From NCBI GenBank assembly GCA_902778125.1, contig CACYWH010000005.1:6101-70100 (forward strand): 64,000 nucleotides of DNA. The letters run 5' to 3'. The notes beneath the pieces were generated by a model. That model searched no databases, had not been told where the DNA came from, and saw nothing but the letters and a program-made list of their open reading frames with translations. The translations under genes and the position numbers were made by a program. This DNA is from an uncultured Erysipelotrichaceae bacterium (GTDB lineage: Bacteria; Bacillota_I; Bacilli_A; RF39; UBA660). Each line of letters begins with the position of its first letter. Position 1 is the stretch's first letter. Shown here in pieces: positions 1 through 64,000 of the stretch.

Positions 1-243
1 AAAGATCAAATGACTAAATTAAGAAACATTGGGGACGAAGGCCATTTGTCTAATGAAGATTGTGCAATGTATTTATCACATTTTGTTGGAAATAATACTA
101 AAATAGTTATGCTAATTCATATAAGTGACCATGATAATACTCATGAACTTGCGTACAATGTTAACAGGGATGCATTAGATGATAGGATCAAATTATATAT
201 ATCAAATAAAGATAGTTTAAGTGAAATAATAGAAATTAATTAA
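1..243 (+). CDS. MBL-fold metallo-hydrolase (YycJ/WalJ-like), C-terminal fragment; 5' end lies outside the window
   Basis: Frame-1 ORF is open from base 1. The GHLSNEDCAMYL...MLIHISDHDN pattern is typical of the C-terminus of beta-lactamase-fold hydrolases. A hairpin terminator follows. Confidence 0.55.
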   Translation, partial: KDQMTKLRNIGDEGHLSNEDCAMYLSHFVGNNTKIVMLIHISDHDNTHELAYNVNRDALDDRIKLYISNKDSLSEIIEIN

Positions 244-265
244 AGCACATATAATGTGCTTTTTA
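243..265 (+). terminator. Rho-independent terminator
   Basis: AGCACAT-ata-ATGTGCT hairpin followed by TTTTT. Confidence 0.6.
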
Positions 266-305
266 AATTTATAAAAATAGTGTAAAATAATATTAGGTGA
301 ATGTA

Positions 306-2873
306 ATGAAAAAAAGAGCAATTTTGATAGATGGAAATAACTTATTATTTAGAAGTTACTATGCTACTGCATACAATGGAAATTTAATGAAGAATTCTAA
401 GGGATTCCCTACAAATGCTTTATATGGATTTATCAATATGATTAATAAAATAATTAATGAAGAAAATCCTGAATATGTAATGATAGCATTTGATAAAGGG
501 CATAATTTTAGACAGGATATGTATGACAATTATAAAGATGGTAGAATAGAAACTCCACAAGATTTAAAGATACAATTTCCAGTTGCTAAAGAAATATGTA
601 CGTTAATGGGCATTAAATATATTGAATGTGATAATTATGAGGCGGATGATATAATTGGTACATTTGCTAGAATGGCTGATGAAGATAAAAATTACAATGC
701 AACGATAATAAGTAGCGATAAAGATTTATTACAACTTATTAGTGATGAGGTGAATGTTAAATTATTAAAACAAAAAGATTATATAATGATGGATGAGAAA
801 ACATTCATGGAATATTATAAGGTTCCTCCAATTAGGATGATTGACTTAAAAGCTTTAATGGGAGATGCCTCTGATAATATACCTGGTGTTAAAGGAATAG
901 GGGAAAAAACGGCTATATCATTACTTGAAAAATATGGAACACTTGATGGAGTATATGAACATATAGATGAAATTAGTGGTAAAACTAAAGAAAAACTATT
1001 AAATGATAAAGATAATGCTTATTTTTCATTTAAACTTGCCACTATATTCAAATCAATACCGTTTGAATATACATTTGAAAGTATTAAATATAATGGTATA
1101 GATAGAGAAAAACTAATAGAAAAATATAAGGAATTAGAATTTAATTCTTTTCTAAAAAATATTCCTAGCGATAATAAACCAACAAATGAAGAATATGAGA
1201 TAGTTCATGGTAAAATTGATATTCCTCATAAAAAATCATATTATATCGAACTTGATGGCATTAATTATCATACTGCATCTTTGATAGGCGCATCTATATA
1301 TGATGGTAAAAAGTCATATTATTTTGATGAAGCAAGTTTACTATTAAATAGAGATTTATTTGAAGAGTCTTTAGCAACATTTGATCAAAAGAAAAATATT
1401 GTATTTTTAAATAGATATGGTATAAAATCTAAAACCTCTTTTGATATATTAATAGCTGCTTATTTATTAAATTATAATTTTAAGGATGATTTATCATATT
1501 TAATGAATACTTTCGGTATTGATTCTCCTTATTATGACAATATTATAAGCCCTAGAAGTAAATATACTCAACAAGAATTAGAATTATCTATAGTTAAAAA
1601 AGCTAAATTTTTATATGAAAAATGCAGTGAATTTGAAGACAAATTAAAAAGTGAAGAACTATATGATTTATATTTTAATATAGAGCATCCTTTAATAGAT
1701 GTACTTGCTGATATGGAAATAACTGGTATAAAAGTATTACCTGAAGTAATAGATGATCTTTCATTAGATATTAAAACAAAATTAGAAATGATAGAAGGAA
1801 GAATATATAATTATGCTGGTGAACAATTTAATATTTCTAGTCCTAAACAATTAGGCACTATTCTGTATGATAAATTGGGATTACCTAAGGGAAGAGGCAA
1901 AAATGCTACTTCTACTGCTCATGATGTATTAATTAAATTTAAAGATAAACATCCAATTATAAATGAATTATTAGAATATCGAAATTTAAGTAAATTATTA
2001 TCTACTTATTTAGATACATTTAATTCATATATTCAAAGTGATGGTAAGATTCATACAATATACAAACAAACTGGTACTAGAACCGGAAGATTATCAAGTA
2101 TAGAGCCAAATTTGCAAAATATTCCTGTAAGAAGTGAAGAAGGAAGAAAGATAAGAAAAGCTTTTATTCCAAGTGAAAAATCATATCTCTTATCTAGTGA
2201 TTATTCTCAAATTGAACTTAGAATTTTAGCACATATTAGTAATTGTCCTAATTTAATTCAAGCATTTATTAATGATGAAGATATACATACTCATGTTGCG
2301 AGTGATATATTTGGTGTAAGTGAAATAGAAGTTACTAAAAACATGAGAAGAACTGCTAAAGCGGTAATATTTGGTATTGTATATGGTATTAGTGGATATG
2401 GCCTTGGTGAGAACCTTGATATAACACCAACTGAAGCTAAAAAGTATATTGATAAATATTTACATTTATATCCTGAAGTAGATAAGTATATGAAGGATAT
2501 TGTTGAAAAAACTCGCGAATTGGGTTATGTAAGAACATTATTTAATAGAAAAAGAGAAATTGAGGAAATTAAAAACACTAACTATTTAATTAGATCAATG
2601 GGTGACAGGATGGCATTAAATACACCAATTCAAGGTACTAGTGCTGATATATTAAAACTTGCTATGATTAAGATATATAATATTTTAAAAGAAAAAAAAT
2701 ATAAGACAAAAATGATATTACAAGTTCATGATGAATTAATATTTGATGTTAAAGAAGACGAACTTGAAGAAATAAAAGAAATTGTAAAAAATGAAATGGA
2801 AAATATATATAAATTATCTGTTCCATTAAAAGTTGAAATTAACTATGGTAAAAATTGGTATGATGCAAAATAG
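306..2873 (+). CDS. polA: DNA polymerase I
   Basis: N-terminal 5'-3' exonuclease domain (AILIDGNNLLFRSYYA). Pol A-family motifs are present: LLSSDYSQIELRILAH, RRTAKAVIFGIVYG, QVHDELIFD. Start moved from GTG 297 to ATG 306, which is 5 nt after AGGTGA. Confidence 0.95.
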   Translation: MKKRAILIDGNNLLFRSYYATAYNGNLMKNSKGFPTNALYGFINMINKIINEENPEYVMIAFDKGHNFRQDMYDNYKDGRIETPQDLKIQFPVAKEICTLMGIKYIECDNYEADDIIGTFARMADEDKNYNATIISSDKDLLQLISDEVNVKLLKQKDYIMMDEKTFMEYYKVPPIRMIDLKALMGDASDNIPGVKGIGEKTAISLLEKYGTLDGVYEHIDEISGKTKEKLLNDKDNAYFSFKLATIFKSIPFEYTFESIKYNGIDREKLIEKYKELEFNSFLKNIPSDNKPTNEEYEIVHGKIDIPHKKSYYIELDGINYHTASLIGASIYDGKKSYYFDEASLLLNRDLFEESLATFDQKKNIVFLNRYGIKSKTSFDILIAAYLLNYNFKDDLSYLMNTFGIDSPYYDNIISPRSKYTQQELELSIVKKAKFLYEKCSEFEDKLKSEELYDLYFNIEHPLIDVLADMEITGIKVLPEVIDDLSLDIKTKLEMIEGRIYNYAGEQFNISSPKQLGTILYDKLGLPKGRGKNATSTAHDVLIKFKDKHPIINELLEYRNLSKLLSTYLDTFNSYIQSDGKIHTIYKQTGTRTGRLSSIEPNLQNIPVRSEEGRKIRKAFIPSEKSYLLSSDYSQIELRILAHISNCPNLIQAFINDEDIHTHVASDIFGVSEIEVTKNMRRTAKAVIFGIVYGISGYGLGENLDITPTEAKKYIDKYLHLYPEVDKYMKDIVEKTRELGYVRTLFNRKREIEEIKNTNYLIRSMGDRMALNTPIQGTSADILKLAMIKIYNILKEKKYKTKMILQVHDELIFDVKEDELEEIKEIVKNEMENIYKLSVPLKVEINYGKNWYDAK

Positions 2874-2893
2874 TCAAGATATTAATCTTGACT
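2872..2893. terminator. Bidirectional hairpin between convergent polA and tmcAL
   Basis: AGTCAAGAT-atta-ATCTTGACT perfect 9-bp stem that overlaps the last codons of tmcAL. Confidence 0.5.
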
Positions 2894-4027
2894 ATTTATT
2901 ATTGGTTTGTTTTTAATTTCCTCATCCATTATATCTTGATACATTAGTGAGTATAATAGATTGGCTCTATTTTCAATTTGTAATATTCTATAATGATCAG
3001 TATCATATTTATTTAATATAGGATATTGTAAAGTTCCTTTAATACTATTTAAATATTTTTGACCTTTGTCAGTAAATCCTAGTATTCTTATATATTCCAA
3101 ATTTCTAATACTTTGATTTTCTTCTTTAGTTAATGAAAATAAAATATGGTTTAACATTCTAGATATTTTATTATATGTATATCTTTTTGATTTTATCTTT
3201 ATAATTAATTCATCTAATGAATTACATTTATTTATTACTTTTTTAATTCTTGAATCTATTCCTTCATCTACATCTAGATATTTATCTAAATTATCTTCAC
3301 TTAATATTTTATATTTTAAGTATTCAAAATATTTATCGTTTAAAGTTTTTTCTTTTAATATATCATATGCATCTTTTGGAACTTTATTTTCAAAAGAAAT
3401 ATTATTTTTTATTCTATGTCTAATATTTCTTGCAGAAACTATACTTTCTTCTGAAAGGGTATCATGATACTTAGTAGTTCTCTTTATATTGTATAAATCC
3501 ATTACATAGTCATTTTTATATAGTTCCTTTATATAACTTAATGCAAGTAATTCATTAGGTTCTACTATTTCAGTGTGTATTATTTCTTTTAATGCCTTAT
3601 TTAATGCAGTAGGGTAATTAAATCCTTTTTTTAGGTACTTTCTCACACCATCATCATATGTTATGTCAAATAATTGTGTTCTGGCTGCTGCTTTAATATC
3701 TTCTAAATTATCTTTTTCAAGACCAAAACATAGTGTATCTATTTGCATTTGATTTAATATTTTTATGGCATATTTTGCAAATATATCGCTTCCCTGAACA
3801 GTAAATAAATAGGGAAGTTCTATTACTATATCAACTCCATGATTTAATGCAATTTTAGTCTTTTCATATGGGGTTAGAACTGATAATTCTCCTCTTTGAG
3901 TGCATACAGATGACATACATACAATAATAATACTCTCTTTATATTTTTCTTTAATTTTTTTAATTTGATATAAGTGTCCATTATGAAATGGATTATATTC
4001 TACAACAATACCAACTATATTTTGCAT
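2882..4027 (-). CDS. tmcAL: tRNA(Met) cytidine acetate ligase (UPF0348/YlbM nucleotidyltransferase family)
   Basis: N-terminal VEYNPFHNGHLYQI nucleotidyltransferase signature, ~380 aa, AAAGGGGA RBS. Confidence 0.8.
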   Translation of the reverse strand: MQNIVGIVVEYNPFHNGHLYQIKKIKEKYKESIIIVCMSSVCTQRGELSVLTPYEKTKIALNHGVDIVIELPYLFTVQGSDIFAKYAIKILNQMQIDTLCFGLEKDNLEDIKAAARTQLFDITYDDGVRKYLKKGFNYPTALNKALKEIIHTEIVEPNELLALSYIKELYKNDYVMDLYNIKRTTKYHDTLSEESIVSARNIRHRIKNNISFENKVPKDAYDILKEKTLNDKYFEYLKYKILSEDNLDKYLDVDEGIDSRIKKVINKCNSLDELIIKIKSKRYTYNKISRMLNHILFSLTKEENQSIRNLEYIRILGFTDKGQKYLNSIKGTLQYPILNKYDTDHYRILQIENRANLLYSLMYQDIMDEEIKNKPIINSQD

Positions 4028-4180
4028 AAACGAATCCCCTTTCTTTATTAAAATTATAGCAAAATATGTAATTTTTGCAATAAAATAGCAAATTATACTT
4101 GATATTTTTAAGTTTTTATGAGAAAATACTTTAGCGAAGCAAATATTTTATGACTAACTAGATGTGAAGGAGGAATAAAA

Positions 4181-4396
4181 ATGAAATTAAATATTACATT
4201 ATTCGGTGCATTACCTTTTAGAAGAATTAGTAAAACTGCTAAAAGACAAAGAAGAACACATTTAAAGAAAACTGCTCCTACTGTTAGCACTTGTCCTAAT
4301 TGTGGTGCTGTAGTTGCTCCTCATAGAGCTTGCACTAAGTGTGGATATTACAAGGGTAAAGAAGTAATTAAAGTTAATAATGAAGAAACAAAATAA
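4181..4396 (+). CDS. rpmF: 50S ribosomal protein L32 (zinc-ribbon form) with a short N-terminal extension
   Basis: PFRRISKTAKRQRRTHLK plus CPNCG...CTKCG. GAAGGAGG RBS lies 7 nt before ATG 4181. The start gives ~9 extra residues relative to typical L32. Confidence 0.85.
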   Translation: MKLNITLFGALPFRRISKTAKRQRRTHLKKTAPTVSTCPNCGAVVAPHRACTKCGYYKGKEVIKVNNEETK

Positions 4397-4420
4397 ACTA
4401 ACTTACAGTTAGTTTTTTTA
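4396..4420 (+). terminator. Rho-independent terminator after rpmF
   Basis: AACTAAC-ttaca-GTTAGTT hairpin followed by TTTTT. Confidence 0.6.
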
Positions 4421-4437
4421 ATGGGAAAATCTAAAAT

Positions 4438-4466
4438 TTGACTTTTTGTCTCATTTTTGATATAAT
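4438..4466 (+). promoter_or_regulatory. Sigma-A type promoter of the sigma factor gene
   Basis: TTGACT (4438-4443), 17-nt spacer, TATAAT (4461-4466). Confidence 0.7.
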
Positions 4467-4509
4467 ATTCGCCAATAACGGAGGAGAATAGTTTCTATAG
4501 GGGGTAAAT

Positions 4510-5799
4510 ATGGAAAATTTAAAAGAATTAATAGATTATATTAATAGTAATTTTAAAGAGAATAAAAAAGATAATTTAAATAATTTTTATAATGTAGTAT
4601 TAAAATATGATGAAACTGATAATTTATCAATTGATGAATCAATTGAAATATTAGAAAAATGTCCCAAAATATCTGAAGTAATATCTGATATAAGGGAAAC
4701 TGGAATTGATTTTAACTCATCATTATTTCAAGCATATGCTTTAGTTAATCAATCTGGTAAAACTCCTAGATTAGATAAAGCTGATATGTTAAGGGAATAT
4801 GAATATTCATTAGATGAAAGAATGCCATTAGAGGCTGGGTCTGCTGAAAAATCATATGTTAAAAAGTATAAAGAAGAAGATGAATCATTAGATTATGGAT
4901 ATACTTATGATGTTGATGCATTTTTAGGATTAACTAGAAAAGATATAGATTTGGTAAAACTATATTTATCAGAACTTGGCAATTATCCTATATTAACTCG
5001 TGAAGAAGAGATAGAATTATTTAAAAAATATAATGAAACTGGTTCAATGGAAGCATATGATAAGATAATAAAACATAATTTAAGACTCGCAGTTTCTGTT
5101 GCATGTGCTTATACTGGTAGAGGCCTTGAATTGCTTGATTTAATTCAAGAGGCTAACATAGGATTAATAAAAGCAGTAGAAAAGTTTGATTATAGAAAAG
5201 GGTATAAATTCTCAACTTATGCCATTTGGTGGTTAAGACAATCTGTTACTAGAGGTATATCAGATACATCAAGAGTTATTAGAATACCAGTTCATGCAAT
5301 TGAAAAAATTAATAAAATGAGAGATTATTCAAGAGAATTTGCTCTTAAAAATAATAGAGAACCAAATGAATATGAATTACAATCATATTTCCATATACCT
5401 GATGATGTTTTTCCAACATACTATATGGTATTAAAAAATGGATTTGTTGTATCTCTTGATAAAAAAGTTAATACTGAAGATGAAGATTCAAGTTTAGGTG
5501 ACTTTATTCCATGTGAAGATAATGATATAGAAGAATATGCAGATAGAGATTTCTATAATCAATTTAGAGATGCCTTTGAGAATAGTAATTTACTTACCGA
5601 AAGAGAAAAAATAGTAATTAAAAAACGTTATGGATTTGATGGACGCTCACAAACATTAGAAGAAGTAGGTAGAGAATTTGGAGTTACTCGTGAAAGAATA
5701 AGACAAATTGAAGTTAATGCACTAAAAAAATTACGTAGAAGCCCTAAATTTAGGGAATATAATCCAAATAGTAAATCATATGCATTAAGATTATATTAA
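4510..5799 (+). CDS. sigA: RNA polymerase sigma-70 family factor, probably the primary sigma (RpoD/SigA)
   Basis: Region 1.2 ([25 protein letters not shown]), region 2 ([39 protein letters not shown]), region 4.2 HTH ([20 protein letters not shown]). Acidic N-terminal ~150 aa. Confidence 0.85.
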
Positions 5800-5826
5800 G
5801 AAGATATTTATTATCTTCTTTTTTTA
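5798..5826 (+). terminator. Rho-independent terminator after sigA
   Basis: AAGAAGATA-tttat-TATCTTCTT hairpin followed by TTTTT. Confidence 0.65.
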
Positions 5827-5851
5827 TTGTTTTTATGTTAAAATTATTTCT

Positions 5852-7636
5852 ATGGAAAGAAATAAAATTAGAAATTTTTGTATAATAGCCCATATAGATC
5901 ATGGTAAGAGTACTTTAGCCGATAGAATACTCGATGTTTGTGGTGCGGTAAGTGAAAGAGAAAGAAAAGATCAAATTCTTGATTCTATGGATCTTGAACG
6001 TGAGCGTGGTATCACTATTAAATTAAACGCAGTTGAATTGAATTATAAAGGATATTTGTTGCATTTAATAGATACACCTGGTCATGTAGATTTTAGTTAT
6101 GAAGTTAGTCGAAGTTTAGCTGCGTGTGAAGGAGCTATTCTTGTAGTGGATGCTACACAAGGAATAGAAGCTCAAACTTTAGCAAATTTATATTTAGCAT
6201 TAGATGCTAATCTTAAAATAATACCAGTAATAAATAAAATAGATTTACCTAATGCAAATCCAGAAAAAGTTAAAGATGAACTTGTTAATTCAATAGGTTT
6301 TAATAGAGATGAAATACTTTTATGTTCCGGAAAAACTGGGGAAGGTGTAAGTGAACTTTTAGATGCGGTTATTGAGAGAATAGATGCACCTAAAAGTGAT
6401 AATGATAAACTAAGGGCACTAATATTTGATAGTTATTTTGATCCTTATAAAGGGGTAGTTATACTTGTTAGAGTATTTGATGGAAAGGTTAAAGTTGGAG
6501 ATAAAATTAAATTTATTAATTCAAATGCTGTTTATGAAGTTTTAGAACTTGGTAAGCATACACCTCATGAAATAAAAAAAGATTCACTTGAAGCGGGTGA
6601 AGTTGGATTCATTAGTGCCTCTATTAAAAGTATTACTGAAGTAAGCGTCGGTGATACTATATGTTTAGATGGTGAAGAAGTAGAATCTTTGCCTGGGTAT
6701 AAGCCAATGAAACCAATGGTATATTCTGGTATTTACCCAATCGATAGTTCTAAATATAATAATCTAAAAGAAGCGTTATTAAAATTAAAATTATCAGATG
6801 CTTCTCTTGTTTTTGAACCAGAGACGTCTATAGCACTTGGTTTTGGATTTAGATGCGGTTTTTTAGGGCTTTTGCATATGGAAATCATAGAAGAAAGAAT
6901 CGAACGTGAATTTGGTATTGATATAATTGCTACTAGTCCATCTGTTATTTATGAAGTATTATTAAACGACGGAAATAGTATTAATATTGATTCTCCATCC
7001 AAAATGCCAGATCCTACAAAAATATCTAAAATTTTAGAGCCATATGTAAACTGTAATATATATGTTCCAAGTCAATATGTTGGAGCAATTATGGAATTAT
7101 GTCAGGACAAAAGAGGTATATATAAAAATTTATCTTATCTTGACGAGACTAGGGTAAATATATTATATGAGCTTCCATTATCTGAAATAGTTTATGATTT
7201 CTTTGATAAATTAAAGAGTTATACTAAGGGTTATGCATCATTTGATTATGATTTTATTGGAAATAAAGAGAGTAAACTTGTTAAAATGGATATCTTATTA
7301 AATGGTGAAGTAATTGATGCATTAAGTATAATTGTTCATAAAGATTTTGCATATAATAGAGGAAAAATTATATGTCAAAATTTGAAAAAAATAATACCTA
7401 AACAAATGTTTCAAGTCCCCATTCAAGCGGTTATTGGTTCAAAAGTTATTGCTAGAGAAGATATATCTGCTCTTAAAAAGAACGTACTTGCTAAATGTTA
7501 TGGAGGAGATGTATCTCGTAAACGTAAACTTCTAGAAAAGCAAAAAGAGGGAAAGAAAAGAATGAAACAAGTTGGTAGTGTATCAATACCTCAGGAAGCA
7601 TTTCTATCAATATTAAGTACAGATAGTGAGGAATAA
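5852..7636 (+). CDS. lepA: Translation elongation factor 4
   Basis: [20 protein letters not shown] and NKIDL GTPase motifs plus a LepA-specific C-terminal domain. 594 aa. Confidence 0.95.
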
Positions 7637-7879
7637 TTATTTAAAGAAAGTAAGAGTATCATTATATGATGGATTACTTTCTTTTTTTATTATATTGCTC
7701 TCTAGTGCATCAGAAATTATATTGTTTTTTTTAAAGAAACTTTTTTCTCTTGTAACATAAGGTTTAACTTGTCTATATACAGGAATAGTTTTCTTAATTA
7801 CTCCTAGTGTTTTATTTGTATTACTTATAATATTTGATAAATTAATATTTTTTAAAATACTTAGTAAATTAATATTCAT
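7637..7879 (-). CDS. Small hypothetical protein (possible YqfQ/VrrA-like motif)
   Basis: AGGTGA RBS 5 nt before ATG 7879 (track start 7888 is a GTG inside the RBS). The KTLGVIKKTIPVYRQVKPYV stretch resembles the YqfQ-like core. The 3' part overlaps the lepA terminator hairpin. Confidence 0.4.
   Translation of the reverse strand: MNINLLSILKNINLSNIISNTNKTLGVIKKTIPVYRQVKPYVTREKSFFKKNNIISDALESNIIKKESNPSYNDTLTFFK
7643..7688 (+). terminator. Rho-independent terminator after lepA
   Basis: AAAGAAAGTAA ... TTACTTTCTTT 11-bp stem (with inner ATCAT/ATGAT pairing) followed by a T-run. Confidence 0.6.
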
Positions 7880-7953
7880 GACTATCACCTAATTTATTAT
7901 ATTAATATTTTTTATAAAAGTGAAAAAATATTCTTTTTATTTTTATTTTATTA

Positions 7954-7962
7954 TGTTATAAT
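7954..7962 (+). promoter_or_regulatory. Extended -10 promoter element upstream of pilC-like gene
   Basis: TGtTATAAT ~30 nt upstream of ATG 7992. No clear -35. Confidence 0.4.
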
Positions 7963-7991
7963 TTTAATGTATAGAATAAGGGGAAGAACTT

Positions 7992-9911
7992 ATGGCAGAG
8001 AAAAAGGCGGATCTTAAAGCAAATAAAAAAGTATCTAAAGCTAAGAAGACTAACAAGCCAGTTGTTGATAATAGTACAAATACTGTCGAAACAACTAATA
8101 CTGTACAAGTAAAGAATGAAAATAGTGTAGTTTCAGTTAAAGAAAATAATACAGCACAAAAGCCTCAAGCTGCTGTAGCCAATCAAACTGAAGTAAAAAA
8201 TACTACTCCAAGTGTTAGTCCAAAGCCAAAGAAAAAAGGATTTTTATTTAAGTTAGTTGATGGTATAATTTATTTTATTGTATCATTTTTTACGTATTTA
8301 TTTTTTGGCTTTAAAGGAATTTTTTCAACATTATGGAAATATATTTTTAGATTTGTCTTTAATGAAATCTTTATATTATTTTATTCAATGTACCAAGGTC
8401 TACTTTATATCTTAGAAACAATATTTGTAAATATTCCCGCATCAATATATAACTATGTAGGTAAATATATATATAAAGCATATTCAAAAGTTAAACTTTA
8501 TTTTGAAAATCAAAAGAAAATAAGACAAGAAAGTGCTACTAATAGTAAGACATTAATGCAAAGACTTAATGACTATATTGTAGAAAAATATGAAAATATA
8601 CCATTTGTAAGAGCTGCTCGTGAAAAGAAAGAAGCTAGTTTAATGGTTATGACAATTGATCCTAATAGTGATGATGTAGTTAAAACTGAAAAGAAACAAA
8701 CATATAAATATATTGCAAGAAATAAAGAAGGTAAATTAGAAACTGGATATTTTGCAGCTCATTCTAAAATGGATGTATATGCATATTTAACTGATAAAGC
8801 CATGACAGTATATGAAATAACTACTAGTTGGGCTATTAATTTCTTCCATACTGAATCTTCATCTATTAAACGTAAGATGAAAAATAAAGACTTGATATTC
8901 TGGTTAGCTCAATTATCTACATATATTAAGGCTGGTATTCCACTTGCTGATGCTGTTAAAGTTCTTGCGCGTCAAGATAAAAGAAAAAAATATAGAGCGG
9001 TTTATGATGCTATTATATATGAGCTTACAATGGGAGAAAGTTTTAGTGAAGCTTTAAAGAAACAAGGTAATATTTTCCCACCATTACTAGTTAATATGAT
9101 TAAATCTGCTGAAATGATTGGTAATATAGAAGATACACTTGATGAAATGAGCGATTATTATCAAGAAATTGAAGATACTAAGAAAGCAATTATTAGTGCA
9201 CTTACTTATCCATCATTAATATTAGTATTTGCTCTTGGAATTGTTGTGTTTATGCTTGTATATATTGTCCCTAAATTTGTAGAAGTATATGAAAGTATGA
9301 ATGCTCAATTAAATCCTATTACTGAAATAACGTTAAATATATCTGCATTCTTAAAAACACATTATATGAATGTAATTAGTTGGATTTTAATTATAGTGTT
9401 TGGTTATACTCTTTTATATAAAAAAGTTAAATTATTTAAAACTATGATGCAAAATTTCTTTATGAAATTGCCTGTAGTTGGGAATTTAATTATATATAAA
9501 GAAATGTCATTATTTGCTAGAACATTCGCAACATTAAATAAGAATAATGTTCTTTTGACAGATAGTATTGATATTTTAGGTAAAATAACTAATAATGAAA
9601 TTTATAAAGCAATAATGTATCGAACTATTAATAATCTTCTTAAAGGTGAAAAAATGAGTGAATCATTTAAAGATCACTGGGCAGTTCCTGAAGTTGCATA
9701 TTATATGATTGTAACAGGTGAATCAACAGGTGAATTATCAACTATGCTTGATAAAGTAGGTGACTATTATCAAAAACTACAACGTAATATGGTTAATCAA
9801 ATTAAGACATTTATAGAACCAGTTATGATAGTTTTCTTGGCAATTGTTGTAGGATTTATATTAATTGCTATAGTAGTTCCAATGTTTGGTATTTATGAAA
9901 CAATTCAATAA
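7992..9911 (+). CDS. Type II secretion system F family platform protein (PilC/ComGB-like) with ~235-aa N-terminal extension
   Basis: Residues ~236-639 carry the canonical GspF layout: YKYIARNKEGKLETGYF start and two T2SSF repeats (each a cytoplasmic helical segment followed by a TM helix). Residues 1-80 are a K/N/T/V-rich low-complexity region, 85-165 hold 2-3 predicted TM helices, then a linker follows. Confidence 0.85.
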   Translation: MAEKKADLKANKKVSKAKKTNKPVVDNSTNTVETTNTVQVKNENSVVSVKENNTAQKPQAAVANQTEVKNTTPSVSPKPKKKGFLFKLVDGIIYFIVSFFTYLFFGFKGIFSTLWKYIFRFVFNEIFILFYSMYQGLLYILETIFVNIPASIYNYVGKYIYKAYSKVKLYFENQKKIRQESATNSKTLMQRLNDYIVEKYENIPFVRAAREKKEASLMVMTIDPNSDDVVKTEKKQTYKYIARNKEGKLETGYFAAHSKMDVYAYLTDKAMTVYEITTSWAINFFHTESSSIKRKMKNKDLIFWLAQLSTYIKAGIPLADAVKVLARQDKRKKYRAVYDAIIYELTMGESFSEALKKQGNIFPPLLVNMIKSAEMIGNIEDTLDEMSDYYQEIEDTKKAIISALTYPSLILVFALGIVVFMLVYIVPKFVEVYESMNAQLNPITEITLNISAFLKTHYMNVISWILIIVFGYTLLYKKVKLFKTMMQNFFMKLPVVGNLIIYKEMSLFARTFATLNKNNVLLTDSIDILGKITNNEIYKAIMYRTINNLLKGEKMSESFKDHWAVPEVAYYMIVTGESTGELSTMLDKVGDYYQKLQRNMVNQIKTFIEPVMIVFLAIVVGFILIAIVVPMFGIYETIQ

Positions 9912-9920
9912 GGGGGATTT

Positions 9921-10682
9921 ATGAAATTATATATATCATTATTTCTGTTTATACTAGGATCTGTGGTGGGTAGTTTTTTAGGATGTATGGGATATAGAAT
10001 TCCAAACAAAATAAAAACTACCTTTCCGCCTAGTTTTTGTTCGGAATGCAATAAAAAACTTAAATGGTACATGAATATTCCTATTGTTTCTTACATATTT
10101 TTAGGTGGCAAATGTGCCTATTGCAAGAAACCAATTGGATTTATATATTTTTTTACTGAAATATTATGTGCATTTTTGTTTGTATTAAATAATTTATTAT
10201 ATGGATTTAGTATTAATTTTTTCATAAGTACAATTTTATCTTGTGTACTTATTGTTACTATAGTAAGTGATTTTTTATATTATTATATATCAGATAGGGT
10301 ATTAATTATTTCAGTGATTGCAATAATAGTTACATTATATGCATTCACTGGTGCAAATGAAGTCTTAAAAGCTATAATTAATGGTGCTTTAATGTTTGGA
10401 ATTATGTATGCAATAAAATTGCTTGGTAATTTTATATTTAAAAGAGAATCTTTAGGTGATGGAGATATTAAGTTAATGGGTGTTATATCCCTTGCTATTG
10501 GTGTTATGAATAGCTTTTGTGCTTTGTTTTTAGCATCAGTAATTGGATTAATATATTCATTGTTTATATCAAAAATTAATAAAGATGGCATAATTCCATT
10601 TGGTCCATTTTTGCTAATAGGAGGAATGTTATCTATATATTTCTCAGAATTTTTTGCACATATTTTTCACGTTTTGATATAA
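9921..10682 (+). CDS. Prepilin peptidase (A24 family, PilD/ComC-like)
   Basis: Zinc-knuckle CSECNKKLKWYMNIPIVSYIFLGGKCAYCKK, polytopic membrane protein, catalytic-type GDGDIKLM motif, GGGGG RBS. Confidence 0.85.
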   Translation: MKLYISLFLFILGSVVGSFLGCMGYRIPNKIKTTFPPSFCSECNKKLKWYMNIPIVSYIFLGGKCAYCKKPIGFIYFFTEILCAFLFVLNNLLYGFSINFFISTILSCVLIVTIVSDFLYYYISDRVLIISVIAIIVTLYAFTGANEVLKAIINGALMFGIMYAIKLLGNFIFKRESLGDGDIKLMGVISLAIGVMNSFCALFLASVIGLIYSLFISKINKDGIIPFGPFLLIGGMLSIYFSEFFAHIFHVLI

Positions 10683-10686
10683 TCTA

Positions 10687-10715
10687 TTGACTATAAACAT
10701 GAAAAAAATTATAAT
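10687..10715 (+). promoter_or_regulatory. Consensus sigma-A promoter for the TasA-like genes
   Basis: TTGACT (10687-10692), 17-nt spacer, TATAAT (10710-10715). Followed by a 5'-UTR hairpin AGTTACGA-taatg-TCGTAACT (10731-10752) and a (TA)n run. Confidence 0.75.
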
Positions 10716-10778
10716 TATTATGTATGGTAGAGTTACGATAATGTCGTAACTATATATATATATATGAAAGGAGTTATC

Positions 10779-11381
10779 ATGGAAAAATCAAATAATTATG
10801 TTTTGTTTGGAGTATTAGCATTGGTAGTATCACTTGTTGCAGTATCTCTTGCATATGCTGGATTTACAGCAACATTAAATATTAGTGGTAGTGGTACAGT
10901 AGTAAATGCTAAGTGGGATGTTCATTTTGCTAATTTGGCATTAGATGAAAATACTGGTGTTACTGTTAATACTGCACCATCAATAAAAGGAACTGATACA
11001 ACAATTATTGAAGGCCTAGATGTATCATTTACAACACCAAATACTTCTGTAAGTTATACATTTGATGTAGAAAATAGAGGTACATTTGATGCAAAATTAA
11101 GTGGACTTACTATTGGTGCTCCATCTTGTAGTGGTGATCCTAAAGCAGCTACTGTTTGTGATTATATAACATATAAGTTATATGATACTACTACAAATAC
11201 TGAATTGACTGCTGCAGATAATGCAAAATTAGTTGCTGTATCAGGAACTAGACATTTTAAATTGGTTGTATCATATGGAAATATTCCATCTGAAGATTTA
11301 CCAACAAACAATGTTAATGTTTCTGGATTAACTGTAGCATTTAATTATACTCAAGATGGTTCAAATACAAATGGTGAATAA
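10779..11381 (+). CDS. Secreted TasA/camelysin-like fibre subunit candidate, paralogue 1
   Basis: AAAGGAG RBS before ATG 10779 (the track start at 10764 contains the RBS). Signal peptide ends SLAYA. Shows TPNTSVSYTFDVENRGTFDAK (compare TasA PGD...F.F.N.G motif), LTVAFNYTQDG C-terminus and one Cys pair. Confidence 0.65.
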   Translation: MEKSNNYVLFGVLALVVSLVAVSLAYAGFTATLNISGSGTVVNAKWDVHFANLALDENTGVTVNTAPSIKGTDTTIIEGLDVSFTTPNTSVSYTFDVENRGTFDAKLSGLTIGAPSCSGDPKAATVCDYITYKLYDTTTNTELTAADNAKLVAVSGTRHFKLVVSYGNIPSEDLPTNNVNVSGLTVAFNYTQDGSNTNGE

Positions 11382-11405
11382 TATAAAAAATTAAAGGAGA
11401 AAATC

Positions 11406-12008
11406 ATGGATAAAACAAGAAATTATTTAATATTTGGTGTATTATCTCTAGTTGTGTCACTTGTTGCAGTATCTCTTGCATATGCCGGGTTTACAGCAAC
11501 ATTAAATATAACTGGTACTGGAGCTGTTAAGGCTGCTAAATGGGATGTACACTTTGCAAATTTACAACCAGTAACTAAAACTGGTACTGCCGTTGAAAAT
11601 ACTGCTCCTACAGTAAATGGTACTACACTTGGAACATATTCTGTAACATTAAATGCTCCTGGTGATGCTGTAACATATACATTTGATGTAGAAAATAAAG
11701 GTAACTTTGCTGCAAAATGGACAGGGCTAACTATTGGTACACCTACGTGCAGTGGTGGAGATGCTAATGCAACTGGTGTATGTAATAATATAACTTATGA
11801 ACTTTATGAAGGTTCAACAAAGAAAACAAGTGCTGATAATAGTATTTTAGCTGCAAATACTGGTAAAAAAACTTACAAGTTAATATTAACATATAAAGCA
11901 TCAAATGATCCATCAGTATTACCTGCAAGTAAAGATGTTACTATTGGTAATTTAGGCGTTACATTCACATATACACAAGAGGGAGGATATGTAGCACCTA
12001 GTGCTTAA
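11406..12008 (+). CDS. Secreted TasA/camelysin-like fibre subunit candidate, paralogue 2
   Basis: Same architecture as 10779-11381. APGDAVTYTFDVENKGNFAAK, LGVTFTYTQEGG, one Cys pair. The N-terminal ~45 aa are almost identical to paralogue 1. Confidence 0.65.
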   Translation: MDKTRNYLIFGVLSLVVSLVAVSLAYAGFTATLNITGTGAVKAAKWDVHFANLQPVTKTGTAVENTAPTVNGTTLGTYSVTLNAPGDAVTYTFDVENKGNFAAKWTGLTIGTPTCSGGDANATGVCNNITYELYEGSTKKTSADNSILAANTGKKTYKLILTYKASNDPSVLPASKDVTIGNLGVTFTYTQEGGYVAPSA

Positions 12009-12034
12009 AATTTAAATAAGGAGAATGCGGAAAA

Positions 12035-13171
12035 TTGAAAAATAATGTTATTAAAATTTTATTACTGGAAATTGTCTGTATTCTTTTTACTGTACCTTGT
12101 ATAATTGGTGGATTAAGATATAATGAATATTTAATTTCATTTTTTATGCTTGGTATATTTGGTATATCTTATTTCCTTTTTGGATTTAAAAAGGATAAAT
12201 TATCTAATGCAAAAAAAACACTTATATTTGTTGCAGTAATTACAATAGCATTGGTATTTATAACATATGGGATAGGCTTTTTGACTGGATTTGCTCGTTC
12301 ACCATATAATAGAAATTTGATTGGTATATTATTAAATACTGGATCAGTTATATTACTTGTAATTGCAATTGAATTAGTTAGATATCAAATAATAAAAAAT
12401 GGTAATAAACTTACTGCTATTATAAGTGTAATTGCTTTAGTTTTAGTAGAAATAACATATAGTGTTAATTTATATAATTTTTATAATGAATTTGCATTAA
12501 TAGAGTTTATATGTATTGCTGTACTACCTAGTATATCAAAGAATATAATTATGACTTTATATGTAAGAAACTATGGATACAGAGTATCTTTAATATATTC
12601 TTTGATTTTAGCAATATATGAATATGTGGTACCAATTGTACCTAATTATGATAATTATTTAAGATCAATAATATTGATTATCATGCCAATTTTAAATATG
12701 CAATTTATTGATGCATATTTAAAAAGAAAAAAGAAGGAAGACGTAAGAAATAAAAATATAGGTCCAAAAATATTTGTTGTTATTTCAATTATATTTTTAT
12801 TATTCTTAATTGCTGTCTATAGTAACTTATTTAGATATTGGGTTGCAACAATTGCATCAGGAAGTATGAGCCCTACTATTGAGATTGGAGATATAGTAGT
12901 TGTTGATAAATATTATAGTGATAATCCAAAAGAATTAGCAGTTGGAGATATAATAGTTTTTAAAATTAAGGATACTTTATATACCCATAGAATAATAAAA
13001 TCAATTGAAAAGAATGGCAAATATTATTTCAGGACTAAAGGGGATTATAAGGACAATGCTGAAGATACTTGGATTGTTCTTAAAGAAGATATAGTTGGAA
13101 AAGTTAAATTTAAAATTAAATATTTAGGTTATCCTTCTATATGGTTACATAATTTGGTTGGAGGAGAGTAG
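12035..13171 (+). CDS. SipW-type (S26B) signal peptidase I fused to an N-terminal ~250-aa polytopic membrane domain
   Basis: C-terminal domain has ASGSMSPTIEIGDIVVVDK (Ser), LYTHRII (His) and KGDYKDNAEDTW (GDxNxxxD-like). The N-terminal domain has ~7 hydrophobic helices and no His. TTG start 10 nt after AAGGAGA. Confidence 0.7.
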   Translation: MKNNVIKILLLEIVCILFTVPCIIGGLRYNEYLISFFMLGIFGISYFLFGFKKDKLSNAKKTLIFVAVITIALVFITYGIGFLTGFARSPYNRNLIGILLNTGSVILLVIAIELVRYQIIKNGNKLTAIISVIALVLVEITYSVNLYNFYNEFALIEFICIAVLPSISKNIIMTLYVRNYGYRVSLIYSLILAIYEYVVPIVPNYDNYLRSIILIIMPILNMQFIDAYLKRKKKEDVRNKNIGPKIFVVISIIFLLFLIAVYSNLFRYWVATIASGSMSPTIEIGDIVVVDKYYSDNPKELAVGDIIVFKIKDTLYTHRIIKSIEKNGKYYFRTKGDYKDNAEDTWIVLKEDIVGKVKFKIKYLGYPSIWLHNLVGGE

Positions 13172-13179
13172 AAGGTTAT

Positions 13180-14301
13180 ATGGGTAATAGTGATGATATA
13201 ATTTATATTGATGAATCTAATAATAAGCAACAAAATACTCAAAAGAATAAAGTATCTTTTACTAAAAAAATACTGATTGTTCTTATTATTTTATCTATTA
13301 TAATAATACCATTGTCTTTTTCTTTTCTGATGAAATCTGTTAATCTAGATGGCCAAGAAAAAATAGTTGAATATATTGAAGTTGGAGATATAGATTATCA
13401 AGTACAATTACAAGATAATGATTATTATTCAGAAAAGTATTTAGAGAAAAATATGGAATATGTTGCTAACTTAATAGATACAATAAAGTCTAAATTTAAG
13501 TATGAATTACATTTAACAGATACTATGAACTTATCTTGGAAATATAAAATAACTGGAGAGTTATTAATTGCCAAGGATAGTGATAGTAGTCCTTTATATA
13601 CTCAAACCATTAATTTTGCTGAAAAATCCAATAATAATGTTACATCAACATCATTAAATTTAACTGAAGATTTGGATATTAAATATGATGAATATAATAG
13701 TTTAGTTAATAGATATAAAAGAGACTTTGGTTTAAGTGTAAATAGTAAATTAAACTTAGTTATGGATATTGAAGTAGAGGGTGTTACTCAACAAAGTTCT
13801 AATAAACTTAATTTAAAGAAATCTATGACAATGAGTGTTCCACTTTCAGAGCAAACTATTAAGATTAATATAGATTCAGATGAAATAAATAGTAATGGTG
13901 TTTTATTTGCAAAAAGCGGTATTGGCATTGAAAACAAATTATTATTCACAATATCATTATTACTTTTAGTCATATCAGTAGTTGTTCTTATTGGATGCAT
14001 ACTATATTATTCTAAATTTAAAAAGAACAATATTTACTATGTAATTCTTAATAAATATTTAAATGATTATGATAAGATTATTATAAATGTTTCTGCCGAA
14101 AGTAGTAATATTGATGAAAGTAAATATGATAATATTGTAAAAGTAGATAAATTTGAAGAATTGGTTGATGCTGCTGAAAATTTATCATTACCAATATTAT
14201 TTAATGAGATATTGCCTGGTGAAATTAGTTTGTTCTTCGTAATAAAGGATCAAACATTATATAAGTATGAACTTATAAGAAAAGTTTTAGAAACTAAGTA
14301 A
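13180..14301 (+). CDS. Bitopic membrane protein of the SipW/TasA-like locus (possibly DUF5305-like)
   Basis: TM near residues 31-52, ~190-aa extracytoplasmic region, second TM (LLFTISLLLLVISVVVLIGCILYY), ~100-aa C-terminal cytoplasmic domain. Start is 8 nt after the peptidase stop. Confidence 0.45.
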   Translation: MGNSDDIIYIDESNNKQQNTQKNKVSFTKKILIVLIILSIIIIPLSFSFLMKSVNLDGQEKIVEYIEVGDIDYQVQLQDNDYYSEKYLEKNMEYVANLIDTIKSKFKYELHLTDTMNLSWKYKITGELLIAKDSDSSPLYTQTINFAEKSNNNVTSTSLNLTEDLDIKYDEYNSLVNRYKRDFGLSVNSKLNLVMDIEVEGVTQQSSNKLNLKKSMTMSVPLSEQTIKINIDSDEINSNGVLFAKSGIGIENKLLFTISLLLLVISVVVLIGCILYYSKFKKNNIYYVILNKYLNDYDKIIINVSAESSNIDESKYDNIVKVDKFEELVDAAENLSLPILFNEILPGEISLFFVIKDQTLYKYELIRKVLETK

Positions 14302-14310
14302 AATAATTAG

Positions 14311-14335
14311 GAATGTCTTGAGACATTCTTTTTAT
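14311..14335 (+). terminator. Rho-independent terminator closing the pilC-to-membrane-protein gene string
   Basis: GAATGTC-ttga-GACATTC hairpin followed by TTTTTATTTT. Confidence 0.65.
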
Positions 14336-14376
14336 TTTGTTATAATTAATTAGTAATCAAAATAGATGGTGATGTT

Positions 14377-17307
14377 ATGTATATAAAAGAAATAAAATTA
14401 CAGGGATTTAAGAGCTTTGCAGATAAGATTGCTATTGAACTTGACCAATCATTTACAGGAATTGTAGGGCCTAATGGAAGTGGCAAAAGTAATATTGTTG
14501 ATGCGATAAAATGGGTTCTAGGTGAGCAAAGTATTAAAACTTTAAGAGGATCTAATAATATGATGGATGTTATATTTAGTGGTTCAGCATCAAGAGGAGC
14601 TTCTAATTTTGCATCTGTTTCAATATTATTTGATAATTCTGATAGAACTTTAAATATTGATTTTAATGAAGTTTCTATAAAAAGAGTGGTTTATAGAACT
14701 GGTGAAAATGAATACTATATTAACAATGAAAAATGTAGATTGAAAGACATTACTAATTTATTTTTAGATTCTATGTCTAGTAAGGAATCTTTTAATATTA
14801 TTCCTCAAAACAAAATCGATCAAATATTAAGTGAAAAGCCCGAAGATAGAAGAGTAATATTTGAAGATGCTGCTGGTGTACTAAAATATAAAAAAAGAAA
14901 AGAAGAAAGCTTAAATAAACTTTCTCATACTCATGAAAATATTGATAGAATAAATTTAATAATAAAAGAAAATTCTGAAAATTTAGAGCCACTTGAAGAA
15001 GAAGCAAAAAAAGCACGTGAATATAAAGATGCAATTAGAGAACTCGAAAGTGTTGAAATTGCTTTAATTGCAAAAGATATTACTGATTTTAGTTTGAAAT
15101 TAGAAGATAAGAAAAATAAAAAAGAGAAATTACAAGAGGAATTATTAAAACTTGATACAGTATCATCAAGTGATAATACTGAAGTAGAAAAATTGAAAGT
15201 TAAAATTATTAATAATGATGAAAAAATAAAAAATATTAGTTCCGAAATATTTAAAATTAATGAAAGTCTGCTTGAACTTAGCAATAAGAAAACACTTATG
15301 ACTGAAAGAAATAAGTATGATAAAACATCTGATAATGTTAAAAATAATATAATATTACTTAAAGAAAAAGAAGGTAATTTAAATAGTAGTATTTCTACTG
15401 TAAAATTAGATATTGAAAATTCTAAAAATAAAGAAATAGAGTTTAAGGAACAGTTAGAAAAACTAAATAATGAATATAGAAACATTAATATTGAATTTGA
15501 AAAAAACAATACTGATTTATCTAACGAAAGAAGTAAATTAAACAATACTAAGAATATGATTGATATATTGGATTCTAATGTTTCTAATATGAGTAAAGTT
15601 CCATATAGTGTAAGAAGTATAATAGATAGTCCAACACTAAGAGGAATACATAATATCTTAGGTAATTTGGTAGAAACAACAAAGGAATATGCAACAATGT
15701 TAGATGTTGCACTTGGAGCCTCTTATTGTAATATAGTTGTTGATGATGAATCTTGTGCTAAAGAAGCAATAGAATATTTGAAAAATCATGATAAAGGAAG
15801 AGCAACATTTTTCCCTTTGAATGTAATTAAACCAAAAAGTATAGAGCCAGAGGTGCTAAAAAGTATTTCAAATATTATTGGTTTTGTTGGAATTGCTAGT
15901 GATTTAGTAACATATAATCAAAAATACTATAATATTGTAATGAATCAACTTGGTAATATTATTGTTACTGATTCCATTAATTCTGCTATAGCAATAAGTA
16001 AAAAAATCAATCATAGATATAGAGTTATTTCTATTTCTGGCGAAATAATTCATGTAGGCGGAATCATTACTGGCGGTAGCATAAAATCAAATAATTCTTA
16101 TATATCAGATAAGTATGAACTTGAAAGATTAAAAATGTCTATTAATGTTATAAGTGATAACATTAAATCGTATGAAAATAAAGCTGCACAATATGAGAAT
16201 GATATCAATATTATTAAAGATAAAATATATAATATAAGTATTCAAAGCGTACAAAATAATGAATTACTAGGAAGCAAAGAGAAAGAATTAGAAAGTTTAT
16301 GTAGTGAACTTGATTTAGTTACTAATGAAATTAGTAATTTATCTTCAAATTCACTAGATAATGAGTTAAATAAAGTAATTGAAGATTATTATTTACATGA
16401 ACAAAGAAAACTTGAGTTAGAACATAATCTAGAAATTCAAAACAAGGAAAAACTTGAATTAAATAGTGAACTAAATAGTCTAGAATCATCTATAAGAAAA
16501 ATGAACAATGAATATAATTCTAAAAATAATGAAATCAATAGTTTAGAAATAGACATTACCAAATTAAATATATCATTAGATAATTTATTAAATAGATTAT
16601 CTGAAGATTATGGTTTAGGATATGAAAAGGCTAAGAAAGAGTATATTTTAGAAATAGATGAAGATATAGCAAGAGATAAAGTTTCTACCTTGAGAAGAAA
16701 AATTAAGTCTCTTGGAGAAGTTAATTTGGGATCAATTGATGAATATGAAAGGATATTTACAAGAGTAAGTTTCTTAAATAAGCAAAAAGAGGACTTAGAA
16801 AAGAGTGAAAATGACTTATTAAATATCATTAATGATATGGATGAAGTTATGAAAGATAGATTTGAAAAGTCGTTTAATGACATAAATTTAGAATTTAGTA
16901 AAGTATTTAGAGAATTATTTAAAGGTGGAAAAGCATATTTAGAACTAACTGATCCTGATAATATATTAGAAACTGGAATAAATATAGTTGCGGTACCTCC
17001 TGGAAAGAACGAGAAACCATTGAGTTTATTATCAGGTGGTGAAAGAACAATGACTGCGATTAGTTTATTATTCTCAATTATGAATTTAGAAAATGTACCA
17101 TTTGTTATTTTAGATGAAGTAGAAAGTGCATTAGATGAAAATAATGCTACTGTATTTGGTCAATATCTTGAAAATTATAAAAATAAAACTCAGTTATTAG
17201 TTATAACACATAAGAAAAAAACTATGGAATTTTTAGATAAATTATATGGTATTACAATGCAAGAAAGTGGAGTATCTAAAGTTGTTAGTGTTAAATTAGA
17301 TGATTAA
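14377..17307 (+). CDS. smc: Chromosome segregation protein SMC (short, 976 aa)
   Basis: Walker A GPNGSGKSN, long coiled coils, hinge region, LSGGERTM signature, Walker B VILDEVESALD. TGtTATAAT extended -10 at 14338-14346. Confidence 0.95.
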   Translation: MYIKEIKLQGFKSFADKIAIELDQSFTGIVGPNGSGKSNIVDAIKWVLGEQSIKTLRGSNNMMDVIFSGSASRGASNFASVSILFDNSDRTLNIDFNEVSIKRVVYRTGENEYYINNEKCRLKDITNLFLDSMSSKESFNIIPQNKIDQILSEKPEDRRVIFEDAAGVLKYKKRKEESLNKLSHTHENIDRINLIIKENSENLEPLEEEAKKAREYKDAIRELESVEIALIAKDITDFSLKLEDKKNKKEKLQEELLKLDTVSSSDNTEVEKLKVKIINNDEKIKNISSEIFKINESLLELSNKKTLMTERNKYDKTSDNVKNNIILLKEKEGNLNSSISTVKLDIENSKNKEIEFKEQLEKLNNEYRNINIEFEKNNTDLSNERSKLNNTKNMIDILDSNVSNMSKVPYSVRSIIDSPTLRGIHNILGNLVETTKEYATMLDVALGASYCNIVVDDESCAKEAIEYLKNHDKGRATFFPLNVIKPKSIEPEVLKSISNIIGFVGIASDLVTYNQKYYNIVMNQLGNIIVTDSINSAIAISKKINHRYRVISISGEIIHVGGIITGGSIKSNNSYISDKYELERLKMSINVISDNIKSYENKAAQYENDINIIKDKIYNISIQSVQNNELLGSKEKELESLCSELDLVTNEISNLSSNSLDNELNKVIEDYYLHEQRKLELEHNLEIQNKEKLELNSELNSLESSIRKMNNEYNSKNNEINSLEIDITKLNISLDNLLNRLSEDYGLGYEKAKKEYILEIDEDIARDKVSTLRRKIKSLGEVNLGSIDEYERIFTRVSFLNKQKEDLEKSENDLLNIINDMDEVMKDRFEKSFNDINLEFSKVFRELFKGGKAYLELTDPDNILETGINIVAVPPGKNEKPLSLLSGGERTMTAISLLFSIMNLENVPFVILDEVESALDENNATVFGQYLENYKNKTQLLVITHKKKTMEFLDKLYGITMQESGVSKVVSVKLDD

Positions 17308-17308
17308 A

Positions 17309-17335
17309 AAAATAAGCGATTTGCTTATTTTTTTA
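17309..17335. terminator. Bidirectional hairpin between smc and the convergent 301-aa gene
   Basis: AATAAGC-gattt-GCTTATT hairpin flanked by an A-run and a T-run. Confidence 0.55.
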
Positions 17336-18230
17336 TTTCAACTCTAATTATATTATCATTTGATGAGCTAAATGCACTTATTGAACTTCCGTCTGCATTA
17401 ACAGTTACTGTATAATTACCAAAAGATTTAGATGTGCTTATTATAGGATAACTAATTTGAAATTCATCTTTTATTACTTGTTCAATTTCTAATTTATCTA
17501 TAACAGCTAAAATTGATTTATATAAATCATCATTATATTCGCCATTTTGGAGATATATATCGTATTTTTCTTCATAATTTTCAACGTATAAGATTGTTGA
17601 ACCTTTAGTATAAGTAAAATAGTTATTTTCATTTAATGATGATGACATATTATTTAAATCTTTACTAGTAAGATAAGTTTTTGTTAAATCATCTATATTT
17701 ACATAATCTATAATTGATTTGTCTAAATTAATTTCCACAATAATAGAAGTATTACTGATAGATAGACTAGCGCCTTCACTTACACTAGTTCTATAAAGAT
17801 CATCTAAAGAAAATTTCTTCCATGTATCTCCTTCATAAAAACCATTTACTATTGAAACAGCATCTATCATCGCTTTAGTAATTACTTTAGCATTATTTTC
17901 ATCTGCTTGATTAAATTTTGCTTTTAATATTCTATCATCATCTTTTTTTTCATATTGAAAAGTATATTTAGAAGTATTTTTTAAATTAGTATATTCAACA
18001 ACGATTTTATCATCTTGATAAATAGCATTAATTCTCATTCCAGCATTTCTATAACTGTTAAGTCCTTCTAAATTGTTAAATGCATCAGCAATAGGTGATA
18101 ACTTCTGTCTTAGTTCACCAGTTTTACCATAACCCTCAAAATATAATATGATACCATATAGTGAACTAGCTATCAGCATAACCCATACTAATCCCCATAT
18201 AAAAAATCTCGTTCTATTTCCCTTTTTCAT
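17325..18230 (-). CDS. Hypothetical membrane-anchored extracytoplasmic protein
   Basis: AGGAGAAG RBS, N-terminal TM (FFIWGLVWVMLIASSLYGIILYF). No motif recognised. Confidence 0.5.
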   Translation of the reverse strand: MKKGNRTRFFIWGLVWVMLIASSLYGIILYFEGYGKTGELRQKLSPIADAFNNLEGLNSYRNAGMRINAIYQDDKIVVEYTNLKNTSKYTFQYEKKDDDRILKAKFNQADENNAKVITKAMIDAVSIVNGFYEGDTWKKFSLDDLYRTSVSEGASLSISNTSIIVEINLDKSIIDYVNIDDLTKTYLTSKDLNNMSSSLNENNYFTYTKGSTILYVENYEEKYDIYLQNGEYNDDLYKSILAVIDKLEIEQVIKDEFQISYPIISTSKSFGNYTVTVNADGSSISAFSSSNDNIIRVEIKK

Positions 18231-18301
18231 AACTTATCTTCTCCTAGAATAATTATATAAAATTATAAATAAAAAGTAAACAAATTTAACTTTTGTTTAC
18301 T

Positions 18302-18853
18302 TTATATTGCTCTCATATTTTCTTGATTCTTATATGGATTCTTTTTGTCTATCTTATCTGTAAATAATATTCCGTTTAAATGATCTATTTCATGTTGAAA
18401 TGCAACAGCAATTTCTTCTCTTACTCTTTTGGTTTGTTTGTTTCCAAACTCATCATAATATTCTACTGTAATTCTTGCATATCTAGGTACAATACCTTCA
18501 ACGTATCTAGTTATACTTAAACATCCTTCTCCTTCTTCAACATATATTTCTTCTTCTGAATGAGAAATTATTTTAGGATTAATTACTTTATATTCTTCAA
18601 AAGTTCCATCTTCTTTTTTATAAGAAATTACAAAAAACCTTTTTTTAATTCCTAATTGAATAGCCGCTAACCCCATACCAGCTCTAATATTATTTTTTTC
18701 TGCATATTCTTCATCTTGACTTAATCTTAAGTACATTATCATATCATTTATTTTAAATATATCTTCTTCACTTAGAGGAAAAGTAACTTCTTCACTAACT
18801 TCTCTTAATGTTTTAGCATCTTTTTCTGTTAAAATATCACATTCTTTTATCAT
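18302..18853 (-). CDS. def: Peptide deformylase
   Basis: GMGLAAIQLG, EGCLS and HEIDHLNG motifs. Start moved to ATG 18853, 6 nt after GAAGGAGG. Confidence 0.9.
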   Translation of the reverse strand: MIKECDILTEKDAKTLREVSEEVTFPLSEEDIFKINDMIMYLRLSQDEEYAEKNNIRAGMGLAAIQLGIKKRFFVISYKKEDGTFEEYKVINPKIISHSEEEIYVEEGEGCLSITRYVEGIVPRYARITVEYYDEFGNKQTKRVREEIAVAFQHEIDHLNGILFTDKIDKKNPYKNQENMRAI

Positions 18854-18908
18854 TTTATTCCTCCTTCGGACATATTTTATCAAAAAAAGTATATTATTTC
18901 AAATATTA

Positions 18909-18937
18909 TTGAAAAAATATGGGATTAATTATATAAT
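18909..18937 (+). promoter_or_regulatory. Consensus sigma-A promoter
   Basis: TTGAAA (18909-18914), 17-nt spacer, TATAAT (18932-18937). Confidence 0.65.
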
Positions 18938-18960
18938 ATTTGTGTAATAGGAGAGTGGAT

Positions 18961-20382
18961 ATGAGTAAATATAATGTAAGAATATTTATATGTAGTATAC
19001 TTAGTGTATTTGTCATTTTATTTATGATTGTATCTACTTATGCTTACTTTAATAATGGAAAAAAAGACAGTGATAACTTAAATAATAATATTGAAGTTAC
19101 ATATGATGGAACTAGTAATTTAACTTTGGTTAATGCTAAAAGTGATGAAACTTTAACTAAAACTTGGAGAGTAAAAAATTTAACAACCAGTACTTTATAT
19201 TTAAATATTTCTTTAAAGGATATTATAAATAATTTTAATGAAAATGGATTAGTTTATTCACTGTATAGTGAAAATAAAGTGGATATACAATCTGCAAATA
19301 TAAGTAATGATAATTCTTTAATAGCATCAAATGTTGAACTTAATTCAAATGAAACAATTGATTTTAAATTAACTATTCAGGTTTTAGATAACAATAAAGA
19401 AAATAATACATTTTCTTCATCTATTGATATAGATGTATTGTCTGAATCAAATGCCGCTATAAAAGACTCATTATTTTATAAAATTATAACAAATAATGAG
19501 GCCGTTTCTGATAAAGATTTAGTCTATGATGATATATCTAGTGAAGGATTATTTTGGACAAATAAAACTACTGATGGTGGCAGAGTATATTTCTTTAGAG
19601 GAAGTAATAATTTAAATAATAATGTAAAAATGGGCGATATGTGCTTTAAAATCATTAGAACTAATGAAGATAATACAGTTAAACTAATATATAATGGACA
19701 ATTTAATAATCAAGCATGTGATGGTACTAATAATATAGTTTCAGTATCTTCATTTAATAATAGTTCAAATTATAATGCTTATGTTGGTTATGTATATGGT
19801 AGTCCTAATAGCAATAATTATGAAAGTGAGCATAAGAATATTAACTCAAGTACAATTAAAACTATAGTTAATGATTTTTATGAAAAAAAATTATTAAATT
19901 ATTCTAAAATAATAACTGATTCTTCATATTGTAGTAATAGAAAGGTTGCAAGTTTCACATATAATAGTGTAAAATATGATACGTTCGGCTTCAAAAATTA
20001 TAATTCTGGATACGAATCTATGCAAAACTTTATAAATAGCAAACCGAATTATAAATGTGTATTATCAAATGATAATTTAAAGTCAGCAAACTTATCATAT
20101 CCTGTTGGTTTAATTACAATGGATGAAGTAATGTTTGCAGGATTAAATGGAAAGATTGATAATAAAAACAATTATCTTTATTCAAAAGATGGATATTGGA
20201 CAATGACACCTGCATATTATGATGGTATAAATGCATATAATTTTGCTGTAAGTAATAATGGAAGAATTATTGATACCAAAGTAAATACTGAATATGGTGT
20301 AAGGCCTGTCATAACTATAAAGAATGATGCAATTGTCATATCCGGAAGTGGAACAAGTATAGATCCATATATCTTGGATTAG
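18961..20382 (+). CDS. Secreted protein with SipW-dependent-type signal peptide (..STYAYFNN..) and a C-terminal domain ending GVRPVITIK
   Basis: AGGAGAG RBS before ATG 18961. TM then TYAYF, as in TasA/SipW substrates. LTLVNAKSDETLTKTWRVKNLTTS is camelysin-like. The C-terminal YWTMTP...GVRPVI pattern resembles DUF6273-type domains. Confidence 0.55.
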   Translation: MSKYNVRIFICSILSVFVILFMIVSTYAYFNNGKKDSDNLNNNIEVTYDGTSNLTLVNAKSDETLTKTWRVKNLTTSTLYLNISLKDIINNFNENGLVYSLYSENKVDIQSANISNDNSLIASNVELNSNETIDFKLTIQVLDNNKENNTFSSSIDIDVLSESNAAIKDSLFYKIITNNEAVSDKDLVYDDISSEGLFWTNKTTDGGRVYFFRGSNNLNNNVKMGDMCFKIIRTNEDNTVKLIYNGQFNNQACDGTNNIVSVSSFNNSSNYNAYVGYVYGSPNSNNYESEHKNINSSTIKTIVNDFYEKKLLNYSKIITDSSYCSNRKVASFTYNSVKYDTFGFKNYNSGYESMQNFINSKPNYKCVLSNDNLKSANLSYPVGLITMDEVMFAGLNGKIDNKNNYLYSKDGYWTMTPAYYDGINAYNFAVSNNGRIIDTKVNTEYGVRPVITIKNDAIVISGSGTSIDPYILD

Positions 20383-20391
20383 GAGGTTATA

Positions 20392-21063
20392 ATGATTACT
20401 ATAGTAGATGCTCTTATTGTTATTTGTTTGATACTAGGCATTATGTCAGGTATGAGAAGAGGGATGATAAAGGAAATAGTTTTATTAGTTGGATTAATTA
20501 TTTCACTTGTAATATCATTTGCTTTAAGAACTCCTATCGCAACATTTATGTATGAAACATTACCATTTTTTTCATTTCATGGTGATTATAGTGGAGTTAC
20601 AATTCTTAATATCTTACTATATGAAGCAATTGCATTCTTAATTATATTTTCTTTAATATATTTGGTACTTAGAATAATATTAAAAATAACTGGTATAATA
20701 GAATCTATATTAAAAGCAACAATAATATTAGGTTTCTTTTCTAAAATTGGTGGTGCAATATTAGGATTTATAGAAGCATATGTTATAGTATTTATTGTAT
20801 TATTTATTATGAGTCAACCATTTATAAATATTGATATTATTAATAATTCTATAGTTGTACAGAAAATATTAGATTCGACTCCTATAATGAGTAGTACTAT
20901 TAAAGATACTAGACAAGCAATTGGTGAAGTGTATGAACTTACTGAAGAATATAGGACAGATAAAAAGAAATTTAATGAGGAGACTATTAAACTATTCTTA
21001 AAATATAATATAATAACAGAAGAAAATGTAGAAATATTAAGAAAGAAAGGAAAAATAGATTAA
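20392..21063 (+). CDS. cvpA: CvpA family membrane protein
   Basis: MITIVDALIVICLILGIMSGMRRG start, four TM helices, soluble C-terminal tail. Typical CvpA layout. Confidence 0.6.
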   Translation: MITIVDALIVICLILGIMSGMRRGMIKEIVLLVGLIISLVISFALRTPIATFMYETLPFFSFHGDYSGVTILNILLYEAIAFLIIFSLIYLVLRIILKITGIIESILKATIILGFFSKIGGAILGFIEAYVIVFIVLFIMSQPFINIDIINNSIVVQKILDSTPIMSSTIKDTRQAIGEVYELTEEYRTDKKKFNEETIKLFLKYNIITEENVEILRKKGKID

Positions 21064-21365
21064 TGATACATTTAGAAAAAGAAGATTTTAATGAATTAAT
21101 TAGTAATGGATTTCATTTAGTAGATTTTTATGCTGAATGGTGTGGCCCATGTAAAATGTTAGCGCCAATTTTAGAAGAAATGGCTGATAACGTTGATATA
21201 ATTAAAGTAAATGTAGATGAGCATGAGGATTTAGCCAGAGAATATGGTGTAATGAGTATTCCTACGCTTATTTTCTTTAAAGATGGAAATATCTTAAAAG
21301 AAGAAGTTGGATTTCATTCTAAAGAAGAATTAGAAGAAATTATTAAAGAACTAAATAGAGACTAA
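21063..21365 (+). CDS. trxA: Thioredoxin
   Basis: WCGPCK active site, 100 aa, TAATG overlap with cvpA. Confidence 0.9.
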   Translation: MIHLEKEDFNELISNGFHLVDFYAEWCGPCKMLAPILEEMADNVDIIKVNVDEHEDLAREYGVMSIPTLIFFKDGNILKEEVGFHSKEELEEIIKELNRD

Positions 21366-21389
21366 TGTCTCTTTTAATTTATAAAATAA

Positions 21390-21418
21390 TTGACTAAAAT
21401 AAATTATAATAATATAAT
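21390..21418 (+). promoter_or_regulatory. Consensus sigma-A promoter
   Basis: TTGACT (21390-21395), 17-nt spacer, TATAAT (21413-21418). Confidence 0.65.
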
Positions 21419-21438
21419 ATATCTTAATTAGGGGGGAA

Positions 21439-22116
21439 ATGAGTATGCTATTAAATATTTATTTATCTAGTGTTCTTTTTTCATTATTACCAAAAGCTAT
21501 AATTAGAACTATAAATGATATTAAATTAAAAAGAGATGGATTATATTTGAAAAAATACAAAGGTGCTTTTAAAGATGAACTTATCTCTTTTTCTTCAGAG
21601 TTTATACCATCTATAATACCTGGCTTAAATATAATTAGTGGATTTAAATCAATTAGGGAGTTAATTTTTATTAAATATACTTATATGCTTTATAAAACTC
21701 GTTTGATATTATATGATCAAGTTTGTTATAAAAATAGGGATTTGACAGAAGACGATGTATATGAGGAATTCAAAAACATACAGGATAATGTTTTAGAGGG
21801 GCTTGATGTCGACCCTGAAATTGATGATATATTAATAAAAACAGAGGAAATAAATAATTTAATTTTTTACTTACATAAAAATCATGTTAGTATTGATAAA
21901 GATTTAAGTGAAATGAGTGATGATCAAGTATTATATTATTTAAGGAGTCTTAAAGAAACATTTGAACATGAAAACAGTCCAACAATAGAGAAAGAAACTA
22001 CAGAAGAAATAAAAGGAGAAACAACTGAAGAAAAGATACAACGTTTAAGAAAAGAAAAAGAAGATATAATTAATTATACAAAAGATGAAAGTGAAAAAAA
22101 ATTAATAAAGAAATAA
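21439..22116 (+). CDS. Hypothetical protein, hydrophobic N-terminus and acidic coiled-coil C-terminus
   Basis: GGGGGG RBS. No recognised motif. Confidence 0.5.
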   Translation: MSMLLNIYLSSVLFSLLPKAIIRTINDIKLKRDGLYLKKYKGAFKDELISFSSEFIPSIIPGLNIISGFKSIRELIFIKYTYMLYKTRLILYDQVCYKNRDLTEDDVYEEFKNIQDNVLEGLDVDPEIDDILIKTEEINNLIFYLHKNHVSIDKDLSEMSDDQVLYYLRSLKETFEHENSPTIEKETTEEIKGETTEEKIQRLRKEKEDIINYTKDESEKKLIKK

Positions 22117-22126
22117 GAGGTTTATT

Positions 22127-22564
22127 ATGGAAAGAATAAATTTGAATAAAGATATTAATTGTATAGATAGATTTTGCAAAACATTAGAACTTGGAATAAT
22201 ATCTACGATAGCATATATTCCAAAAGATATTAATGCCCGTGAAATAAGTTTATCTGTTTTAGCACAATTGAATGAAACATCTTTAAAATTAAATAAATTA
22301 GTAACTATGTTAAAGAAAACAGTAGATACTGCTAAAAAAGATTTAAATGACGTTGCATCAAATTTAGATGAAATTGATGATTTATCAGAAAGAATGTTTA
22401 CTAGATTAAAACTTAATCTATATAATTTTAGAGTTGCTAAATTAGATATATTAATATTAGAAGCTTGTGCTTATATTAATTATATAAATGATATAGATTT
22501 TATTCGTAATAGAGATGAAGAAGATATTACTTTAAGTTATACATTTCATGATAGAGAAAATTAA
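22127..22564 (+). CDS. Hypothetical protein
   Basis: AGAGG RBS, 10 nt after the previous stop. No recognised motif. Confidence 0.45.
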   Translation: MERINLNKDINCIDRFCKTLELGIISTIAYIPKDINAREISLSVLAQLNETSLKLNKLVTMLKKTVDTAKKDLNDVASNLDEIDDLSERMFTRLKLNLYNFRVAKLDILILEACAYINYINDIDFIRNRDEEDITLSYTFHDREN

Positions 22565-22585
22565 GAGTTTAAAAAACTCTTTTTA
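22563..22585 (+). terminator. Rho-independent terminator
   Basis: AAGAGTTT-aaa-AAACTCTT hairpin followed by TTTT. Confidence 0.6.
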
Positions 22586-22646
22586 TATGCTATAATTTAA
22601 AAGAAAAAAGAGGTGAATCGCTAGGCTGTATTCCTAGTGGATATTT

Positions 22647-24811
<2,165 letters not shown>

Positions 24812-24819
24812 AAATCATA

Positions 24820-25132
24820 TTAATTATGATTTTTTATTTGTACTCCTAGTATTCCACCTGTAACTGAAGTGGCAATTAATGTTAAAAAGTAAACTAATTT
24901 AGAGAATGTATATTTATCTATTATTAAAGTAATTATACTAAATATGATAATTAATATTAGTGATATTAAAAAACCGTTTAAATAGCCTTTATTTCTCTCT
25001 AAAATGTATTATACTAAGTACATTGTAAGATAATAATTCATAGTATGTTATTAATGAAATAATTATTAAATAAAAACTTAAAATAATAAAAAACATTAAA
25101 TAGCACTTTAAATAATTATAAATTTTATTCAT
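24820..25132 (-). pseudogene. Small (~105 aa) 3-TM membrane protein gene split by a frameshift (or two tiny overlapping ORFs)
   Basis: AGGTGA RBS plus ATG 25132 opens a 47-codon hydrophobic ORF that stops at 24989-24991. A second hydrophobic ORF in the +1 frame (YILERNKGYLNGFLISLILIIIFS...GGILGVQIKNHN) runs 25005-24820 without an ATG. Confidence 0.3.
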
Positions 25133-25204
25133 TTAAATCACCTAATTAATTATATTTGTGTTTAAAAAATATATGAATTAAACATAATAATATTAGGTGA
25201 TATA

Positions 25205-25855
25205 ATGGATTTAATTTATGTGATTATTAGAACAGTTTTTTTCTATTTATTTGTCCTCGTCATTTTTAGAATTATGGGAAAGAGAGAAATTGGAAAATTA
25301 TCTATTCAAGATTTAGTTGTAAGTCTCTTAATAGCGGAACTTGTAGCTATTAGTATTGAAAATTATAAAGATTCTATGATGCTTACTATAATTCCAATAA
25401 TAATTTTATTATTCTTTGAAATTACTGCCGGATTTCTATCTTTAAAATTTAATAAGTTTAGAAATCTAATGGATGGGAAGCCTTCATTAATTATAAATAG
25501 GGGAATTATCAATTATAAGGAGATGGTTAAGCAAAGATATACTCTTGATGATTTATTACTTGAATTAAGAAGTAATGGTATTAAAAATTTAAAAGACGTT
25601 GAATATGCTGTATTAGAAAATAATGGTAAACTTAATATATTTAAATATAACTTCTTAAGTACTGAAAATGCTAATCCATTTCCATTAATATTAGATGGCA
25701 TAATTCAAAAAGATACTCTTAGCTATATTGATAAAGATGAAAAATGGTTAAAAAAATATTTAAAAGATAATGATTTAAAGATAGAAGAAATATTTTATTC
25801 TTTTTTTAAAAATAATAAAATATATGTTATTAAAAGAAATGAATTATTAAGATAA
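25205..25855 (+). CDS. DUF421 (YetF-like) membrane protein
   Basis: RIMGKREIGKLSIQDLVVSLLIAE motif, 3 N-terminal TM helices plus a soluble C-terminal domain. Confidence 0.7.
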   Translation: MDLIYVIIRTVFFYLFVLVIFRIMGKREIGKLSIQDLVVSLLIAELVAISIENYKDSMMLTIIPIIILLFFEITAGFLSLKFNKFRNLMDGKPSLIINRGIINYKEMVKQRYTLDDLLLELRSNGIKNLKDVEYAVLENNGKLNIFKYNFLSTENANPFPLILDGIIQKDTLSYIDKDEKWLKKYLKDNDLKIEEIFYSFFKNNKIYVIKRNELLR

Positions 25856-27148
25856 CACTTTTCTAATTTCTCTATAATACATATAAGTTGATGTTATGAG
25901 ATTAATTATTATTGAAATTACTAAACTATACATACCAACTTTTAATAATGAAAATATTGCTATAGAAAGTAATCTTATAATTGATGTTATTATAGTACAT
26001 TTCATTGCTTCAGCACTTTTGCCTAATGCTTGTAGTGCGTTTATTAATGGATATTCTGCATAAAATAATATTGTAAAAGGGCTTAATAGTCTTATATAAT
26101 CAATACCTTCTGTTGTATGATAAAGTATATTTAAGAAAAATTCTGGAAAAATTGTTATTATTATAGTAGAAATACCACCAATAGCACACGAAAGTAAAAG
26201 TATTTGTTTTATTCTTTTATAACATAGTTTCTTATTACCATTACTATAGTGTTTAGATAATTCTGGAACTAATGATGTGGCCATGTTTTGAGTAAAAAAT
26301 TGTGGCATTAATAATAAAGAAAGTGCATATGCATTTATAACTCCATATTCATAGACTATGTATTGTTTTGTATATCCAACATATAATAATATATTAGTTA
26401 AGATTATAGGCTCTAAAAAATATGCAATAGAACCAATTATTTTACTAAATGTAGCTGGAATACTTATTTTTAATACACTTTTGATATCATCAAAATTAAT
26501 TTTGAAATTTATTGATTGTAAACTTTTCTTAGGGAAAAATAATATCATAACAATTTGAGATATTACTTCACATATAGCGTTTACGATGATTATAAAACAT
26601 ATTGTATGAATAATACTCTTCTCAATAAAATAATTAATAAATAATACAATTAAAAATAATCTAGATAATTGCTCTATAAAATTAGAAAGCATATATGGAA
26701 ACATATGCTGTTTTCCCCAAAAGTATCCTTTAATAATTGATGATACACTAATAAATGGAACAGTTAATCCTAAACATATTATCGGATAATATAAATCTTC
26801 ATTTTTAAGTAAGTTATTCGCTAAAAAAGGTGAAATAATAACTATAATAATAAATACTATAATGCCTAAAAAAATAAATAATGGCAATAAAGACAATATT
26901 ATTGATTTAGAATTAGATCCTTTTTCTGATATTACTTTTGATATTGCGGTTGGAAGAGAAAATGTTGCAATAACAGTTAAAAAGGATGAAGTAGGTGATA
27001 ATAAACTAAAAAGGCCCATACCTTCTGTTTTTAAATATCTAGTTATAATAATTCTTAATATAAATCCAACTAGTTTACCTAAAACTCCTCCAAATAACAA
27101 AACTAGGGTAGATTTTAAAAAAATATTATTTTTAATTTTATTAAACAT
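25847..27148 (-). CDS. MOP-superfamily oligosaccharide/lipid II flippase (SpoVB/MurJ-like polysaccharide biosynthesis protein)
   Basis: 433 aa, ~12 TM. N-terminal LKSTLVLLFGGVLGKLVGFILRIIITRYLKTEGMGLF is typical of SpoVB-type flippases. Confidence 0.65.
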   Translation of the reverse strand: MFNKIKNNIFLKSTLVLLFGGVLGKLVGFILRIIITRYLKTEGMGLFSLLSPTSSFLTVIATFSLPTAISKVISEKGSNSKSIILSLLPLFIFLGIIVFIIIVIISPFLANNLLKNEDLYYPIICLGLTVPFISVSSIIKGYFWGKQHMFPYMLSNFIEQLSRLFLIVLFINYFIEKSIIHTICFIIIVNAICEVISQIVMILFFPKKSLQSINFKINFDDIKSVLKISIPATFSKIIGSIAYFLEPIILTNILLYVGYTKQYIVYEYGVINAYALSLLLMPQFFTQNMATSLVPELSKHYSNGNKKLCYKRIKQILLLSCAIGGISTIIITIFPEFFLNILYHTTEGIDYIRLLSPFTILFYAEYPLINALQALGKSAEAMKCTIITSIIRLLSIAIFSLLKVGMYSLVISIIINLITSTYMYYREIRKVLS

Positions 27149-27206
27149 ATTTAATTATATGATTACATTTATAAAAATATATAAATAAAAATAACTACTT
27201 TTGTAG

Positions 27207-27986
27207 TTATTTTATTGTGAATTTTTTAAGTATTAAATTGTTATCTTCTAATTTAAATAAATATTCTGTGGTATTTAATTTGTCAATGTATTTATTAAAT
27301 TCTGAATTATCAATTGTCAATTTTGAATTTAAATCAACTTTCTTCTGAAAAATTTCATCACCATTAGCATTATAAAATATTGCAATATCATTGCCATCAT
27401 TATCCCAATCATATGAATAAAATAATTCTTTATACGATATTAGATATTCATTATTATTTAACACTTTATAATCTACTAATTTATTTTTAATTGCCACAAG
27501 TAATGAATCTATACTTTGCCCATTTTCAGTAGCAGTATATTTTTTAGTATCATTATTATAAATATATACATCATTTTCAGGATCACTTGGATCTTTATCA
27601 TTATTAAAGAATTGTTCGATATTTTCAAATTTTATTGAATAGTCTTTACCAAATATGCTCTTTAACTCGCTTAATATTTCATCAGAAGTATAATCATCAA
27701 TATATTTACCATTTTTATCATCTTTGAAATAAAATACAGCCATATCTAATTTTAATTGATTAGGCATATCATTAAGTTCAGTATCGGTAAGTAAAAATTC
27801 GTGCACATTAGATATTTTATTTAAAATTGTATTAGCTTTATCTGTTATTTCATTATCAATAGTAACGTTTTCATTACTACAATTAGGCACTCTTGTAAAT
27901 GCGATATAAACACCACATCCAAGTAACATTAAAGTTAATATTATAACTAGTGCAGTAAGATTTTTAATTCTTTTATCATATTCCAT
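27207..27986 (-). CDS. Hypothetical membrane-anchored extracytoplasmic protein
   Basis: AGGAG RBS 9 nt before ATG 27986, single N-terminal TM. No recognised motif. Confidence 0.5.
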   Translation of the reverse strand: MEYDKRIKNLTALVIILTLMLLGCGVYIAFTRVPNCSNENVTIDNEITDKANTILNKISNVHEFLLTDTELNDMPNQLKLDMAVFYFKDDKNGKYIDDYTSDEILSELKSIFGKDYSIKFENIEQFFNNDKDPSDPENDVYIYNNDTKKYTATENGQSIDSLLVAIKNKLVDYKVLNNNEYLISYKELFYSYDWDNDGNDIAIFYNANGDEIFQKKVDLNSKLTIDNSEFNKYIDKLNTTEYLFKLEDNNLILKKFTIK

Positions 27987-28081
27987 ATCTATCATCTCCT
28001 ATAGTAATTATAAATAATTAAATTATTAAAATCAATATATAACGTACTTTACAAAAAATGTGTCGAATTTTGTATATAGAC

Positions 28082-28110
28082 TTGTATAAATCAAAAGGGT
28101 ATGATAATAT
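28082..28110 (+). promoter_or_regulatory. Promoter of the 6S-like RNA
   Basis: TTGTAT (28082-28087), 17-nt spacer, TAATAT (28105-28110) with upstream TG (TGaTAATAT). Confidence 0.6.
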
Positions 28111-28117
28111 ATAATTA

Positions 28118-28283
28118 ACCTAGATGATAAATATAGACATAATCTCGGCTATGTAATATTATAGGGGGACTAATTAATATAAGGAGTTGAATATTGCCTT
28201 TGCGCAAGATCCCGAATATATTATGTGTCCTACCACTTGCGGGAACGCGAGCTTTATTACACTGTATTTACACTAGGCTTTTT
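28118..28283 (+). ncRNA. ssrS: Candidate 6S RNA (RNA polymerase-sequestering regulatory RNA)
   Basis: Non-coding GC-enriched island. Closing stem pairs 28119-28123/28273-28277, 28128-28136/28262-28270, 28140-28143/28256-28259 and 28144-28147/28248-28251. Central bubble is 16 nt (28150-28165) by 15 nt (28232-28246). Inner stem pairs 28166-28170/28227-28231 and 28175-28181/28217-28223, with an apical hairpin at 28191-28210 and a 3' U-run. It lies directly upstream of tcdA, as bsrA does relative to yrvM in B. subtilis. Confidence 0.6.
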
Positions 28284-28321
28284 TTATGGTAAAATATTTA
28301 AGCCTTTGGAGGAGGATATAT

Positions 28322-28999
28322 ATGAATCTTACTAGATTAGAAAGCTTAATTGGTGAAGAGAACATTAATAAAATTAAAAAGTTAAATATTCTTATAATTG
28401 GTCTTGGTGGAGTAGGAGGATACGCTATTGAATCTCTAATAAGATGCGGTGTTCAGAATATTACACTAGTAGATGGGGATACTATAAAACCTAGTAATAT
28501 TAATAGACAAATTATTGCAACTTCAAAAAATAATGATAAATATAAAACACGTGAGTGGAAAAAGAGAATTAAAAAAATAAATAAAAATGCTGTTGTTAAT
28601 ATTATAAATACGTATATAACAGATGATAATTTTGAATTATTATTTGGAGAAAAATATGATTATATTATTGATGCTTGTGATACCACTAAAGTTAAGGTAC
28701 GTCTTGTAAAAGAATGTCATGATAGAGGCATTAAATTAGTTTCATCTATGGGTACTGCTAATAAGATGGATGCGACAAAATTAATTATTACTACTTTAGA
28801 TAAAACCGAAACAGATCCTCTTGCTAAGAAAGTAAGAAAAGAACTTGGGACATATAAGGAATATATGAAAGATGTAACAGTTGTTACATCTACAGAAAAA
28901 GCAATAAATAATACTATGCTTGGTTCAACTGCATTTGTTCCTGGTGTTGCTGGTTTATTAATAACAAATTATATAATAAAAGATGTAACAAATATTTAG
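28322..28999 (+). CDS. tcdA: tRNA threonylcarbamoyladenosine dehydratase (ThiF/YgdL family)
   Basis: GGAGGAGG RBS before ATG 28322. Rossmann motif IIGLGGVGGYAIESL, DGD..KPSNINRQ, DACD motif. Confidence 0.8.
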   Translation: MNLTRLESLIGEENINKIKKLNILIIGLGGVGGYAIESLIRCGVQNITLVDGDTIKPSNINRQIIATSKNNDKYKTREWKKRIKKINKNAVVNIINTYITDDNFELLFGEKYDYIIDACDTTKVKVRLVKECHDRGIKLVSSMGTANKMDATKLIITTLDKTETDPLAKKVRKELGTYKEYMKDVTVVTSTEKAINNTMLGSTAFVPGVAGLLITNYIIKDVTNI

Positions 29000-29012
29000 T
29001 TACATCTTTTTT
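28981..29012. terminator. Bidirectional hairpin at the tcdA / 242-aa gene convergence
   Basis: AGATGTAAC-aaatattta-GTTACATCT hairpin followed by TTTTT. It spans both stop codons. Confidence 0.55.
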
Positions 29013-29728
29013 GTAAGTCCATTTAATGGTTCTAGTAATAGATTTTTATCTTCTAATTCTTTTCTAGAAATAATATTGCATTTACTACCTTTTTGCAAAA
29101 TATCATATGCATCATTAGCTGATATTTGTTTCATTTCTAGTTCTTTAGTACCTGTTTTAGTACTTAAAAATGAATTTAAATATATATATGCAAATTCAGG
29201 ATCTAGTATTGAATATCCATTATATAAAAAATATTCAATTTCTTCTATATCATAAGGATGGATAAAATAACCTGGATCAGGAGATCTTATTATAACATCA
29301 TGCTTTGTTATTTCATAATCTGGATTACATTTGTCATGTGTAAAAAATTGTCTATATGTTGGATCTAATAAATATTCCATTTTGACTGAATTACCATAAA
29401 GATCAGTGTTTAAATCCATTATTACAAAATGATTATCAATAACCCCTTTATCAAGTAAATGCTTTGTTGAACATACATGATGATTAATTCCTAAATCATA
29501 TAAATAATTACTAATTATTGATGCTGCAAGTAAATCTTTACCATTATAATCATCTTCATTAATATTATTTGATATTAATTGTCTAGTTTTAATACAAATA
29601 TTTTCAAGAAATATATCTACTTCATCTTCTGTAAGAGCATATTCATCTTTTATTTTATTTTCTAATCTTTTAATTATTGAGCTATCATATTCGTTTAAGT
29701 TTGGATTAGACTTCATGATAAATTTCAT
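29000..29728 (-). CDS. Hypothetical protein translationally coupled to rarA
   Basis: ATGA overlap with the rarA stop, AAGGAGG RBS embedded in the rarA 3' end. No confident motif. Confidence 0.5.
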   Translation of the reverse strand: MKFIMKSNPNLNEYDSSIIKRLENKIKDEYALTEDEVDIFLENICIKTRQLISNNINEDDYNGKDLLAASIISNYLYDLGINHHVCSTKHLLDKGVIDNHFVIMDLNTDLYGNSVKMEYLLDPTYRQFFTHDKCNPDYEITKHDVIIRSPDPGYFIHPYDIEEIEYFLYNGYSILDPEFAYIYLNSFLSTKTGTKELEMKQISANDAYDILQKGSKCNIISRKELEDKNLLLEPLNGLTKKM

Positions 29729-30921
29729 TTTTCCTCCTTGATTTTTTTATTAAAATTTGTCATTTCAATTTCATATTTATTCTTTCTTGGGAAATAATAT
29801 TTTTTATCTTTTATAGGATCAGGTAAATATTGCTGTTTAACCCAATAATTAGGATAGTTATGAGGATATTTATAATCTTTAGATGTTGTTTTAATATGAT
29901 TAGGAATTCTTCCTACATTTCCTTCATTAATGTCCTTTATTGCAAGATTTATAGCTGTATCTGCAGAATTACTCTTAGGACTTAACGCCATATCAATAAC
30001 AGCAACTGATAAAGGTTTTACAAGTTCTGGATATCCAATTCTTTCACTTGCTTCAATTGCAGCTACTACTTTTTGTCCCATGGTTGGATTAGCAAGTCCG
30101 ATATCCTCATATGCAATAACTAGCATTCTTCTATAAATAGAATCATAATCACCGCTTACAATAAGTCTTGCAAGATAGTGTAGAGCCGCATCTACATCGC
30201 TCCCTCTAATGCTCTTTTGAAAAGCAGAAAGCATATCATAATGCCCATCTTCATTTTTATCTGTAAAAAATGAAGGGGTGTTTCCAATTAATTTTATATT
30301 ATCTATAGTAACTTTTTTGTTATATCCGTAATATAAAAATTCAATTAAGTTATATGCATATCTAATATCACCACTAGATAATTTAGCAATATATTTAATA
30401 GTTTTATTATCTATTTCAATATCTTCTAAAACATTTTTAACTCTTTTAATTCCTTTTTCAATATCATTTTCAGTTAAAGAATGTAATTCTAGTAATTGGC
30501 ATCTACTTCTAATAGCTGGATTTATTGAATGGTAGGGATTAGAATTTGTAAGACCAATTAATGTAATTAATCCACTTTCAATATATGATAATAATAAATC
30601 CTGTTTATCTTTATTCATTCTATGAATTTCATCTACTATGAGTATTATATTTCCATACATTTTTGCTTCTTCAATAACAATTTCAAAATCTTTCTTTGAA
30701 TTAATTGTTGCATTAAGCATTCTGTATCTAGTTTTAAGTTCATTAACTAGTGCTAGGGCAATAGTTGTTTTACCGCAGCCAGATGAACCATATAATATAA
30801 TGTTAAATAGTTTTTTATTTTTTACCAAATTACTTAATATTTTATCTTTACCTATTAAGTGCTCTTGTCCTAGAACATCTTTTAATAGATTTGGCCTTAA
30901 TTTATTTTGCAACAATTCCAT
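29725..30921 (-). CDS. rarA: Replication-associated recombination protein A (MgsA/RarA AAA+ ATPase)
   Basis: LRPNLLKDVLGQEHL, Walker A GSSGCGKTT, Walker B VDEIHRMNK, MgsA C-terminal domain (SAFQKSIRGSD, ALHYLARL). Confidence 0.9.
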   Translation of the reverse strand: MELLQNKLRPNLLKDVLGQEHLIGKDKILSNLVKNKKLFNIILYGSSGCGKTTIALALVNELKTRYRMLNATINSKKDFEIVIEEAKMYGNIILIVDEIHRMNKDKQDLLLSYIESGLITLIGLTNSNPYHSINPAIRSRCQLLELHSLTENDIEKGIKRVKNVLEDIEIDNKTIKYIAKLSSGDIRYAYNLIEFLYYGYNKKVTIDNIKLIGNTPSFFTDKNEDGHYDMLSAFQKSIRGSDVDAALHYLARLIVSGDYDSIYRRMLVIAYEDIGLANPTMGQKVVAAIEASERIGYPELVKPLSVAVIDMALSPKSNSADTAINLAIKDINEGNVGRIPNHIKTTSKDYKYPHNYPNYWVKQQYLPDPIKDKKYYFPRKNKYEIEMTNFNKKIKEEK

Positions 30922-31018
30922 AATAAGTCACCATTTACTATTATATCAATAAAAAAATGAAAATTAAATAAAATTTATATGTATATTATGTTATAATGAT
31001 ATTTGAAAAGGGATGTAT

Positions 31019-32050
31019 ATGAAAAAAGTTATTTTGAGAAGTTTATTATTATTCTTAATTACAGTTATATTGTTTTATTTTATATTAAAAGATAATTTTT
31101 ATGAATCCGTAGATTTATTATCTAAATCAAATTTATTATTTATTGTATTTGCAATGTTTTTTTATGCTTTATATATTATATCTGAAGCATATCTTTTAAA
31201 AATGCTAATTAACAGATCTGATAAAAAATATACTATTAAAAAATCTATAGAGTTAACTCTTATGACTAGATTTTTTAATGGAATTACACCGTTTTCTTTA
31301 GGTGGCGAACCATTACAAGTATATGAACTTAGCAAAGAAAATATTAAAGTATCAGATAGTATTTTAGCCATAACAGAAGCATTTATCATTCATGAAATAA
31401 CAGTAACATTTTTAACAATAATTGCTATAATTTTAAAGTATGTCTTTAATTTAATTCCAAGTGGTTTTTTATGGTCAATGACTCTTATTGGATTTTTAGT
31501 TAATTTTATAATTATATTTGTTGTATCATTTATTTGCATAAAGATTAATGTAGCTAAAAAAATAGGAACTATTCTTATTAAAATATTAGGAAAAATACAT
31601 TTAATAAAAGATGTAGATTCGTCAATAAAAGGATGGAATGATAAATGTATTGAATATTCCAAAGGATATAAAGCATTATTAAAAGATAAAACATTTATGT
31701 TTAAAAGTATTATGGTAAATAGCATTTCAATGATAGCTTATTACTGTATAGCATATTTTGCAATAATGTCAGTAGCTTCAGATATAAATATCAATTTTAT
31801 GTATTCTTTAATATTATCTACATTAATATATATTTCAGCAACATTTGTGCCTATTCCAGGTGGAAGCGTTGGAATTGAATATGCATATTTAAACTATTAT
31901 ATCCTTATAGCTGATGAAAACATTGTTGTAGTAAGTCTATTATTATGGAGATTCATTTCATTCTATCTTCCAATGATAATGGGAGGCATATTATTTAATA
32001 TAATTGACAATAAACGTAGTTTAGAGTGTAAAGAGGTTGACAAAAATTAA
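31019..32050 (+). CDS. Flippase-like/UPF0104 (lysylphosphatidylglycerol-synthase TM-region family) membrane protein
   Basis: ~8 TM helices. GGEPLQVYEL and PIPGGSVGIEY motifs are characteristic of the LPG_synthase_TM family. Confidence 0.55.
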   Translation: MKKVILRSLLLFLITVILFYFILKDNFYESVDLLSKSNLLFIVFAMFFYALYIISEAYLLKMLINRSDKKYTIKKSIELTLMTRFFNGITPFSLGGEPLQVYELSKENIKVSDSILAITEAFIIHEITVTFLTIIAIILKYVFNLIPSGFLWSMTLIGFLVNFIIIFVVSFICIKINVAKKIGTILIKILGKIHLIKDVDSSIKGWNDKCIEYSKGYKALLKDKTFMFKSIMVNSISMIAYYCIAYFAIMSVASDININFMYSLILSTLIYISATFVPIPGGSVGIEYAYLNYYILIADENIVVVSLLLWRFISFYLPMIMGGILFNIIDNKRSLECKEVDKN

Positions 32051-32091
32051 TAAAAACTATTTATTTCGTAGTATAATTATCATGTGATATT

Positions 32092-33003
32092 ATGATAGAT
32101 ATTGAGATAAAAGAATATATTGATGATTATAGTAATTATCTTAAAGTAGATAAGAACTATTCTTTAAATACTATTGAATCATATATAAGAGATATACGAT
32201 TCTTTTTAGACTATCTTCATAAAAATATTATTGATATAACTAAAAAAGATATAGAAAATTATATAATTTCTAACTTAACTGTTTATAATGAAAGTAGTAT
32301 AAATAGAATAATTGCTAGCATTAAAGGATTCTTTAAATATTTATCTATGTATAAAGGCTTTATTAATGTAAGTGAAGATGTTGAATGCTTGAAAAGGAAA
32401 AAGACATTGCCAAAATATTTATCCGTTGAAGAAGTAGATAAACTTTTAAATATAAAACTTGAAAATGCATTTGATTATAGAAACAAAGCAATACTAGAAC
32501 TTCTTTATGCTACAGGTCTTAGAGCAAGTGAACTTATAAATTTAAATTTAAGCAATATTAATCTTGTAAATATGGTAGTTAATGTATATGGAAAAGGAAG
32601 CAAGGAAAGGATAGTTCCAATATCTAAAATTGCCATTAATTATTTAGATTTATATATTAATCAATATAGAAACATGTTATTTGTTAAGGGTAAAAAGACT
32701 AATGATGTATTGTTTTTAAATAATCATGGTGAAAGAATGACAAGACAAGGATTATATAAAATGATTGGCAAAGTCGCGTTAGCCCAAGGAATAAATAAAG
32801 AAATAACTCCTCATGTTTTAAGACATAGTTTTGCTACACATATGATTGAATATGGTGCAGATATAAGAAGTGTTCAAGAGTTACTTGGCCATGAAAATGT
32901 TATAACTACTGAAGTTTATACTCATCTTGCTGATAATTTTATAAAAGAAAGCTATAAAGAATATTTTAATAGAAGCACAAAGGAGGGCGAAAGTCATGTT
33001 TAA
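32092..33003 (+). CDS. xerD: Tyrosine recombinase XerD/XerC family (chromosome dimer resolution)
   Basis: N-terminal SAM-like domain (YLKVDKNYSLNTIESYIRDIRFF). Catalytic motifs ATGLRASEL, LRHSFATHM and LGHENVITTEVYTHL. Immediately precedes deoB, as ripX-drm does in B. subtilis. Confidence 0.8.
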   Translation: MIDIEIKEYIDDYSNYLKVDKNYSLNTIESYIRDIRFFLDYLHKNIIDITKKDIENYIISNLTVYNESSINRIIASIKGFFKYLSMYKGFINVSEDVECLKRKKTLPKYLSVEEVDKLLNIKLENAFDYRNKAILELLYATGLRASELINLNLSNINLVNMVVNVYGKGSKERIVPISKIAINYLDLYINQYRNMLFVKGKKTNDVLFLNNHGERMTRQGLYKMIGKVALAQGINKEITPHVLRHSFATHMIEYGADIRSVQELLGHENVITTEVYTHLADNFIKESYKEYFNRSTKEGESHV

Positions 33004-34153
33004 AAGAATATTTTTAGTCGTAATGGATAGTGTAGGTGTAGGAGAAGCAGATGATGCAGAAAAGTATGGAGATGTTGGGGCTAATACTTTATTGCACACT
33101 ATAGGAGATGCTTACAATCTAGATGTTTTAGAAATGATGGGGCTTACAACATTAGTTGGAAAAACTGTAGAAAATACTAGAGGCATATATATGAAAGCAA
33201 AACCTAAAAATCTTGCTAAGGATACTTTAAATGGACATTATGAAATGATGGGTATTGTGCAAAAAACACCTTATAAAACATATCCTGATGGTTTTCCCCT
33301 TGAATTAATTTCTAAAATTCAACAAGCAACAGGAAGAGAAGTAATCGGAAATATTGCTGCTTCTGGTACTCAAATTATTGAAGATTTGGGTGAAATGCAT
33401 ATGAAAACAGGTGCAATTATAGTTTATACGTCTGCAGATTCAGTACTTCAAATAGCGGCTCATGAAGACATTATTCCCGTTGAAGAATTATATAAAATAT
33501 GTGAGACTGTTAGAGAATTAACTAAAGGCGATGAATATAAAATTGCTAGAATAATAGCAAGACCATTTATAGGAAAACCTGGTTCATTTACTAGAACTCC
33601 AAAAAGACATGATTATGCATTAGATCCACCACTAAATGTACTAGATTTACTTGATAAACATGGAATTCAAACTATAGCAATAGGTAAAATATCTGATATA
33701 TTTAATAATAAAAGTATTGCAGTTAAAATTAAAACGAAAGATAACATTGATGGCATGATGAAATTAATTGATTTTGCTAAAGGTGAATTTAGTGGATTAT
33801 TATTTGCAAACTTAAATGATTTTGATATGTTATATGGACATAGAAGAGATAGAGTTGGCTATCTAAAAGCATTAGAAGAATTTAATTATTATTTGCCAAT
33901 ATTACTTAAGAATCTTCATAAAGATGACTTACTCATCATAACTGCTGATCATGGTAATGATCCTACCTTTAAAGGAACTGATCATACGAGAGAAAATGTA
34001 CCTATATTAATGTATAGTCCAATATTTAAAAAAGGTAGAAGGTTAGAAGATAGAGAATCTTTTGCTGATATAGGAGCAACAATATTAGATAATTATAATA
34101 TTAAAAACGAATTAGGACTTGGTAAATCTATATTTAATGAATTTAAAAAATAA
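32996..34153 (+). CDS. deoB: Phosphopentomutase
   Basis: VVMDSVGVGE, DFDMLYGHRRD, TADHGNDP. AGGAGGG RBS, 8-nt overlap with xerD. Confidence 0.9.
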   Translation: MFKRIFLVVMDSVGVGEADDAEKYGDVGANTLLHTIGDAYNLDVLEMMGLTTLVGKTVENTRGIYMKAKPKNLAKDTLNGHYEMMGIVQKTPYKTYPDGFPLELISKIQQATGREVIGNIAASGTQIIEDLGEMHMKTGAIIVYTSADSVLQIAAHEDIIPVEELYKICETVRELTKGDEYKIARIIARPFIGKPGSFTRTPKRHDYALDPPLNVLDLLDKHGIQTIAIGKISDIFNNKSIAVKIKTKDNIDGMMKLIDFAKGEFSGLLFANLNDFDMLYGHRRDRVGYLKALEEFNYYLPILLKNLHKDDLLIITADHGNDPTFKGTDHTRENVPILMYSPIFKKGRRLEDRESFADIGATILDNYNIKNELGLGKSIFNEFKK

Positions 34154-34177
34154 GTAGATAGTAATATCTACTTTTTA
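34154..34177 (+). terminator. Rho-independent terminator after deoB
   Basis: GTAGATA-gtaa-TATCTAC hairpin followed by TTTTT. Confidence 0.6.
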
Positions 34178-34202
34178 TTGATATAATTATTATGAGGTTT
34201 TT

Positions 34203-35387
34203 ATGGAAATAGGAGAACATTATATAGTTAAAATTACAGATAATGATATTAATGGAAATGGTATAGCGAGAATAGAAAATTTTGTTATATTTATTTTACA
34301 TGCATTAAAAGATGAAGAACTAGAGATTGAAATAACCAATATAAATAAAAGATATGCAAATGCTAAGATAATTAAATTTATTAAAAAAAGTAATAAAAGA
34401 TGCGATGTTGCTTGTAAAAGTTATTCTAAATGCGGTGGATGTGCTTTTCTTCATGTAAATAAAGATATTGAAAACGAGATAAAACTTGATGATATTAATA
34501 AATTATTTAATAAAAATATTAAAGAAATATTAACTAATAATGAATTTAATTATAGAAATAAAGCTACATTTCATATAAAAAATAATACTATTGGATATTA
34601 TAGTGAAAAAACACATGATATTGTACAATTTGATGATTGCTTGATTTTAGATAATAGAATAAATGAAATATATAAGTATTTTAAAAAATCTAGTTTAAAT
34701 AATATAGATAATATAATTGTAAGGGTAACTACAAATGAAATAATGGTTATTATAAATGGTAATCTAAAAGAATTCAATTATAAAGAATTAGTAGAAAAAT
34801 ATAATATTAATTCATTATACTTAAATGATAAATTAATTTATGGAAATGCTTATATATTGGAAATTTTTAATAATTTAAAATATACTATTTATCCAAATGC
34901 ATTTTTTCAAATTAACTATGATAATATGAAGATTTTATATGATAAAGTTCGTGAATATGCCGGAAAAGGAAATAAATTAATTGACTTATATTGTGGCACT
35001 GGAACAATATCATTATATCTATCTGATAATTTTAAAAATGTACTTGGTATAGAAATTAATAAAGAAGCAATACTAAATGCCAATATAAATAAAAAATTAA
35101 ATAATATAACTAACGTAGAATACATATGTGGAGATGCAAGCATACTAAAAAAAGATAATTACGATGTTATTGTATTAGATCCTCCTAGAAGCGGTCTTAG
35201 TACAAAATTAATTGATAAAATAAATGATATTGAACCTACAAAAATTGTATATGTTTCATGTAATTATAAGACTTTAAAAAGAGATATAGATTTATTAAAT
35301 AAATACAATTTAACTAAAATAGAGTGTGTAAATATGTTTAGTAAAACAAAACATATAGAGGTTATTTGTCTATTAGAAAAAATATAA
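34203..35387 (+). CDS. 23S rRNA (uracil-C5)-methyltransferase, RlmD/RlmCD (RumA) family
   Basis: TRAM-like N-terminus, Cys cluster CDVACKSYSKCGGCAF, SAM motifs DLYCGTGT and DPPRSG, catalytic VSCN. Confidence 0.8.
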   Translation: MEIGEHYIVKITDNDINGNGIARIENFVIFILHALKDEELEIEITNINKRYANAKIIKFIKKSNKRCDVACKSYSKCGGCAFLHVNKDIENEIKLDDINKLFNKNIKEILTNNEFNYRNKATFHIKNNTIGYYSEKTHDIVQFDDCLILDNRINEIYKYFKKSSLNNIDNIIVRVTTNEIMVIINGNLKEFNYKELVEKYNINSLYLNDKLIYGNAYILEIFNNLKYTIYPNAFFQINYDNMKILYDKVREYAGKGNKLIDLYCGTGTISLYLSDNFKNVLGIEINKEAILNANINKKLNNITNVEYICGDASILKKDNYDVIVLDPPRSGLSTKLIDKINDIEPTKIVYVSCNYKTLKRDIDLLNKYNLTKIECVNMFSKTKHIEVICLLEKI

Positions 35388-35399
35388 AAGGAGAATAAA

Positions 35400-36086
35400 A
35401 TGAAAAATAAAATTTTTAGTATATTATTTTATATAATTTCTATTTTCCTTATAATTATCTACTTCTATAATAATTTTATTATCAAAATACATCATAATCC
35501 TATATTAAGAGTTATTATACTTTTAATAATATGTGTTTTAACGCATTTTGGAGCCATATTTGGCTCAAAATATAATAAGAAGTATAAATATGTGTTAAAC
35601 AAAATAAATCTCATTATATGGTTTATTTTATACCTAATTTTAATTTTAACCTTAACATTATTTGATTCTTATTTCTTAAGAAGCGGATCTATTATATTTC
35701 CTTGGAATAAAACTTTATTTAGAGATTATATGAACTATGTAATAAATTTAATTCCATTTAAGATAATTTTTCAATATACAATAGGCTTTATTAATGACGA
35801 AGTTTCTCTTAAAATATTTTTATATAATATTTTAGGTAATTTTTTAGCATTTATGCCATTTGCTTTATTTTTACCAAGATTATTTGAAAAAGAGAATAAT
35901 ATGAGAGTATTCATATTTACTATGATTATAATTGTATTATTAATTGAAATATGTCAATTTATTACGTTATCTGGAACATTTGATATAGATGATTTAATAT
36001 TAAATGTAGGTGGTTCATTTATAATGTATAAAATATTAAAAATTAATAAAGTTAATATATTTATAAACAAATTATTAAATAATTAA
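35400..36086 (+). CDS. VanZ family membrane protein
   Basis: Polytopic. NILGNFLAFMPFALFLP and DIDDLILNVGG motifs are typical of VanZ-like proteins. Confidence 0.65.
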   Translation: MKNKIFSILFYIISIFLIIIYFYNNFIIKIHHNPILRVIILLIICVLTHFGAIFGSKYNKKYKYVLNKINLIIWFILYLILILTLTLFDSYFLRSGSIIFPWNKTLFRDYMNYVINLIPFKIIFQYTIGFINDEVSLKIFLYNILGNFLAFMPFALFLPRLFEKENNMRVFIFTMIIIVLLIEICQFITLSGTFDIDDLILNVGGSFIMYKILKINKVNIFINKLLNN

Positions 36087-36096
36087 AGGAGTTGTT

Positions 36097-37161
36097 TTGA
36101 TGATTATGAAAAAAACTAATAGTGAAAGATTATATTATTTGGATTTTTTAAGAATAATATCTGCATTTGCAGTCGTTTTTTTGCACGTTTGTGCGCAAAA
36201 CTGGTTTAATGTGAGTTATAACTCTTATAAATGGAATATTCTAAATATCTATGACAGTTTAGTAAGATGGTGTGTTCCTGTTTTTGTAATGATAAGTGGA
36301 GTTCTCTTTTTACAAAAAGATAAAACGATTAAGGAATTATATTCAAAAAATATTTTTCATATTTTTTTAGTACTAATTCTATGGTCTTTTATATATTCAG
36401 TGGTGGAATTATTCCAAAATAACTTAACTATTAAAGATTCAGTGATATTATTTATTAAAGGGACAGGACACTTATGGTATTTAAAAATGATACTCGGGTT
36501 GTATATTTTAATTCCAATTATTAAAAGAGTAGTACAAGATAAAAAACTAACTAAATATGTTTTGTCTGTAATATTCATATTTTCTATGTTTTTGCCTCAA
36601 TTAATATGTATTATAGGAGTTAAATATGGAACACTTTTGAAAATTTTCAATGATATTATGAAATATAACATATTTACTTATTCATTAGGATTTATTTTCT
36701 ATTTTATTCTTGGATATCATATTAATAATACAGTTATAAGCGATAGGAATAAGAAAGTAATATATGTTTTGGGTTTAGCTGGTTTTTTATTTACTGCTAT
36801 TTCAACGTATTTAATATCAAAATACACAAAAACTAATAATAGTATGTTTTATGATTTTTGTTCAATTAATGTTGCTCTTGAATCAATTGCAATTTTTGTT
36901 TTTGCAAAAGATATTAATTATAAATTTAGCATTAAATCTGAAAAATTTAAAAGAATTATAACGTCTTTATCAAAATATTCATTTGGCTGTTATCTTATTC
37001 ATATGTTGGTTATAAAAGAACTAAGTTATTTTGGATTAAATACGTTATCCTTCAATCCAATCATATCAGTTATTTTTATATCTTTCATTGTAATTATAAT
37101 ATCTTTTGGTATTTCAGCATTAATTAATAACATACCTTTTTTAAAAAAATATGTTGTTTGA
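36097..37161 (+). CDS. Acyltransferase family 3 (membrane O-acyltransferase)
   Basis: YLDFLRIISAFAVVFLHV start motif, ~10 TM. Start is ambiguous (TTG 36097 or ATG 36100). Confidence 0.7.
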   Translation: MMIMKKTNSERLYYLDFLRIISAFAVVFLHVCAQNWFNVSYNSYKWNILNIYDSLVRWCVPVFVMISGVLFLQKDKTIKELYSKNIFHIFLVLILWSFIYSVVELFQNNLTIKDSVILFIKGTGHLWYLKMILGLYILIPIIKRVVQDKKLTKYVLSVIFIFSMFLPQLICIIGVKYGTLLKIFNDIMKYNIFTYSLGFIFYFILGYHINNTVISDRNKKVIYVLGLAGFLFTAISTYLISKYTKTNNSMFYDFCSINVALESIAIFVFAKDINYKFSIKSEKFKRIITSLSKYSFGCYLIHMLVIKELSYFGLNTLSFNPIISVIFISFIVIIISFGISALINNIPFLKKYVV

Positions 37162-37175
37162 AAGGAAAAATAAAT

Positions 37176-38036
37176 ATGTCTAGATTTGAAAGTACTAAAA
37201 TATCTAGTATTTTAGGAATTGTTGCAAATATATTTTTATTGATTATTAAATCAATTATTGGCTTTTTTACTAAAAGTCAATCAATGATTGCTGATGCATT
37301 TAATAGTGCTGGAGATATTTTCTCATCATTAATGACGTATATAGGAAATAAAATATCTAATAAACCAAGCGATGATGATCATAATTTAGGTCATGGAAAA
37401 GCAGAATACATATATTCAATGCTCATTAGTATTTCTATGATACTTATGTCATTATTAATATTAAAAGATTCTGTTTTAACTATTATAAATAAGGAAAAAT
37501 ATAGTTTTTCAATGTGGTTAATTATTATATGTATAATTACAATAATAACTAAAATCTTATTATTTATATATACTAATAAAGTATATAAAAAATATAATAA
37601 TTTACTTGTAAAAGCTAATTCAAAAGATCATTTAAATGATGCGATTATAACTAGTATAAACTTAATATCATGTATACTTGCTAGGTATGGAATTTATTAT
37701 CTTGATGGTGTAGTAGGGGTAATTATTGCATTATGGATTATGTATACATCTATCAAAATATTTATTGAAAGTTATAATGTTTTAATGGATAAAGCAGCAT
37801 CTATTGAAACAAAGAACAAAGTATTAGAAATAGTTAAAAAATATGATGAAATTAAAAGAGTGAACCATTTTAATTCAACTCCGGTTGGCTATAAATATCA
37901 AATATCTTTTACGATATTTGTAGATGGAAATTTATCTACTTATGAAAGTCATGAGATAGCAAACAAATTGGAGAAAGAAATTATTAAAAATATAGATGAA
38001 ATATATTTAGTAGTAATTCATGTTAATCCAATATAA
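37176..38036 (+). CDS. Cation diffusion facilitator family transporter
   Basis: SQSMIADAFNSAGD, DDDHNLGHGKAEY, six TM plus a cytoplasmic C-terminal domain. Start moved to ATG 37176, after AAAGGAAAA. Confidence 0.8.
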   Translation: MSRFESTKISSILGIVANIFLLIIKSIIGFFTKSQSMIADAFNSAGDIFSSLMTYIGNKISNKPSDDDHNLGHGKAEYIYSMLISISMILMSLLILKDSVLTIINKEKYSFSMWLIIICIITIITKILLFIYTNKVYKKYNNLLVKANSKDHLNDAIITSINLISCILARYGIYYLDGVVGVIIALWIMYTSIKIFIESYNVLMDKAASIETKNKVLEIVKKYDEIKRVNHFNSTPVGYKYQISFTIFVDGNLSTYESHEIANKLEKEIIKNIDEIYLVVIHVNPI

Positions 38037-38062
38037 AAGATTCTTTTTTAAGAATCTTTTTT
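38036..38062. terminator. Bidirectional hairpin between the CDF gene and the convergent NlpC/P60 gene
   Basis: AAGATTCTT-tttt-AAGAATCTT hairpin flanked by A- and T-runs. Confidence 0.6.
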
Positions 38063-39434
38063 AATACCACATATTTGTAAGATTTCCATCATTTTCATAG
38101 TATGAATCCATTAAAACTACATGAGGGAATTCGGATAGTAGTGTTTCTTTTGTTTCTTTGGTTATAATTACACCTCGTTCGTCATACCATAATGCTTGTG
38201 CTACATAATAGTAATCTTCATCAATTCCAACTATAATTGCAATATGTCCGCCAGCTTTATAACTATGTAATAAATCTCCAACTTTAATTTGATTAGATTC
38301 AATTAATTTTTTTGAATTTGCAGTTAGTTTTCCAAAATCGGTAAGGTCTGCATCATCTGCAAAACCTGCTCCAATATCACCAACATCATATCCAGCATTT
38401 AAAAGAACCCAAGATACAAATCCACTACAATCAAGTCCATTATCCATTGCTTTATGCATTGGATCACTATATAGGGAACATCCCCATATTTTTGGCTTTC
38501 TGCTTGATTTTGTAATATTATCATATCTTGAAGAGTTTAAATATAATCCAACATGATAATATCGTCCTTCACCATCTATTTTATTACTTTGAGTAATTCT
38601 ACCGTTTTCATTGAAATAATTAATTCTATAAGGAAATTCTAATGTTAAAAACCTTGCAACCTCTACTGCAGATGCCCTTGTTTTAAATCCTACCTTATGT
38701 GCTCTATTATAAAGTATTTCATCTAGTAAATCATTTTCTTCTACAGAATATTTTTCACAAGGTAAAAATTTTTTCTTTAAATCAAATGTTTTTGGTTTAT
38801 CAACTATTAAAGAGGTAGATGTAATTTTAATCTTACTAACGCTACCATTATATTCTGCTGTTATTATGGCATGTCCCTCAGAAATTGTATTAATGTTACC
38901 ATCTTTAACTGAAATTATATTAGTATCGCTGCTTCTCCATTTTATTCTGGGCTTATTTCCAATATAATCATAACTATAATCAAGTTTATACTTATTATTT
39001 ATAGGATAATATTCAGTTTCACTATTAAATTTAAAATTATATACTATTGATTTTTTATTTTTATATATAATTTCCTCATCATTTTTAATATATAAATTAT
39101 GTTTACTATTATCATAATCAAATATACATTCATTATTATTAGCTTTAATCCATGAGTCAGAATTTAGAGTAGGGATACTACTATCATCAGTTAAAATACA
39201 ATAAATATTTTTATCCTTTGATAAGACTATATGTATTTTATTATCATTTACTAATATATTTTTAATTTTTATATTACTTGAAAACATTAATAAGACAATT
39301 ATCAAAATTATTACTAATAATATAAAATATTTTACCCATTTTCTTAATTTTCTTCTTTTATATTTTCTATTTTTTTTATAATATTTGATAGCATTTCTAA
39401 TCATTTGAATTAAAGTAATTTTTTTCTTCTTCAT
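38061..39434 (-). CDS. Membrane-anchored NlpC/P60 (C40) cell-wall peptidase with Big_2-like Ig domain, paralogue A
   Basis: N-terminal TM. Ig-like WRSSDTNIISVKDGNINTISEGHAIITAEYNG. Catalytic GLDCSGFVSWVL (Cys) and AGGHIAIIVG (His). AGGTGA RBS before ATG 39434. Confidence 0.75.
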   Translation of the reverse strand: MKKKKITLIQMIRNAIKYYKKNRKYKRRKLRKWVKYFILLVIILIIVLLMFSSNIKIKNILVNDNKIHIVLSKDKNIYCILTDDSSIPTLNSDSWIKANNNECIFDYDNSKHNLYIKNDEEIIYKNKKSIVYNFKFNSETEYYPINNKYKLDYSYDYIGNKPRIKWRSSDTNIISVKDGNINTISEGHAIITAEYNGSVSKIKITSTSLIVDKPKTFDLKKKFLPCEKYSVEENDLLDEILYNRAHKVGFKTRASAVEVARFLTLEFPYRINYFNENGRITQSNKIDGEGRYYHVGLYLNSSRYDNITKSSRKPKIWGCSLYSDPMHKAMDNGLDCSGFVSWVLLNAGYDVGDIGAGFADDADLTDFGKLTANSKKLIESNQIKVGDLLHSYKAGGHIAIIVGIDEDYYYVAQALWYDERGVIITKETKETLLSEFPHVVLMDSYYENDGNLTNMWY

Positions 39435-39463
39435 TAGAATCACCTATATTAAAATTATAGCAT

Positions 39464-39495
39464 AATAAAAAAAGATATTCATTACAAATATCTTT
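39464..39495 (-). terminator. Rho-independent terminator after the small basic ORF
   Basis: Minus strand: AAAGATATT-tgtaatg-AATATCTTT hairpin followed by TTTTTTT. Confidence 0.6.
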
Positions 39496-39504
39496 TATTT
39501 ACAA

Positions 39505-39633
39505 TTAGCGATTTCTAGATTCAGCATTTTTGCTTCTAGAATTGCTTCTTGCATTATTTCTAGCATTTGATCTACTTTCATGCTTAGCATTACTGTTAGA
39601 TTTACATCTAGAATTATTTCTAGCGTTTGCCAA
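39505..39633 (-). CDS. Unannotated 42-aa Arg/Asn/Ser-rich basic peptide
   Basis: AGGTGGTGA RBS 4 nt before TTG 39633. Translation is MANARNNSRCKSNSNAKHESRSNARNNARSNSRSKNAESRNR. It has its own terminator and internal ARNN/NSR repeats (five TCTAG(A/C) motifs in the DNA). Confidence 0.45.
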   Translation of the reverse strand: MANARNNSRCKSNSNAKHESRSNARNNARSNSRSKNAESRNR

Positions 39634-39694
39634 TTTTATCACCACCTAATATTATTATGGTTATATTAATAATTTAAATGTATATTATTTTAAT

Positions 39695-40438
39695 ATGAAA
39701 ATGGAAATAATTGGTCCTTTATTACTGTCTTTTTTAGCAGGTATTAGTACTTTATTAGGCGGGGTTTTAATATTTGCCAGATTTAAAAATATAAATAATT
39801 TTATAGTTTTTTCATTATCTTTTTCTATTTCAATTATGATATTAATATCTATATTTGACTTAATCCCTAACTCATATGTAATTATATATAATAAATATAA
39901 TAATATTGGTATAATATTTTCAATTATTGCGTTTTTATTTGGATATTTTACTATATTATTGTTTAATAAGATTTTTAATTACGATTCATCATTATATAGA
40001 GTAGGGGTAATGAGTGCTATATCACTAATGATTCATAATTTTCCAGAAGGAATAGCAGTATTTATGAGTGGCATTAGTAATATTAATGTAGGGTTAAAAC
40101 TGTTTTTAGCTATAATGTTACATAATATTCCTGAAGGAATATCTATTGCTATTCCGATATATTATGGGAATAATAGCAGAAAAGATGCATTAAAAATAAC
40201 TTTAATATCTGGATTGGCTGAACCAGTAGGTGCACTTATATCGTATATATTTTTAAAAAAATATATTAATTTAATATTTATTTCATTTATTTTATTATTT
40301 GTTTCAGGATTGATGATTTCTTTATCAATTAATGAAATATATGCAGAAATAAGAAAATATACTAATAATACTTTTAAATATTTTGGATATCTAGTTGGAA
40401 TATTAATATTTATATTAATGAATTTATTTTTAAAATAA
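39695..40438 (+). CDS. zupT: ZIP family metal (zinc) transporter
   Basis: HNFPEGIAVF and HNIPEGISIAIP signature helices. 247 aa, 8 TM. Confidence 0.8.
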   Translation: MKMEIIGPLLLSFLAGISTLLGGVLIFARFKNINNFIVFSLSFSISIMILISIFDLIPNSYVIIYNKYNNIGIIFSIIAFLFGYFTILLFNKIFNYDSSLYRVGVMSAISLMIHNFPEGIAVFMSGISNINVGLKLFLAIMLHNIPEGISIAIPIYYGNNSRKDALKITLISGLAEPVGALISYIFLKKYINLIFISFILLFVSGLMISLSINEIYAEIRKYTNNTFKYFGYLVGILIFILMNLFLK

Positions 40439-40448
40439 AAAGTGGTAA

Positions 40449-41792
40449 TTAATACCACAATTTAGTTAAATTTCCATCTTTTTTATAATAATCGTCCATT
40501 AGCATAACCCAATAATATCTATTATAAATTGTTTTTTTAGAATAATCTACTATTACAACTGCAACATATGGTGCATACCATAAACTTTCAGCAACATAAT
40601 ATTTGTCGTTATCTTCGCCCACAATAATTGCAATATGACCACCACTTGGTCCACTTGAACTAAGTAAGTCACCAACTCTTACTTTACCATCATTGATTAG
40701 GGAAGAGGTGAACCTTGTTTTTTCTCCATAGTCAGTCATATCAAGTGATCCATATGCAACTCCAGCACCTACGTCTTTTACATCAAATCCACCATTGTAC
40801 ATAACCCATGTAATAAATCCACTACAATCAAGTCCATTTCTTCTAGTACCATGAGAAGGACCACTATACATGTTACATCCCCATGTTGCGGGACCATATC
40901 TTGAATTTGCAAGGTTATCAAATCTTGAAGAATGTAAAAATAACCCTTTGTGATAATAACGTCCTTCACCATCTATTTTACTTGCAAATGTAAGTCTTCC
41001 ATTTTCTGAAAAATATCTTATCTTATATGGAAACTCAAGTGCTAAAAATCTTGCTGCTTCTACGGCTCCTGCTCTTGTTTGATATCCAACATCATTAATT
41101 CTATCTTTTAAAATCTCATCTAGCAAATCATTTTCTTCTTTTGAATACATATCACAAGTTAAATAACTTTTCTTTAAATCATATTCTTTTGGTCTCTTAG
41201 TAATTAGATCTGTAGAAACAACTAATATTTCAGTGGATTTATCACCATAGTTAGCTGTGACTTTGATATTTCCTTTCTTTTTGGCAGTTATTTTACCATT
41301 TTCATCGACACTTACAACATCACTATTTTCACTTGACCATACTATATTGTCATTAACGTATCCTATAGTAGTATAGGTAAGAGTAGGGGTGTAAGTGCCT
41401 CCTAAAGGAAGATAAATCTTATTTTTATTTGCAGAAATGCTTGTAACTTCACCCAGTTTATTTGTTTCTTCTACTTTAAATATTTTATTGGATTTATTTT
41501 TTAAATATACAGTATATATATTTTCATCAATATCATATGAACAAGTATTATTTTTAGCAAGTTCCCATCTTTCATCATCAATCTTAACTTCTTCACTTTC
41601 GGGAATCATCATACAATATATATCATTATTTAAATTATTTTTATCAATGTCGTAATTTACAAAAATTTTTCCATCCACTAGCCCTACTGACTTTATAAAT
41701 GGAATAGGGGGAGTATTAAATATAGAATACTTTACTGCTGCTACAAAGAAAAAACAAAAAATAAGCAATATAATCGTTAATACCCTTCTCAT
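40449..41792 (-). CDS. Membrane-anchored NlpC/P60 (C40) cell-wall peptidase with Big_2-like Ig domain, paralogue B
   Basis: Same architecture as 38061-39434. WSSENSDVVSVDENGKITAKKKGNIKVTANYGD, GLDCSGFITWVM, SGGHIAIIVG. Shares the C-terminal DGNLT(K/N)(L/M)WY. AGGAGAA RBS. Confidence 0.75.
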   Translation of the reverse strand: MRRVLTIILLIFCFFFVAAVKYSIFNTPPIPFIKSVGLVDGKIFVNYDIDKNNLNNDIYCMMIPESEEVKIDDERWELAKNNTCSYDIDENIYTVYLKNKSNKIFKVEETNKLGEVTSISANKNKIYLPLGGTYTPTLTYTTIGYVNDNIVWSSENSDVVSVDENGKITAKKKGNIKVTANYGDKSTEILVVSTDLITKRPKEYDLKKSYLTCDMYSKEENDLLDEILKDRINDVGYQTRAGAVEAARFLALEFPYKIRYFSENGRLTFASKIDGEGRYYHKGLFLHSSRFDNLANSRYGPATWGCNMYSGPSHGTRRNGLDCSGFITWVMYNGGFDVKDVGAGVAYGSLDMTDYGEKTRFTSSLINDGKVRVGDLLSSSGPSGGHIAIIVGEDNDKYYVAESLWYAPYVAVVIVDYSKKTIYNRYYWVMLMDDYYKKDGNLTKLWY

Positions 41793-41823
41793 TACTTTTC
41801 TCCTATTATATTATTCTTTTACA

Positions 41824-41852
41824 ATTATATCAATTAGTTACATCTATTTCAA
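41824..41852 (-). promoter_or_regulatory. Consensus sigma-A promoter of NlpC/P60 paralogue B
   Basis: Minus strand: TTGAAA (41852-41847), 17-nt spacer, TATAAT (41829-41824). Confidence 0.65.
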
Positions 41853-42104
41853 TTTTTTTCTTTTAAAGATTAATTATCTATGAAGAGGGGAATAGTTATT
41901 TGGAAATGAGATGAATAATTACTCAACTAAACGAATCTCGATTCCAAATAGAAATTCATGTGTAAGTGTATATAATATTATTATTTAATATATATAATTA
42001 AATATAATGATTTATATATTAATAAATTTAAAATTTTATTATATAAATTTATTTAATAATTTAATACTATATATAAAAATATATTAATTATTTAAATAAT
42101 ATAA

Positions 42105-42145
42105 TAAAAAAAGAATAGATATTTTTGATAAATATATATCTATTC
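42105..42145 (-). terminator. Rho-independent terminator downstream of the HTH gene and dif
   Basis: Minus strand: GAATAGATAT-(13 nt)-ATATCTATTC hairpin followed by TTTTTTT. Confidence 0.6.
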
Positions 42146-42164
42146 ATAATATTTTATATATAGA

Positions 42165-42192
42165 AGTTAACATAACATAAATTATCGGAAGT
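42165..42192 (-). other. dif: dif chromosome-dimer resolution site (XerC/XerD target)
   Basis: Minus strand reads ACTTCCGATAA-TTTATG-TTATGTTAACT. B. subtilis dif is ACTTCCTAGAA-TATATA-TTATGTAAACT, giving 9/11 and 10/11 arm identities. The site is intergenic and sits at the switch from plus- to minus-strand gene orientation. Confidence 0.75.
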
Positions 42193-42207
42193 AACTCTAA
42201 TAACAAT

Positions 42208-42975
42208 TTAAACTTTTCTAGATTCAATCTCAGCCATTTTATTTAATACTTCAGATGCATTGTCTTTGTTTATCTCAGTATATCCCAATTCTTTTAATGC
42301 CTGAATTTTAACTGTATTTAATTGTTGAGTTCTACTTAATTTTTCTTCTTTATCATTTTCAATTTCTTGTACAAATCTATTATGGGATTCAGTTAATTTA
42401 GATCTAGATGCTCCTCCATTGTTATATAAATTAAATGCAGTAAATACAATACTTTCTAGTATAAACTGTTTTGTTTCATTAAATTTAAATTCATTTGGAT
42501 TAGTAAATCCAGTTTTCTTAGATAAATATCCAAATATATATTTAATTTCTGGTACGTTATCTAGTGATTGTAGTACATGATACAAATATAAGAATGTATA
42601 ATATGTATCTTTTGTTTTTTCTTCAGTAAATTTTTCTTTGATTAAGAAAATAATATCGTTTAATAATTCTTGCTCTTCTTTAGTTAAATTCTTAAAATTA
42701 AATACTTGAGTATTTAAGTCTTTTACATTTTGATTTAGTTTACTTTCTACATTTTCTAAATATTCACTTGTTACTTTAATTTGTTTTAATGTTTCATCAT
42801 TTCCATCTTCGATATCTAGTAATTTCAATAATAAAATCCTTTTTTCTTGTGGCCATTTATTTAATGAATCTAATTCCAAATAATTATATATCATTTGTCT
42901 AGAAACTCCTAAATATTTAGCTAATTTTACTTTTGAAATACCAAGTTCACTTAATAAGTTATTTAATTCATCCAT
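42208..42975 (-). CDS. XRE-family helix-turn-helix domain protein (255 aa)
   Basis: N-terminal HTH (ISKVKLAKYLGVSRQMIYNYLE). The remaining ~200 aa have no recognised motif. GGAGAG RBS. Confidence 0.6.
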   Translation of the reverse strand: MDELNNLLSELGISKVKLAKYLGVSRQMIYNYLELDSLNKWPQEKRILLLKLLDIEDGNDETLKQIKVTSEYLENVESKLNQNVKDLNTQVFNFKNLTKEEQELLNDIIFLIKEKFTEEKTKDTYYTFLYLYHVLQSLDNVPEIKYIFGYLSKKTGFTNPNEFKFNETKQFILESIVFTAFNLYNNGGASRSKLTESHNRFVQEIENDKEEKLSRTQQLNTVKIQALKELGYTEINKDNASEVLNKMAEIESRKV

Positions 42976-43049
42976 TATGTTTTCTCTCCTCTACTCTATA
43001 ATTACAATATAATTGTATAATACTTTACATTTGCTTGTCAATAGATAAA

Positions 43050-43075
43050 ATAAAAAAACTCAGAATTGAGTTTTA
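43050..43075 (-). terminator. Rho-independent terminator after mnmA
   Basis: Minus strand: AAAACTCA-attc-TGAGTTTT hairpin followed by TTTATTTT. Followed by TTGACA-18-TACAAT, the promoter of the HTH gene. Confidence 0.6.
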
Positions 43076-44167
43076 TTTTAAATACCAAATATCTTTACCA
43101 TCTTTGAATACTTTTTTAATAATGCCACCCATTAGGCATTGTTCTCCTAAATAAATAACACATGCTTGACCAGGAGTTACTGCCTTAACATCAGTGTATT
43201 TAACTTTTAATTCATTATTATCTAGGTATTCAATAGTTACGGGTACATCTTCACTTCTATATCTAAATTTAGCAGTCGCAAATGTTGGACACTTATCTGA
43301 TATGTGATTTACGTTTTCTATTATCGCTTCGTCTGATAGTAAGTATTTAGAATCGCTTCCATATGCTATATATAAAGTGTTTGTTTTTGAGTCTTTACCA
43401 CAAACATAGTGCCTTTTTTCATCTCCTGATAATCCAACATTACGTCTTTGACCAATTGTATAATTCATAAGTCCATTATGTTCCCCTACTTTATTTCCAG
43501 TTTCAACATCTATTATGTCACCTTTTTTGCCTTTTAAATAATTAGAAACAAACTTTTGATAATTTCTTTCTCCAATAAAACATATACCAGTTGAATCTTT
43601 TTTATCTGCTACAGGAATATTATTATCTCTAGCAATCTTTCTAACTTCATCTTTATTTAGATGTCCTATTGGAAATAATACATCTTTTAATTGTTCGGGA
43701 GTAACTTGACTTAAAAAATAAGTTTGATCTTTGTTATTATCACTACCTCTTAATAATCTATTTCCTTCTATTCTAGCATAATGACCAGTAGCAATTTTAT
43801 CAGCACCTAATTTTTTTGCTTCTTTTTTAAATAAATCAAATTTAATATACTTGTTACACATAATATCAGGATTAGGAGTTCTACCCTTCTCTAATTCATC
43901 TAAGAAATATTTGAAAACGTCATCCCAATATTCTTTGATAAAGTCTACTCTATATAATGGAATACCAAGTTCATCACATACATTCTTAGCATCCCTGTAA
44001 TCAAGTTCTTGAGGACAGACACCATCTGTTATACCTTCAACATCATTATTAATATTTGAATCCCAATTTTTCATAAATAAGCCTACAACATCATATCCTT
44101 GTTGTTTTAATAATAAAGCTGCTACTGCAGAGTCAACTCCACCACTAATACCTACTACTACTCTCAT
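43073..44167 (-). CDS. mnmA: tRNA 2-thiouridine(34) synthase
   Basis: PP-loop VVVGISGGVDSAV, ATGHYAR, CFIGE. Start moved to the second ATG (44167), 9 nt after AAAGGAA. Confidence 0.9.
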   Translation of the reverse strand: MRVVVGISGGVDSAVAALLLKQQGYDVVGLFMKNWDSNINNDVEGITDGVCPQELDYRDAKNVCDELGIPLYRVDFIKEYWDDVFKYFLDELEKGRTPNPDIMCNKYIKFDLFKKEAKKLGADKIATGHYARIEGNRLLRGSDNNKDQTYFLSQVTPEQLKDVLFPIGHLNKDEVRKIARDNNIPVADKKDSTGICFIGERNYQKFVSNYLKGKKGDIIDVETGNKVGEHNGLMNYTIGQRRNVGLSGDEKRHYVCGKDSKTNTLYIAYGSDSKYLLSDEAIIENVNHISDKCPTFATAKFRYRSEDVPVTIEYLDNNELKVKYTDVKAVTPGQACVIYLGEQCLMGGIIKKVFKDGKDIWYLK

Positions 44168-44194
44168 ATACATACATTCCTTTCGACATGTACA

Positions 44195-44770
44195 TTATAC
44201 TACAAATTTAATAATATTTGAAGAAATATATATTTCAAATAAACTATTTAATATAAGTGCACCTGATAATATCAAAAATATATAAATATAATTAATAAAA
44301 AATGTTTTATAGTTTATTTGTCTATTATTTCTAAATGCATTATAAGATTTAATAGAAAAATTTAAACTATAATAACATAAAAAAATATATATTATTATAC
44401 TTATTATGCTATTTAAGCTTAAAATTAGGCTATATAAGACTCCTTTTAATCCAAAAGTATAAATTACAGAGGATACAGTAAATCCAAGCGTAATTCCTTT
44501 AAAAGCTACTAAAAGTAATGATAAAAAAGAAAATATAAATATTATTCCAAAAATCCATATTAAAAATCCATATTTTAAGTTATTAAATAAGCTTTTAACT
44601 AATCCTGTACTATAATTAAATTTTCCCGTTTTAAATAAATTGATATAATTAATAATTTCACTTTTAATACCCTTCTTGCTAATTAATATAAAACTAATTA
44701 TTCCCAAAACAAAACCAACTATTAATGCTAAAATTAATATTTTAAATATTCTTGTTTTAATTATTTTCAT
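44195..44770 (-). CDS. SpoIIM/DUF95 family membrane protein
   Basis: 5 TM. AFKGITLGFTVSSVI and SLFEIYISS match B. subtilis SpoIIM FLKGVVVGFTVGFLV and SLFEAYLSP. Confidence 0.55.
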   Translation of the reverse strand: MKIIKTRIFKILILALIVGFVLGIISFILISKKGIKSEIINYINLFKTGKFNYSTGLVKSLFNNLKYGFLIWIFGIIFIFSFLSLLLVAFKGITLGFTVSSVIYTFGLKGVLYSLILSLNSIISIIIYIFLCYYSLNFSIKSYNAFRNNRQINYKTFFINYIYIFLILSGALILNSLFEIYISSNIIKFVV

Positions 44771-44835
44771 ATTAAATTATATTTATTCTTTATTTTTTTA
44801 TTACAATATATTATAATTATTATGAGGTAAAAATT

Positions 44836-44946
44836 ATGGCAAAAAGAAAAAAAAGTGATATATGGAGAAAAATTATTGTATGGGCAATGCTTATAGCAAT
44901 GGTAGCTAGTCTTTTTACATTTGCATTCTCTGCATTATTTAGTTAA
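44836..44946 (+). CDS. Unannotated 36-aa membrane peptide (DUF4044-like)
   Basis: GAGG RBS. Translation MAKRKKSDIWRKIIVWAMLIAMVASLFTFAFSALFS has a basic N-terminus plus one TM, as in DUF4044 peptides of Bacillota. Confidence 0.45.
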   Translation: MAKRKKSDIWRKIIVWAMLIAMVASLFTFAFSALFS

Positions 44947-44962
44947 TTAAAAAAGAGAAATT

Positions 44963-45370
44963 TTATTTCTCTTTTTTATTTGATTTCTTTAAAAGATCTC
45001 TAATTTCTTCAAGTAATAATACTTCACTAGATTTAGCAGGTTTTTCTTCTTTTTTAGCTTCTTCTTTTTCTTTTTTCTTAGTTAGATTAGTTAATTTGTT
45101 AACTGCTTTAACAATAAAGAATACGCATAGTGCAATTATTAAGAAATCTACTACATTTTGAATAAATAAACCATAGTTTAAAACAGTATCATTAATTTTA
45201 ACTGATAGATCACTAAAGTTAATTCCTCCAAGTAGAAGTCCAATTAAAGGCATTAAAATATTATCAACTAGTGAACTTACGATTTTACCAAAGGCACCAC
45301 CAATAATAACACCAACTGCTAAATCAATTACATTTCCTTTAGAAACGAATTCTTTAAATTCTTTAATCAT
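44963..45370 (-). CDS. mscL: Large-conductance mechanosensitive channel
   Basis: [31 protein letters not shown]. Start moved to ATG 45370, after GGAGGAAAAACT. Lys/Glu-rich C-terminal helix. Confidence 0.9.
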
Positions 45371-45442
45371 AGTTTTTCCTCCATTCAAATTATACAATAC
45401 TACTAACTATTTTTCTAGTGCATTTTATAATTATTTTTTATA

Positions 45443-45472
45443 TCAAAGAAAAAGAGTTTTAAAAACTCTTTA
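45443..45472 (-). terminator. Rho-independent terminator after tRNA-Lys
   Basis: Minus strand: AAAGAGTTT-tta-AAACTCTTT hairpin followed by TTCTTTG. Confidence 0.5.
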
Positions 45473-45481
45473 TATTTTAAC

Positions 45482-45557
45482 TGGTGGACCGTTAGGGATT
45501 CGAACCCTAGACCCATCGATTAAGAGTCGATTGCTCTACCAGCTGAGCTAACGGTCC
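45482..45557 (-). tRNA. tRNA-Lys (anticodon CUU), CCA encoded
   Basis: GGACCGT/ACGGTCC acceptor stem, ATCGA-CTCTTAA-TCGAT anticodon arm, TAGGG-TTCGAAT-CCCTA T arm. 76 nt. Confidence 0.9.
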
Positions 45558-45627
45558 AGATAAAAATGAATTAAATTTAATTCATTGATATGATTATAGC
45601 ACAACAAAAAGCAAAAATAAAGTTTTT

Positions 45628-46878
45628 TTAATTAATTTTTCCAATAGCTTCACCATTTTTAAGGTTATAATGCTTTTCCTTCAATAAATTTTCTATACTT
45701 ACAACGTTATAGTCTAAGTTATTTAATGCAGGTATTAGTTTTTTTACTGCATCTATACTTTCAATATATGTATCATGCATCAAAACAATACATCCATCAC
45801 ATGCATTTTTAATTACTTCATTATATATTTTATTACTATCTTTATATAACCAATCTTTTGAATCTATATTCCAAAGTATTAACGGATAACCAAATGATAA
45901 TACATTATCGTTATAGTCACCATATGGTGGCCTAATATATTTTAAGTTATCATTAGTAATTTCGTTATATATTATTTCAGTTGAATTAATTTCATTTTCA
46001 ATTTCATTTAAAGGAAGTGTACTTAAATTTTTATGAGAATATGTATGAGATGCAATTTCATTTTTTGAATTATATACATCTAATACTATATCTTCATTAT
46101 ATTTCATTCTATTACCCAGCATAAAAAATGTTGCAGTTGAATTATTTAGTTCAAGTGTTTTTAAAAGTTCACTAGTATATTTTGATGGTCCATCATCAAA
46201 AGTAAAAACTATAAATTTATTGTATTTATAATTATTTGGTTTAACTTCATTTGAAACATTTTCATTTAAACTTATTTCTATATAAGGGGTATAATCAATA
46301 TCATCAAAATTAATATCATAAAAATAAACAATAATCTTATTATCATTTATTATATAAGTATGATTATTAATATTTGAATTTATTATTAAATTATAGATTT
46401 CCTCACTATATTTGTAATATGATAACTCATTAATTTTACTTTCTAAAAATTCTTTCTCATACAAATTAGTTATATATGATAAGCTTTTACTATCTAAATT
46501 AAATATTAAATTCTTATATTTTGTTTTATCAATGCTATTATTTATATTAAAAACAACATTTATATATTCATTAATATAATAAATTTCATAATTAATTGAG
46601 AGTTCTTTTTTTATTAAATCAAATGATTTGAAGCGTTTTACATAATCAAATATATATTCAGAAATTATTTTGTCTATTTTATCATTTTTAAATCTAGGAT
46701 AATGTACATCAATATAAGTAATTTCATCTTCGTAAGAAATAGTTGAATTAATTAATGAGCTTTTAATTTTAAGTGGTTCAGTATAAATAACATTCACTAT
46801 TACGAATAATACTACTAATACAACTGATATATACATAAAAAATCTATAAAAATTATTTCTATAATTTAAAAGTATCAT
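45628..46878 (-). CDS. Membrane-anchored polysaccharide/peptidoglycan deacetylase (PdaC-like)
   Basis: N-terminal TM, ~200-aa unknown domain, then a NodB domain with VFTFDDGP, ASHTYSH and LMHD motifs. Confidence 0.75.
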   Translation of the reverse strand: MILLNYRNNFYRFFMYISVVLVVLFVIVNVIYTEPLKIKSSLINSTISYEDEITYIDVHYPRFKNDKIDKIISEYIFDYVKRFKSFDLIKKELSINYEIYYINEYINVVFNINNSIDKTKYKNLIFNLDSKSLSYITNLYEKEFLESKINELSYYKYSEEIYNLIINSNINNHTYIINDNKIIVYFYDINFDDIDYTPYIEISLNENVSNEVKPNNYKYNKFIVFTFDDGPSKYTSELLKTLELNNSTATFFMLGNRMKYNEDIVLDVYNSKNEIASHTYSHKNLSTLPLNEIENEINSTEIIYNEITNDNLKYIRPPYGDYNDNVLSFGYPLILWNIDSKDWLYKDSNKIYNEVIKNACDGCIVLMHDTYIESIDAVKKLIPALNNLDYNVVSIENLLKEKHYNLKNGEAIGKIN

Positions 46879-46951
46879 AATAGTATCCTTTCATCTTATA
46901 ATTATAATATATCACAAAATCAAAAATATTAAACTCTTTTTTAAAAAAATA

Positions 46952-46980
46952 TTGAAAATGGCTTTTTTTTATGATATTAT
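46952..46980 (+). promoter_or_regulatory. Promoter of the two-tRNA unit
   Basis: TTGAAA (46952-46957), 17-nt spacer, TATTAT (46975-46980). Confidence 0.6.
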
Positions 46981-46991
46981 TAATAAGCGAT

Positions 46992-47068
46992 GGACCTTTA
47001 GCTCAATTGGTTAGAGCATCCGGCTCATAACCGGGCGGTTGTAGGTTCGAGTCCTACAAGGTCCACCA
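46992..47068 (+). tRNA. tRNA with CAU anticodon, probably tRNA-Ile2 (lysidine) rather than elongator Met; CCA encoded
   Basis: GGACCTT/AAGGTCC acceptor stem with C4 and C5, CTCATAA anticodon loop. Overall sequence resembles Bacillus/Mycoplasma tRNA-Ile(CAU). Confidence 0.8.
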
Positions 47069-47076
47069 CTAATTTT

Positions 47077-47161
47077 GCAGGTGTGGCGAAATTGGCAGAC
47101 GCACTAGACTTAGGATCTAGCGGAGCAATCCATGGGGGTTCAAGTCCCTTCACCTGCACCA
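47077..47161 (+). tRNA. tRNA-Leu (anticodon UAG), long variable arm, CCA encoded
   Basis: GCAGGTG/CACCTGC acceptor stem, CTAGA-CTTAGGA-TCTAG anticodon arm. 85 nt. Confidence 0.9.
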
Positions 47162-47176
47162 CTAAGAAATTATTAT

Positions 47177-47198
47177 GCTAACGTATGTTAGCTTTTTT
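47177..47198 (+). terminator. Rho-independent terminator after the tRNA pair
   Basis: GCTAAC-gtat-GTTAGC hairpin followed by TTTTTT. Confidence 0.65.
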
Positions 47199-47245
47199 AA
47201 TTGCCATTAAAAGAATTTAGTGATATATTAATCGTGGTGATTAAT

Positions 47246-47596
47246 ATGAATTCTAATGGAATTGATATTGTAAAAATTGAAAGATTTGATACTTTAAAAA
47301 ATAATTCTTCATTGATGAAATCAATATTTACTGAAAATGAAATTAAATATATTAATTCAAGAAATAACAATTCATCTACTATAGCAGGACTTTATGCTGC
47401 TAAAGAAGCATTTTTAAAAGCAATAAAAAAAGGCATTAATGATTATTCATTAAAAGATATTGAAATATCTCATGATAATAATAATGCTCCTTTTATAATT
47501 TTAAATAATTCGCTAAAAGATAAATATCCTAATTATTCAGTATCAATTTCACATGATGGAGAATATGCTATTGCAAGTGTGATATTATTTAATTAG
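47246..47596 (+). CDS. acpS: Holo-[acyl-carrier-protein] synthase (4'-phosphopantetheinyl transferase)
   Basis: GIDIVKIERF, AAKEAFLKA, SISHDGEYAIASV. Start moved to ATG 47246 because the track start at 47201 directly abuts the tRNA terminator (47177-47198). Confidence 0.85.
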   Translation: MNSNGIDIVKIERFDTLKNNSSLMKSIFTENEIKYINSRNNNSSTIAGLYAAKEAFLKAIKKGINDYSLKDIEISHDNNNAPFIILNNSLKDKYPNYSVSISHDGEYAIASVILFN

Positions 47597-48550
47597 AATT
47601 TTTTCCTTTTTTGTTTCTTTATTATTTTCTTTATATAATTCAACTGCCCTATCCCATTTTTGGTATTTAGGGTCATTTTTATGTGATACAACTAAATTTG
47701 ATTTAAGTAAATATTCGCCTACATAATAAGTAGAAATCTCTGCTCCTCTATGATTTAAGTGTTCTCCTTTATCTTTTGTATCATTTACCCAATCAATATC
47801 TAATAATGTATTTAAATCTAACCATTCAAGATTGTAATCTTTAGCAATTTTACTTACTATTTCATGTTTTTTCATAGACCACGCTTTTATAGATGGATTA
47901 GATATTAATATTAATTTTATATTATGTTCATCGCATAATTCAATTATTTTCTTTAAATAATACATATTTTCATCTTTAATAATTGTTTTATCATCTCGTC
48001 TATCTTTTCGATAACTTTCAATATCACTTTTTTTAGCCGGATTAAATTTAGCAATATATCTAAACCCTTTATTGTAATCAATCCAAGCATCACTTCCACC
48101 TAGTATTTTTTTCCAATTATTATGTAGCACATAAAATGGTAGCATATATTTTACTTTTTTAATGTCTTTAATTTTTCTTTTATTACTATCTGGATCTCTA
48201 AAAAACATATTAGTTTCTAAGAATACAACTTTTGGATTTTGGCTTTTAATTCCAAGAGTTAAATATTGATAAGATTCTTTCATTGTCTGACTAGATAATG
48301 AGCAATCATAACTAGTAAAACCATATTTATCATATATTAATGTTGGAGAAATAGAAGAATAAATTAAACTATCTCCTACCATAAGAGTATCTATTGTATT
48401 TTCTTCTTCATTTAGAAGTTCAAACATAGTACTATTGAAAAAACCATACTTAAATAGATTCTTTTTATTAGGAAATAATGGAATAGCTAATAATTCAACT
48501 AGTATTGCTAATATTATAAAAAATATAATTATTTTAAAATACCACTTCAT
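47585..48550 (-). CDS. DltD-like/SGNH-type membrane-anchored acyl-transfer protein of the dlt-like operon
   Basis: N-terminal TM, MVGDSLIYSS (GDS Ser motif), late DKGEHLNHRG (Asp/His). AGGAGG RBS 9 nt after the MBOAT stop. Confidence 0.6.
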   Translation of the reverse strand: MKWYFKIIIFFIILAILVELLAIPLFPNKKNLFKYGFFNSTMFELLNEEENTIDTLMVGDSLIYSSISPTLIYDKYGFTSYDCSLSSQTMKESYQYLTLGIKSQNPKVVFLETNMFFRDPDSNKRKIKDIKKVKYMLPFYVLHNNWKKILGGSDAWIDYNKGFRYIAKFNPAKKSDIESYRKDRRDDKTIIKDENMYYLKKIIELCDEHNIKLILISNPSIKAWSMKKHEIVSKIAKDYNLEWLDLNTLLDIDWVNDTKDKGEHLNHRGAEISTYYVGEYLLKSNLVVSHKNDPKYQKWDRAVELYKENNKETKKEKILIK

Positions 48551-48559
48551 TATAACCTC

Positions 48560-50140
48560 CTAAAAATCTGCATACATTGGATCAACTGGTACATAACCAT
48601 GTCCAAATGCGCCTAGTAAAAATATTGAAAAAATAAGTATGTAATATAGTGCCCATCTAACTGCAACTGGTTTTTTACTTATTTCATTTCTAACATCAAT
48701 ATTTTTTTCTTTAAATATACTTATTACAAATACAAATGTAATTCCTATTAATAACGCAATGTAATCATATATATCTAACCCAAGAGATGATATTTCACCC
48801 GTTCTAATAGACCAATCAGTAAATATTTTTTTAATCATTCCTAGTGCTATTTGCATAGTATCCGCTCTAAAGAATATTTCACCTATAAAAACCAAAAATG
48901 CCATCTTAATTGATTGAAATACTCTATATATGATATTTTCTCTATTAATATTTAATTTGTTACATATTTTAATTATTAATGGAGTAAAAATATTTCCAAG
49001 TAATATCATTAGAAAATGAAATAATCCAAATGCTAGAAAAGTATATCCTGCTCCATGCCATAGACCATTTAAAAACCAAACTACAAATAGCGCAATACTA
49101 CCACTAATTAATGGTCCAAAGTGATTACCAAGTTTTTTTCTAGCACTAATAGTTAATTTTTTCATCGGTTTAGATAATGAAATTGGATAGAATATATAAT
49201 CTCTGAACCAAGCTCCTAAACTAATATGCCATCTTGTCCAAAATTCTGATATATTTTTAGAAAAGAATGGCTGTCTAAAGTTTTCTTTAATATTAATTCC
49301 AAGTATTTCAGATGATCCAATTACTACATCCATTGTACCTGAAAATTCCATATATAGCATTACTGTATAAGCAATTGTACCTAGTAAAGATGAAAAACCA
49401 CTAAATTCTATATAGTTGTCAAATACAATTTTTACTAAGATATTTAGTCTATCTGCTATAACCATTTTTTTAAATAAGCCAAACATTATTCTCTGGTAAC
49501 CCCTACATAAGTTATCATAAGTAACATTATTACCTGCAAACATACTATCTTTTATATCAGCATATCTAGTGAAAGGCCCTTCAATTAATGTGGCAAAATA
49601 TGAAATATATAGTGCTACTTTTAAAGGATTCTTTTCTGCCTCTACTTTACCATTATATACATCTATAACATATGATAATGCAGTAAGCAACCAAAAAGAT
49701 ATACCTATAGGTGCTACAATTCTTATTATTTTAAAACTATAATCTATATGTAATAGTTTTAATAGTAAATTAGTATTAATTGAAAAGAAATTTAAATATT
49801 TATATGCAACTAAAAAAGAAACATTTATTAAAATATATATAATTAATAATAATTTCTTTTTAAATTTAAATTTATTCTTGATTTCCTTTTTCTCTTCACT
49901 ATTAGCATTATTTAATAATAATTCTTTCTTTTCTTCCAATTTATTTATAAATAATGCACTTATATATGTAGTTAATATTGTAATAAATAATATTACAATA
50001 AGTTTTTTACTTATATAAAAGAATAATGCAAAACTAACTAAAAGTAAGAAAATATATCTAAATTTCTTAGGAACTATACTATATATTATTACTACCGCAG
50101 GTATAACTAGAAACAAATAATATATACTAAGATATGACAT
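48560..50140 (-). CDS. MBOAT family membrane O-acyltransferase (DltB/AlgI-like)
   Basis: 526 aa, polytopic. TRWHISLGAWFRDYIFYPI and LNGLWHGAGYTF conserved His motifs. Confidence 0.85.
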   Translation of the reverse strand: MSYLSIYYLFLVIPAVVIIYSIVPKKFRYIFLLLVSFALFFYISKKLIVILFITILTTYISALFINKLEEKKELLLNNANSEEKKEIKNKFKFKKKLLLIIYILINVSFLVAYKYLNFFSINTNLLLKLLHIDYSFKIIRIVAPIGISFWLLTALSYVIDVYNGKVEAEKNPLKVALYISYFATLIEGPFTRYADIKDSMFAGNNVTYDNLCRGYQRIMFGLFKKMVIADRLNILVKIVFDNYIEFSGFSSLLGTIAYTVMLYMEFSGTMDVVIGSSEILGINIKENFRQPFFSKNISEFWTRWHISLGAWFRDYIFYPISLSKPMKKLTISARKKLGNHFGPLISGSIALFVVWFLNGLWHGAGYTFLAFGLFHFLMILLGNIFTPLIIKICNKLNINRENIIYRVFQSIKMAFLVFIGEIFFRADTMQIALGMIKKIFTDWSIRTGEISSLGLDIYDYIALLIGITFVFVISIFKEKNIDVRNEISKKPVAVRWALYYILIFSIFLLGAFGHGYVPVDPMYADF

Positions 50141-50143
50141 TTT

Positions 50144-50371
50144 TTATTCCTCTTTTAATCTTTCGATTAATTCCCACATTTTTTTAGCTGAATTAAAATT
50201 AGCAGGTATGATTTCAACTGTAGGTATTTCTACATCAAATTCATCTTCTATTTCTGAAACTAAAGATAATATAGTAAGTGAATCTAAATATCTACCATCT
50301 ATTAAATTGTCTACTGTTTCATAATCAACTTCTGGTTGTAACCCTTCTAAAATTTCAATTAATTTTTCCAT
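50144..50371 (-). CDS. Acyl/aminoacyl carrier protein (DltC-like)
   Basis: 75 aa, acidic, phosphopantetheine Ser in YLDSLTILSLV. Confidence 0.8.
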   Translation of the reverse strand: MEKLIEILEGLQPEVDYETVDNLIDGRYLDSLTILSLVSEIEDEFDVEIPTVEIIPANFNSAKKMWELIERLKEE

Positions 50372-50379
50372 AATACATC

Positions 50380-51546
50380 CTACTCCTTTACTTCATAATT
50401 TGGAAAATTTATTTCACTAGTTTTAATTGTATTTCTAACTAATTTATACTCTTTATTTTTATTATAAATTAATATTTTAGGTAAATCTCTACTTAAGAAT
50501 AATGATATACCCTCCGTAGAAGAATAAGCTCCAACATTTTTAAATACAAATATGTCTCCTACTTCTACTTTTCTTACACTAAGATTCTTTACTAAGACAT
50601 CATTAATTGTACAAAGTGATCCATATATATTGTAAATATCACTATCAGCTTTTCTTTTAGGTAATACTTCTAAATGAGGTATTTTCATAGCAAGAGTGCT
50701 GCCATAATATACCAAATGATTTATTCCACCATCCACTATTGCAAAATTGCCATTTTGATTTGATTTTAAATCAACTACTGTAGTTAGGTAATTACCACAT
50801 GATGCTGCAATACTTCTACCAATTTCCAAAAGAACCTTTTTATTTTTAATTCTACTTAGTGCTTCATTTACTTCTTTAAAGAACTCATCTTCATCAAATT
50901 CATCGCCTTCATAATAGAAAATTGGAAGACCTGGTCCATATTCAATTTCTTCAAATGTAATATTATATTCTTTTTCCATTTCATTACTAAAAAGTATTAA
51001 ATAATCTATTTCCTTATTTATTCTCTTTATAGAATGTTTCTGTGTTCCGGAAAAATATTCTATACCTTTAATTACTAAATTTTTATTATTTGCTATTATA
51101 TGTTTAAAATCTTCTTCGCTTACACCAAATTGATTGCCAGATGTAAGTCGTATCAATACATTTAATTTTTTATTATATTTGATAGATAATTCATCAAGAA
51201 TTTCAAAGTGTTCAATAGATTCAATTGTATATCTATTAATGTCGTAATTCTTAACTAAAGATTCAATAAATTCATAATTTTTATATACACCAGATATTAC
51301 CATTTTATTATGATTAATATTAAGATTGTTACATATTTCAAATTCACCTGGAGAACATATTTCAAATTTATCAATCATTGATTCTACTTCTTTTGCAATA
51401 AATGTATTTGCTTTAACTGCATAAACAAGACTTATATCATTACTGAAAGATTTTTTTAAATGATCAATTCGCTTGTCTAATTCATTAATATCATAAACAT
51501 ATATTGGAGTCCCAAATTTTTTAGTTATATAATCATAATCTATCAT
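50380..51546 (-). CDS. Fold-type III PLP-dependent decarboxylase family protein (Orn/DAP/Arg decarboxylase-like)
   Basis: TPIYVYD...LVYAVKANT (PLP Lys), LEIGRSIAA (EPGR-like), IVDGGINHLVYYG, CTINDVL, VGAYSS. ATGA overlap with the adenylase gene. The usual HxGS motif is not evident (reads YFSGTQ). Confidence 0.7.
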   Translation of the reverse strand: MIDYDYITKKFGTPIYVYDINELDKRIDHLKKSFSNDISLVYAVKANTFIAKEVESMIDKFEICSPGEFEICNNLNINHNKMVISGVYKNYEFIESLVKNYDINRYTIESIEHFEILDELSIKYNKKLNVLIRLTSGNQFGVSEEDFKHIIANNKNLVIKGIEYFSGTQKHSIKRINKEIDYLILFSNEMEKEYNITFEEIEYGPGLPIFYYEGDEFDEDEFFKEVNEALSRIKNKKVLLEIGRSIAASCGNYLTTVVDLKSNQNGNFAIVDGGINHLVYYGSTLAMKIPHLEVLPKRKADSDIYNIYGSLCTINDVLVKNLSVRKVEVGDIFVFKNVGAYSSTEGISLFLSRDLPKILIYNKNKEYKLVRNTIKTSEINFPNYEVKE

Positions 51547-53060
51547 TTTGAACTCTCCTTATATAATTGCATTAGTTTTTTTCTATCTATCTTACCATTT
51601 TTAGTCATTGGAAACTCTTCCATTTGTATTAATAAAGTTGGAATCATAAATGCAGGTAATACTTCTTTCAATTTAGCATGTAAATCTTTTTTACTGATAT
51701 CTCCTATATAAAAACCATATAGTTTTGATTTTTCAGAATCAAATATTGTACAACTTCTAATTACTTCATCATATTTCATAAGAGCTTTATCAATTTCTTC
51801 AAGTTCTATTCTATGCCCCAAGTATTTTATTTGAAAATCTTTTCTACCATTAAACATAAGTTCATTATTTTCATTATAATAAGCAAGATCTCCAGTTCTA
51901 TATATTAATTCAATATAATTATTAATATTAGGATTTTGAATAAAATGAGAATCAGTTTGTTCGTGATTATTAAAATATCCAAGAGCAAGTGATGTGCCAC
52001 TTACGCATAATTCCCCTACTTTATTTGGAACTGTTATTTCTTTATTTTCATCATCAAGTAAAAATACTCTTTCATTAGGAAATGCTTTTCCTATTGGAAT
52101 TTTATCATCATAATCTCTATTTCTATCAATTATATAATAAGTACAATTACAAGTTATTTCTGTAGGACCATAAATATTTACAAACATTGTATTTGGTAAA
52201 TGTTCCATCCAAAGTTTTAAATGCTTAATAGGCATTACTTCACCACTAAATAGTATCTTATTTACTGTATCAGGCACTTTATAATCAAGCCCATGAAATG
52301 TAGTTATTAAACATAATGCTGAAACAGCCCAAGTCATAGTAGTAATTTTATTATCACATAAATAATCGAGTAACATAACTGGATTAGAAAAGTATTTTTT
52401 AGGTACTATTACTAGTGTTGCTCCTACTCTTAAAGCACTATAAATATCTTTAACAGATACATCAAAATCAAAAGGTGCTTGATTAGCAATTATATCTTCT
52501 TCTTTAAAGTTAAACATAGTTGTATATTTATCAATAAAGTCTATTACTGATCTATGAGAAATTACAACTCCTTTAGGAACACCGGTTGAACCCGATGTAA
52601 AATTAACATATAAGGGGTCATAATTAATATGCTTATTTAATGCATTATTTATACTTTCTTCATTATATTTATTTTCTTTTAAATCTTTAATATTATATAC
52701 ATTTAAATCACTAAAATATTTTTTAGCAGCATCCATATTTTCATCATTCGTTATAACATTCTTAGATTTAATTACATCCTTTATTTGTAATATTCTATTT
52801 TCTGGCAATTCTGGATTAATTAACGTGTAATAACATCCTGCATAGACGCTTCCAAAGAAAGAAATAAGAGTATCTATTCCTTTATCCATAAAAATTATTA
52901 TTGGTTCATTAAAAGTATTTCTTTCAGAAAAAAAACTTCCTACATTCAAACTATATTTATTTAAATCATTATATGTAATTTTTTCATCTTCACATATAAC
53001 TGCAATTTTATCACTATATTTTAACACTGAATTTTTTAAATAATCAATAACACTATACAT
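51543..53060 (-). CDS. Amino acid adenylation enzyme / carrier-protein ligase (DltA-like)
   Basis: FTSGSTGVPKG, APFDFDVSV, YGPTE, YRTGDLA, GRKDFQIKYLGHRIELEEI, NGKIDRKKL. 505 aa stand-alone A domain. Confidence 0.85.
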   Translation of the reverse strand: MYSVIDYLKNSVLKYSDKIAVICEDEKITYNDLNKYSLNVGSFFSERNTFNEPIIIFMDKGIDTLISFFGSVYAGCYYTLINPELPENRILQIKDVIKSKNVITNDENMDAAKKYFSDLNVYNIKDLKENKYNEESINNALNKHINYDPLYVNFTSGSTGVPKGVVISHRSVIDFIDKYTTMFNFKEEDIIANQAPFDFDVSVKDIYSALRVGATLVIVPKKYFSNPVMLLDYLCDNKITTMTWAVSALCLITTFHGLDYKVPDTVNKILFSGEVMPIKHLKLWMEHLPNTMFVNIYGPTEITCNCTYYIIDRNRDYDDKIPIGKAFPNERVFLLDDENKEITVPNKVGELCVSGTSLALGYFNNHEQTDSHFIQNPNINNYIELIYRTGDLAYYNENNELMFNGRKDFQIKYLGHRIELEEIDKALMKYDEVIRSCTIFDSEKSKLYGFYIGDISKKDLHAKLKEVLPAFMIPTLLIQMEEFPMTKNGKIDRKKLMQLYKESSK

Positions 53061-53103
53061 ACTTCATATCCTCATTGTTTCATTTATCTATCACAATTTT
53101 ATC

Positions 53104-53140
53104 ACAAAAAAATAAAAGTAACAACATTATTGTTACTTTT
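53104..53140 (-). terminator. Rho-independent terminator separating the 447-aa gene from the dlt-like operon
   Basis: Minus strand: AAAGTAACA-(7 nt)-TGTTACTTT hairpin followed by TATTTTTTT. Confidence 0.6.
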
Positions 53141-53154
53141 TGTATATTGAGTTT

Positions 53155-54498
53155 TTATTTTAATACGCGAATATAATTTTTTTCATTTTTTATGAAGTTT
53201 CTAAAAATCCAATAGTCTTCTCTATCTGAGTAATCATCAAGTAATTTTAAAACTTCAGAATCTTTTGTAAGTGAATAATAACTCTTAATTATAGCTAATT
53301 TTACAAGTCTATCATTATAATCATATAATCCATCAAATATATCCACTATTAGTGATTTAACTAATATTCTAAACCATTCTAAATCATAATATATGTTCTC
53401 TGAATTTATGTATCCATTATAAGCATTATTATATGTGTTTTCAAATCCTTCTTCAGTTAATAATTTATAAGAGGAATTATCAAGTAAATATAATAGCTTT
53501 AATTTGATTGATTTTAATCCATGAACATCACTAAATCCAAATAATCTATCTACCTCATTTAATTTTTTTATTAAGTCTAGGTAAAATAATAGCGTTGTAT
53601 TATCCCTTGGAGTATATACAAACCCCTTATTTTTAAATGAATCTTTTCTAAATTCCTCCATATTATATCTTTGATTTTCTTCTTCAGTAATACTTGAATC
53701 ATAATTACCATATTTTATAAGTAATTCATTTATATCATCGTATAATCTATAATCTTCAATACCAGAATCGATTTGGTTAAATATTGCAAACATGTATGAA
53801 CTATTTAACACTTCATCTAAATAATTAAATGAATCAGGGAATAATTTATCGGGTTCAATCGTCCTGTCTATAGGGTAATAATTTATTAGATAATTTGATG
53901 GTAACATTTGTGTAGCATCAGAAAGAGCATCCTCTAGATAATCTGTATCTTTATGCATTAATATAGAATAAAATTCATCTCTTTTTTGTAATAATAATCT
54001 AATATTCTTTTTCCTTTTATTTTTAAATTCATCATCACAAATATCATCATAAGCAAATGATAAATAATATTCTGCTAATTTATTCTCTATTTCTTCTACT
54101 TTCATAAGTTTATCTGATATCTTAGTAGCGCCAATTAACGTTTTAAGTTCAATATCATTTCTAACAAAATCAATTATTGATGATAAAAAAGGATAATTAA
54201 ATGTTTCTAGTAAATAATATAATTCATCTTTAGAAACATTATCATTTAATATAATATATCCATCTTTAACTTGTAGTATATCATCATATTTTTTATTAAG
54301 TTTTGATAATGAATCCATATCATTCAACATAGCAAAATGATATTCGTTCGAAGCATAATTTGCTCTTTCTAGAAATATAGGAATAAATCTTTCAATATTA
54401 TTTATACTAATTTTACCTTTTCCATTAAATCTTTTACAAATTAATAATGTAAGTAATATTATAAAATCATATCTAATTATGTATTTTTCTTTTTCCAT
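53155..54498 (-). CDS. Hypothetical 447-aa protein, no recognisable domain
   Basis: GGGGGAG RBS. Soluble, Asp/Tyr/Asn-rich. Divergent from murC. Confidence 0.5.
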   Translation of the reverse strand: MEKEKYIIRYDFIILLTLLICKRFNGKGKISINNIERFIPIFLERANYASNEYHFAMLNDMDSLSKLNKKYDDILQVKDGYIILNDNVSKDELYYLLETFNYPFLSSIIDFVRNDIELKTLIGATKISDKLMKVEEIENKLAEYYLSFAYDDICDDEFKNKRKKNIRLLLQKRDEFYSILMHKDTDYLEDALSDATQMLPSNYLINYYPIDRTIEPDKLFPDSFNYLDEVLNSSYMFAIFNQIDSGIEDYRLYDDINELLIKYGNYDSSITEEENQRYNMEEFRKDSFKNKGFVYTPRDNTTLLFYLDLIKKLNEVDRLFGFSDVHGLKSIKLKLLYLLDNSSYKLLTEEGFENTYNNAYNGYINSENIYYDLEWFRILVKSLIVDIFDGLYDYNDRLVKLAIIKSYYSLTKDSEVLKLLDDYSDREDYWIFRNFIKNEKNYIRVLK

Positions 54499-54588
54499 GA
54501 CTCCCCCAATGTATGAAATTTATTATAATTCAAAAGAAATTATTTGTCCATATAAATATTTATAGTATAATTATATTAGGTGATAAAT

Positions 54589-55881
54589 ATGATATATTAT
54601 TTTATTGGAATTAAAGGTAGTGGTATGAGTGCACTTGCTTGTATTATGCATGATTTAGGATATAAAGTAATGGGAAGTGATAAAAAAGACCATTTCTTCA
54701 CTGAAGAAGAATTATTAAAAAGAAATATTAAATTGTTAGAATTTAATGAAAATAATATTAAAAAAGATATGATTATAGTACAAGGCAATGCTTTTACTAT
54801 GGATAATGTTGAGGTTAAAAAAGCACATGAGTTAAATTTAAAAATATATACATATCAAGAAATGATTGCTTTTATAACAAATAATACAAAATTAATTGCA
54901 GTAAGTGGTTGTCATGGTAAAACATCCACAACAACTATGTTTAAAAATGTTTTAAATCCATTTGGAGTCAATTATTTAATTGGAGATGGAAGTGGCTTTG
55001 CTAATAAAGAAAATGAATATTTTGCTTTAGAAGCATGTGAATATAAAAGACATTTCTTATCATATAATCCATACTATTCTATTGTGACAAATGTTGAATT
55101 AGATCACACAGACTATTATAAAGATTTAGATGATGTAATAGATGCATTTAATGAATTTATTAATAAAACAAAAAATACAGTAATTATGTGTGGTGATGAT
55201 CAAAACGTAAGAAGATTAAAAACAAGCAAAAAGGTATTATATTATGGATTTAATAATGAAAATGATGTTACATTAAAAAATATTAAATATGATAATAATA
55301 ATACAATTGCTGATATATATATTAATAATAAATTATATATTAATGCTACATTTCCATTCAATGCAGATCATTTATTATTAAATGCTTTATCTGTAGTAGC
55401 TGTTTGCTATTTGGAAAACTTAGACAAAGAAATAGTTAAAGAACAAATATCTAAAATAGAACATGCTAAAAGAAGATTTATAGAAGAAAAATTTAAATCT
55501 AATATACTTATTGATGATTATGCTCATCATCCAACTGAAGTAAAAGTTACAATTGAAGCCGCTAAGAAAAAATATCCAAGTAAAAAAATAATTGCAATTT
55601 TTAAAGCCCATACCAAGTCTAGAGTTAAATATTTTTATAAAGAATTTGCAGATGCTCTTAATTTAGCAGATAAGGCATATGTAATGGATATAGGCGAAGA
55701 TAGGTGTGAAGTTGGATATGATGATGTTGATTGCAATCTTATAATTAATAACCTTAATAATGGTGAACATATATCACTAGAAGAAGTAGATAAATTATTA
55801 GAATATAAAGATTCTGTATTGTTATTTATGAGTAGTAAAGATATATATGTACTTGAAAATAAATATAAAGAAATTGCGTAA
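54589..55881 (+). CDS. murC: UDP-N-acetylmuramate--L-alanine ligase
   Basis: YFIGIKGSGMSALA, VSGCHGKTSTT, DDYAHHPTE. Start moved to ATG 54589, after AGGTGA. Confidence 0.9.
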   Translation: MIYYFIGIKGSGMSALACIMHDLGYKVMGSDKKDHFFTEEELLKRNIKLLEFNENNIKKDMIIVQGNAFTMDNVEVKKAHELNLKIYTYQEMIAFITNNTKLIAVSGCHGKTSTTTMFKNVLNPFGVNYLIGDGSGFANKENEYFALEACEYKRHFLSYNPYYSIVTNVELDHTDYYKDLDDVIDAFNEFINKTKNTVIMCGDDQNVRRLKTSKKVLYYGFNNENDVTLKNIKYDNNNTIADIYINNKLYINATFPFNADHLLLNALSVVAVCYLENLDKEIVKEQISKIEHAKRRFIEEKFKSNILIDDYAHHPTEVKVTIEAAKKKYPSKKIIAIFKAHTKSRVKYFYKEFADALNLADKAYVMDIGEDRCEVGYDDVDCNLIINNLNNGEHISLEEVDKLLEYKDSVLLFMSSKDIYVLENKYKEIA

Positions 55882-55895
55882 TGCAATTTTTTTAT

Positions 55896-55923
55896 ATAAA
55901 AAAAGAAGAGAACTACTCTCTTC
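55896..55923 (-). terminator. Rho-independent terminator of the 141-aa gene
   Basis: Minus strand: GAAGAGA-gtagt-TCTCTTC hairpin followed by TTTTTTT. It includes the stop codon. Confidence 0.55.
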
Positions 55924-56338
55924 CTTCTAATCTACATAATAAATCTATTTTAAACATTTCTTTTTGTGCATTTGCTTTTGATATCATTATACCTTTATAA
56001 GCAGTTAATTCTGATTTATGACCATCTAATAATATATCTTTTGGTTCTAAATTATTTAACATTACTATATTACTATTCTTATAAACAGTATAATTTAGCT
56101 TAACAGCACCATATACTTTAACAAATAAATCATCAGTTGGAAGTCTTAAATCATATGTTTCTGTTTGCTCATGTTTATTTATAGAAATTAATTCTCCATC
56201 AAATTCCCCACTTCTTAATTTTGGATAGAAATCAAACATTAATTTCTTATAAGCAACCATATTATATTTTTTTAAACTTCTTTCTAATTTTTTAAAATTA
56301 TTTTCATCTAAATAATCTAAAATATATCTACCTTTCAT
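55913..56338 (-). CDS. Hypothetical 141-aa protein
   Basis: AAGGGGG RBS, own consensus promoter and terminator. No recognised motif. Confidence 0.5.
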   Translation of the reverse strand: MKGRYILDYLDENNFKKLERSLKKYNMVAYKKLMFDFYPKLRSGEFDGELISINKHEQTETYDLRLPTDDLFVKVYGAVKLNYTVYKNSNIVMLNNLEPKDILLDGHKSELTAYKGIMISKANAQKEMFKIDLLCRLEGRE

Positions 56339-56370
56339 AAATCATAACCCCCTTAATGATTTGTAACTAG

Positions 56371-56399
56371 ATTATAGCATAATTTAATCAATTTGTCAA
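56371..56399 (-). promoter_or_regulatory. Consensus sigma-A promoter of the 141-aa gene
   Basis: Minus strand: TTGACA (56399-56394), 17-nt spacer, TGcTATAAT (-10 at 56376-56371). Confidence 0.7.
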
Positions 56400-56423
56400 A
56401 TTCTTTGTATCAATATCGATACA

Positions 56424-57095
56424 CTATATATTTTCTTTTTTATCTACTAATTTTAATATTCTACTTTTTCTTTTTAAATTAACAAGTTCTCTTACTGTTT
56501 GTTCTAATTGTTCTAATTCATTTGTATCTAAATCCATTATAGCCTTAACAATGTCTTTCTTTTCTGGTTCTTTAACTGTTTCTTTTACAACTTGAATACT
56601 ACCTTCAAAAGGCGTTATTGATAAACTGTCGTCTCTTTTAATTTCATATTTAACATCTTCTTCGTGAGTATTTAATAATTCTAAGCCATTTCTTCTTGCA
56701 ACATATTTTTCAGGTTTTTCAAATCCAACAACTGGTTCAGACACCAATGTTGGTTTACCAATACTCTTGGCAAGCTCTTCTCTTGCCATTTCCTCTTCAA
56801 GTTCATCTCTAGTTATATAATTTCCTTCTCTAATTTCATTTCTAGATGCAACATATACTGGATCATCATTTTTAGTTAAATTATACGCCTTAATAGCATA
56901 ATAAAATGGAATAAATCCTTTTAAGAAATTTGTCATTCCCTCATTGAACTTATACATACTATTTTTCTTTCTTAGTATATATCCTTCATCAATTAATTTC
57001 TTATTTACAAGTGGTCTAACTGTTTCAATAACAGAAAGCCCATATGCAGTAGATAATAATTGTGCAACTATATATATAATAATTAAATCTTTCAT
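56424..57095 (-). CDS. Hypothetical protein, N-terminal TM and acidic C-terminal region
   Basis: AAGGGGGAA RBS. No recognised motif. Confidence 0.5.
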   Translation of the reverse strand: MKDLIIIYIVAQLLSTAYGLSVIETVRPLVNKKLIDEGYILRKKNSMYKFNEGMTNFLKGFIPFYYAIKAYNLTKNDDPVYVASRNEIREGNYITRDELEEEMAREELAKSIGKPTLVSEPVVGFEKPEKYVARRNGLELLNTHEEDVKYEIKRDDSLSITPFEGSIQVVKETVKEPEKKDIVKAIMDLDTNELEQLEQTVRELVNLKRKSRILKLVDKKENI

Positions 57096-57145
57096 TTTAT
57101 TTTCCCCCTTATACTTTTAAATATCCCATCTAAAAATATGTGCAT

Positions 57146-57174
57146 ATTATATCAAAAATGGCACATAATGTCAA
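57146..57174 (-). promoter_or_regulatory. Consensus sigma-A promoter of the 223-aa gene
   Basis: Minus strand: TTGACA (57174-57169), 17-nt spacer, TGaTATAAT (-10 at 57151-57146). Flanked by an imperfect inverted repeat TATGTGC(C)A / TGCACATA. Confidence 0.7.
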
Positions 57175-57191
57175 ATTTATATATAAAAATC

Positions 57192-57220
57192 AAAAAAATA
57201 TTAGATGTTTTTCTAATATT
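57192..57220 (-). terminator. Rho-independent terminator after dnaI
   Basis: Minus strand: AATATTAGA-aaaaca-TCTAATATT hairpin followed by TTTTTTGATTTTT. Confidence 0.6.
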
Positions 57221-57223
57221 TTA

Positions 57224-58126
57224 TTATTTTCTTTTGTTTTCACTAATTAAGGTTAACTCAGTAGTTAAGTATTTAATTCTTTCAATTATTCTTCTTGCTT
57301 TTATTTCATCTCTTTCTTTATTTGTTTCAGCTAAGACATTTTCAAGTTCTTCTATAGTGAAATTAGAAGTAAAGAATGTTGTTAGGTTATTATCCATTCT
57401 ATATTGTAAAATAGTTCCTAAAACATCATCCCTAGCCCATGAACTATTATTTTCAGCACCAATATCGTCTAATAATAATACATCACTTGTCATAATTTCA
57501 TCTAATACTTCATCATAACTATAGTCGTTAAAAGATGCCTTTAGACGTTTTAATAGTAGTGGATAATATACATTAACACATCTAAATCCCTTATTAGAAA
57601 GTTCATTTAATAGAGCACTTAATATATAAGATTTCCCACTTCCAAATGATCCATTTAAATATAAACCTTTAACGTCTTCATTATTTACTTTTTTCTTTAA
57701 GAATTCTTTTATATATTTTAAAATTTGATTTCTTTCTTTTTCAAGTATTATATCGCTTAATGATGCATTTCTTAAAATTTTAGATGTTTCAAAGAAAGTA
57801 GTAGTATTTTTAATAGTATTTTCTTTAAAATATTTACAAGGTTTATAATAGAATTCTAGATTACCATTAACTACTTTAGGATAATATACGTGACCATTTA
57901 TCTCATTTTTACATTTATCTATTCCTTTGCAACCACTACAGTTTTTAAGACAAGTACAAGTAGTTTCTAATTTTGAAGTATATTTCATCAATACTTTATC
58001 ATCTAATTTTAGTCTTGAGCAAAGTTTTTTAAATGTTTCATCACTTGAAGATTTAATAAATTCACGTCTTAGTTCATTTTCAATAGTATCTCTACCTTTT
58101 TTATTAAGACTACTTGCTTTTATCAT
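57224..58126 (-). CDS. dnaI: Primosomal helicase loader DnaI
   Basis: N-terminal Cys-rich zinc module (CTCLKNCSGCKGIDKC), Walker A GSFGSGKSY, Walker B LLLDDIGAE. ATGA overlap with dnaB. Confidence 0.85.
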   Translation of the reverse strand: MIKASSLNKKGRDTIENELRREFIKSSSDETFKKLCSRLKLDDKVLMKYTSKLETTCTCLKNCSGCKGIDKCKNEINGHVYYPKVVNGNLEFYYKPCKYFKENTIKNTTTFFETSKILRNASLSDIILEKERNQILKYIKEFLKKKVNNEDVKGLYLNGSFGSGKSYILSALLNELSNKGFRCVNVYYPLLLKRLKASFNDYSYDEVLDEIMTSDVLLLDDIGAENNSSWARDDVLGTILQYRMDNNLTTFFTSNFTIEELENVLAETNKERDEIKARRIIERIKYLTTELTLISENKRK

Positions 58127-59403
58127 TTTCTAAACTCCTCTATGAAATTTTTGAATTCGGTATCATCACTTGATGAATCGCTAGATTCAATTTTTTCGTT
58201 AAACCAAGTAGGTAATACTTTATTCTTTTTATTATTAATATTATTTTTATATTTTTTCTTATGTTCTTTTTCAGCAATACTCATAGCTTCACTTGCAGTT
58301 TCAATATTACTTCTTTTCCATTGACCCGCTATAGTCTCTACGTATTGAGAAACCAATTTGTTATTATTAGTTTTTAAGCAGTAATCTATTAAAACATTAA
58401 CTACTGCAGGATTAAGTTTCAAGTCAATTAATAACATTTCTAATATCTTCATATCTCTATCAGTTGGTTTGACCCCATGATATTTTGCTTTTAAGAACTC
58501 ATATGGTGAATGGCTTTCAAATACTTGAATCATTCTACCTCTTGAAGAATTATCTCCATTAGCGCTCTTTAAATATTCTGGTTGACTTTTAAATAATAAA
58601 CTTGGAAGTCTATTATCATTATTAAATTGATAGTATTTTCTAACGTTTTTTCTTAATTCATCTTTATCAATATTACCTTTTTCATTTAGTGATGCTCTTA
58701 CTAAATCTGCCATAGATACGGGATCTACATCATATAAAAATGATAGATTTGTTATTAATTCTTTCATAGATTTATTTAAACATTTTTCATTAAACATCTC
58801 TTTTGGTAATGATGATACCATTAAATCAAAATCATAATCCAGTTCATATTGAAGCAATAACTTATTTTTAGAAACAATGTCGCCTTCATTTAATTCTAAA
58901 AGAGTATAATTTCTACTTTTATATACTTGATCGAATGTGGAAGTAACATCTTCATAATCTTTTAATGATACTTTAGGAATTTTAAACATATCAAATAATC
59001 TATTATATTCACTCTTACCCACATTGTTATATAAAACAACATTAAATATTGGATGAGAAAAGAATTCTGAAGCAGATACAGGACTATATAGTTCATAAAT
59101 ATAACTATTAATTTCTCCTTCATGGTAATACGTCTTTAATAATCCGATTCCCTCTAATCTTAGTCTGCATTCTTTAATATTATCAAGTGTAAGACCCATA
59201 CTAGTCATTAAATGATGATGAGATAATTCAGAAGAAATATATGTTTCTTTTGCCTCATTCTGAAGTTTAAGATATAGAACCACTGCAGCATATCCAATTA
59301 TAGGCATATAAAGTGTATTTAAAACAAGTCTATCTTGTTCACTAAGAAGACTTTTATCAATTACTTGATATATATCTGCTGGATATAATGATATCTTTTT
59401 CAT
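58123..59403 (-). CDS. dnaB: Replication initiation and membrane attachment protein DnaB (Bacillota type, DnaD-like domains)
   Basis: 426 aa, translationally coupled upstream of dnaI. Winged-helix N-terminus (LYMPIIGYAAVVLYLKL) and a DnaB_2-like C-terminal repeat (VNVLIDYCL...YVETIAGQWKR). Confidence 0.7.
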   Translation of the reverse strand: MKKISLYPADIYQVIDKSLLSEQDRLVLNTLYMPIIGYAAVVLYLKLQNEAKETYISSELSHHHLMTSMGLTLDNIKECRLRLEGIGLLKTYYHEGEINSYIYELYSPVSASEFFSHPIFNVVLYNNVGKSEYNRLFDMFKIPKVSLKDYEDVTSTFDQVYKSRNYTLLELNEGDIVSKNKLLLQYELDYDFDLMVSSLPKEMFNEKCLNKSMKELITNLSFLYDVDPVSMADLVRASLNEKGNIDKDELRKNVRKYYQFNNDNRLPSLLFKSQPEYLKSANGDNSSRGRMIQVFESHSPYEFLKAKYHGVKPTDRDMKILEMLLIDLKLNPAVVNVLIDYCLKTNNNKLVSQYVETIAGQWKRSNIETASEAMSIAEKEHKKKYKNNINNKKNKVLPTWFNEKIESSDSSSDDTEFKNFIEEFRK

Positions 59404-59480
59404 ATACTACCTCTTCATAAAATATTATACATAACAAATGTTAAAAATAAAAGAAAAAATAAATTTAAATCACTTTAAAT

Positions 59481-59666
59481 TTATTTTAATACATTAATCA
59501 TCTCTTTATCATTTTTTGTTTCATCAACATTAATATTTTCAGGTTCATTAAAACACTTATTTAAAATTGGTAATGACAACAAAATAGCACTTGCAAGTGA
59601 TACTTTAATTATATAAATGATTTTCTTTCCTGTTTTTTTATTTTTAATTGTATATTCTTTCATCAT
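59481..59666 (-). CDS. Small hypothetical membrane protein (61 aa)
   Basis: AGAGGGA RBS, one TM, 5 nt after the HD-protein stop. Confidence 0.4.
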   Translation of the reverse strand: MMKEYTIKNKKTGKKIIYIIKVSLASAILLSLPILNKCFNEPENINVDETKNDKEMINVLK

Positions 59667-59671
59667 TCCCT

Positions 59672-60274
59672 CTATTGTATAGTTAATTTTCTTTTTACAC
59701 TATCAGTAATTTCATTATTTTCAAATGAAACATTTAAAAAATTTCTTGATGCTATATAGTCACAAAGATGTATTAATAATTCTTCACGTGATTTTGGAGA
59801 TTCTAAGATTTCATTTCCAGCTTTATCTTTTGTCCATGGACCCATATGTGTACTTATTAATCTTGCTACAAATTCTGCATCCTTACTAGATATATCTAAT
59901 TTATCCTTGTTTTCAATAATAAAATCTCTCATAATTAATGGGTGTTCAGTACATGTGTGACCAATATTCTCTTTTCCGGATTTAAATCCATCATGAAGCA
60001 TTAATGCCATTCTCATTAAATCTTTAGTATATGGCTCATAAACTCCAAAAGCTTCATCTCTAAATATTTCTTCTAATATTCTAAGAGCAACTTTTACATG
60101 TCTTACTAAGCCTCCTTCACCAAGTGAAAATTGTGGATGATATTTACCTGAAGATGATGCTGGAATAACATAAAAATAATCAGGAAGCATATTTAATAAA
60201 GTTTCAGTGCTTCTTCTAACTTTTTCATCTTCTATTTTATCTAATTCAACTTTAAACCAATCTTTCTTTTCCAT
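59672..60274 (-). CDS. HD-domain metal-dependent phosphohydrolase
   Basis: GKYHP...GGLVRHV and MLHDGFK (H...HD pattern). 200 aa. Confidence 0.65.
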   Translation of the reverse strand: MEKKDWFKVELDKIEDEKVRRSTETLLNMLPDYFYVIPASSSGKYHPQFSLGEGGLVRHVKVALRILEEIFRDEAFGVYEPYTKDLMRMALMLHDGFKSGKENIGHTCTEHPLIMRDFIIENKDKLDISSKDAEFVARLISTHMGPWTKDKAGNEILESPKSREELLIHLCDYIASRNFLNVSFENNEITDSVKRKLTIQ

Positions 60275-60346
60275 ATATTATTACCTTCCATCAATATATA
60301 ATTACTTAATAAAAATTATTATAAATCAAAAGAATAATTTTATCAA

Positions 60347-62107
60347 CTATTCTTTTGTATTTAAGTATTCATGTAATTCTTCGGCTACGTTAAGGGGGAT
60401 TATTTCACTAAGCTCACTAACGTCTGCTTCTTTTATTTTAGATACACTACCATATTTTTTAATAAGTTTTTTCTTTCTAACTTCACCCAAACCATTTATA
60501 TTATCTAAAACACTTGAAATAGAACCTTTACTTCTTATTTCTCTATGATATGTAATAACAAATCTATGTACTTCTTCATCTATTCTACTTAAAAGTCTAA
60601 ATACATTACTACTTTTATCAATGCGTATTATTTCTAATGTATCTCCATCTACTATTGCTTCTGGACTATGATGGTTATCTTTTTTAACACCAATAACTTT
60701 AATTGGCAAATTTAAACTATCTAATATCTCATTACATGCGTTTATCTGATTGATTCCCCCATCAACAATAATCAAATCTGGTGGAGTAAGTTTATCCTTT
60801 AAAACACGAAAATAACGTCTATATATTACTTCTTTCATGGAACCAACATCATCATTTTTTTCTTGGCTTAACTTAAATTTTCTATAATTCTTTTTTGATG
60901 GAACACCATCAACAAATGAAACCATGGCAGAAACATTAAATGTTCCAAAAAGATTTGAATTATCAAAAGCTTCAATAATACTCAACTTATCAAGATTCAA
61001 AAGCTTTCTTAATTCTTCATTAGCATTATAAGTTAATTCTTCATTATTATATATTAATCTTATCTCTTTTTCATATAATTCTTTAGCATTATTATAAGCC
61101 ATATCAAATAAATGCTTTTTAGGACCTCTTTGTACTATAATTGCTTTTGTAGATAGTATTTCACTCATCATTTCTACGTCTAGTATATCAGGAATAATAA
61201 TTTCTTTAGGAACTAAATTATTCTTACTATAGAAAGAATGAATATAATATTCTAATGTTTCTTTTATATCATTTATTACTGGTATTATCTTATTATTTAT
61301 ACCAACCAATTTACCGTTTCTTATAAAAAATATAACTATACTTATATAAGAATTATCATAATAATAATTAATTATATCTCTATTTATATTATCATCTAAT
61401 TCAACTATTATTTGATTTTTAAACACAGTATTTATATAACCAAGTTCTTCTACTAATTCCTTACATACTTCGTAATTTAAATTTTTAGAATTAAATTCAA
61501 TCTTCTCATTTATTTTATCTATCAGTAACTTATCATTTCCATTTAATATGGATAATATTTCTTTTTTCATAGGTTCTATATCTATATTTTTGTTTTCACA
61601 GTAACCAAGACATTGATGAATATGATAATATAAGCATACTTTTTTAGGTATAGTTTCACATTTTCTAAGTGGATATAGTCTATTTATTAGATTAACTAAT
61701 CTTCTTGCTGCATATACATTTGGATATGGTCCGAATAAATGATTATATTTTTTACGAGCATTTATTTCTCTTCTAACTCTTACTCTAGGAAACTCTTCAT
61801 TAGTAAATTCTATATATGGATAACTTTTATCATCTCTAAGTAAAATATTATACTTAGGATCATATTTTTTTATTAAATTAATTTCTAGTATGAATGCTTC
61901 TGTTTCACTATTAGTAACAATATATTCAAAATGATCTATCTCACTTACTAATTTTTTTGTTTTACCTGTTACTCTACCAGTAAAATAACTCTTTAATCTA
62001 TTAAAAAGGATTTTTGCTTTTCCAACATAAATAACTACCCCATCTTTATTAAACATAAGGTAGCAACCACTTTTTTTAGGAACATTAGATAATTCTTCTT
62101 TAAACAT
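60347..62107 (-). CDS. uvrC: Excinuclease ABC subunit C
   Basis: GIY-YIG (GCYLMFNKDGVVIYVGKAKILFNRL...YF), UvrBC-interaction region, RNase H-like endonuclease domain, C-terminal (HhH)2 (INGLGEVRKKKLIKKYGS). Confidence 0.95.
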   Translation of the reverse strand: MFKEELSNVPKKSGCYLMFNKDGVVIYVGKAKILFNRLKSYFTGRVTGKTKKLVSEIDHFEYIVTNSETEAFILEINLIKKYDPKYNILLRDDKSYPYIEFTNEEFPRVRVRREINARKKYNHLFGPYPNVYAARRLVNLINRLYPLRKCETIPKKVCLYYHIHQCLGYCENKNIDIEPMKKEILSILNGNDKLLIDKINEKIEFNSKNLNYEVCKELVEELGYINTVFKNQIIVELDDNINRDIINYYYDNSYISIVIFFIRNGKLVGINNKIIPVINDIKETLEYYIHSFYSKNNLVPKEIIIPDILDVEMMSEILSTKAIIVQRGPKKHLFDMAYNNAKELYEKEIRLIYNNEELTYNANEELRKLLNLDKLSIIEAFDNSNLFGTFNVSAMVSFVDGVPSKKNYRKFKLSQEKNDDVGSMKEVIYRRYFRVLKDKLTPPDLIIVDGGINQINACNEILDSLNLPIKVIGVKKDNHHSPEAIVDGDTLEIIRIDKSSNVFRLLSRIDEEVHRFVITYHREIRSKGSISSVLDNINGLGEVRKKKLIKKYGSVSKIKEADVSELSEIIPLNVAEELHEYLNTKE

Positions 62108-62142
62108 ATACCCTCCTTAATTATTTTATCAAAAAAGAATTA

Positions 62143-62367
62143 TTATGAAAATAATTCTTTAGCAATTTTTAAAGATAATAGTTCTATTAATTTACTATCT
62201 TCAACTCTAATAAGTTTATTTTCTTTTAAATAACAAAACATATATTTTCTAGGATTATTCTCTTCACATAAGAAATAATAATCAATATTATTATGTTTAA
62301 TAATTGCTGAAACTATATATTTAATATTATTATCAAGAGTTAATATATCATATTTTTCAATATTCAT
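62143..62367 (-). CDS. Small hypothetical protein (74 aa)
   Basis: AGGAGAG RBS, 4 nt after the previous stop. No confident motif. Confidence 0.45.
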   Translation of the reverse strand: MNIEKYDILTLDNNIKYIVSAIIKHNNIDYYFLCEENNPRKYMFCYLKENKLIRVEDSKLIELLSLKIAKELFS

Positions 62368-62371
62368 AATT

Positions 62372-62662
62372 TTACTCTCCTAATTTTTTGATTAACTTAT
62401 TATTCTTTTTATTTTCATTAGACAAACTTTGAAGTGATATTGAACACATCATTAATGTAAGTCCTGATTCAGCTAATAATAGTGGAGATGCTACAGCAGG
62501 TAAAGTAAAATTAAGTGCAGCAATTGATGCTACTGTAAATGCTATAGATGACTCTAAAAACACAAAAGATGATAATGCTTTTAATATTATATTTTTCTTT
62601 TGTCTTTTGTTGATTTTATTAAACTTTTTAATATCAACTAAACTATATTCTTTTTCTTCCAT
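62372..62662 (-). CDS. Small two-TM membrane protein (96 aa)
   Basis: GAGG RBS. Basic N- and C-termini flank two hydrophobic helices. Confidence 0.45.
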   Translation of the reverse strand: MEEKEYSLVDIKKFNKINKRQKKNIILKALSSFVFLESSIAFTVASIAALNFTLPAVASPLLLAESGLTLMMCSISLQSLSNENKKNNKLIKKLGE

Positions 62663-62685
62663 TTGTTTTTACCTCATTCTATATA

Positions 62686-63717
62686 TTAGATAGTCCATTT
62701 ACGACTTCTTTGCATTGGTTTACTAGACACTGTATTATCCTTAATATATTGTCTTAAAAAATATAATTTATCTAAATTATTATCGAATATTAAATCTGCT
62801 AACTCAAGTGCTTCATCTATAAATATTTGATTATAATTATCTTGTTCTATTTTATTTGTCTTTCTTTCTCTTTTAATAATAGTATCCATATCGAATTTAG
62901 ATTCTTTAGCGCATTTTAATAACTTTATAAATGTATTTACATTGTTTTGCCATATAACGGGATCTAATGTTCCATTGGGGCTTCTAAATTCAATTGTATC
63001 TTTGTATGCAATTTTTTCTTCATCTGATACTAATGTTGTAGTACTAAATGAAATTGCTTTCATTCTTCCTGTAAGTAATTGTAATATATTTTCAACACTG
63101 ATACTCATATCATTTACTAGTTTATTATATATTTCATTATAATCATGAGATGAAGGTTTAGAATATTTGATTAAAGGATTTTTAGATAAGAATTCATTAT
63201 ATCCATATCTATATAAAACATTTTCATAAACTGCCCATAATTTAAGTAAATTAAGAAGTGCTGTTTTACTATCGCCAAGAGCTTGTGAACCAATATGAAT
63301 ATGTCCAGCAGAATGTGGGCCAACACTAGCATATCTTTTAATAAAAGAACATACCTTTTTTAAATCTTCCCAAGTTTTGATATTGTCTGTTTCTATTGGA
63401 GAAGTTATCTCTCTACCATTATTTTCAGTTAATGTAGTATCAGTTTTTATATCCCATAAATCTGTATCATGATATGCTTCTCTAATATTCCCATTATTTA
63501 ATTTTAAATGTCTAAATTCATTTTCAAAATCAGAAATTTCATCTTTAATGTTTTCAAATTCTAATTCTAATCCAAAGGTATATCCGGTATTTATTCCGAT
63601 ATTACCTCTTAACTTTAATTTATATTGTAATAAAAATTTAATAAATTCTTCTAAATCTTTTTTATTCAATGAAGACAATTTATCATTAGAATTTGGATTA
63701 ATAAAGTTATTTGACAT
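62686..63717 (-). CDS. Putative amidoligase (glutamine-synthetase-like carboxylate-amine ligase, Amidoligase_2-type)
   Basis: YTFGLELEFEN, NGREITSPIE and SAGHIHIGS reproduce the GxExE / E-x-x-SP / GxHxH motif series of the family. AAGGGG RBS. Confidence 0.6.
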   Translation of the reverse strand: MSNNFINPNSNDKLSSLNKKDLEEFIKFLLQYKLKLRGNIGINTGYTFGLELEFENIKDEISDFENEFRHLKLNNGNIREAYHDTDLWDIKTDTTLTENNGREITSPIETDNIKTWEDLKKVCSFIKRYASVGPHSAGHIHIGSQALGDSKTALLNLLKLWAVYENVLYRYGYNEFLSKNPLIKYSKPSSHDYNEIYNKLVNDMSISVENILQLLTGRMKAISFSTTTLVSDEEKIAYKDTIEFRSPNGTLDPVIWQNNVNTFIKLLKCAKESKFDMDTIIKRERKTNKIEQDNYNQIFIDEALELADLIFDNNLDKLYFLRQYIKDNTVSSKPMQRSRKWTI

Positions 63718-63743
63718 GATATACCCCTTTTTACAAGCAGTAT

Positions 63744-63772
63744 ATTATACAATATATATTTATCTTTGTCAA
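63744..63772 (-). promoter_or_regulatory. Consensus sigma-A promoter of the amidoligase unit
   Basis: Minus strand: TTGACA (63772-63767), 17-nt spacer, TATAAT (63749-63744). Confidence 0.7.
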
Positions 63773-63793
63773 AAAAGGTATTATAATTAGATT

Positions 63794-64000
63794 ATGAAAA
63801 AGTTAAATGAAAGTTTTATAGAAGTTAAAAAATCTAAATTTATAGGAATTTTATATTCAATAGATAATCTAAGTGATATAGATACAATATTAAAAGAATT
63901 ATCTTTTGAGCATAAAAAAGCAAGACATATTGTATATGCATATAAATTAGGAGGACAAGAAAAGAATTATTCTGATAAAGAACCAAGTGGTACTACTAGG
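63794..64000 (+). CDS. YigZ/IMPACT family protein (UPF0029), N-terminal fragment; 3' end lies outside the window
   Basis: FIEVKKSKFIGILY...HKKARHIVYAYKLG...SDKEPSGTT matches the YigZ N-terminal domain. ORF is open to the window end. Confidence 0.65.
   Translation, partial: MKKLNESFIEVKKSKFIGILYSIDNLSDIDTILKELSFEHKKARHIVYAYKLGGQEKNYSDKEPSGTTR

Follow-up and report, generated by a model that had tools for sequence, protein, structure and literature searches.

Gene organisation of the locus

Five co-directional genes span positions 47585-53060 on the minus strand of the window (the whole stretch of DNA that was analysed, 64,000 nucleotides), and all five ORFs were found where a preliminary description of this DNA had placed them. 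They encode a stand-alone adenylation (A) enzyme of the amino-acid type (51543-53060, 505 aa), a PLP-dependent decarboxylase of the alanine-racemase fold, assigned to a BtrK-like, carrier-associated subfamily (50380-51546, 388 aa), a carrier protein (50144-50371, 75 aa), an MBOAT acyltransferase with a DltB-like core (48560-50140, 526 aa) and a membrane-anchored SGNH-fold protein (47585-48550, 321 aa). The A and PLP genes share a 4-nt ATGA overlap, and the gaps that follow measure 8, 3 and 9 nt, in agreement with the tight junctions (3-9 nt gaps and one ATGA overlap) described beforehand. The overlap of 12 nt between the SGNH gene and a convergent acpS (holo-ACP synthase; 47201-47596, plus strand; ACPS 64 bits, TIGR00516 80 bits) was likewise confirmed; the true start of acpS is probably the ATG at 47246, and its convergent arrangement is conserved only in the nearest clade of uncultured Bacilli.

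The upstream boundary is less sharply marked. An AT-rich hairpin with a T-run after it (53104-53140, minus strand), read directly from the sequence, lies 3' of the preceding 447-aa ORF. It had been described as a terminator, and while the hairpin and its T-run are present, it holds only 2 G-C pairs by our count and was not called by a consensus terminator scan, which leaves it as a possible weak intrinsic terminator bounding the operon. A promoter-like site upstream of the A gene (TTGTTA, 17 nt, TAAAAT, with a TG extension; 53096-53124, minus strand) is a consensus match only, of a kind no commoner in the window than in shuffled sequence.

Adenylation enzyme and PLP-dependent decarboxylase

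The A enzyme matches Pfam AMP-binding with 215 bits and stays below the cut-offs of both DltA models of NCBIfam (subfamily, 314 bits against 476; equivalog, 301 against 560). Its best PDB matches are NRPS A domains and DltA (about 200 bits), with about 200-216 bits to DltA and PheA versus 158-171 bits to HitB and CmiS6. The specificity code reads DVKTLSICNK (D200, V201, K204, T243, L270, S272, I296, C304, N305 and K490) and is not the D-Ala code, from which (DLMT[M/L]CTVAK, taken from a verified DltA reference sequence) it differs at six of the ten positions, the Cys linked to DltA enantioselectivity being replaced by Ser. Among orthologues the code is near-invariant across both gene orders encountered (DVK-x-(L/M)-S-(L/I/V)-C-N-K, in which D, V, K, S, C, N and K do not vary in either order), so that all orthologous loci probably share one substrate.

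Judged by these residues, the pocket would be small, resembling that of DltA or of domains that activate serine, except for a Lys on its floor (at code position 239, Lys239 below), which points to a small acidic amino acid. Going by resemblance of the code, the most likely substrate would be Asp joined via its side-chain carboxyl, in the manner of FlvN and VinN, and less likely Glu. Since a Lys at 239 fits a substrate that still carries a second carboxylate when it is loaded, it suggests that loading precedes decarboxylation. The A domain also retains Asp235, as ordinary alpha-amino-acid activators do; this residue normally binds the alpha-amino group while the alpha-carboxyl is activated, and its retention counts against side-chain loading by an NRPS/DltA-type A domain. 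If, however, Asp or Glu were alpha-linked to the carrier, no alpha-carboxyl would be left for a PLP-dependent alpha-decarboxylase.

The PLP enzyme carries the Orn_Arg_deC_N and Orn_DAP_Arg_deC domains (together with a weak Ala_racemase_N match), and its PLP lysine is K45. Its motifs are EYFSGTQ (163-169), EYGPG (202-206), EIGR (241-244), DGGINHLVYYG (272-282) and LCTIND (311-316). The oddities pointed out earlier (YFSGTQ, GPG) are real and family-wide: HxGS is replaced by G-I-E-Y-F-S-G-T-Q and GGG by EYGPG throughout the family, and BtrK deviates similarly from HxGS (GIHVYTGTQ). The conserved Cys of the LysA motif CE(S/T)GD, which we take to be the proton donor, and the decarboxylase C-terminal domain are both present, while the DLIRP Arg and the CE(S/T)GD Glu, with which LysA binds the distal end of its substrate, diaminopimelate, are replaced by invariant Y280 and T313.

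Placement of the enzyme separates it from housekeeping LysA (180 bits to TIGR01048, cut-off 298) in a subfamily of its own, comprising at least 269 clusters at 50% identity. Searched against solved structures, the subfamily profile ranks BtrK first (249 bits), with SbnH at 219, Aquifex LysA at 208 (the LysA maximum) and E. coli LysA at 93 bits, and Foldseek also returns BtrK on top (E = 3e-32). This lead of BtrK over LysA is visible only by family profile and Foldseek, as TM-scores to LysA are as high as those to BtrK, and by single-sequence score the enzyme is equidistant from the two (96 bits to LysA versus 91 to BtrK). In an unrelated cluster type (loci L086-L091) the same subfamily directly adjoins a carrier-protein gene, and its sister group is found in a cluster rich in radical-SAM enzymes.

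Carrier, acyltransferase and SGNH-fold protein

The carrier, with its phosphopantetheine attachment Ser (S31) in a DSL motif, exceeds the PP-binding cut-off (22.9 bits against 20.8); it scores 27 bits to DltC (cut-off 68), and other ACP models are weak and all below their cut-offs. Among orthologues it is the best conserved of the five proteins (up to 87% identity). The MBOAT, for which DltB structures are the only solved relatives, scores 125 bits to NCBIfam DltB (cut-off 375), and its His motifs RWHISL (303-308) and LWHG (360-363) align to those of DltB (8jem/6bug). By hydropathy it has two additional C-terminal helices (about 453-479 and 491-519) and ends in the hexapeptide PMYADF (48563-48580, minus strand). 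The terminus conforms to P[IMVL]Y[AV]xF in 78 of 79 orthologues, and MBOATs of the rearranged subfamily end mostly in FLYANF. As an FXYXXF-type motif has been shown experimentally to act as an acyl-Tyr shuttle in PatA and DltX (PMC12148441), we read PMYADF as a fused DltX-like shuttle motif with Y523 as the putative acyl-accepting Tyr. A separate DltX-like ORF was sought within the window and none was found; with the shuttle Tyr fused to the MBOAT, the DltX microprotein would not be needed.

The fifth protein, which begins with a TM helix (residues 1-29), has no sequence match in Pfam, NCBIfam or the PDB, the DltD family included. Its AF2 model (pLDDT 89.4) finds SGNH/GDSL folds by Foldseek with a probability of 1.00 (e.g., TesA, E = 3e-7, TMt 0.68; PatB 8tlb, E = 1e-4). 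Within the family S61 (of GDS), H264 and N266 are invariant and D260 occurs in at least 90% of sequences; S61, D260 and H264 are the putative catalytic residues, and we read the protein as a functional counterpart of DltD or PatB. The classes proposed in the preliminary description (a stand-alone adenylation enzyme, a member of the Orn/DAP/Arg-decarboxylase family, a carrier with a DSL Ser, an MBOAT with both His motifs and a membrane-anchored GDS...D/H SGNH-like protein) all hold.

Distribution of the five-gene system

All five genes occur together in each of the 85 genome-derived loci whose contigs extend far enough (PLP-enzyme identity down to 43%) and in 74 of 80 metagenome loci. The PLP gene is thus syntenic with its A, carrier, MBOAT and SGNH neighbours in every related genome-derived locus where this could be seen, an association that the earlier account had put forward for checking, and it remains so in a second gene order (SGNH-MBOAT-A-PLP-CP) present in human-gut metagenome contigs. 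Finding the same five genes together in about 160 independent loci represents clustering far beyond chance, and a linkage that outlasts rearrangement argues for one pathway. The hosts comprise Bacilli MAGs, Lachnospiraceae, Oscillospiraceae, Acetobacterium, Catenibacillus and others, and the system is common in gut Firmicutes. Directly upstream, about 20 of the 85 loci encode an OmpR-type response regulator and a histidine kinase, and the flanking housekeeping genes differ between genomes. Three of the observations reported here were absent from the earlier account, namely the fused Tyr shuttle, the spread in gut Firmicutes and Lys239 as a sign of loading first.

Comparison with known systems

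Like the Dlt system (DltX-A-B-C-D), the operon combines a free-standing A enzyme and a small carrier of its own with an MBOAT in which the catalytic His are the same and with an anchored SGNH-fold transferase, and it follows the same logic of passing a cytoplasmic aminoacyl thioester via the MBOAT, a Tyr ester and an SGNH Ser to a polymer. It differs in embedding a PLP decarboxylase between the A and carrier genes, in the A code (Lys at position 239, Ser in place of the DltA Cys), in carrying the shuttle hexapeptide on the two extra MBOAT helices in place of DltX, and in a fifth protein outside the DltD family, all proteins falling under the Dlt equivalog cut-offs. PatA/PatB resembles the operon in that the MBOAT bears its Tyr shuttle hexapeptide at the C-terminus, on two TM helices beyond the core, and works with a separate, anchored SGNH partner; the paper on this shuttle (PMC12148441) extends the scheme to the AlgI- and WssH-type MBOAT-SGNH O-acetylation pairs. 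Systems of this kind use acetyl-CoA and, in the words of the same paper, 'lack a similar carrier protein'. The present operon, by contrast, comes with an A enzyme, a carrier and a decarboxylase of its own, so that an aminoacyl-S-carrier is the presumed donor.

Biochemical work has established that PLP enzymes decarboxylate carrier-bound substrates in the BtrI/J/K, CtaD/E/F, VinN/L/O and FlvN/L/O systems. The analogy with butirosin BtrK drawn in the preliminary description is sound, and the closthioamide (CtaD/E/F), vicenistatin (VinN/L/O) and fluvirucin (FlvN/L/O) enzymes add to it. In BtrI/BtrJ/BtrK and CtaD/CtaE/CtaF a decarboxylase of the DAPDC clade (BtrK being the closest solved structure to our enzyme by family profile and Foldseek) acts on an amino acid whose side-chain carboxyl links it to a small carrier, the amino acid being glutamate in the case of BtrK; their loaders (BtrJ, CtaD), however, are ATP-grasp enzymes and the product goes to an antibiotic, whereas the present operon loads with an NRPS/DltA-type A enzyme and continues with an envelope-acylation pair. 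The Vin and Flv systems do have an adenylation enzyme working with a free-standing ACP and a PLP decarboxylase (FlvN loads Asp, which leads to beta-alanyl-ACP), but they are actinomycete polyketide starter-unit pathways devoid of MBOAT or SGNH genes, and their A enzymes are more distant (as seen from their relatives HitB and CmiS6). An uncharacterised pairing of ligase and PLP decarboxylase is also described by the exosortase-A-associated models TIGR03098 and TIGR03099, to which the A enzyme (190 bits) and the PLP enzyme (149 bits) score far under the cut-offs (592 and 478). That pair is linked to surface-polysaccharide loci (TIGRFAM descriptions); it differs in being proteobacterial, and we know of no MBOAT-SGNH pair associated with it.

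Proposed pathway and alternatives

We consider it fairly probable that the five genes form a carrier-dependent MBOAT-SGNH pathway by which a decarboxylated amino acid is attached, as an acyl group, to a polymer of the cell envelope. The reading of the preliminary description (load, decarboxylate, export) finds support in the specificity code, the subfamily placement and the synteny, and literature searches returned no published description of such a route.

It seems rather unlikely that the PLP enzyme acts on a free amino acid (turning, e.g., meso-DAP into L-lysine, Asp into beta-alanine or Glu into GABA) and so supplies the A enzyme with its substrate, the carrier never holding a dicarboxylic residue. 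Such a role would suit a full-length Orn/DAP/Arg-type decarboxylase with its PLP lysine and presumed proton-donor Cys, equally close to LysA and BtrK by single-sequence score, and the Asp235 that the A domain shares with usual alpha-amino-acid activators. Yet the invariant Lys239 is incompatible with a cationic side chain (lysine, ornithine) and superfluous for beta-alanine or GABA, the shifted VDxV... code of beta-alanine-activating A domains is not seen, and the distal-site Arg and Glu of LysA are gone. Moreover, profile and fold searches favour enzymes of tethered substrates (BtrK, SbnH), the PLP gene always adjoins a carrier gene, even in the unrelated cluster type, and CtaF, itself from a Firmicute and biochemically the closest analogue, is inactive on free substrates. 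It is unlikely that the MBOAT-SGNH pair acylates a lipid or a metabolite and that the five genes thereby make a small molecule, secreted or membrane-bound (for instance an aminoacyl lipid or a thiotemplated natural product): the characterised bacterial MBOAT-SGNH pairs with a Tyr shuttle all acylate an extracytoplasmic envelope polymer (PMC12148441). The module is compact, without condensation, PKS or tailoring genes, its variable housekeeping flanks speak against a natural-product cluster, and it is retained in small-genome gut Bacilli beside their acpS; set against this are the natural-product pathways from which A-CP-PLP decarboxylase cassettes are otherwise known and the radical-SAM-rich cluster of the sister group.

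The PLP enzyme might also not be an alpha-decarboxylase, and either epimerise a tethered aminoacyl group or beta-decarboxylate an alpha-linked aspartyl thioester to alanyl-S-carrier. We regard this as very unlikely, even though the fold is common to alanine racemase (with the weak Ala_racemase_N match) and an alpha-linked Asp would suit both Asp235 and Lys239, because the decarboxylase C-terminal domain and the CE(S/T)GD Cys argue against such roles, the characterised members of the DAPDC/BtrK/SbnH/FslC clade are, to our knowledge, all alpha-decarboxylases, and we are aware of no case of beta-decarboxylation on such a fold. An ordinary D-alanylation operon with a housekeeping lysA inserted is hardly credible: the best NCBIfam names (DltA, DltB, DltC, lysA) and the dlt-like order A-(x)-C-B-D suggest it, and it is contradicted by scores below every equivalog cut-off, the divergent code with Ser for the enantioselectivity Cys, the missing DltX (with its motif fused to the MBOAT), a fifth protein unmatched to DltD and a PLP gene fixed in the cluster.

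For the favoured pathway of envelope acylation, what the analysis shows is the set of genes and their synteny, their assignment to folds and families and the motifs they conserve, whereas each chemical step, the substrate and the acceptor are inferred. AcpS would convert the carrier into its holo form, and the A enzyme would load an amino acid, most likely Asp, onto it as a thioester. The BtrK-like enzyme, as its homology and gene linkage suggest, would then strip the free alpha-carboxyl from the tethered residue, yielding an omega-aminoacyl thioester (beta-alanyl-S-carrier or gamma-aminobutyryl (GABA)-S-carrier). On the cytoplasmic side the MBOAT may receive this acyl group from the carrier and hand it to its own C-terminal PxYAxF Tyr at the outer face, where Ser61 of the SGNH protein would accept it and pass it to a hydroxyl of teichoic acid, peptidoglycan or another wall polysaccharide. 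If so, the envelope would bear an amine-carrying ester that is not D-alanine.

Operon organization

The preliminary description had placed five co-directional genes on the minus strand, and an ORF listing returned all of them at exactly those coordinates. Searches against Pfam and NCBIfam, together with structure prediction for the last gene, assigned them to a stand-alone amino-acid adenylation (A) enzyme of 505 aa (51543-53060, AMP-binding), an Orn/DAP/Arg-type PLP decarboxylase of 388 aa (50380-51546), a 75-aa PP-binding carrier with a DSL serine (50144-50371), an MBOAT of 526 aa (48560-50140) and a 321-aa SGNH-fold protein without a family match (47585-48550). The A and PLP genes meet in an ATGA overlap and the remaining gaps measure 8, 3 and 9 nt, in a window with a G+C content of ~24%. 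A convergent acpS (47201-47596, plus strand; ACPS family) overlaps the last operon gene by 12 nt. The acpS ORF as listed begins with TTG at 47201; since its Pfam match starts at residue 20 and its orthologues are 118-125 aa long, ATG at 47246 is the more likely start.

The operon boundaries were less distinct. The terminator proposed upstream (53104-53140) stood in part, as an AT-rich hairpin followed by a T-run is present, but the stem holds only 2 G-C pairs and the consensus scan did not call it. Promoter-like sites around the operon were no commoner than in shuffled sequence in the same promoter/terminator scan, and the sole terminator-like site called in 46800-54700 was a hairpin (GCTAAC...GTTAGC) with a T-run at 47177-47192 on the plus strand. 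This hairpin sits between a minus-strand deacetylase gene and acpS, with no plus-strand gene upstream of it to terminate. Directly upstream of the operon lies a 447-aa ORF (53155-54498, minus strand) that has no Pfam or NCBIfam match, and no homologue of it was found beside the operon in 85 related genome-derived loci. Within the 64-kb window we found no paralogues of the five operon genes, and neither lysA nor dlt genes.

Conservation in genomes and metagenomes

Two exact-protein look-ups (61-65% identity) recovered the same five genes and the convergent acpS amid unrelated flanking genes. By scanning one genome per GTDB species with a 16-sequence alignment of the PLP subfamily as query, we obtained at least 579 relatives, of which the best 80 were all labelled Firmicutes save for a few MAGs labelled Muribaculaceae. 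These 80 included uncultured Bacilli and 'Tenericutes' MAGs, Lachnospiraceae, Oscillospiraceae, Agathobaculum, Flintibacter, Pseudoflavonifractor, Acetobacterium and Catenibacillus. The order A-PLP-carrier-MBOAT-SGNH was kept in 85/85 loci where the contig allows, down to a PLP-enzyme identity of 43%, and in the closest relatives the identity to the window proteins fell from the carrier through the A enzyme, the PLP enzyme and the MBOAT to the SGNH protein. Among the 85 loci only the nearest uncultured-Bacilli clade has the convergent acpS.

When metagenomes were scanned with the most distant PLP-subfamily members as seeds, 74 further loci emerged that hold the five components or, on shorter contigs, as many of them as fit. 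Most of these came from human-gut contigs and showed a second order (SGNH-MBOAT-A-PLP-carrier) with the same A-domain code. The PLP and carrier genes adjoin wherever the contig reaches (~160 loci), a different cluster type included. The five-gene linkage thus survives rearrangement, and the PLP-carrier pair is its most persistent unit.

That different cluster type was represented by six environmental loci (L086-L091). In the five that were long enough to examine, the PLP gene is followed ~3 kb downstream by a different A enzyme, whose code is DYYP[T/S]TMCKK. The only annotated member of the six (L086) has its PLP gene followed directly by a gene for an 85-aa carrier. The rest of its cluster (4582-14582) comprises genes for a pair of radical-SAM enzymes, for PALP, methyltransferase and NAD-synthase-like proteins, and for an A enzyme whose code is DYYPTTMCKK, and the whole has the appearance of a thiotemplated natural-product pathway that is as yet uncharacterised. 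Gene spacing in four others (L087, L088, L090, L091) is similar.

In ~20 of the 85 loci, genes for an OmpR-type response regulator (~234 aa) and a histidine kinase (~530 aa) immediately precede the A gene in the same orientation (e.g., L084 4200-6450, L051 4013-6401, L045 4133-6368). The arrangement recalls the two-component control of dlt and suggests that the operon is signal-controlled in those species. In some genomes (L038 11008-12920, L049 11025-15014, L050 7776-9709) the MBOAT gene is succeeded by a tandem array of two to four SGNH paralogues, with four in Clostridiales bacterium NK3B98. Taken with the fast evolution of the SGNH protein, the paralogues suggest several or changing acceptors, and may reflect either several acceptor polymers or diversifying selection.

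The PLP enzyme

Both Pfam decarboxylase domains are present in the PLP enzyme, an alanine-racemase-fold decarboxylase of the DAPDC clade. Its score against the lysA equivalog TIGR01048 (179.7 bits) falls below the cut-off of 297.9, and in single-sequence comparison it stands as close to Aquifex LysA (96 bits) as to BtrK (91 bits). It belongs to a separate and large subfamily, with at least 269 clusters at E up to 1e-30 in a scan of 1.84 billion cluster representatives, the best 150 of which all scored at least 194 bits. When a profile of 98 subfamily members was compared with solved structures, BtrK came out ahead (249 bits), followed by SbnH (6knh, 219 bits), Aquifex LysA (208 bits) and E. 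coli LysA (93 bits). The same order emerged from the AF2 model of the enzyme (pLDDT 88.3), for which Foldseek listed BtrK 7ru7 (E 3.2e-32), BtrK 2j66, SbnH and then LysA. The lead of BtrK over LysA is moderate.

The PLP lysine (K45) is conserved in at least 90% of the subfamily and is invariant in the closer relatives. The motifs RLxSGNQFG, G[IL][HQE][YF][FY]xGTQ, EYGPG and E[LM]GR are strongly conserved, and further conserved motifs are DGGIxxLxYYGQ, GSLCTxxD, GAYSxTEG and LFLSR. The YFSGTQ and GPG deviations, noticed earlier as atypical of the family, are real and, across the 98 sequences, subfamily-wide traits; the aromatic-for-His change is shared with BtrK (GIHVYTGTQ). The LysA arginine (DLIRP, within D-L-x-R-P) and glutamate (within C-E-[ST]-G-D), which hold the distal end of DAP, as in the LysA-lysine complexes, align with Y280 and T313, the former invariant in the 98 subfamily sequences. 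BtrK too has a threonine at the position of the LysA glutamate. DAPDC shares a single clade with BtrK, SbnH, FslC/FigC, MccE and D-ODC, and the majority of these enzymes decarboxylate an amino-acid moiety that is joined to a larger entity (PMC7857480).

A 1046-aa homologue from the representative search (P0179) carries the subfamily decarboxylase domain (16-394) joined to C-terminal Ig-like/Rib and transglutaminase-core domains, and may be either a true fusion or an artefact of gene calling. We take the transglutaminase core to belong to clan CL0125. The closthioamide transacylase CtaG was placed in this CA protease clan, CL0125 (PMC7183216).

Specificity of the adenylation enzyme

The A enzyme scored below the cut-offs of both the DltA equivalog (TIGR01734, 301.5 bits against 559.85) and the DltA subfamily model (NF003417, 313.8 bits against 476). 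Its specificity code was extracted by aligning the family to fragments of GrsA-PheA and B. subtilis DltA. The former gives back the expected canonical code for Phe (DAWTIAAICK) at the positions published for it; the latter was checked against 3dhv and against PDB 3e7w, from which it differs at three residues, all outside the code. The window enzyme reads DVKTLSICNK (D200, V201, K204, T243, L270, S272, I296, C304, N305, K490) and ~160 orthologues read D-V-K-[T/I/V]-[L/I/M]-S-[L/I/V]-C-N-K, in contrast to the DltA reference code DLMT[M/L]CTVAK, so that the D-Ala pocket code is not matched. A serine occupies the position of the D-Ala-selecting cysteine of DltA, which we take to be C269 of the B. 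cereus enzyme.

The pocket is small (L270, S272, I296), resembling Ser-activating domains and DltA, and a lysine is invariant on its floor at code position 239 (K204 in the window enzyme). An invariant lysine in a small pocket is in keeping with a substrate whose second carboxylate is still present at the time of binding, and thereby with an order in which loading comes first and decarboxylation second. The code is partially like that for Lys, with the charge at position 239 reversed, and the invariant Lys239 speaks against the loading of lysine or ornithine. Asp235, which normally goes with activation of the alpha-carboxyl, is retained and constitutes the weak point of the proposal developed below; it goes better with Asp bound in the manner of a beta-amino acid than with Glu linked through its gamma-carboxyl.

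Carrier, MBOAT and SGNH protein

The carrier gave 26.9 bits against the DltC equivalog NF003464, under the cut-off of 68, and the MBOAT gave 125.2 bits against the DltB equivalog TIGR04091, under the cut-off of 375. Among solved structures the MBOAT core aligns with DltB only, and both catalytic histidines are kept, with RWHISL (H305) and LWHG (H362) falling on the His motifs of DltB in the alignment. The protein is ~100 residues longer than DltB, and has two extra C-terminal hydrophobic helices and the last residues PMYADF. The ending P[IMVL]Y[AV]xF was found in 78/79 orthologues, the same number that keep the tyrosine and the terminal phenylalanine; the first position of the hexapeptide is Pro in the window's clade and Phe (mostly FLYANF) in the rearranged one.

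This ending resembles a known acyl-transfer element. PatA auto-acetylates the invariant tyrosine of a C-terminal FXYXXF 'acyl shuttle' hexapeptide and passes the acyl group to the SGNH protein PatB, whereas in Dlt the same motif is borne by the microprotein DltX; in other MBOAT-SGNH pathways it is fused to the MBOAT, and these acyl-CoA users 'lack a similar carrier protein' (PMC12148441). No DltX-like ORF with an xYxxF ending was found in or next to the operon, within which the MBOAT alone ends in this way. Judged by its sequence features, the system is a hybrid, carrier-dependent like Dlt and with the shuttle fused as in PatA.

The fifth protein had no match in Pfam (E up to 10), NCBIfam or PDB sequences (phmmer, E up to 10), and by sequence it is not in the DltD family. 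A search of a large protein collection yielded 24 homologues, in whose alignment S61 (in GDS), H264 and N266 never vary, while D60 and D260 are kept in at least 90% of the sequences. The AF2 model built on this alignment (mean pLDDT 89.4) retrieved SGNH/GDSL hydrolases at a Foldseek probability of 1.00, with TesA 1ivn as the best hit (E 3.5e-7, TMt 0.68) and PatB 8tlb also listed, which bears out the 'SGNH-like' label of the preliminary description. One N-terminal hydrophobic segment (residues 1-29) is a predicted membrane anchor, and the Ser/Asp/His triad is predicted to lie outside the cytoplasm.

Proposed pathway and alternatives

We reason that the pathway would have to start from a dicarboxylic amino acid, because decarboxylating an ordinary amino acid before loading leaves no carboxyl to adenylate. 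All of the chemistry that we infer would run as follows. Asp (or Glu) would be loaded by the A enzyme to give an aminoacyl-S-carrier, which the PLP enzyme would decarboxylate to beta-alanyl (or GABA)-S-carrier; the acyl group would then move from the carrier to an ester on MBOAT Tyr523, from there to an ester on SGNH Ser61, and finally to an ester on a wall polymer.

Decarboxylation on a carrier by a PLP enzyme has four biochemically established precedents in natural-product assembly. BtrJ/I/K convert Glu to GABA on a carrier (PMC7857480), and CtaD/E/F, which come from a Clostridium-type Firmicute, make beta-alanine out of Asp, with CtaF inactive on the free substrate (PMC7183216). In the vicenistatin system (VinN/L/O) the thioester must form before decarboxylation, and FlvN/L/O turn Asp into beta-alanyl-ACP; as in the operon, the loaders VinN and FlvN are adenylation enzymes. 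The genome mining for closthioamide took ATP-grasp loaders as its starting point and so would have missed the operon (PMC7183216).

Two other identities were weighed against the loading and decarboxylation of Asp or Glu. The operon could be read as a canonical dlt locus that has taken in a lysA gene. We reject this reading on the sub-cut-off scores, the specificity code, the lack of a DltX and the fixed synteny. The loaded residue could otherwise be lysine, made by decarboxylation of DAP, with which the partial likeness to the Lys code would agree; this is unlikely given the small pocket, a Lys239 that would repel a cationic side chain, and a PLP enzyme that is without the distal-site Arg and Glu of LysA.

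Returning to Asp or Glu as the substrate, we consider a wider scenario possible, at somewhat short of an even chance. A second, hitherto unrecognised carrier-dependent MBOAT-SGNH pathway, in which a BtrK-like decarboxylase generates the acyl group in carrier-bound form, would attach beta-alanyl or gamma-aminobutyryl esters to a wall polymer of numerous gut Firmicutes (Lachnospiraceae, Oscillospiraceae, Acetobacterium and small-genome uncultured Bacilli), either in place of D-alanyl esters or alongside them.

Implications for the Gram-positive envelope

A search of the full-text literature with the defining terms (MBOAT, DltA, SGNH, carrier protein, decarboxylase, PLP, exosortase, beta-alanine, GABA) found no description of the operon. 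Each class of component is known, and it is the combination that appears to be new, in which a carrier-dependent MBOAT-SGNH exporter with a fused shuttle would be supplied by thiotemplated decarboxylation; how common the operon is among gut Firmicutes likewise seems to have gone unremarked. To our knowledge butirosin producers are not gut residents, and for this reason 'btrK' signals from the gut probably come from the PLP subfamily of the operon. Such signals (EC 4.1.1.95) have been reported in gut metagenome surveys (PMC10182090).

The hypothesis is directly testable, as four of the proteins are soluble or easily assayed and several cultivable hosts carry the operon (Acetobacterium carbinolicum DSM 2925, Catenibacillus scindens DSM 106146, Flintibacter porci and Agathobaculum spp.), and the finding should interest specialists of the Gram-positive envelope. 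D-alanylation by Dlt is the textbook route by which Gram-positive bacteria tune their surface charge, resist cationic peptides and interact with hosts. The module described here would be a second carrier-dependent pathway, with another acyl group, built-in decarboxylation and a fused tyrosine shuttle, and by these features it links the Dlt and PatA architectures. If the proposal is true, natural-product 'thiotemplate' chemistry has been recruited into primary envelope biogenesis. The module is abundant in human-gut metagenome contigs, and since it is common in gut commensals, an unfamiliar wall ester could affect immune recognition, phage adsorption and resistance to antimicrobial peptides.
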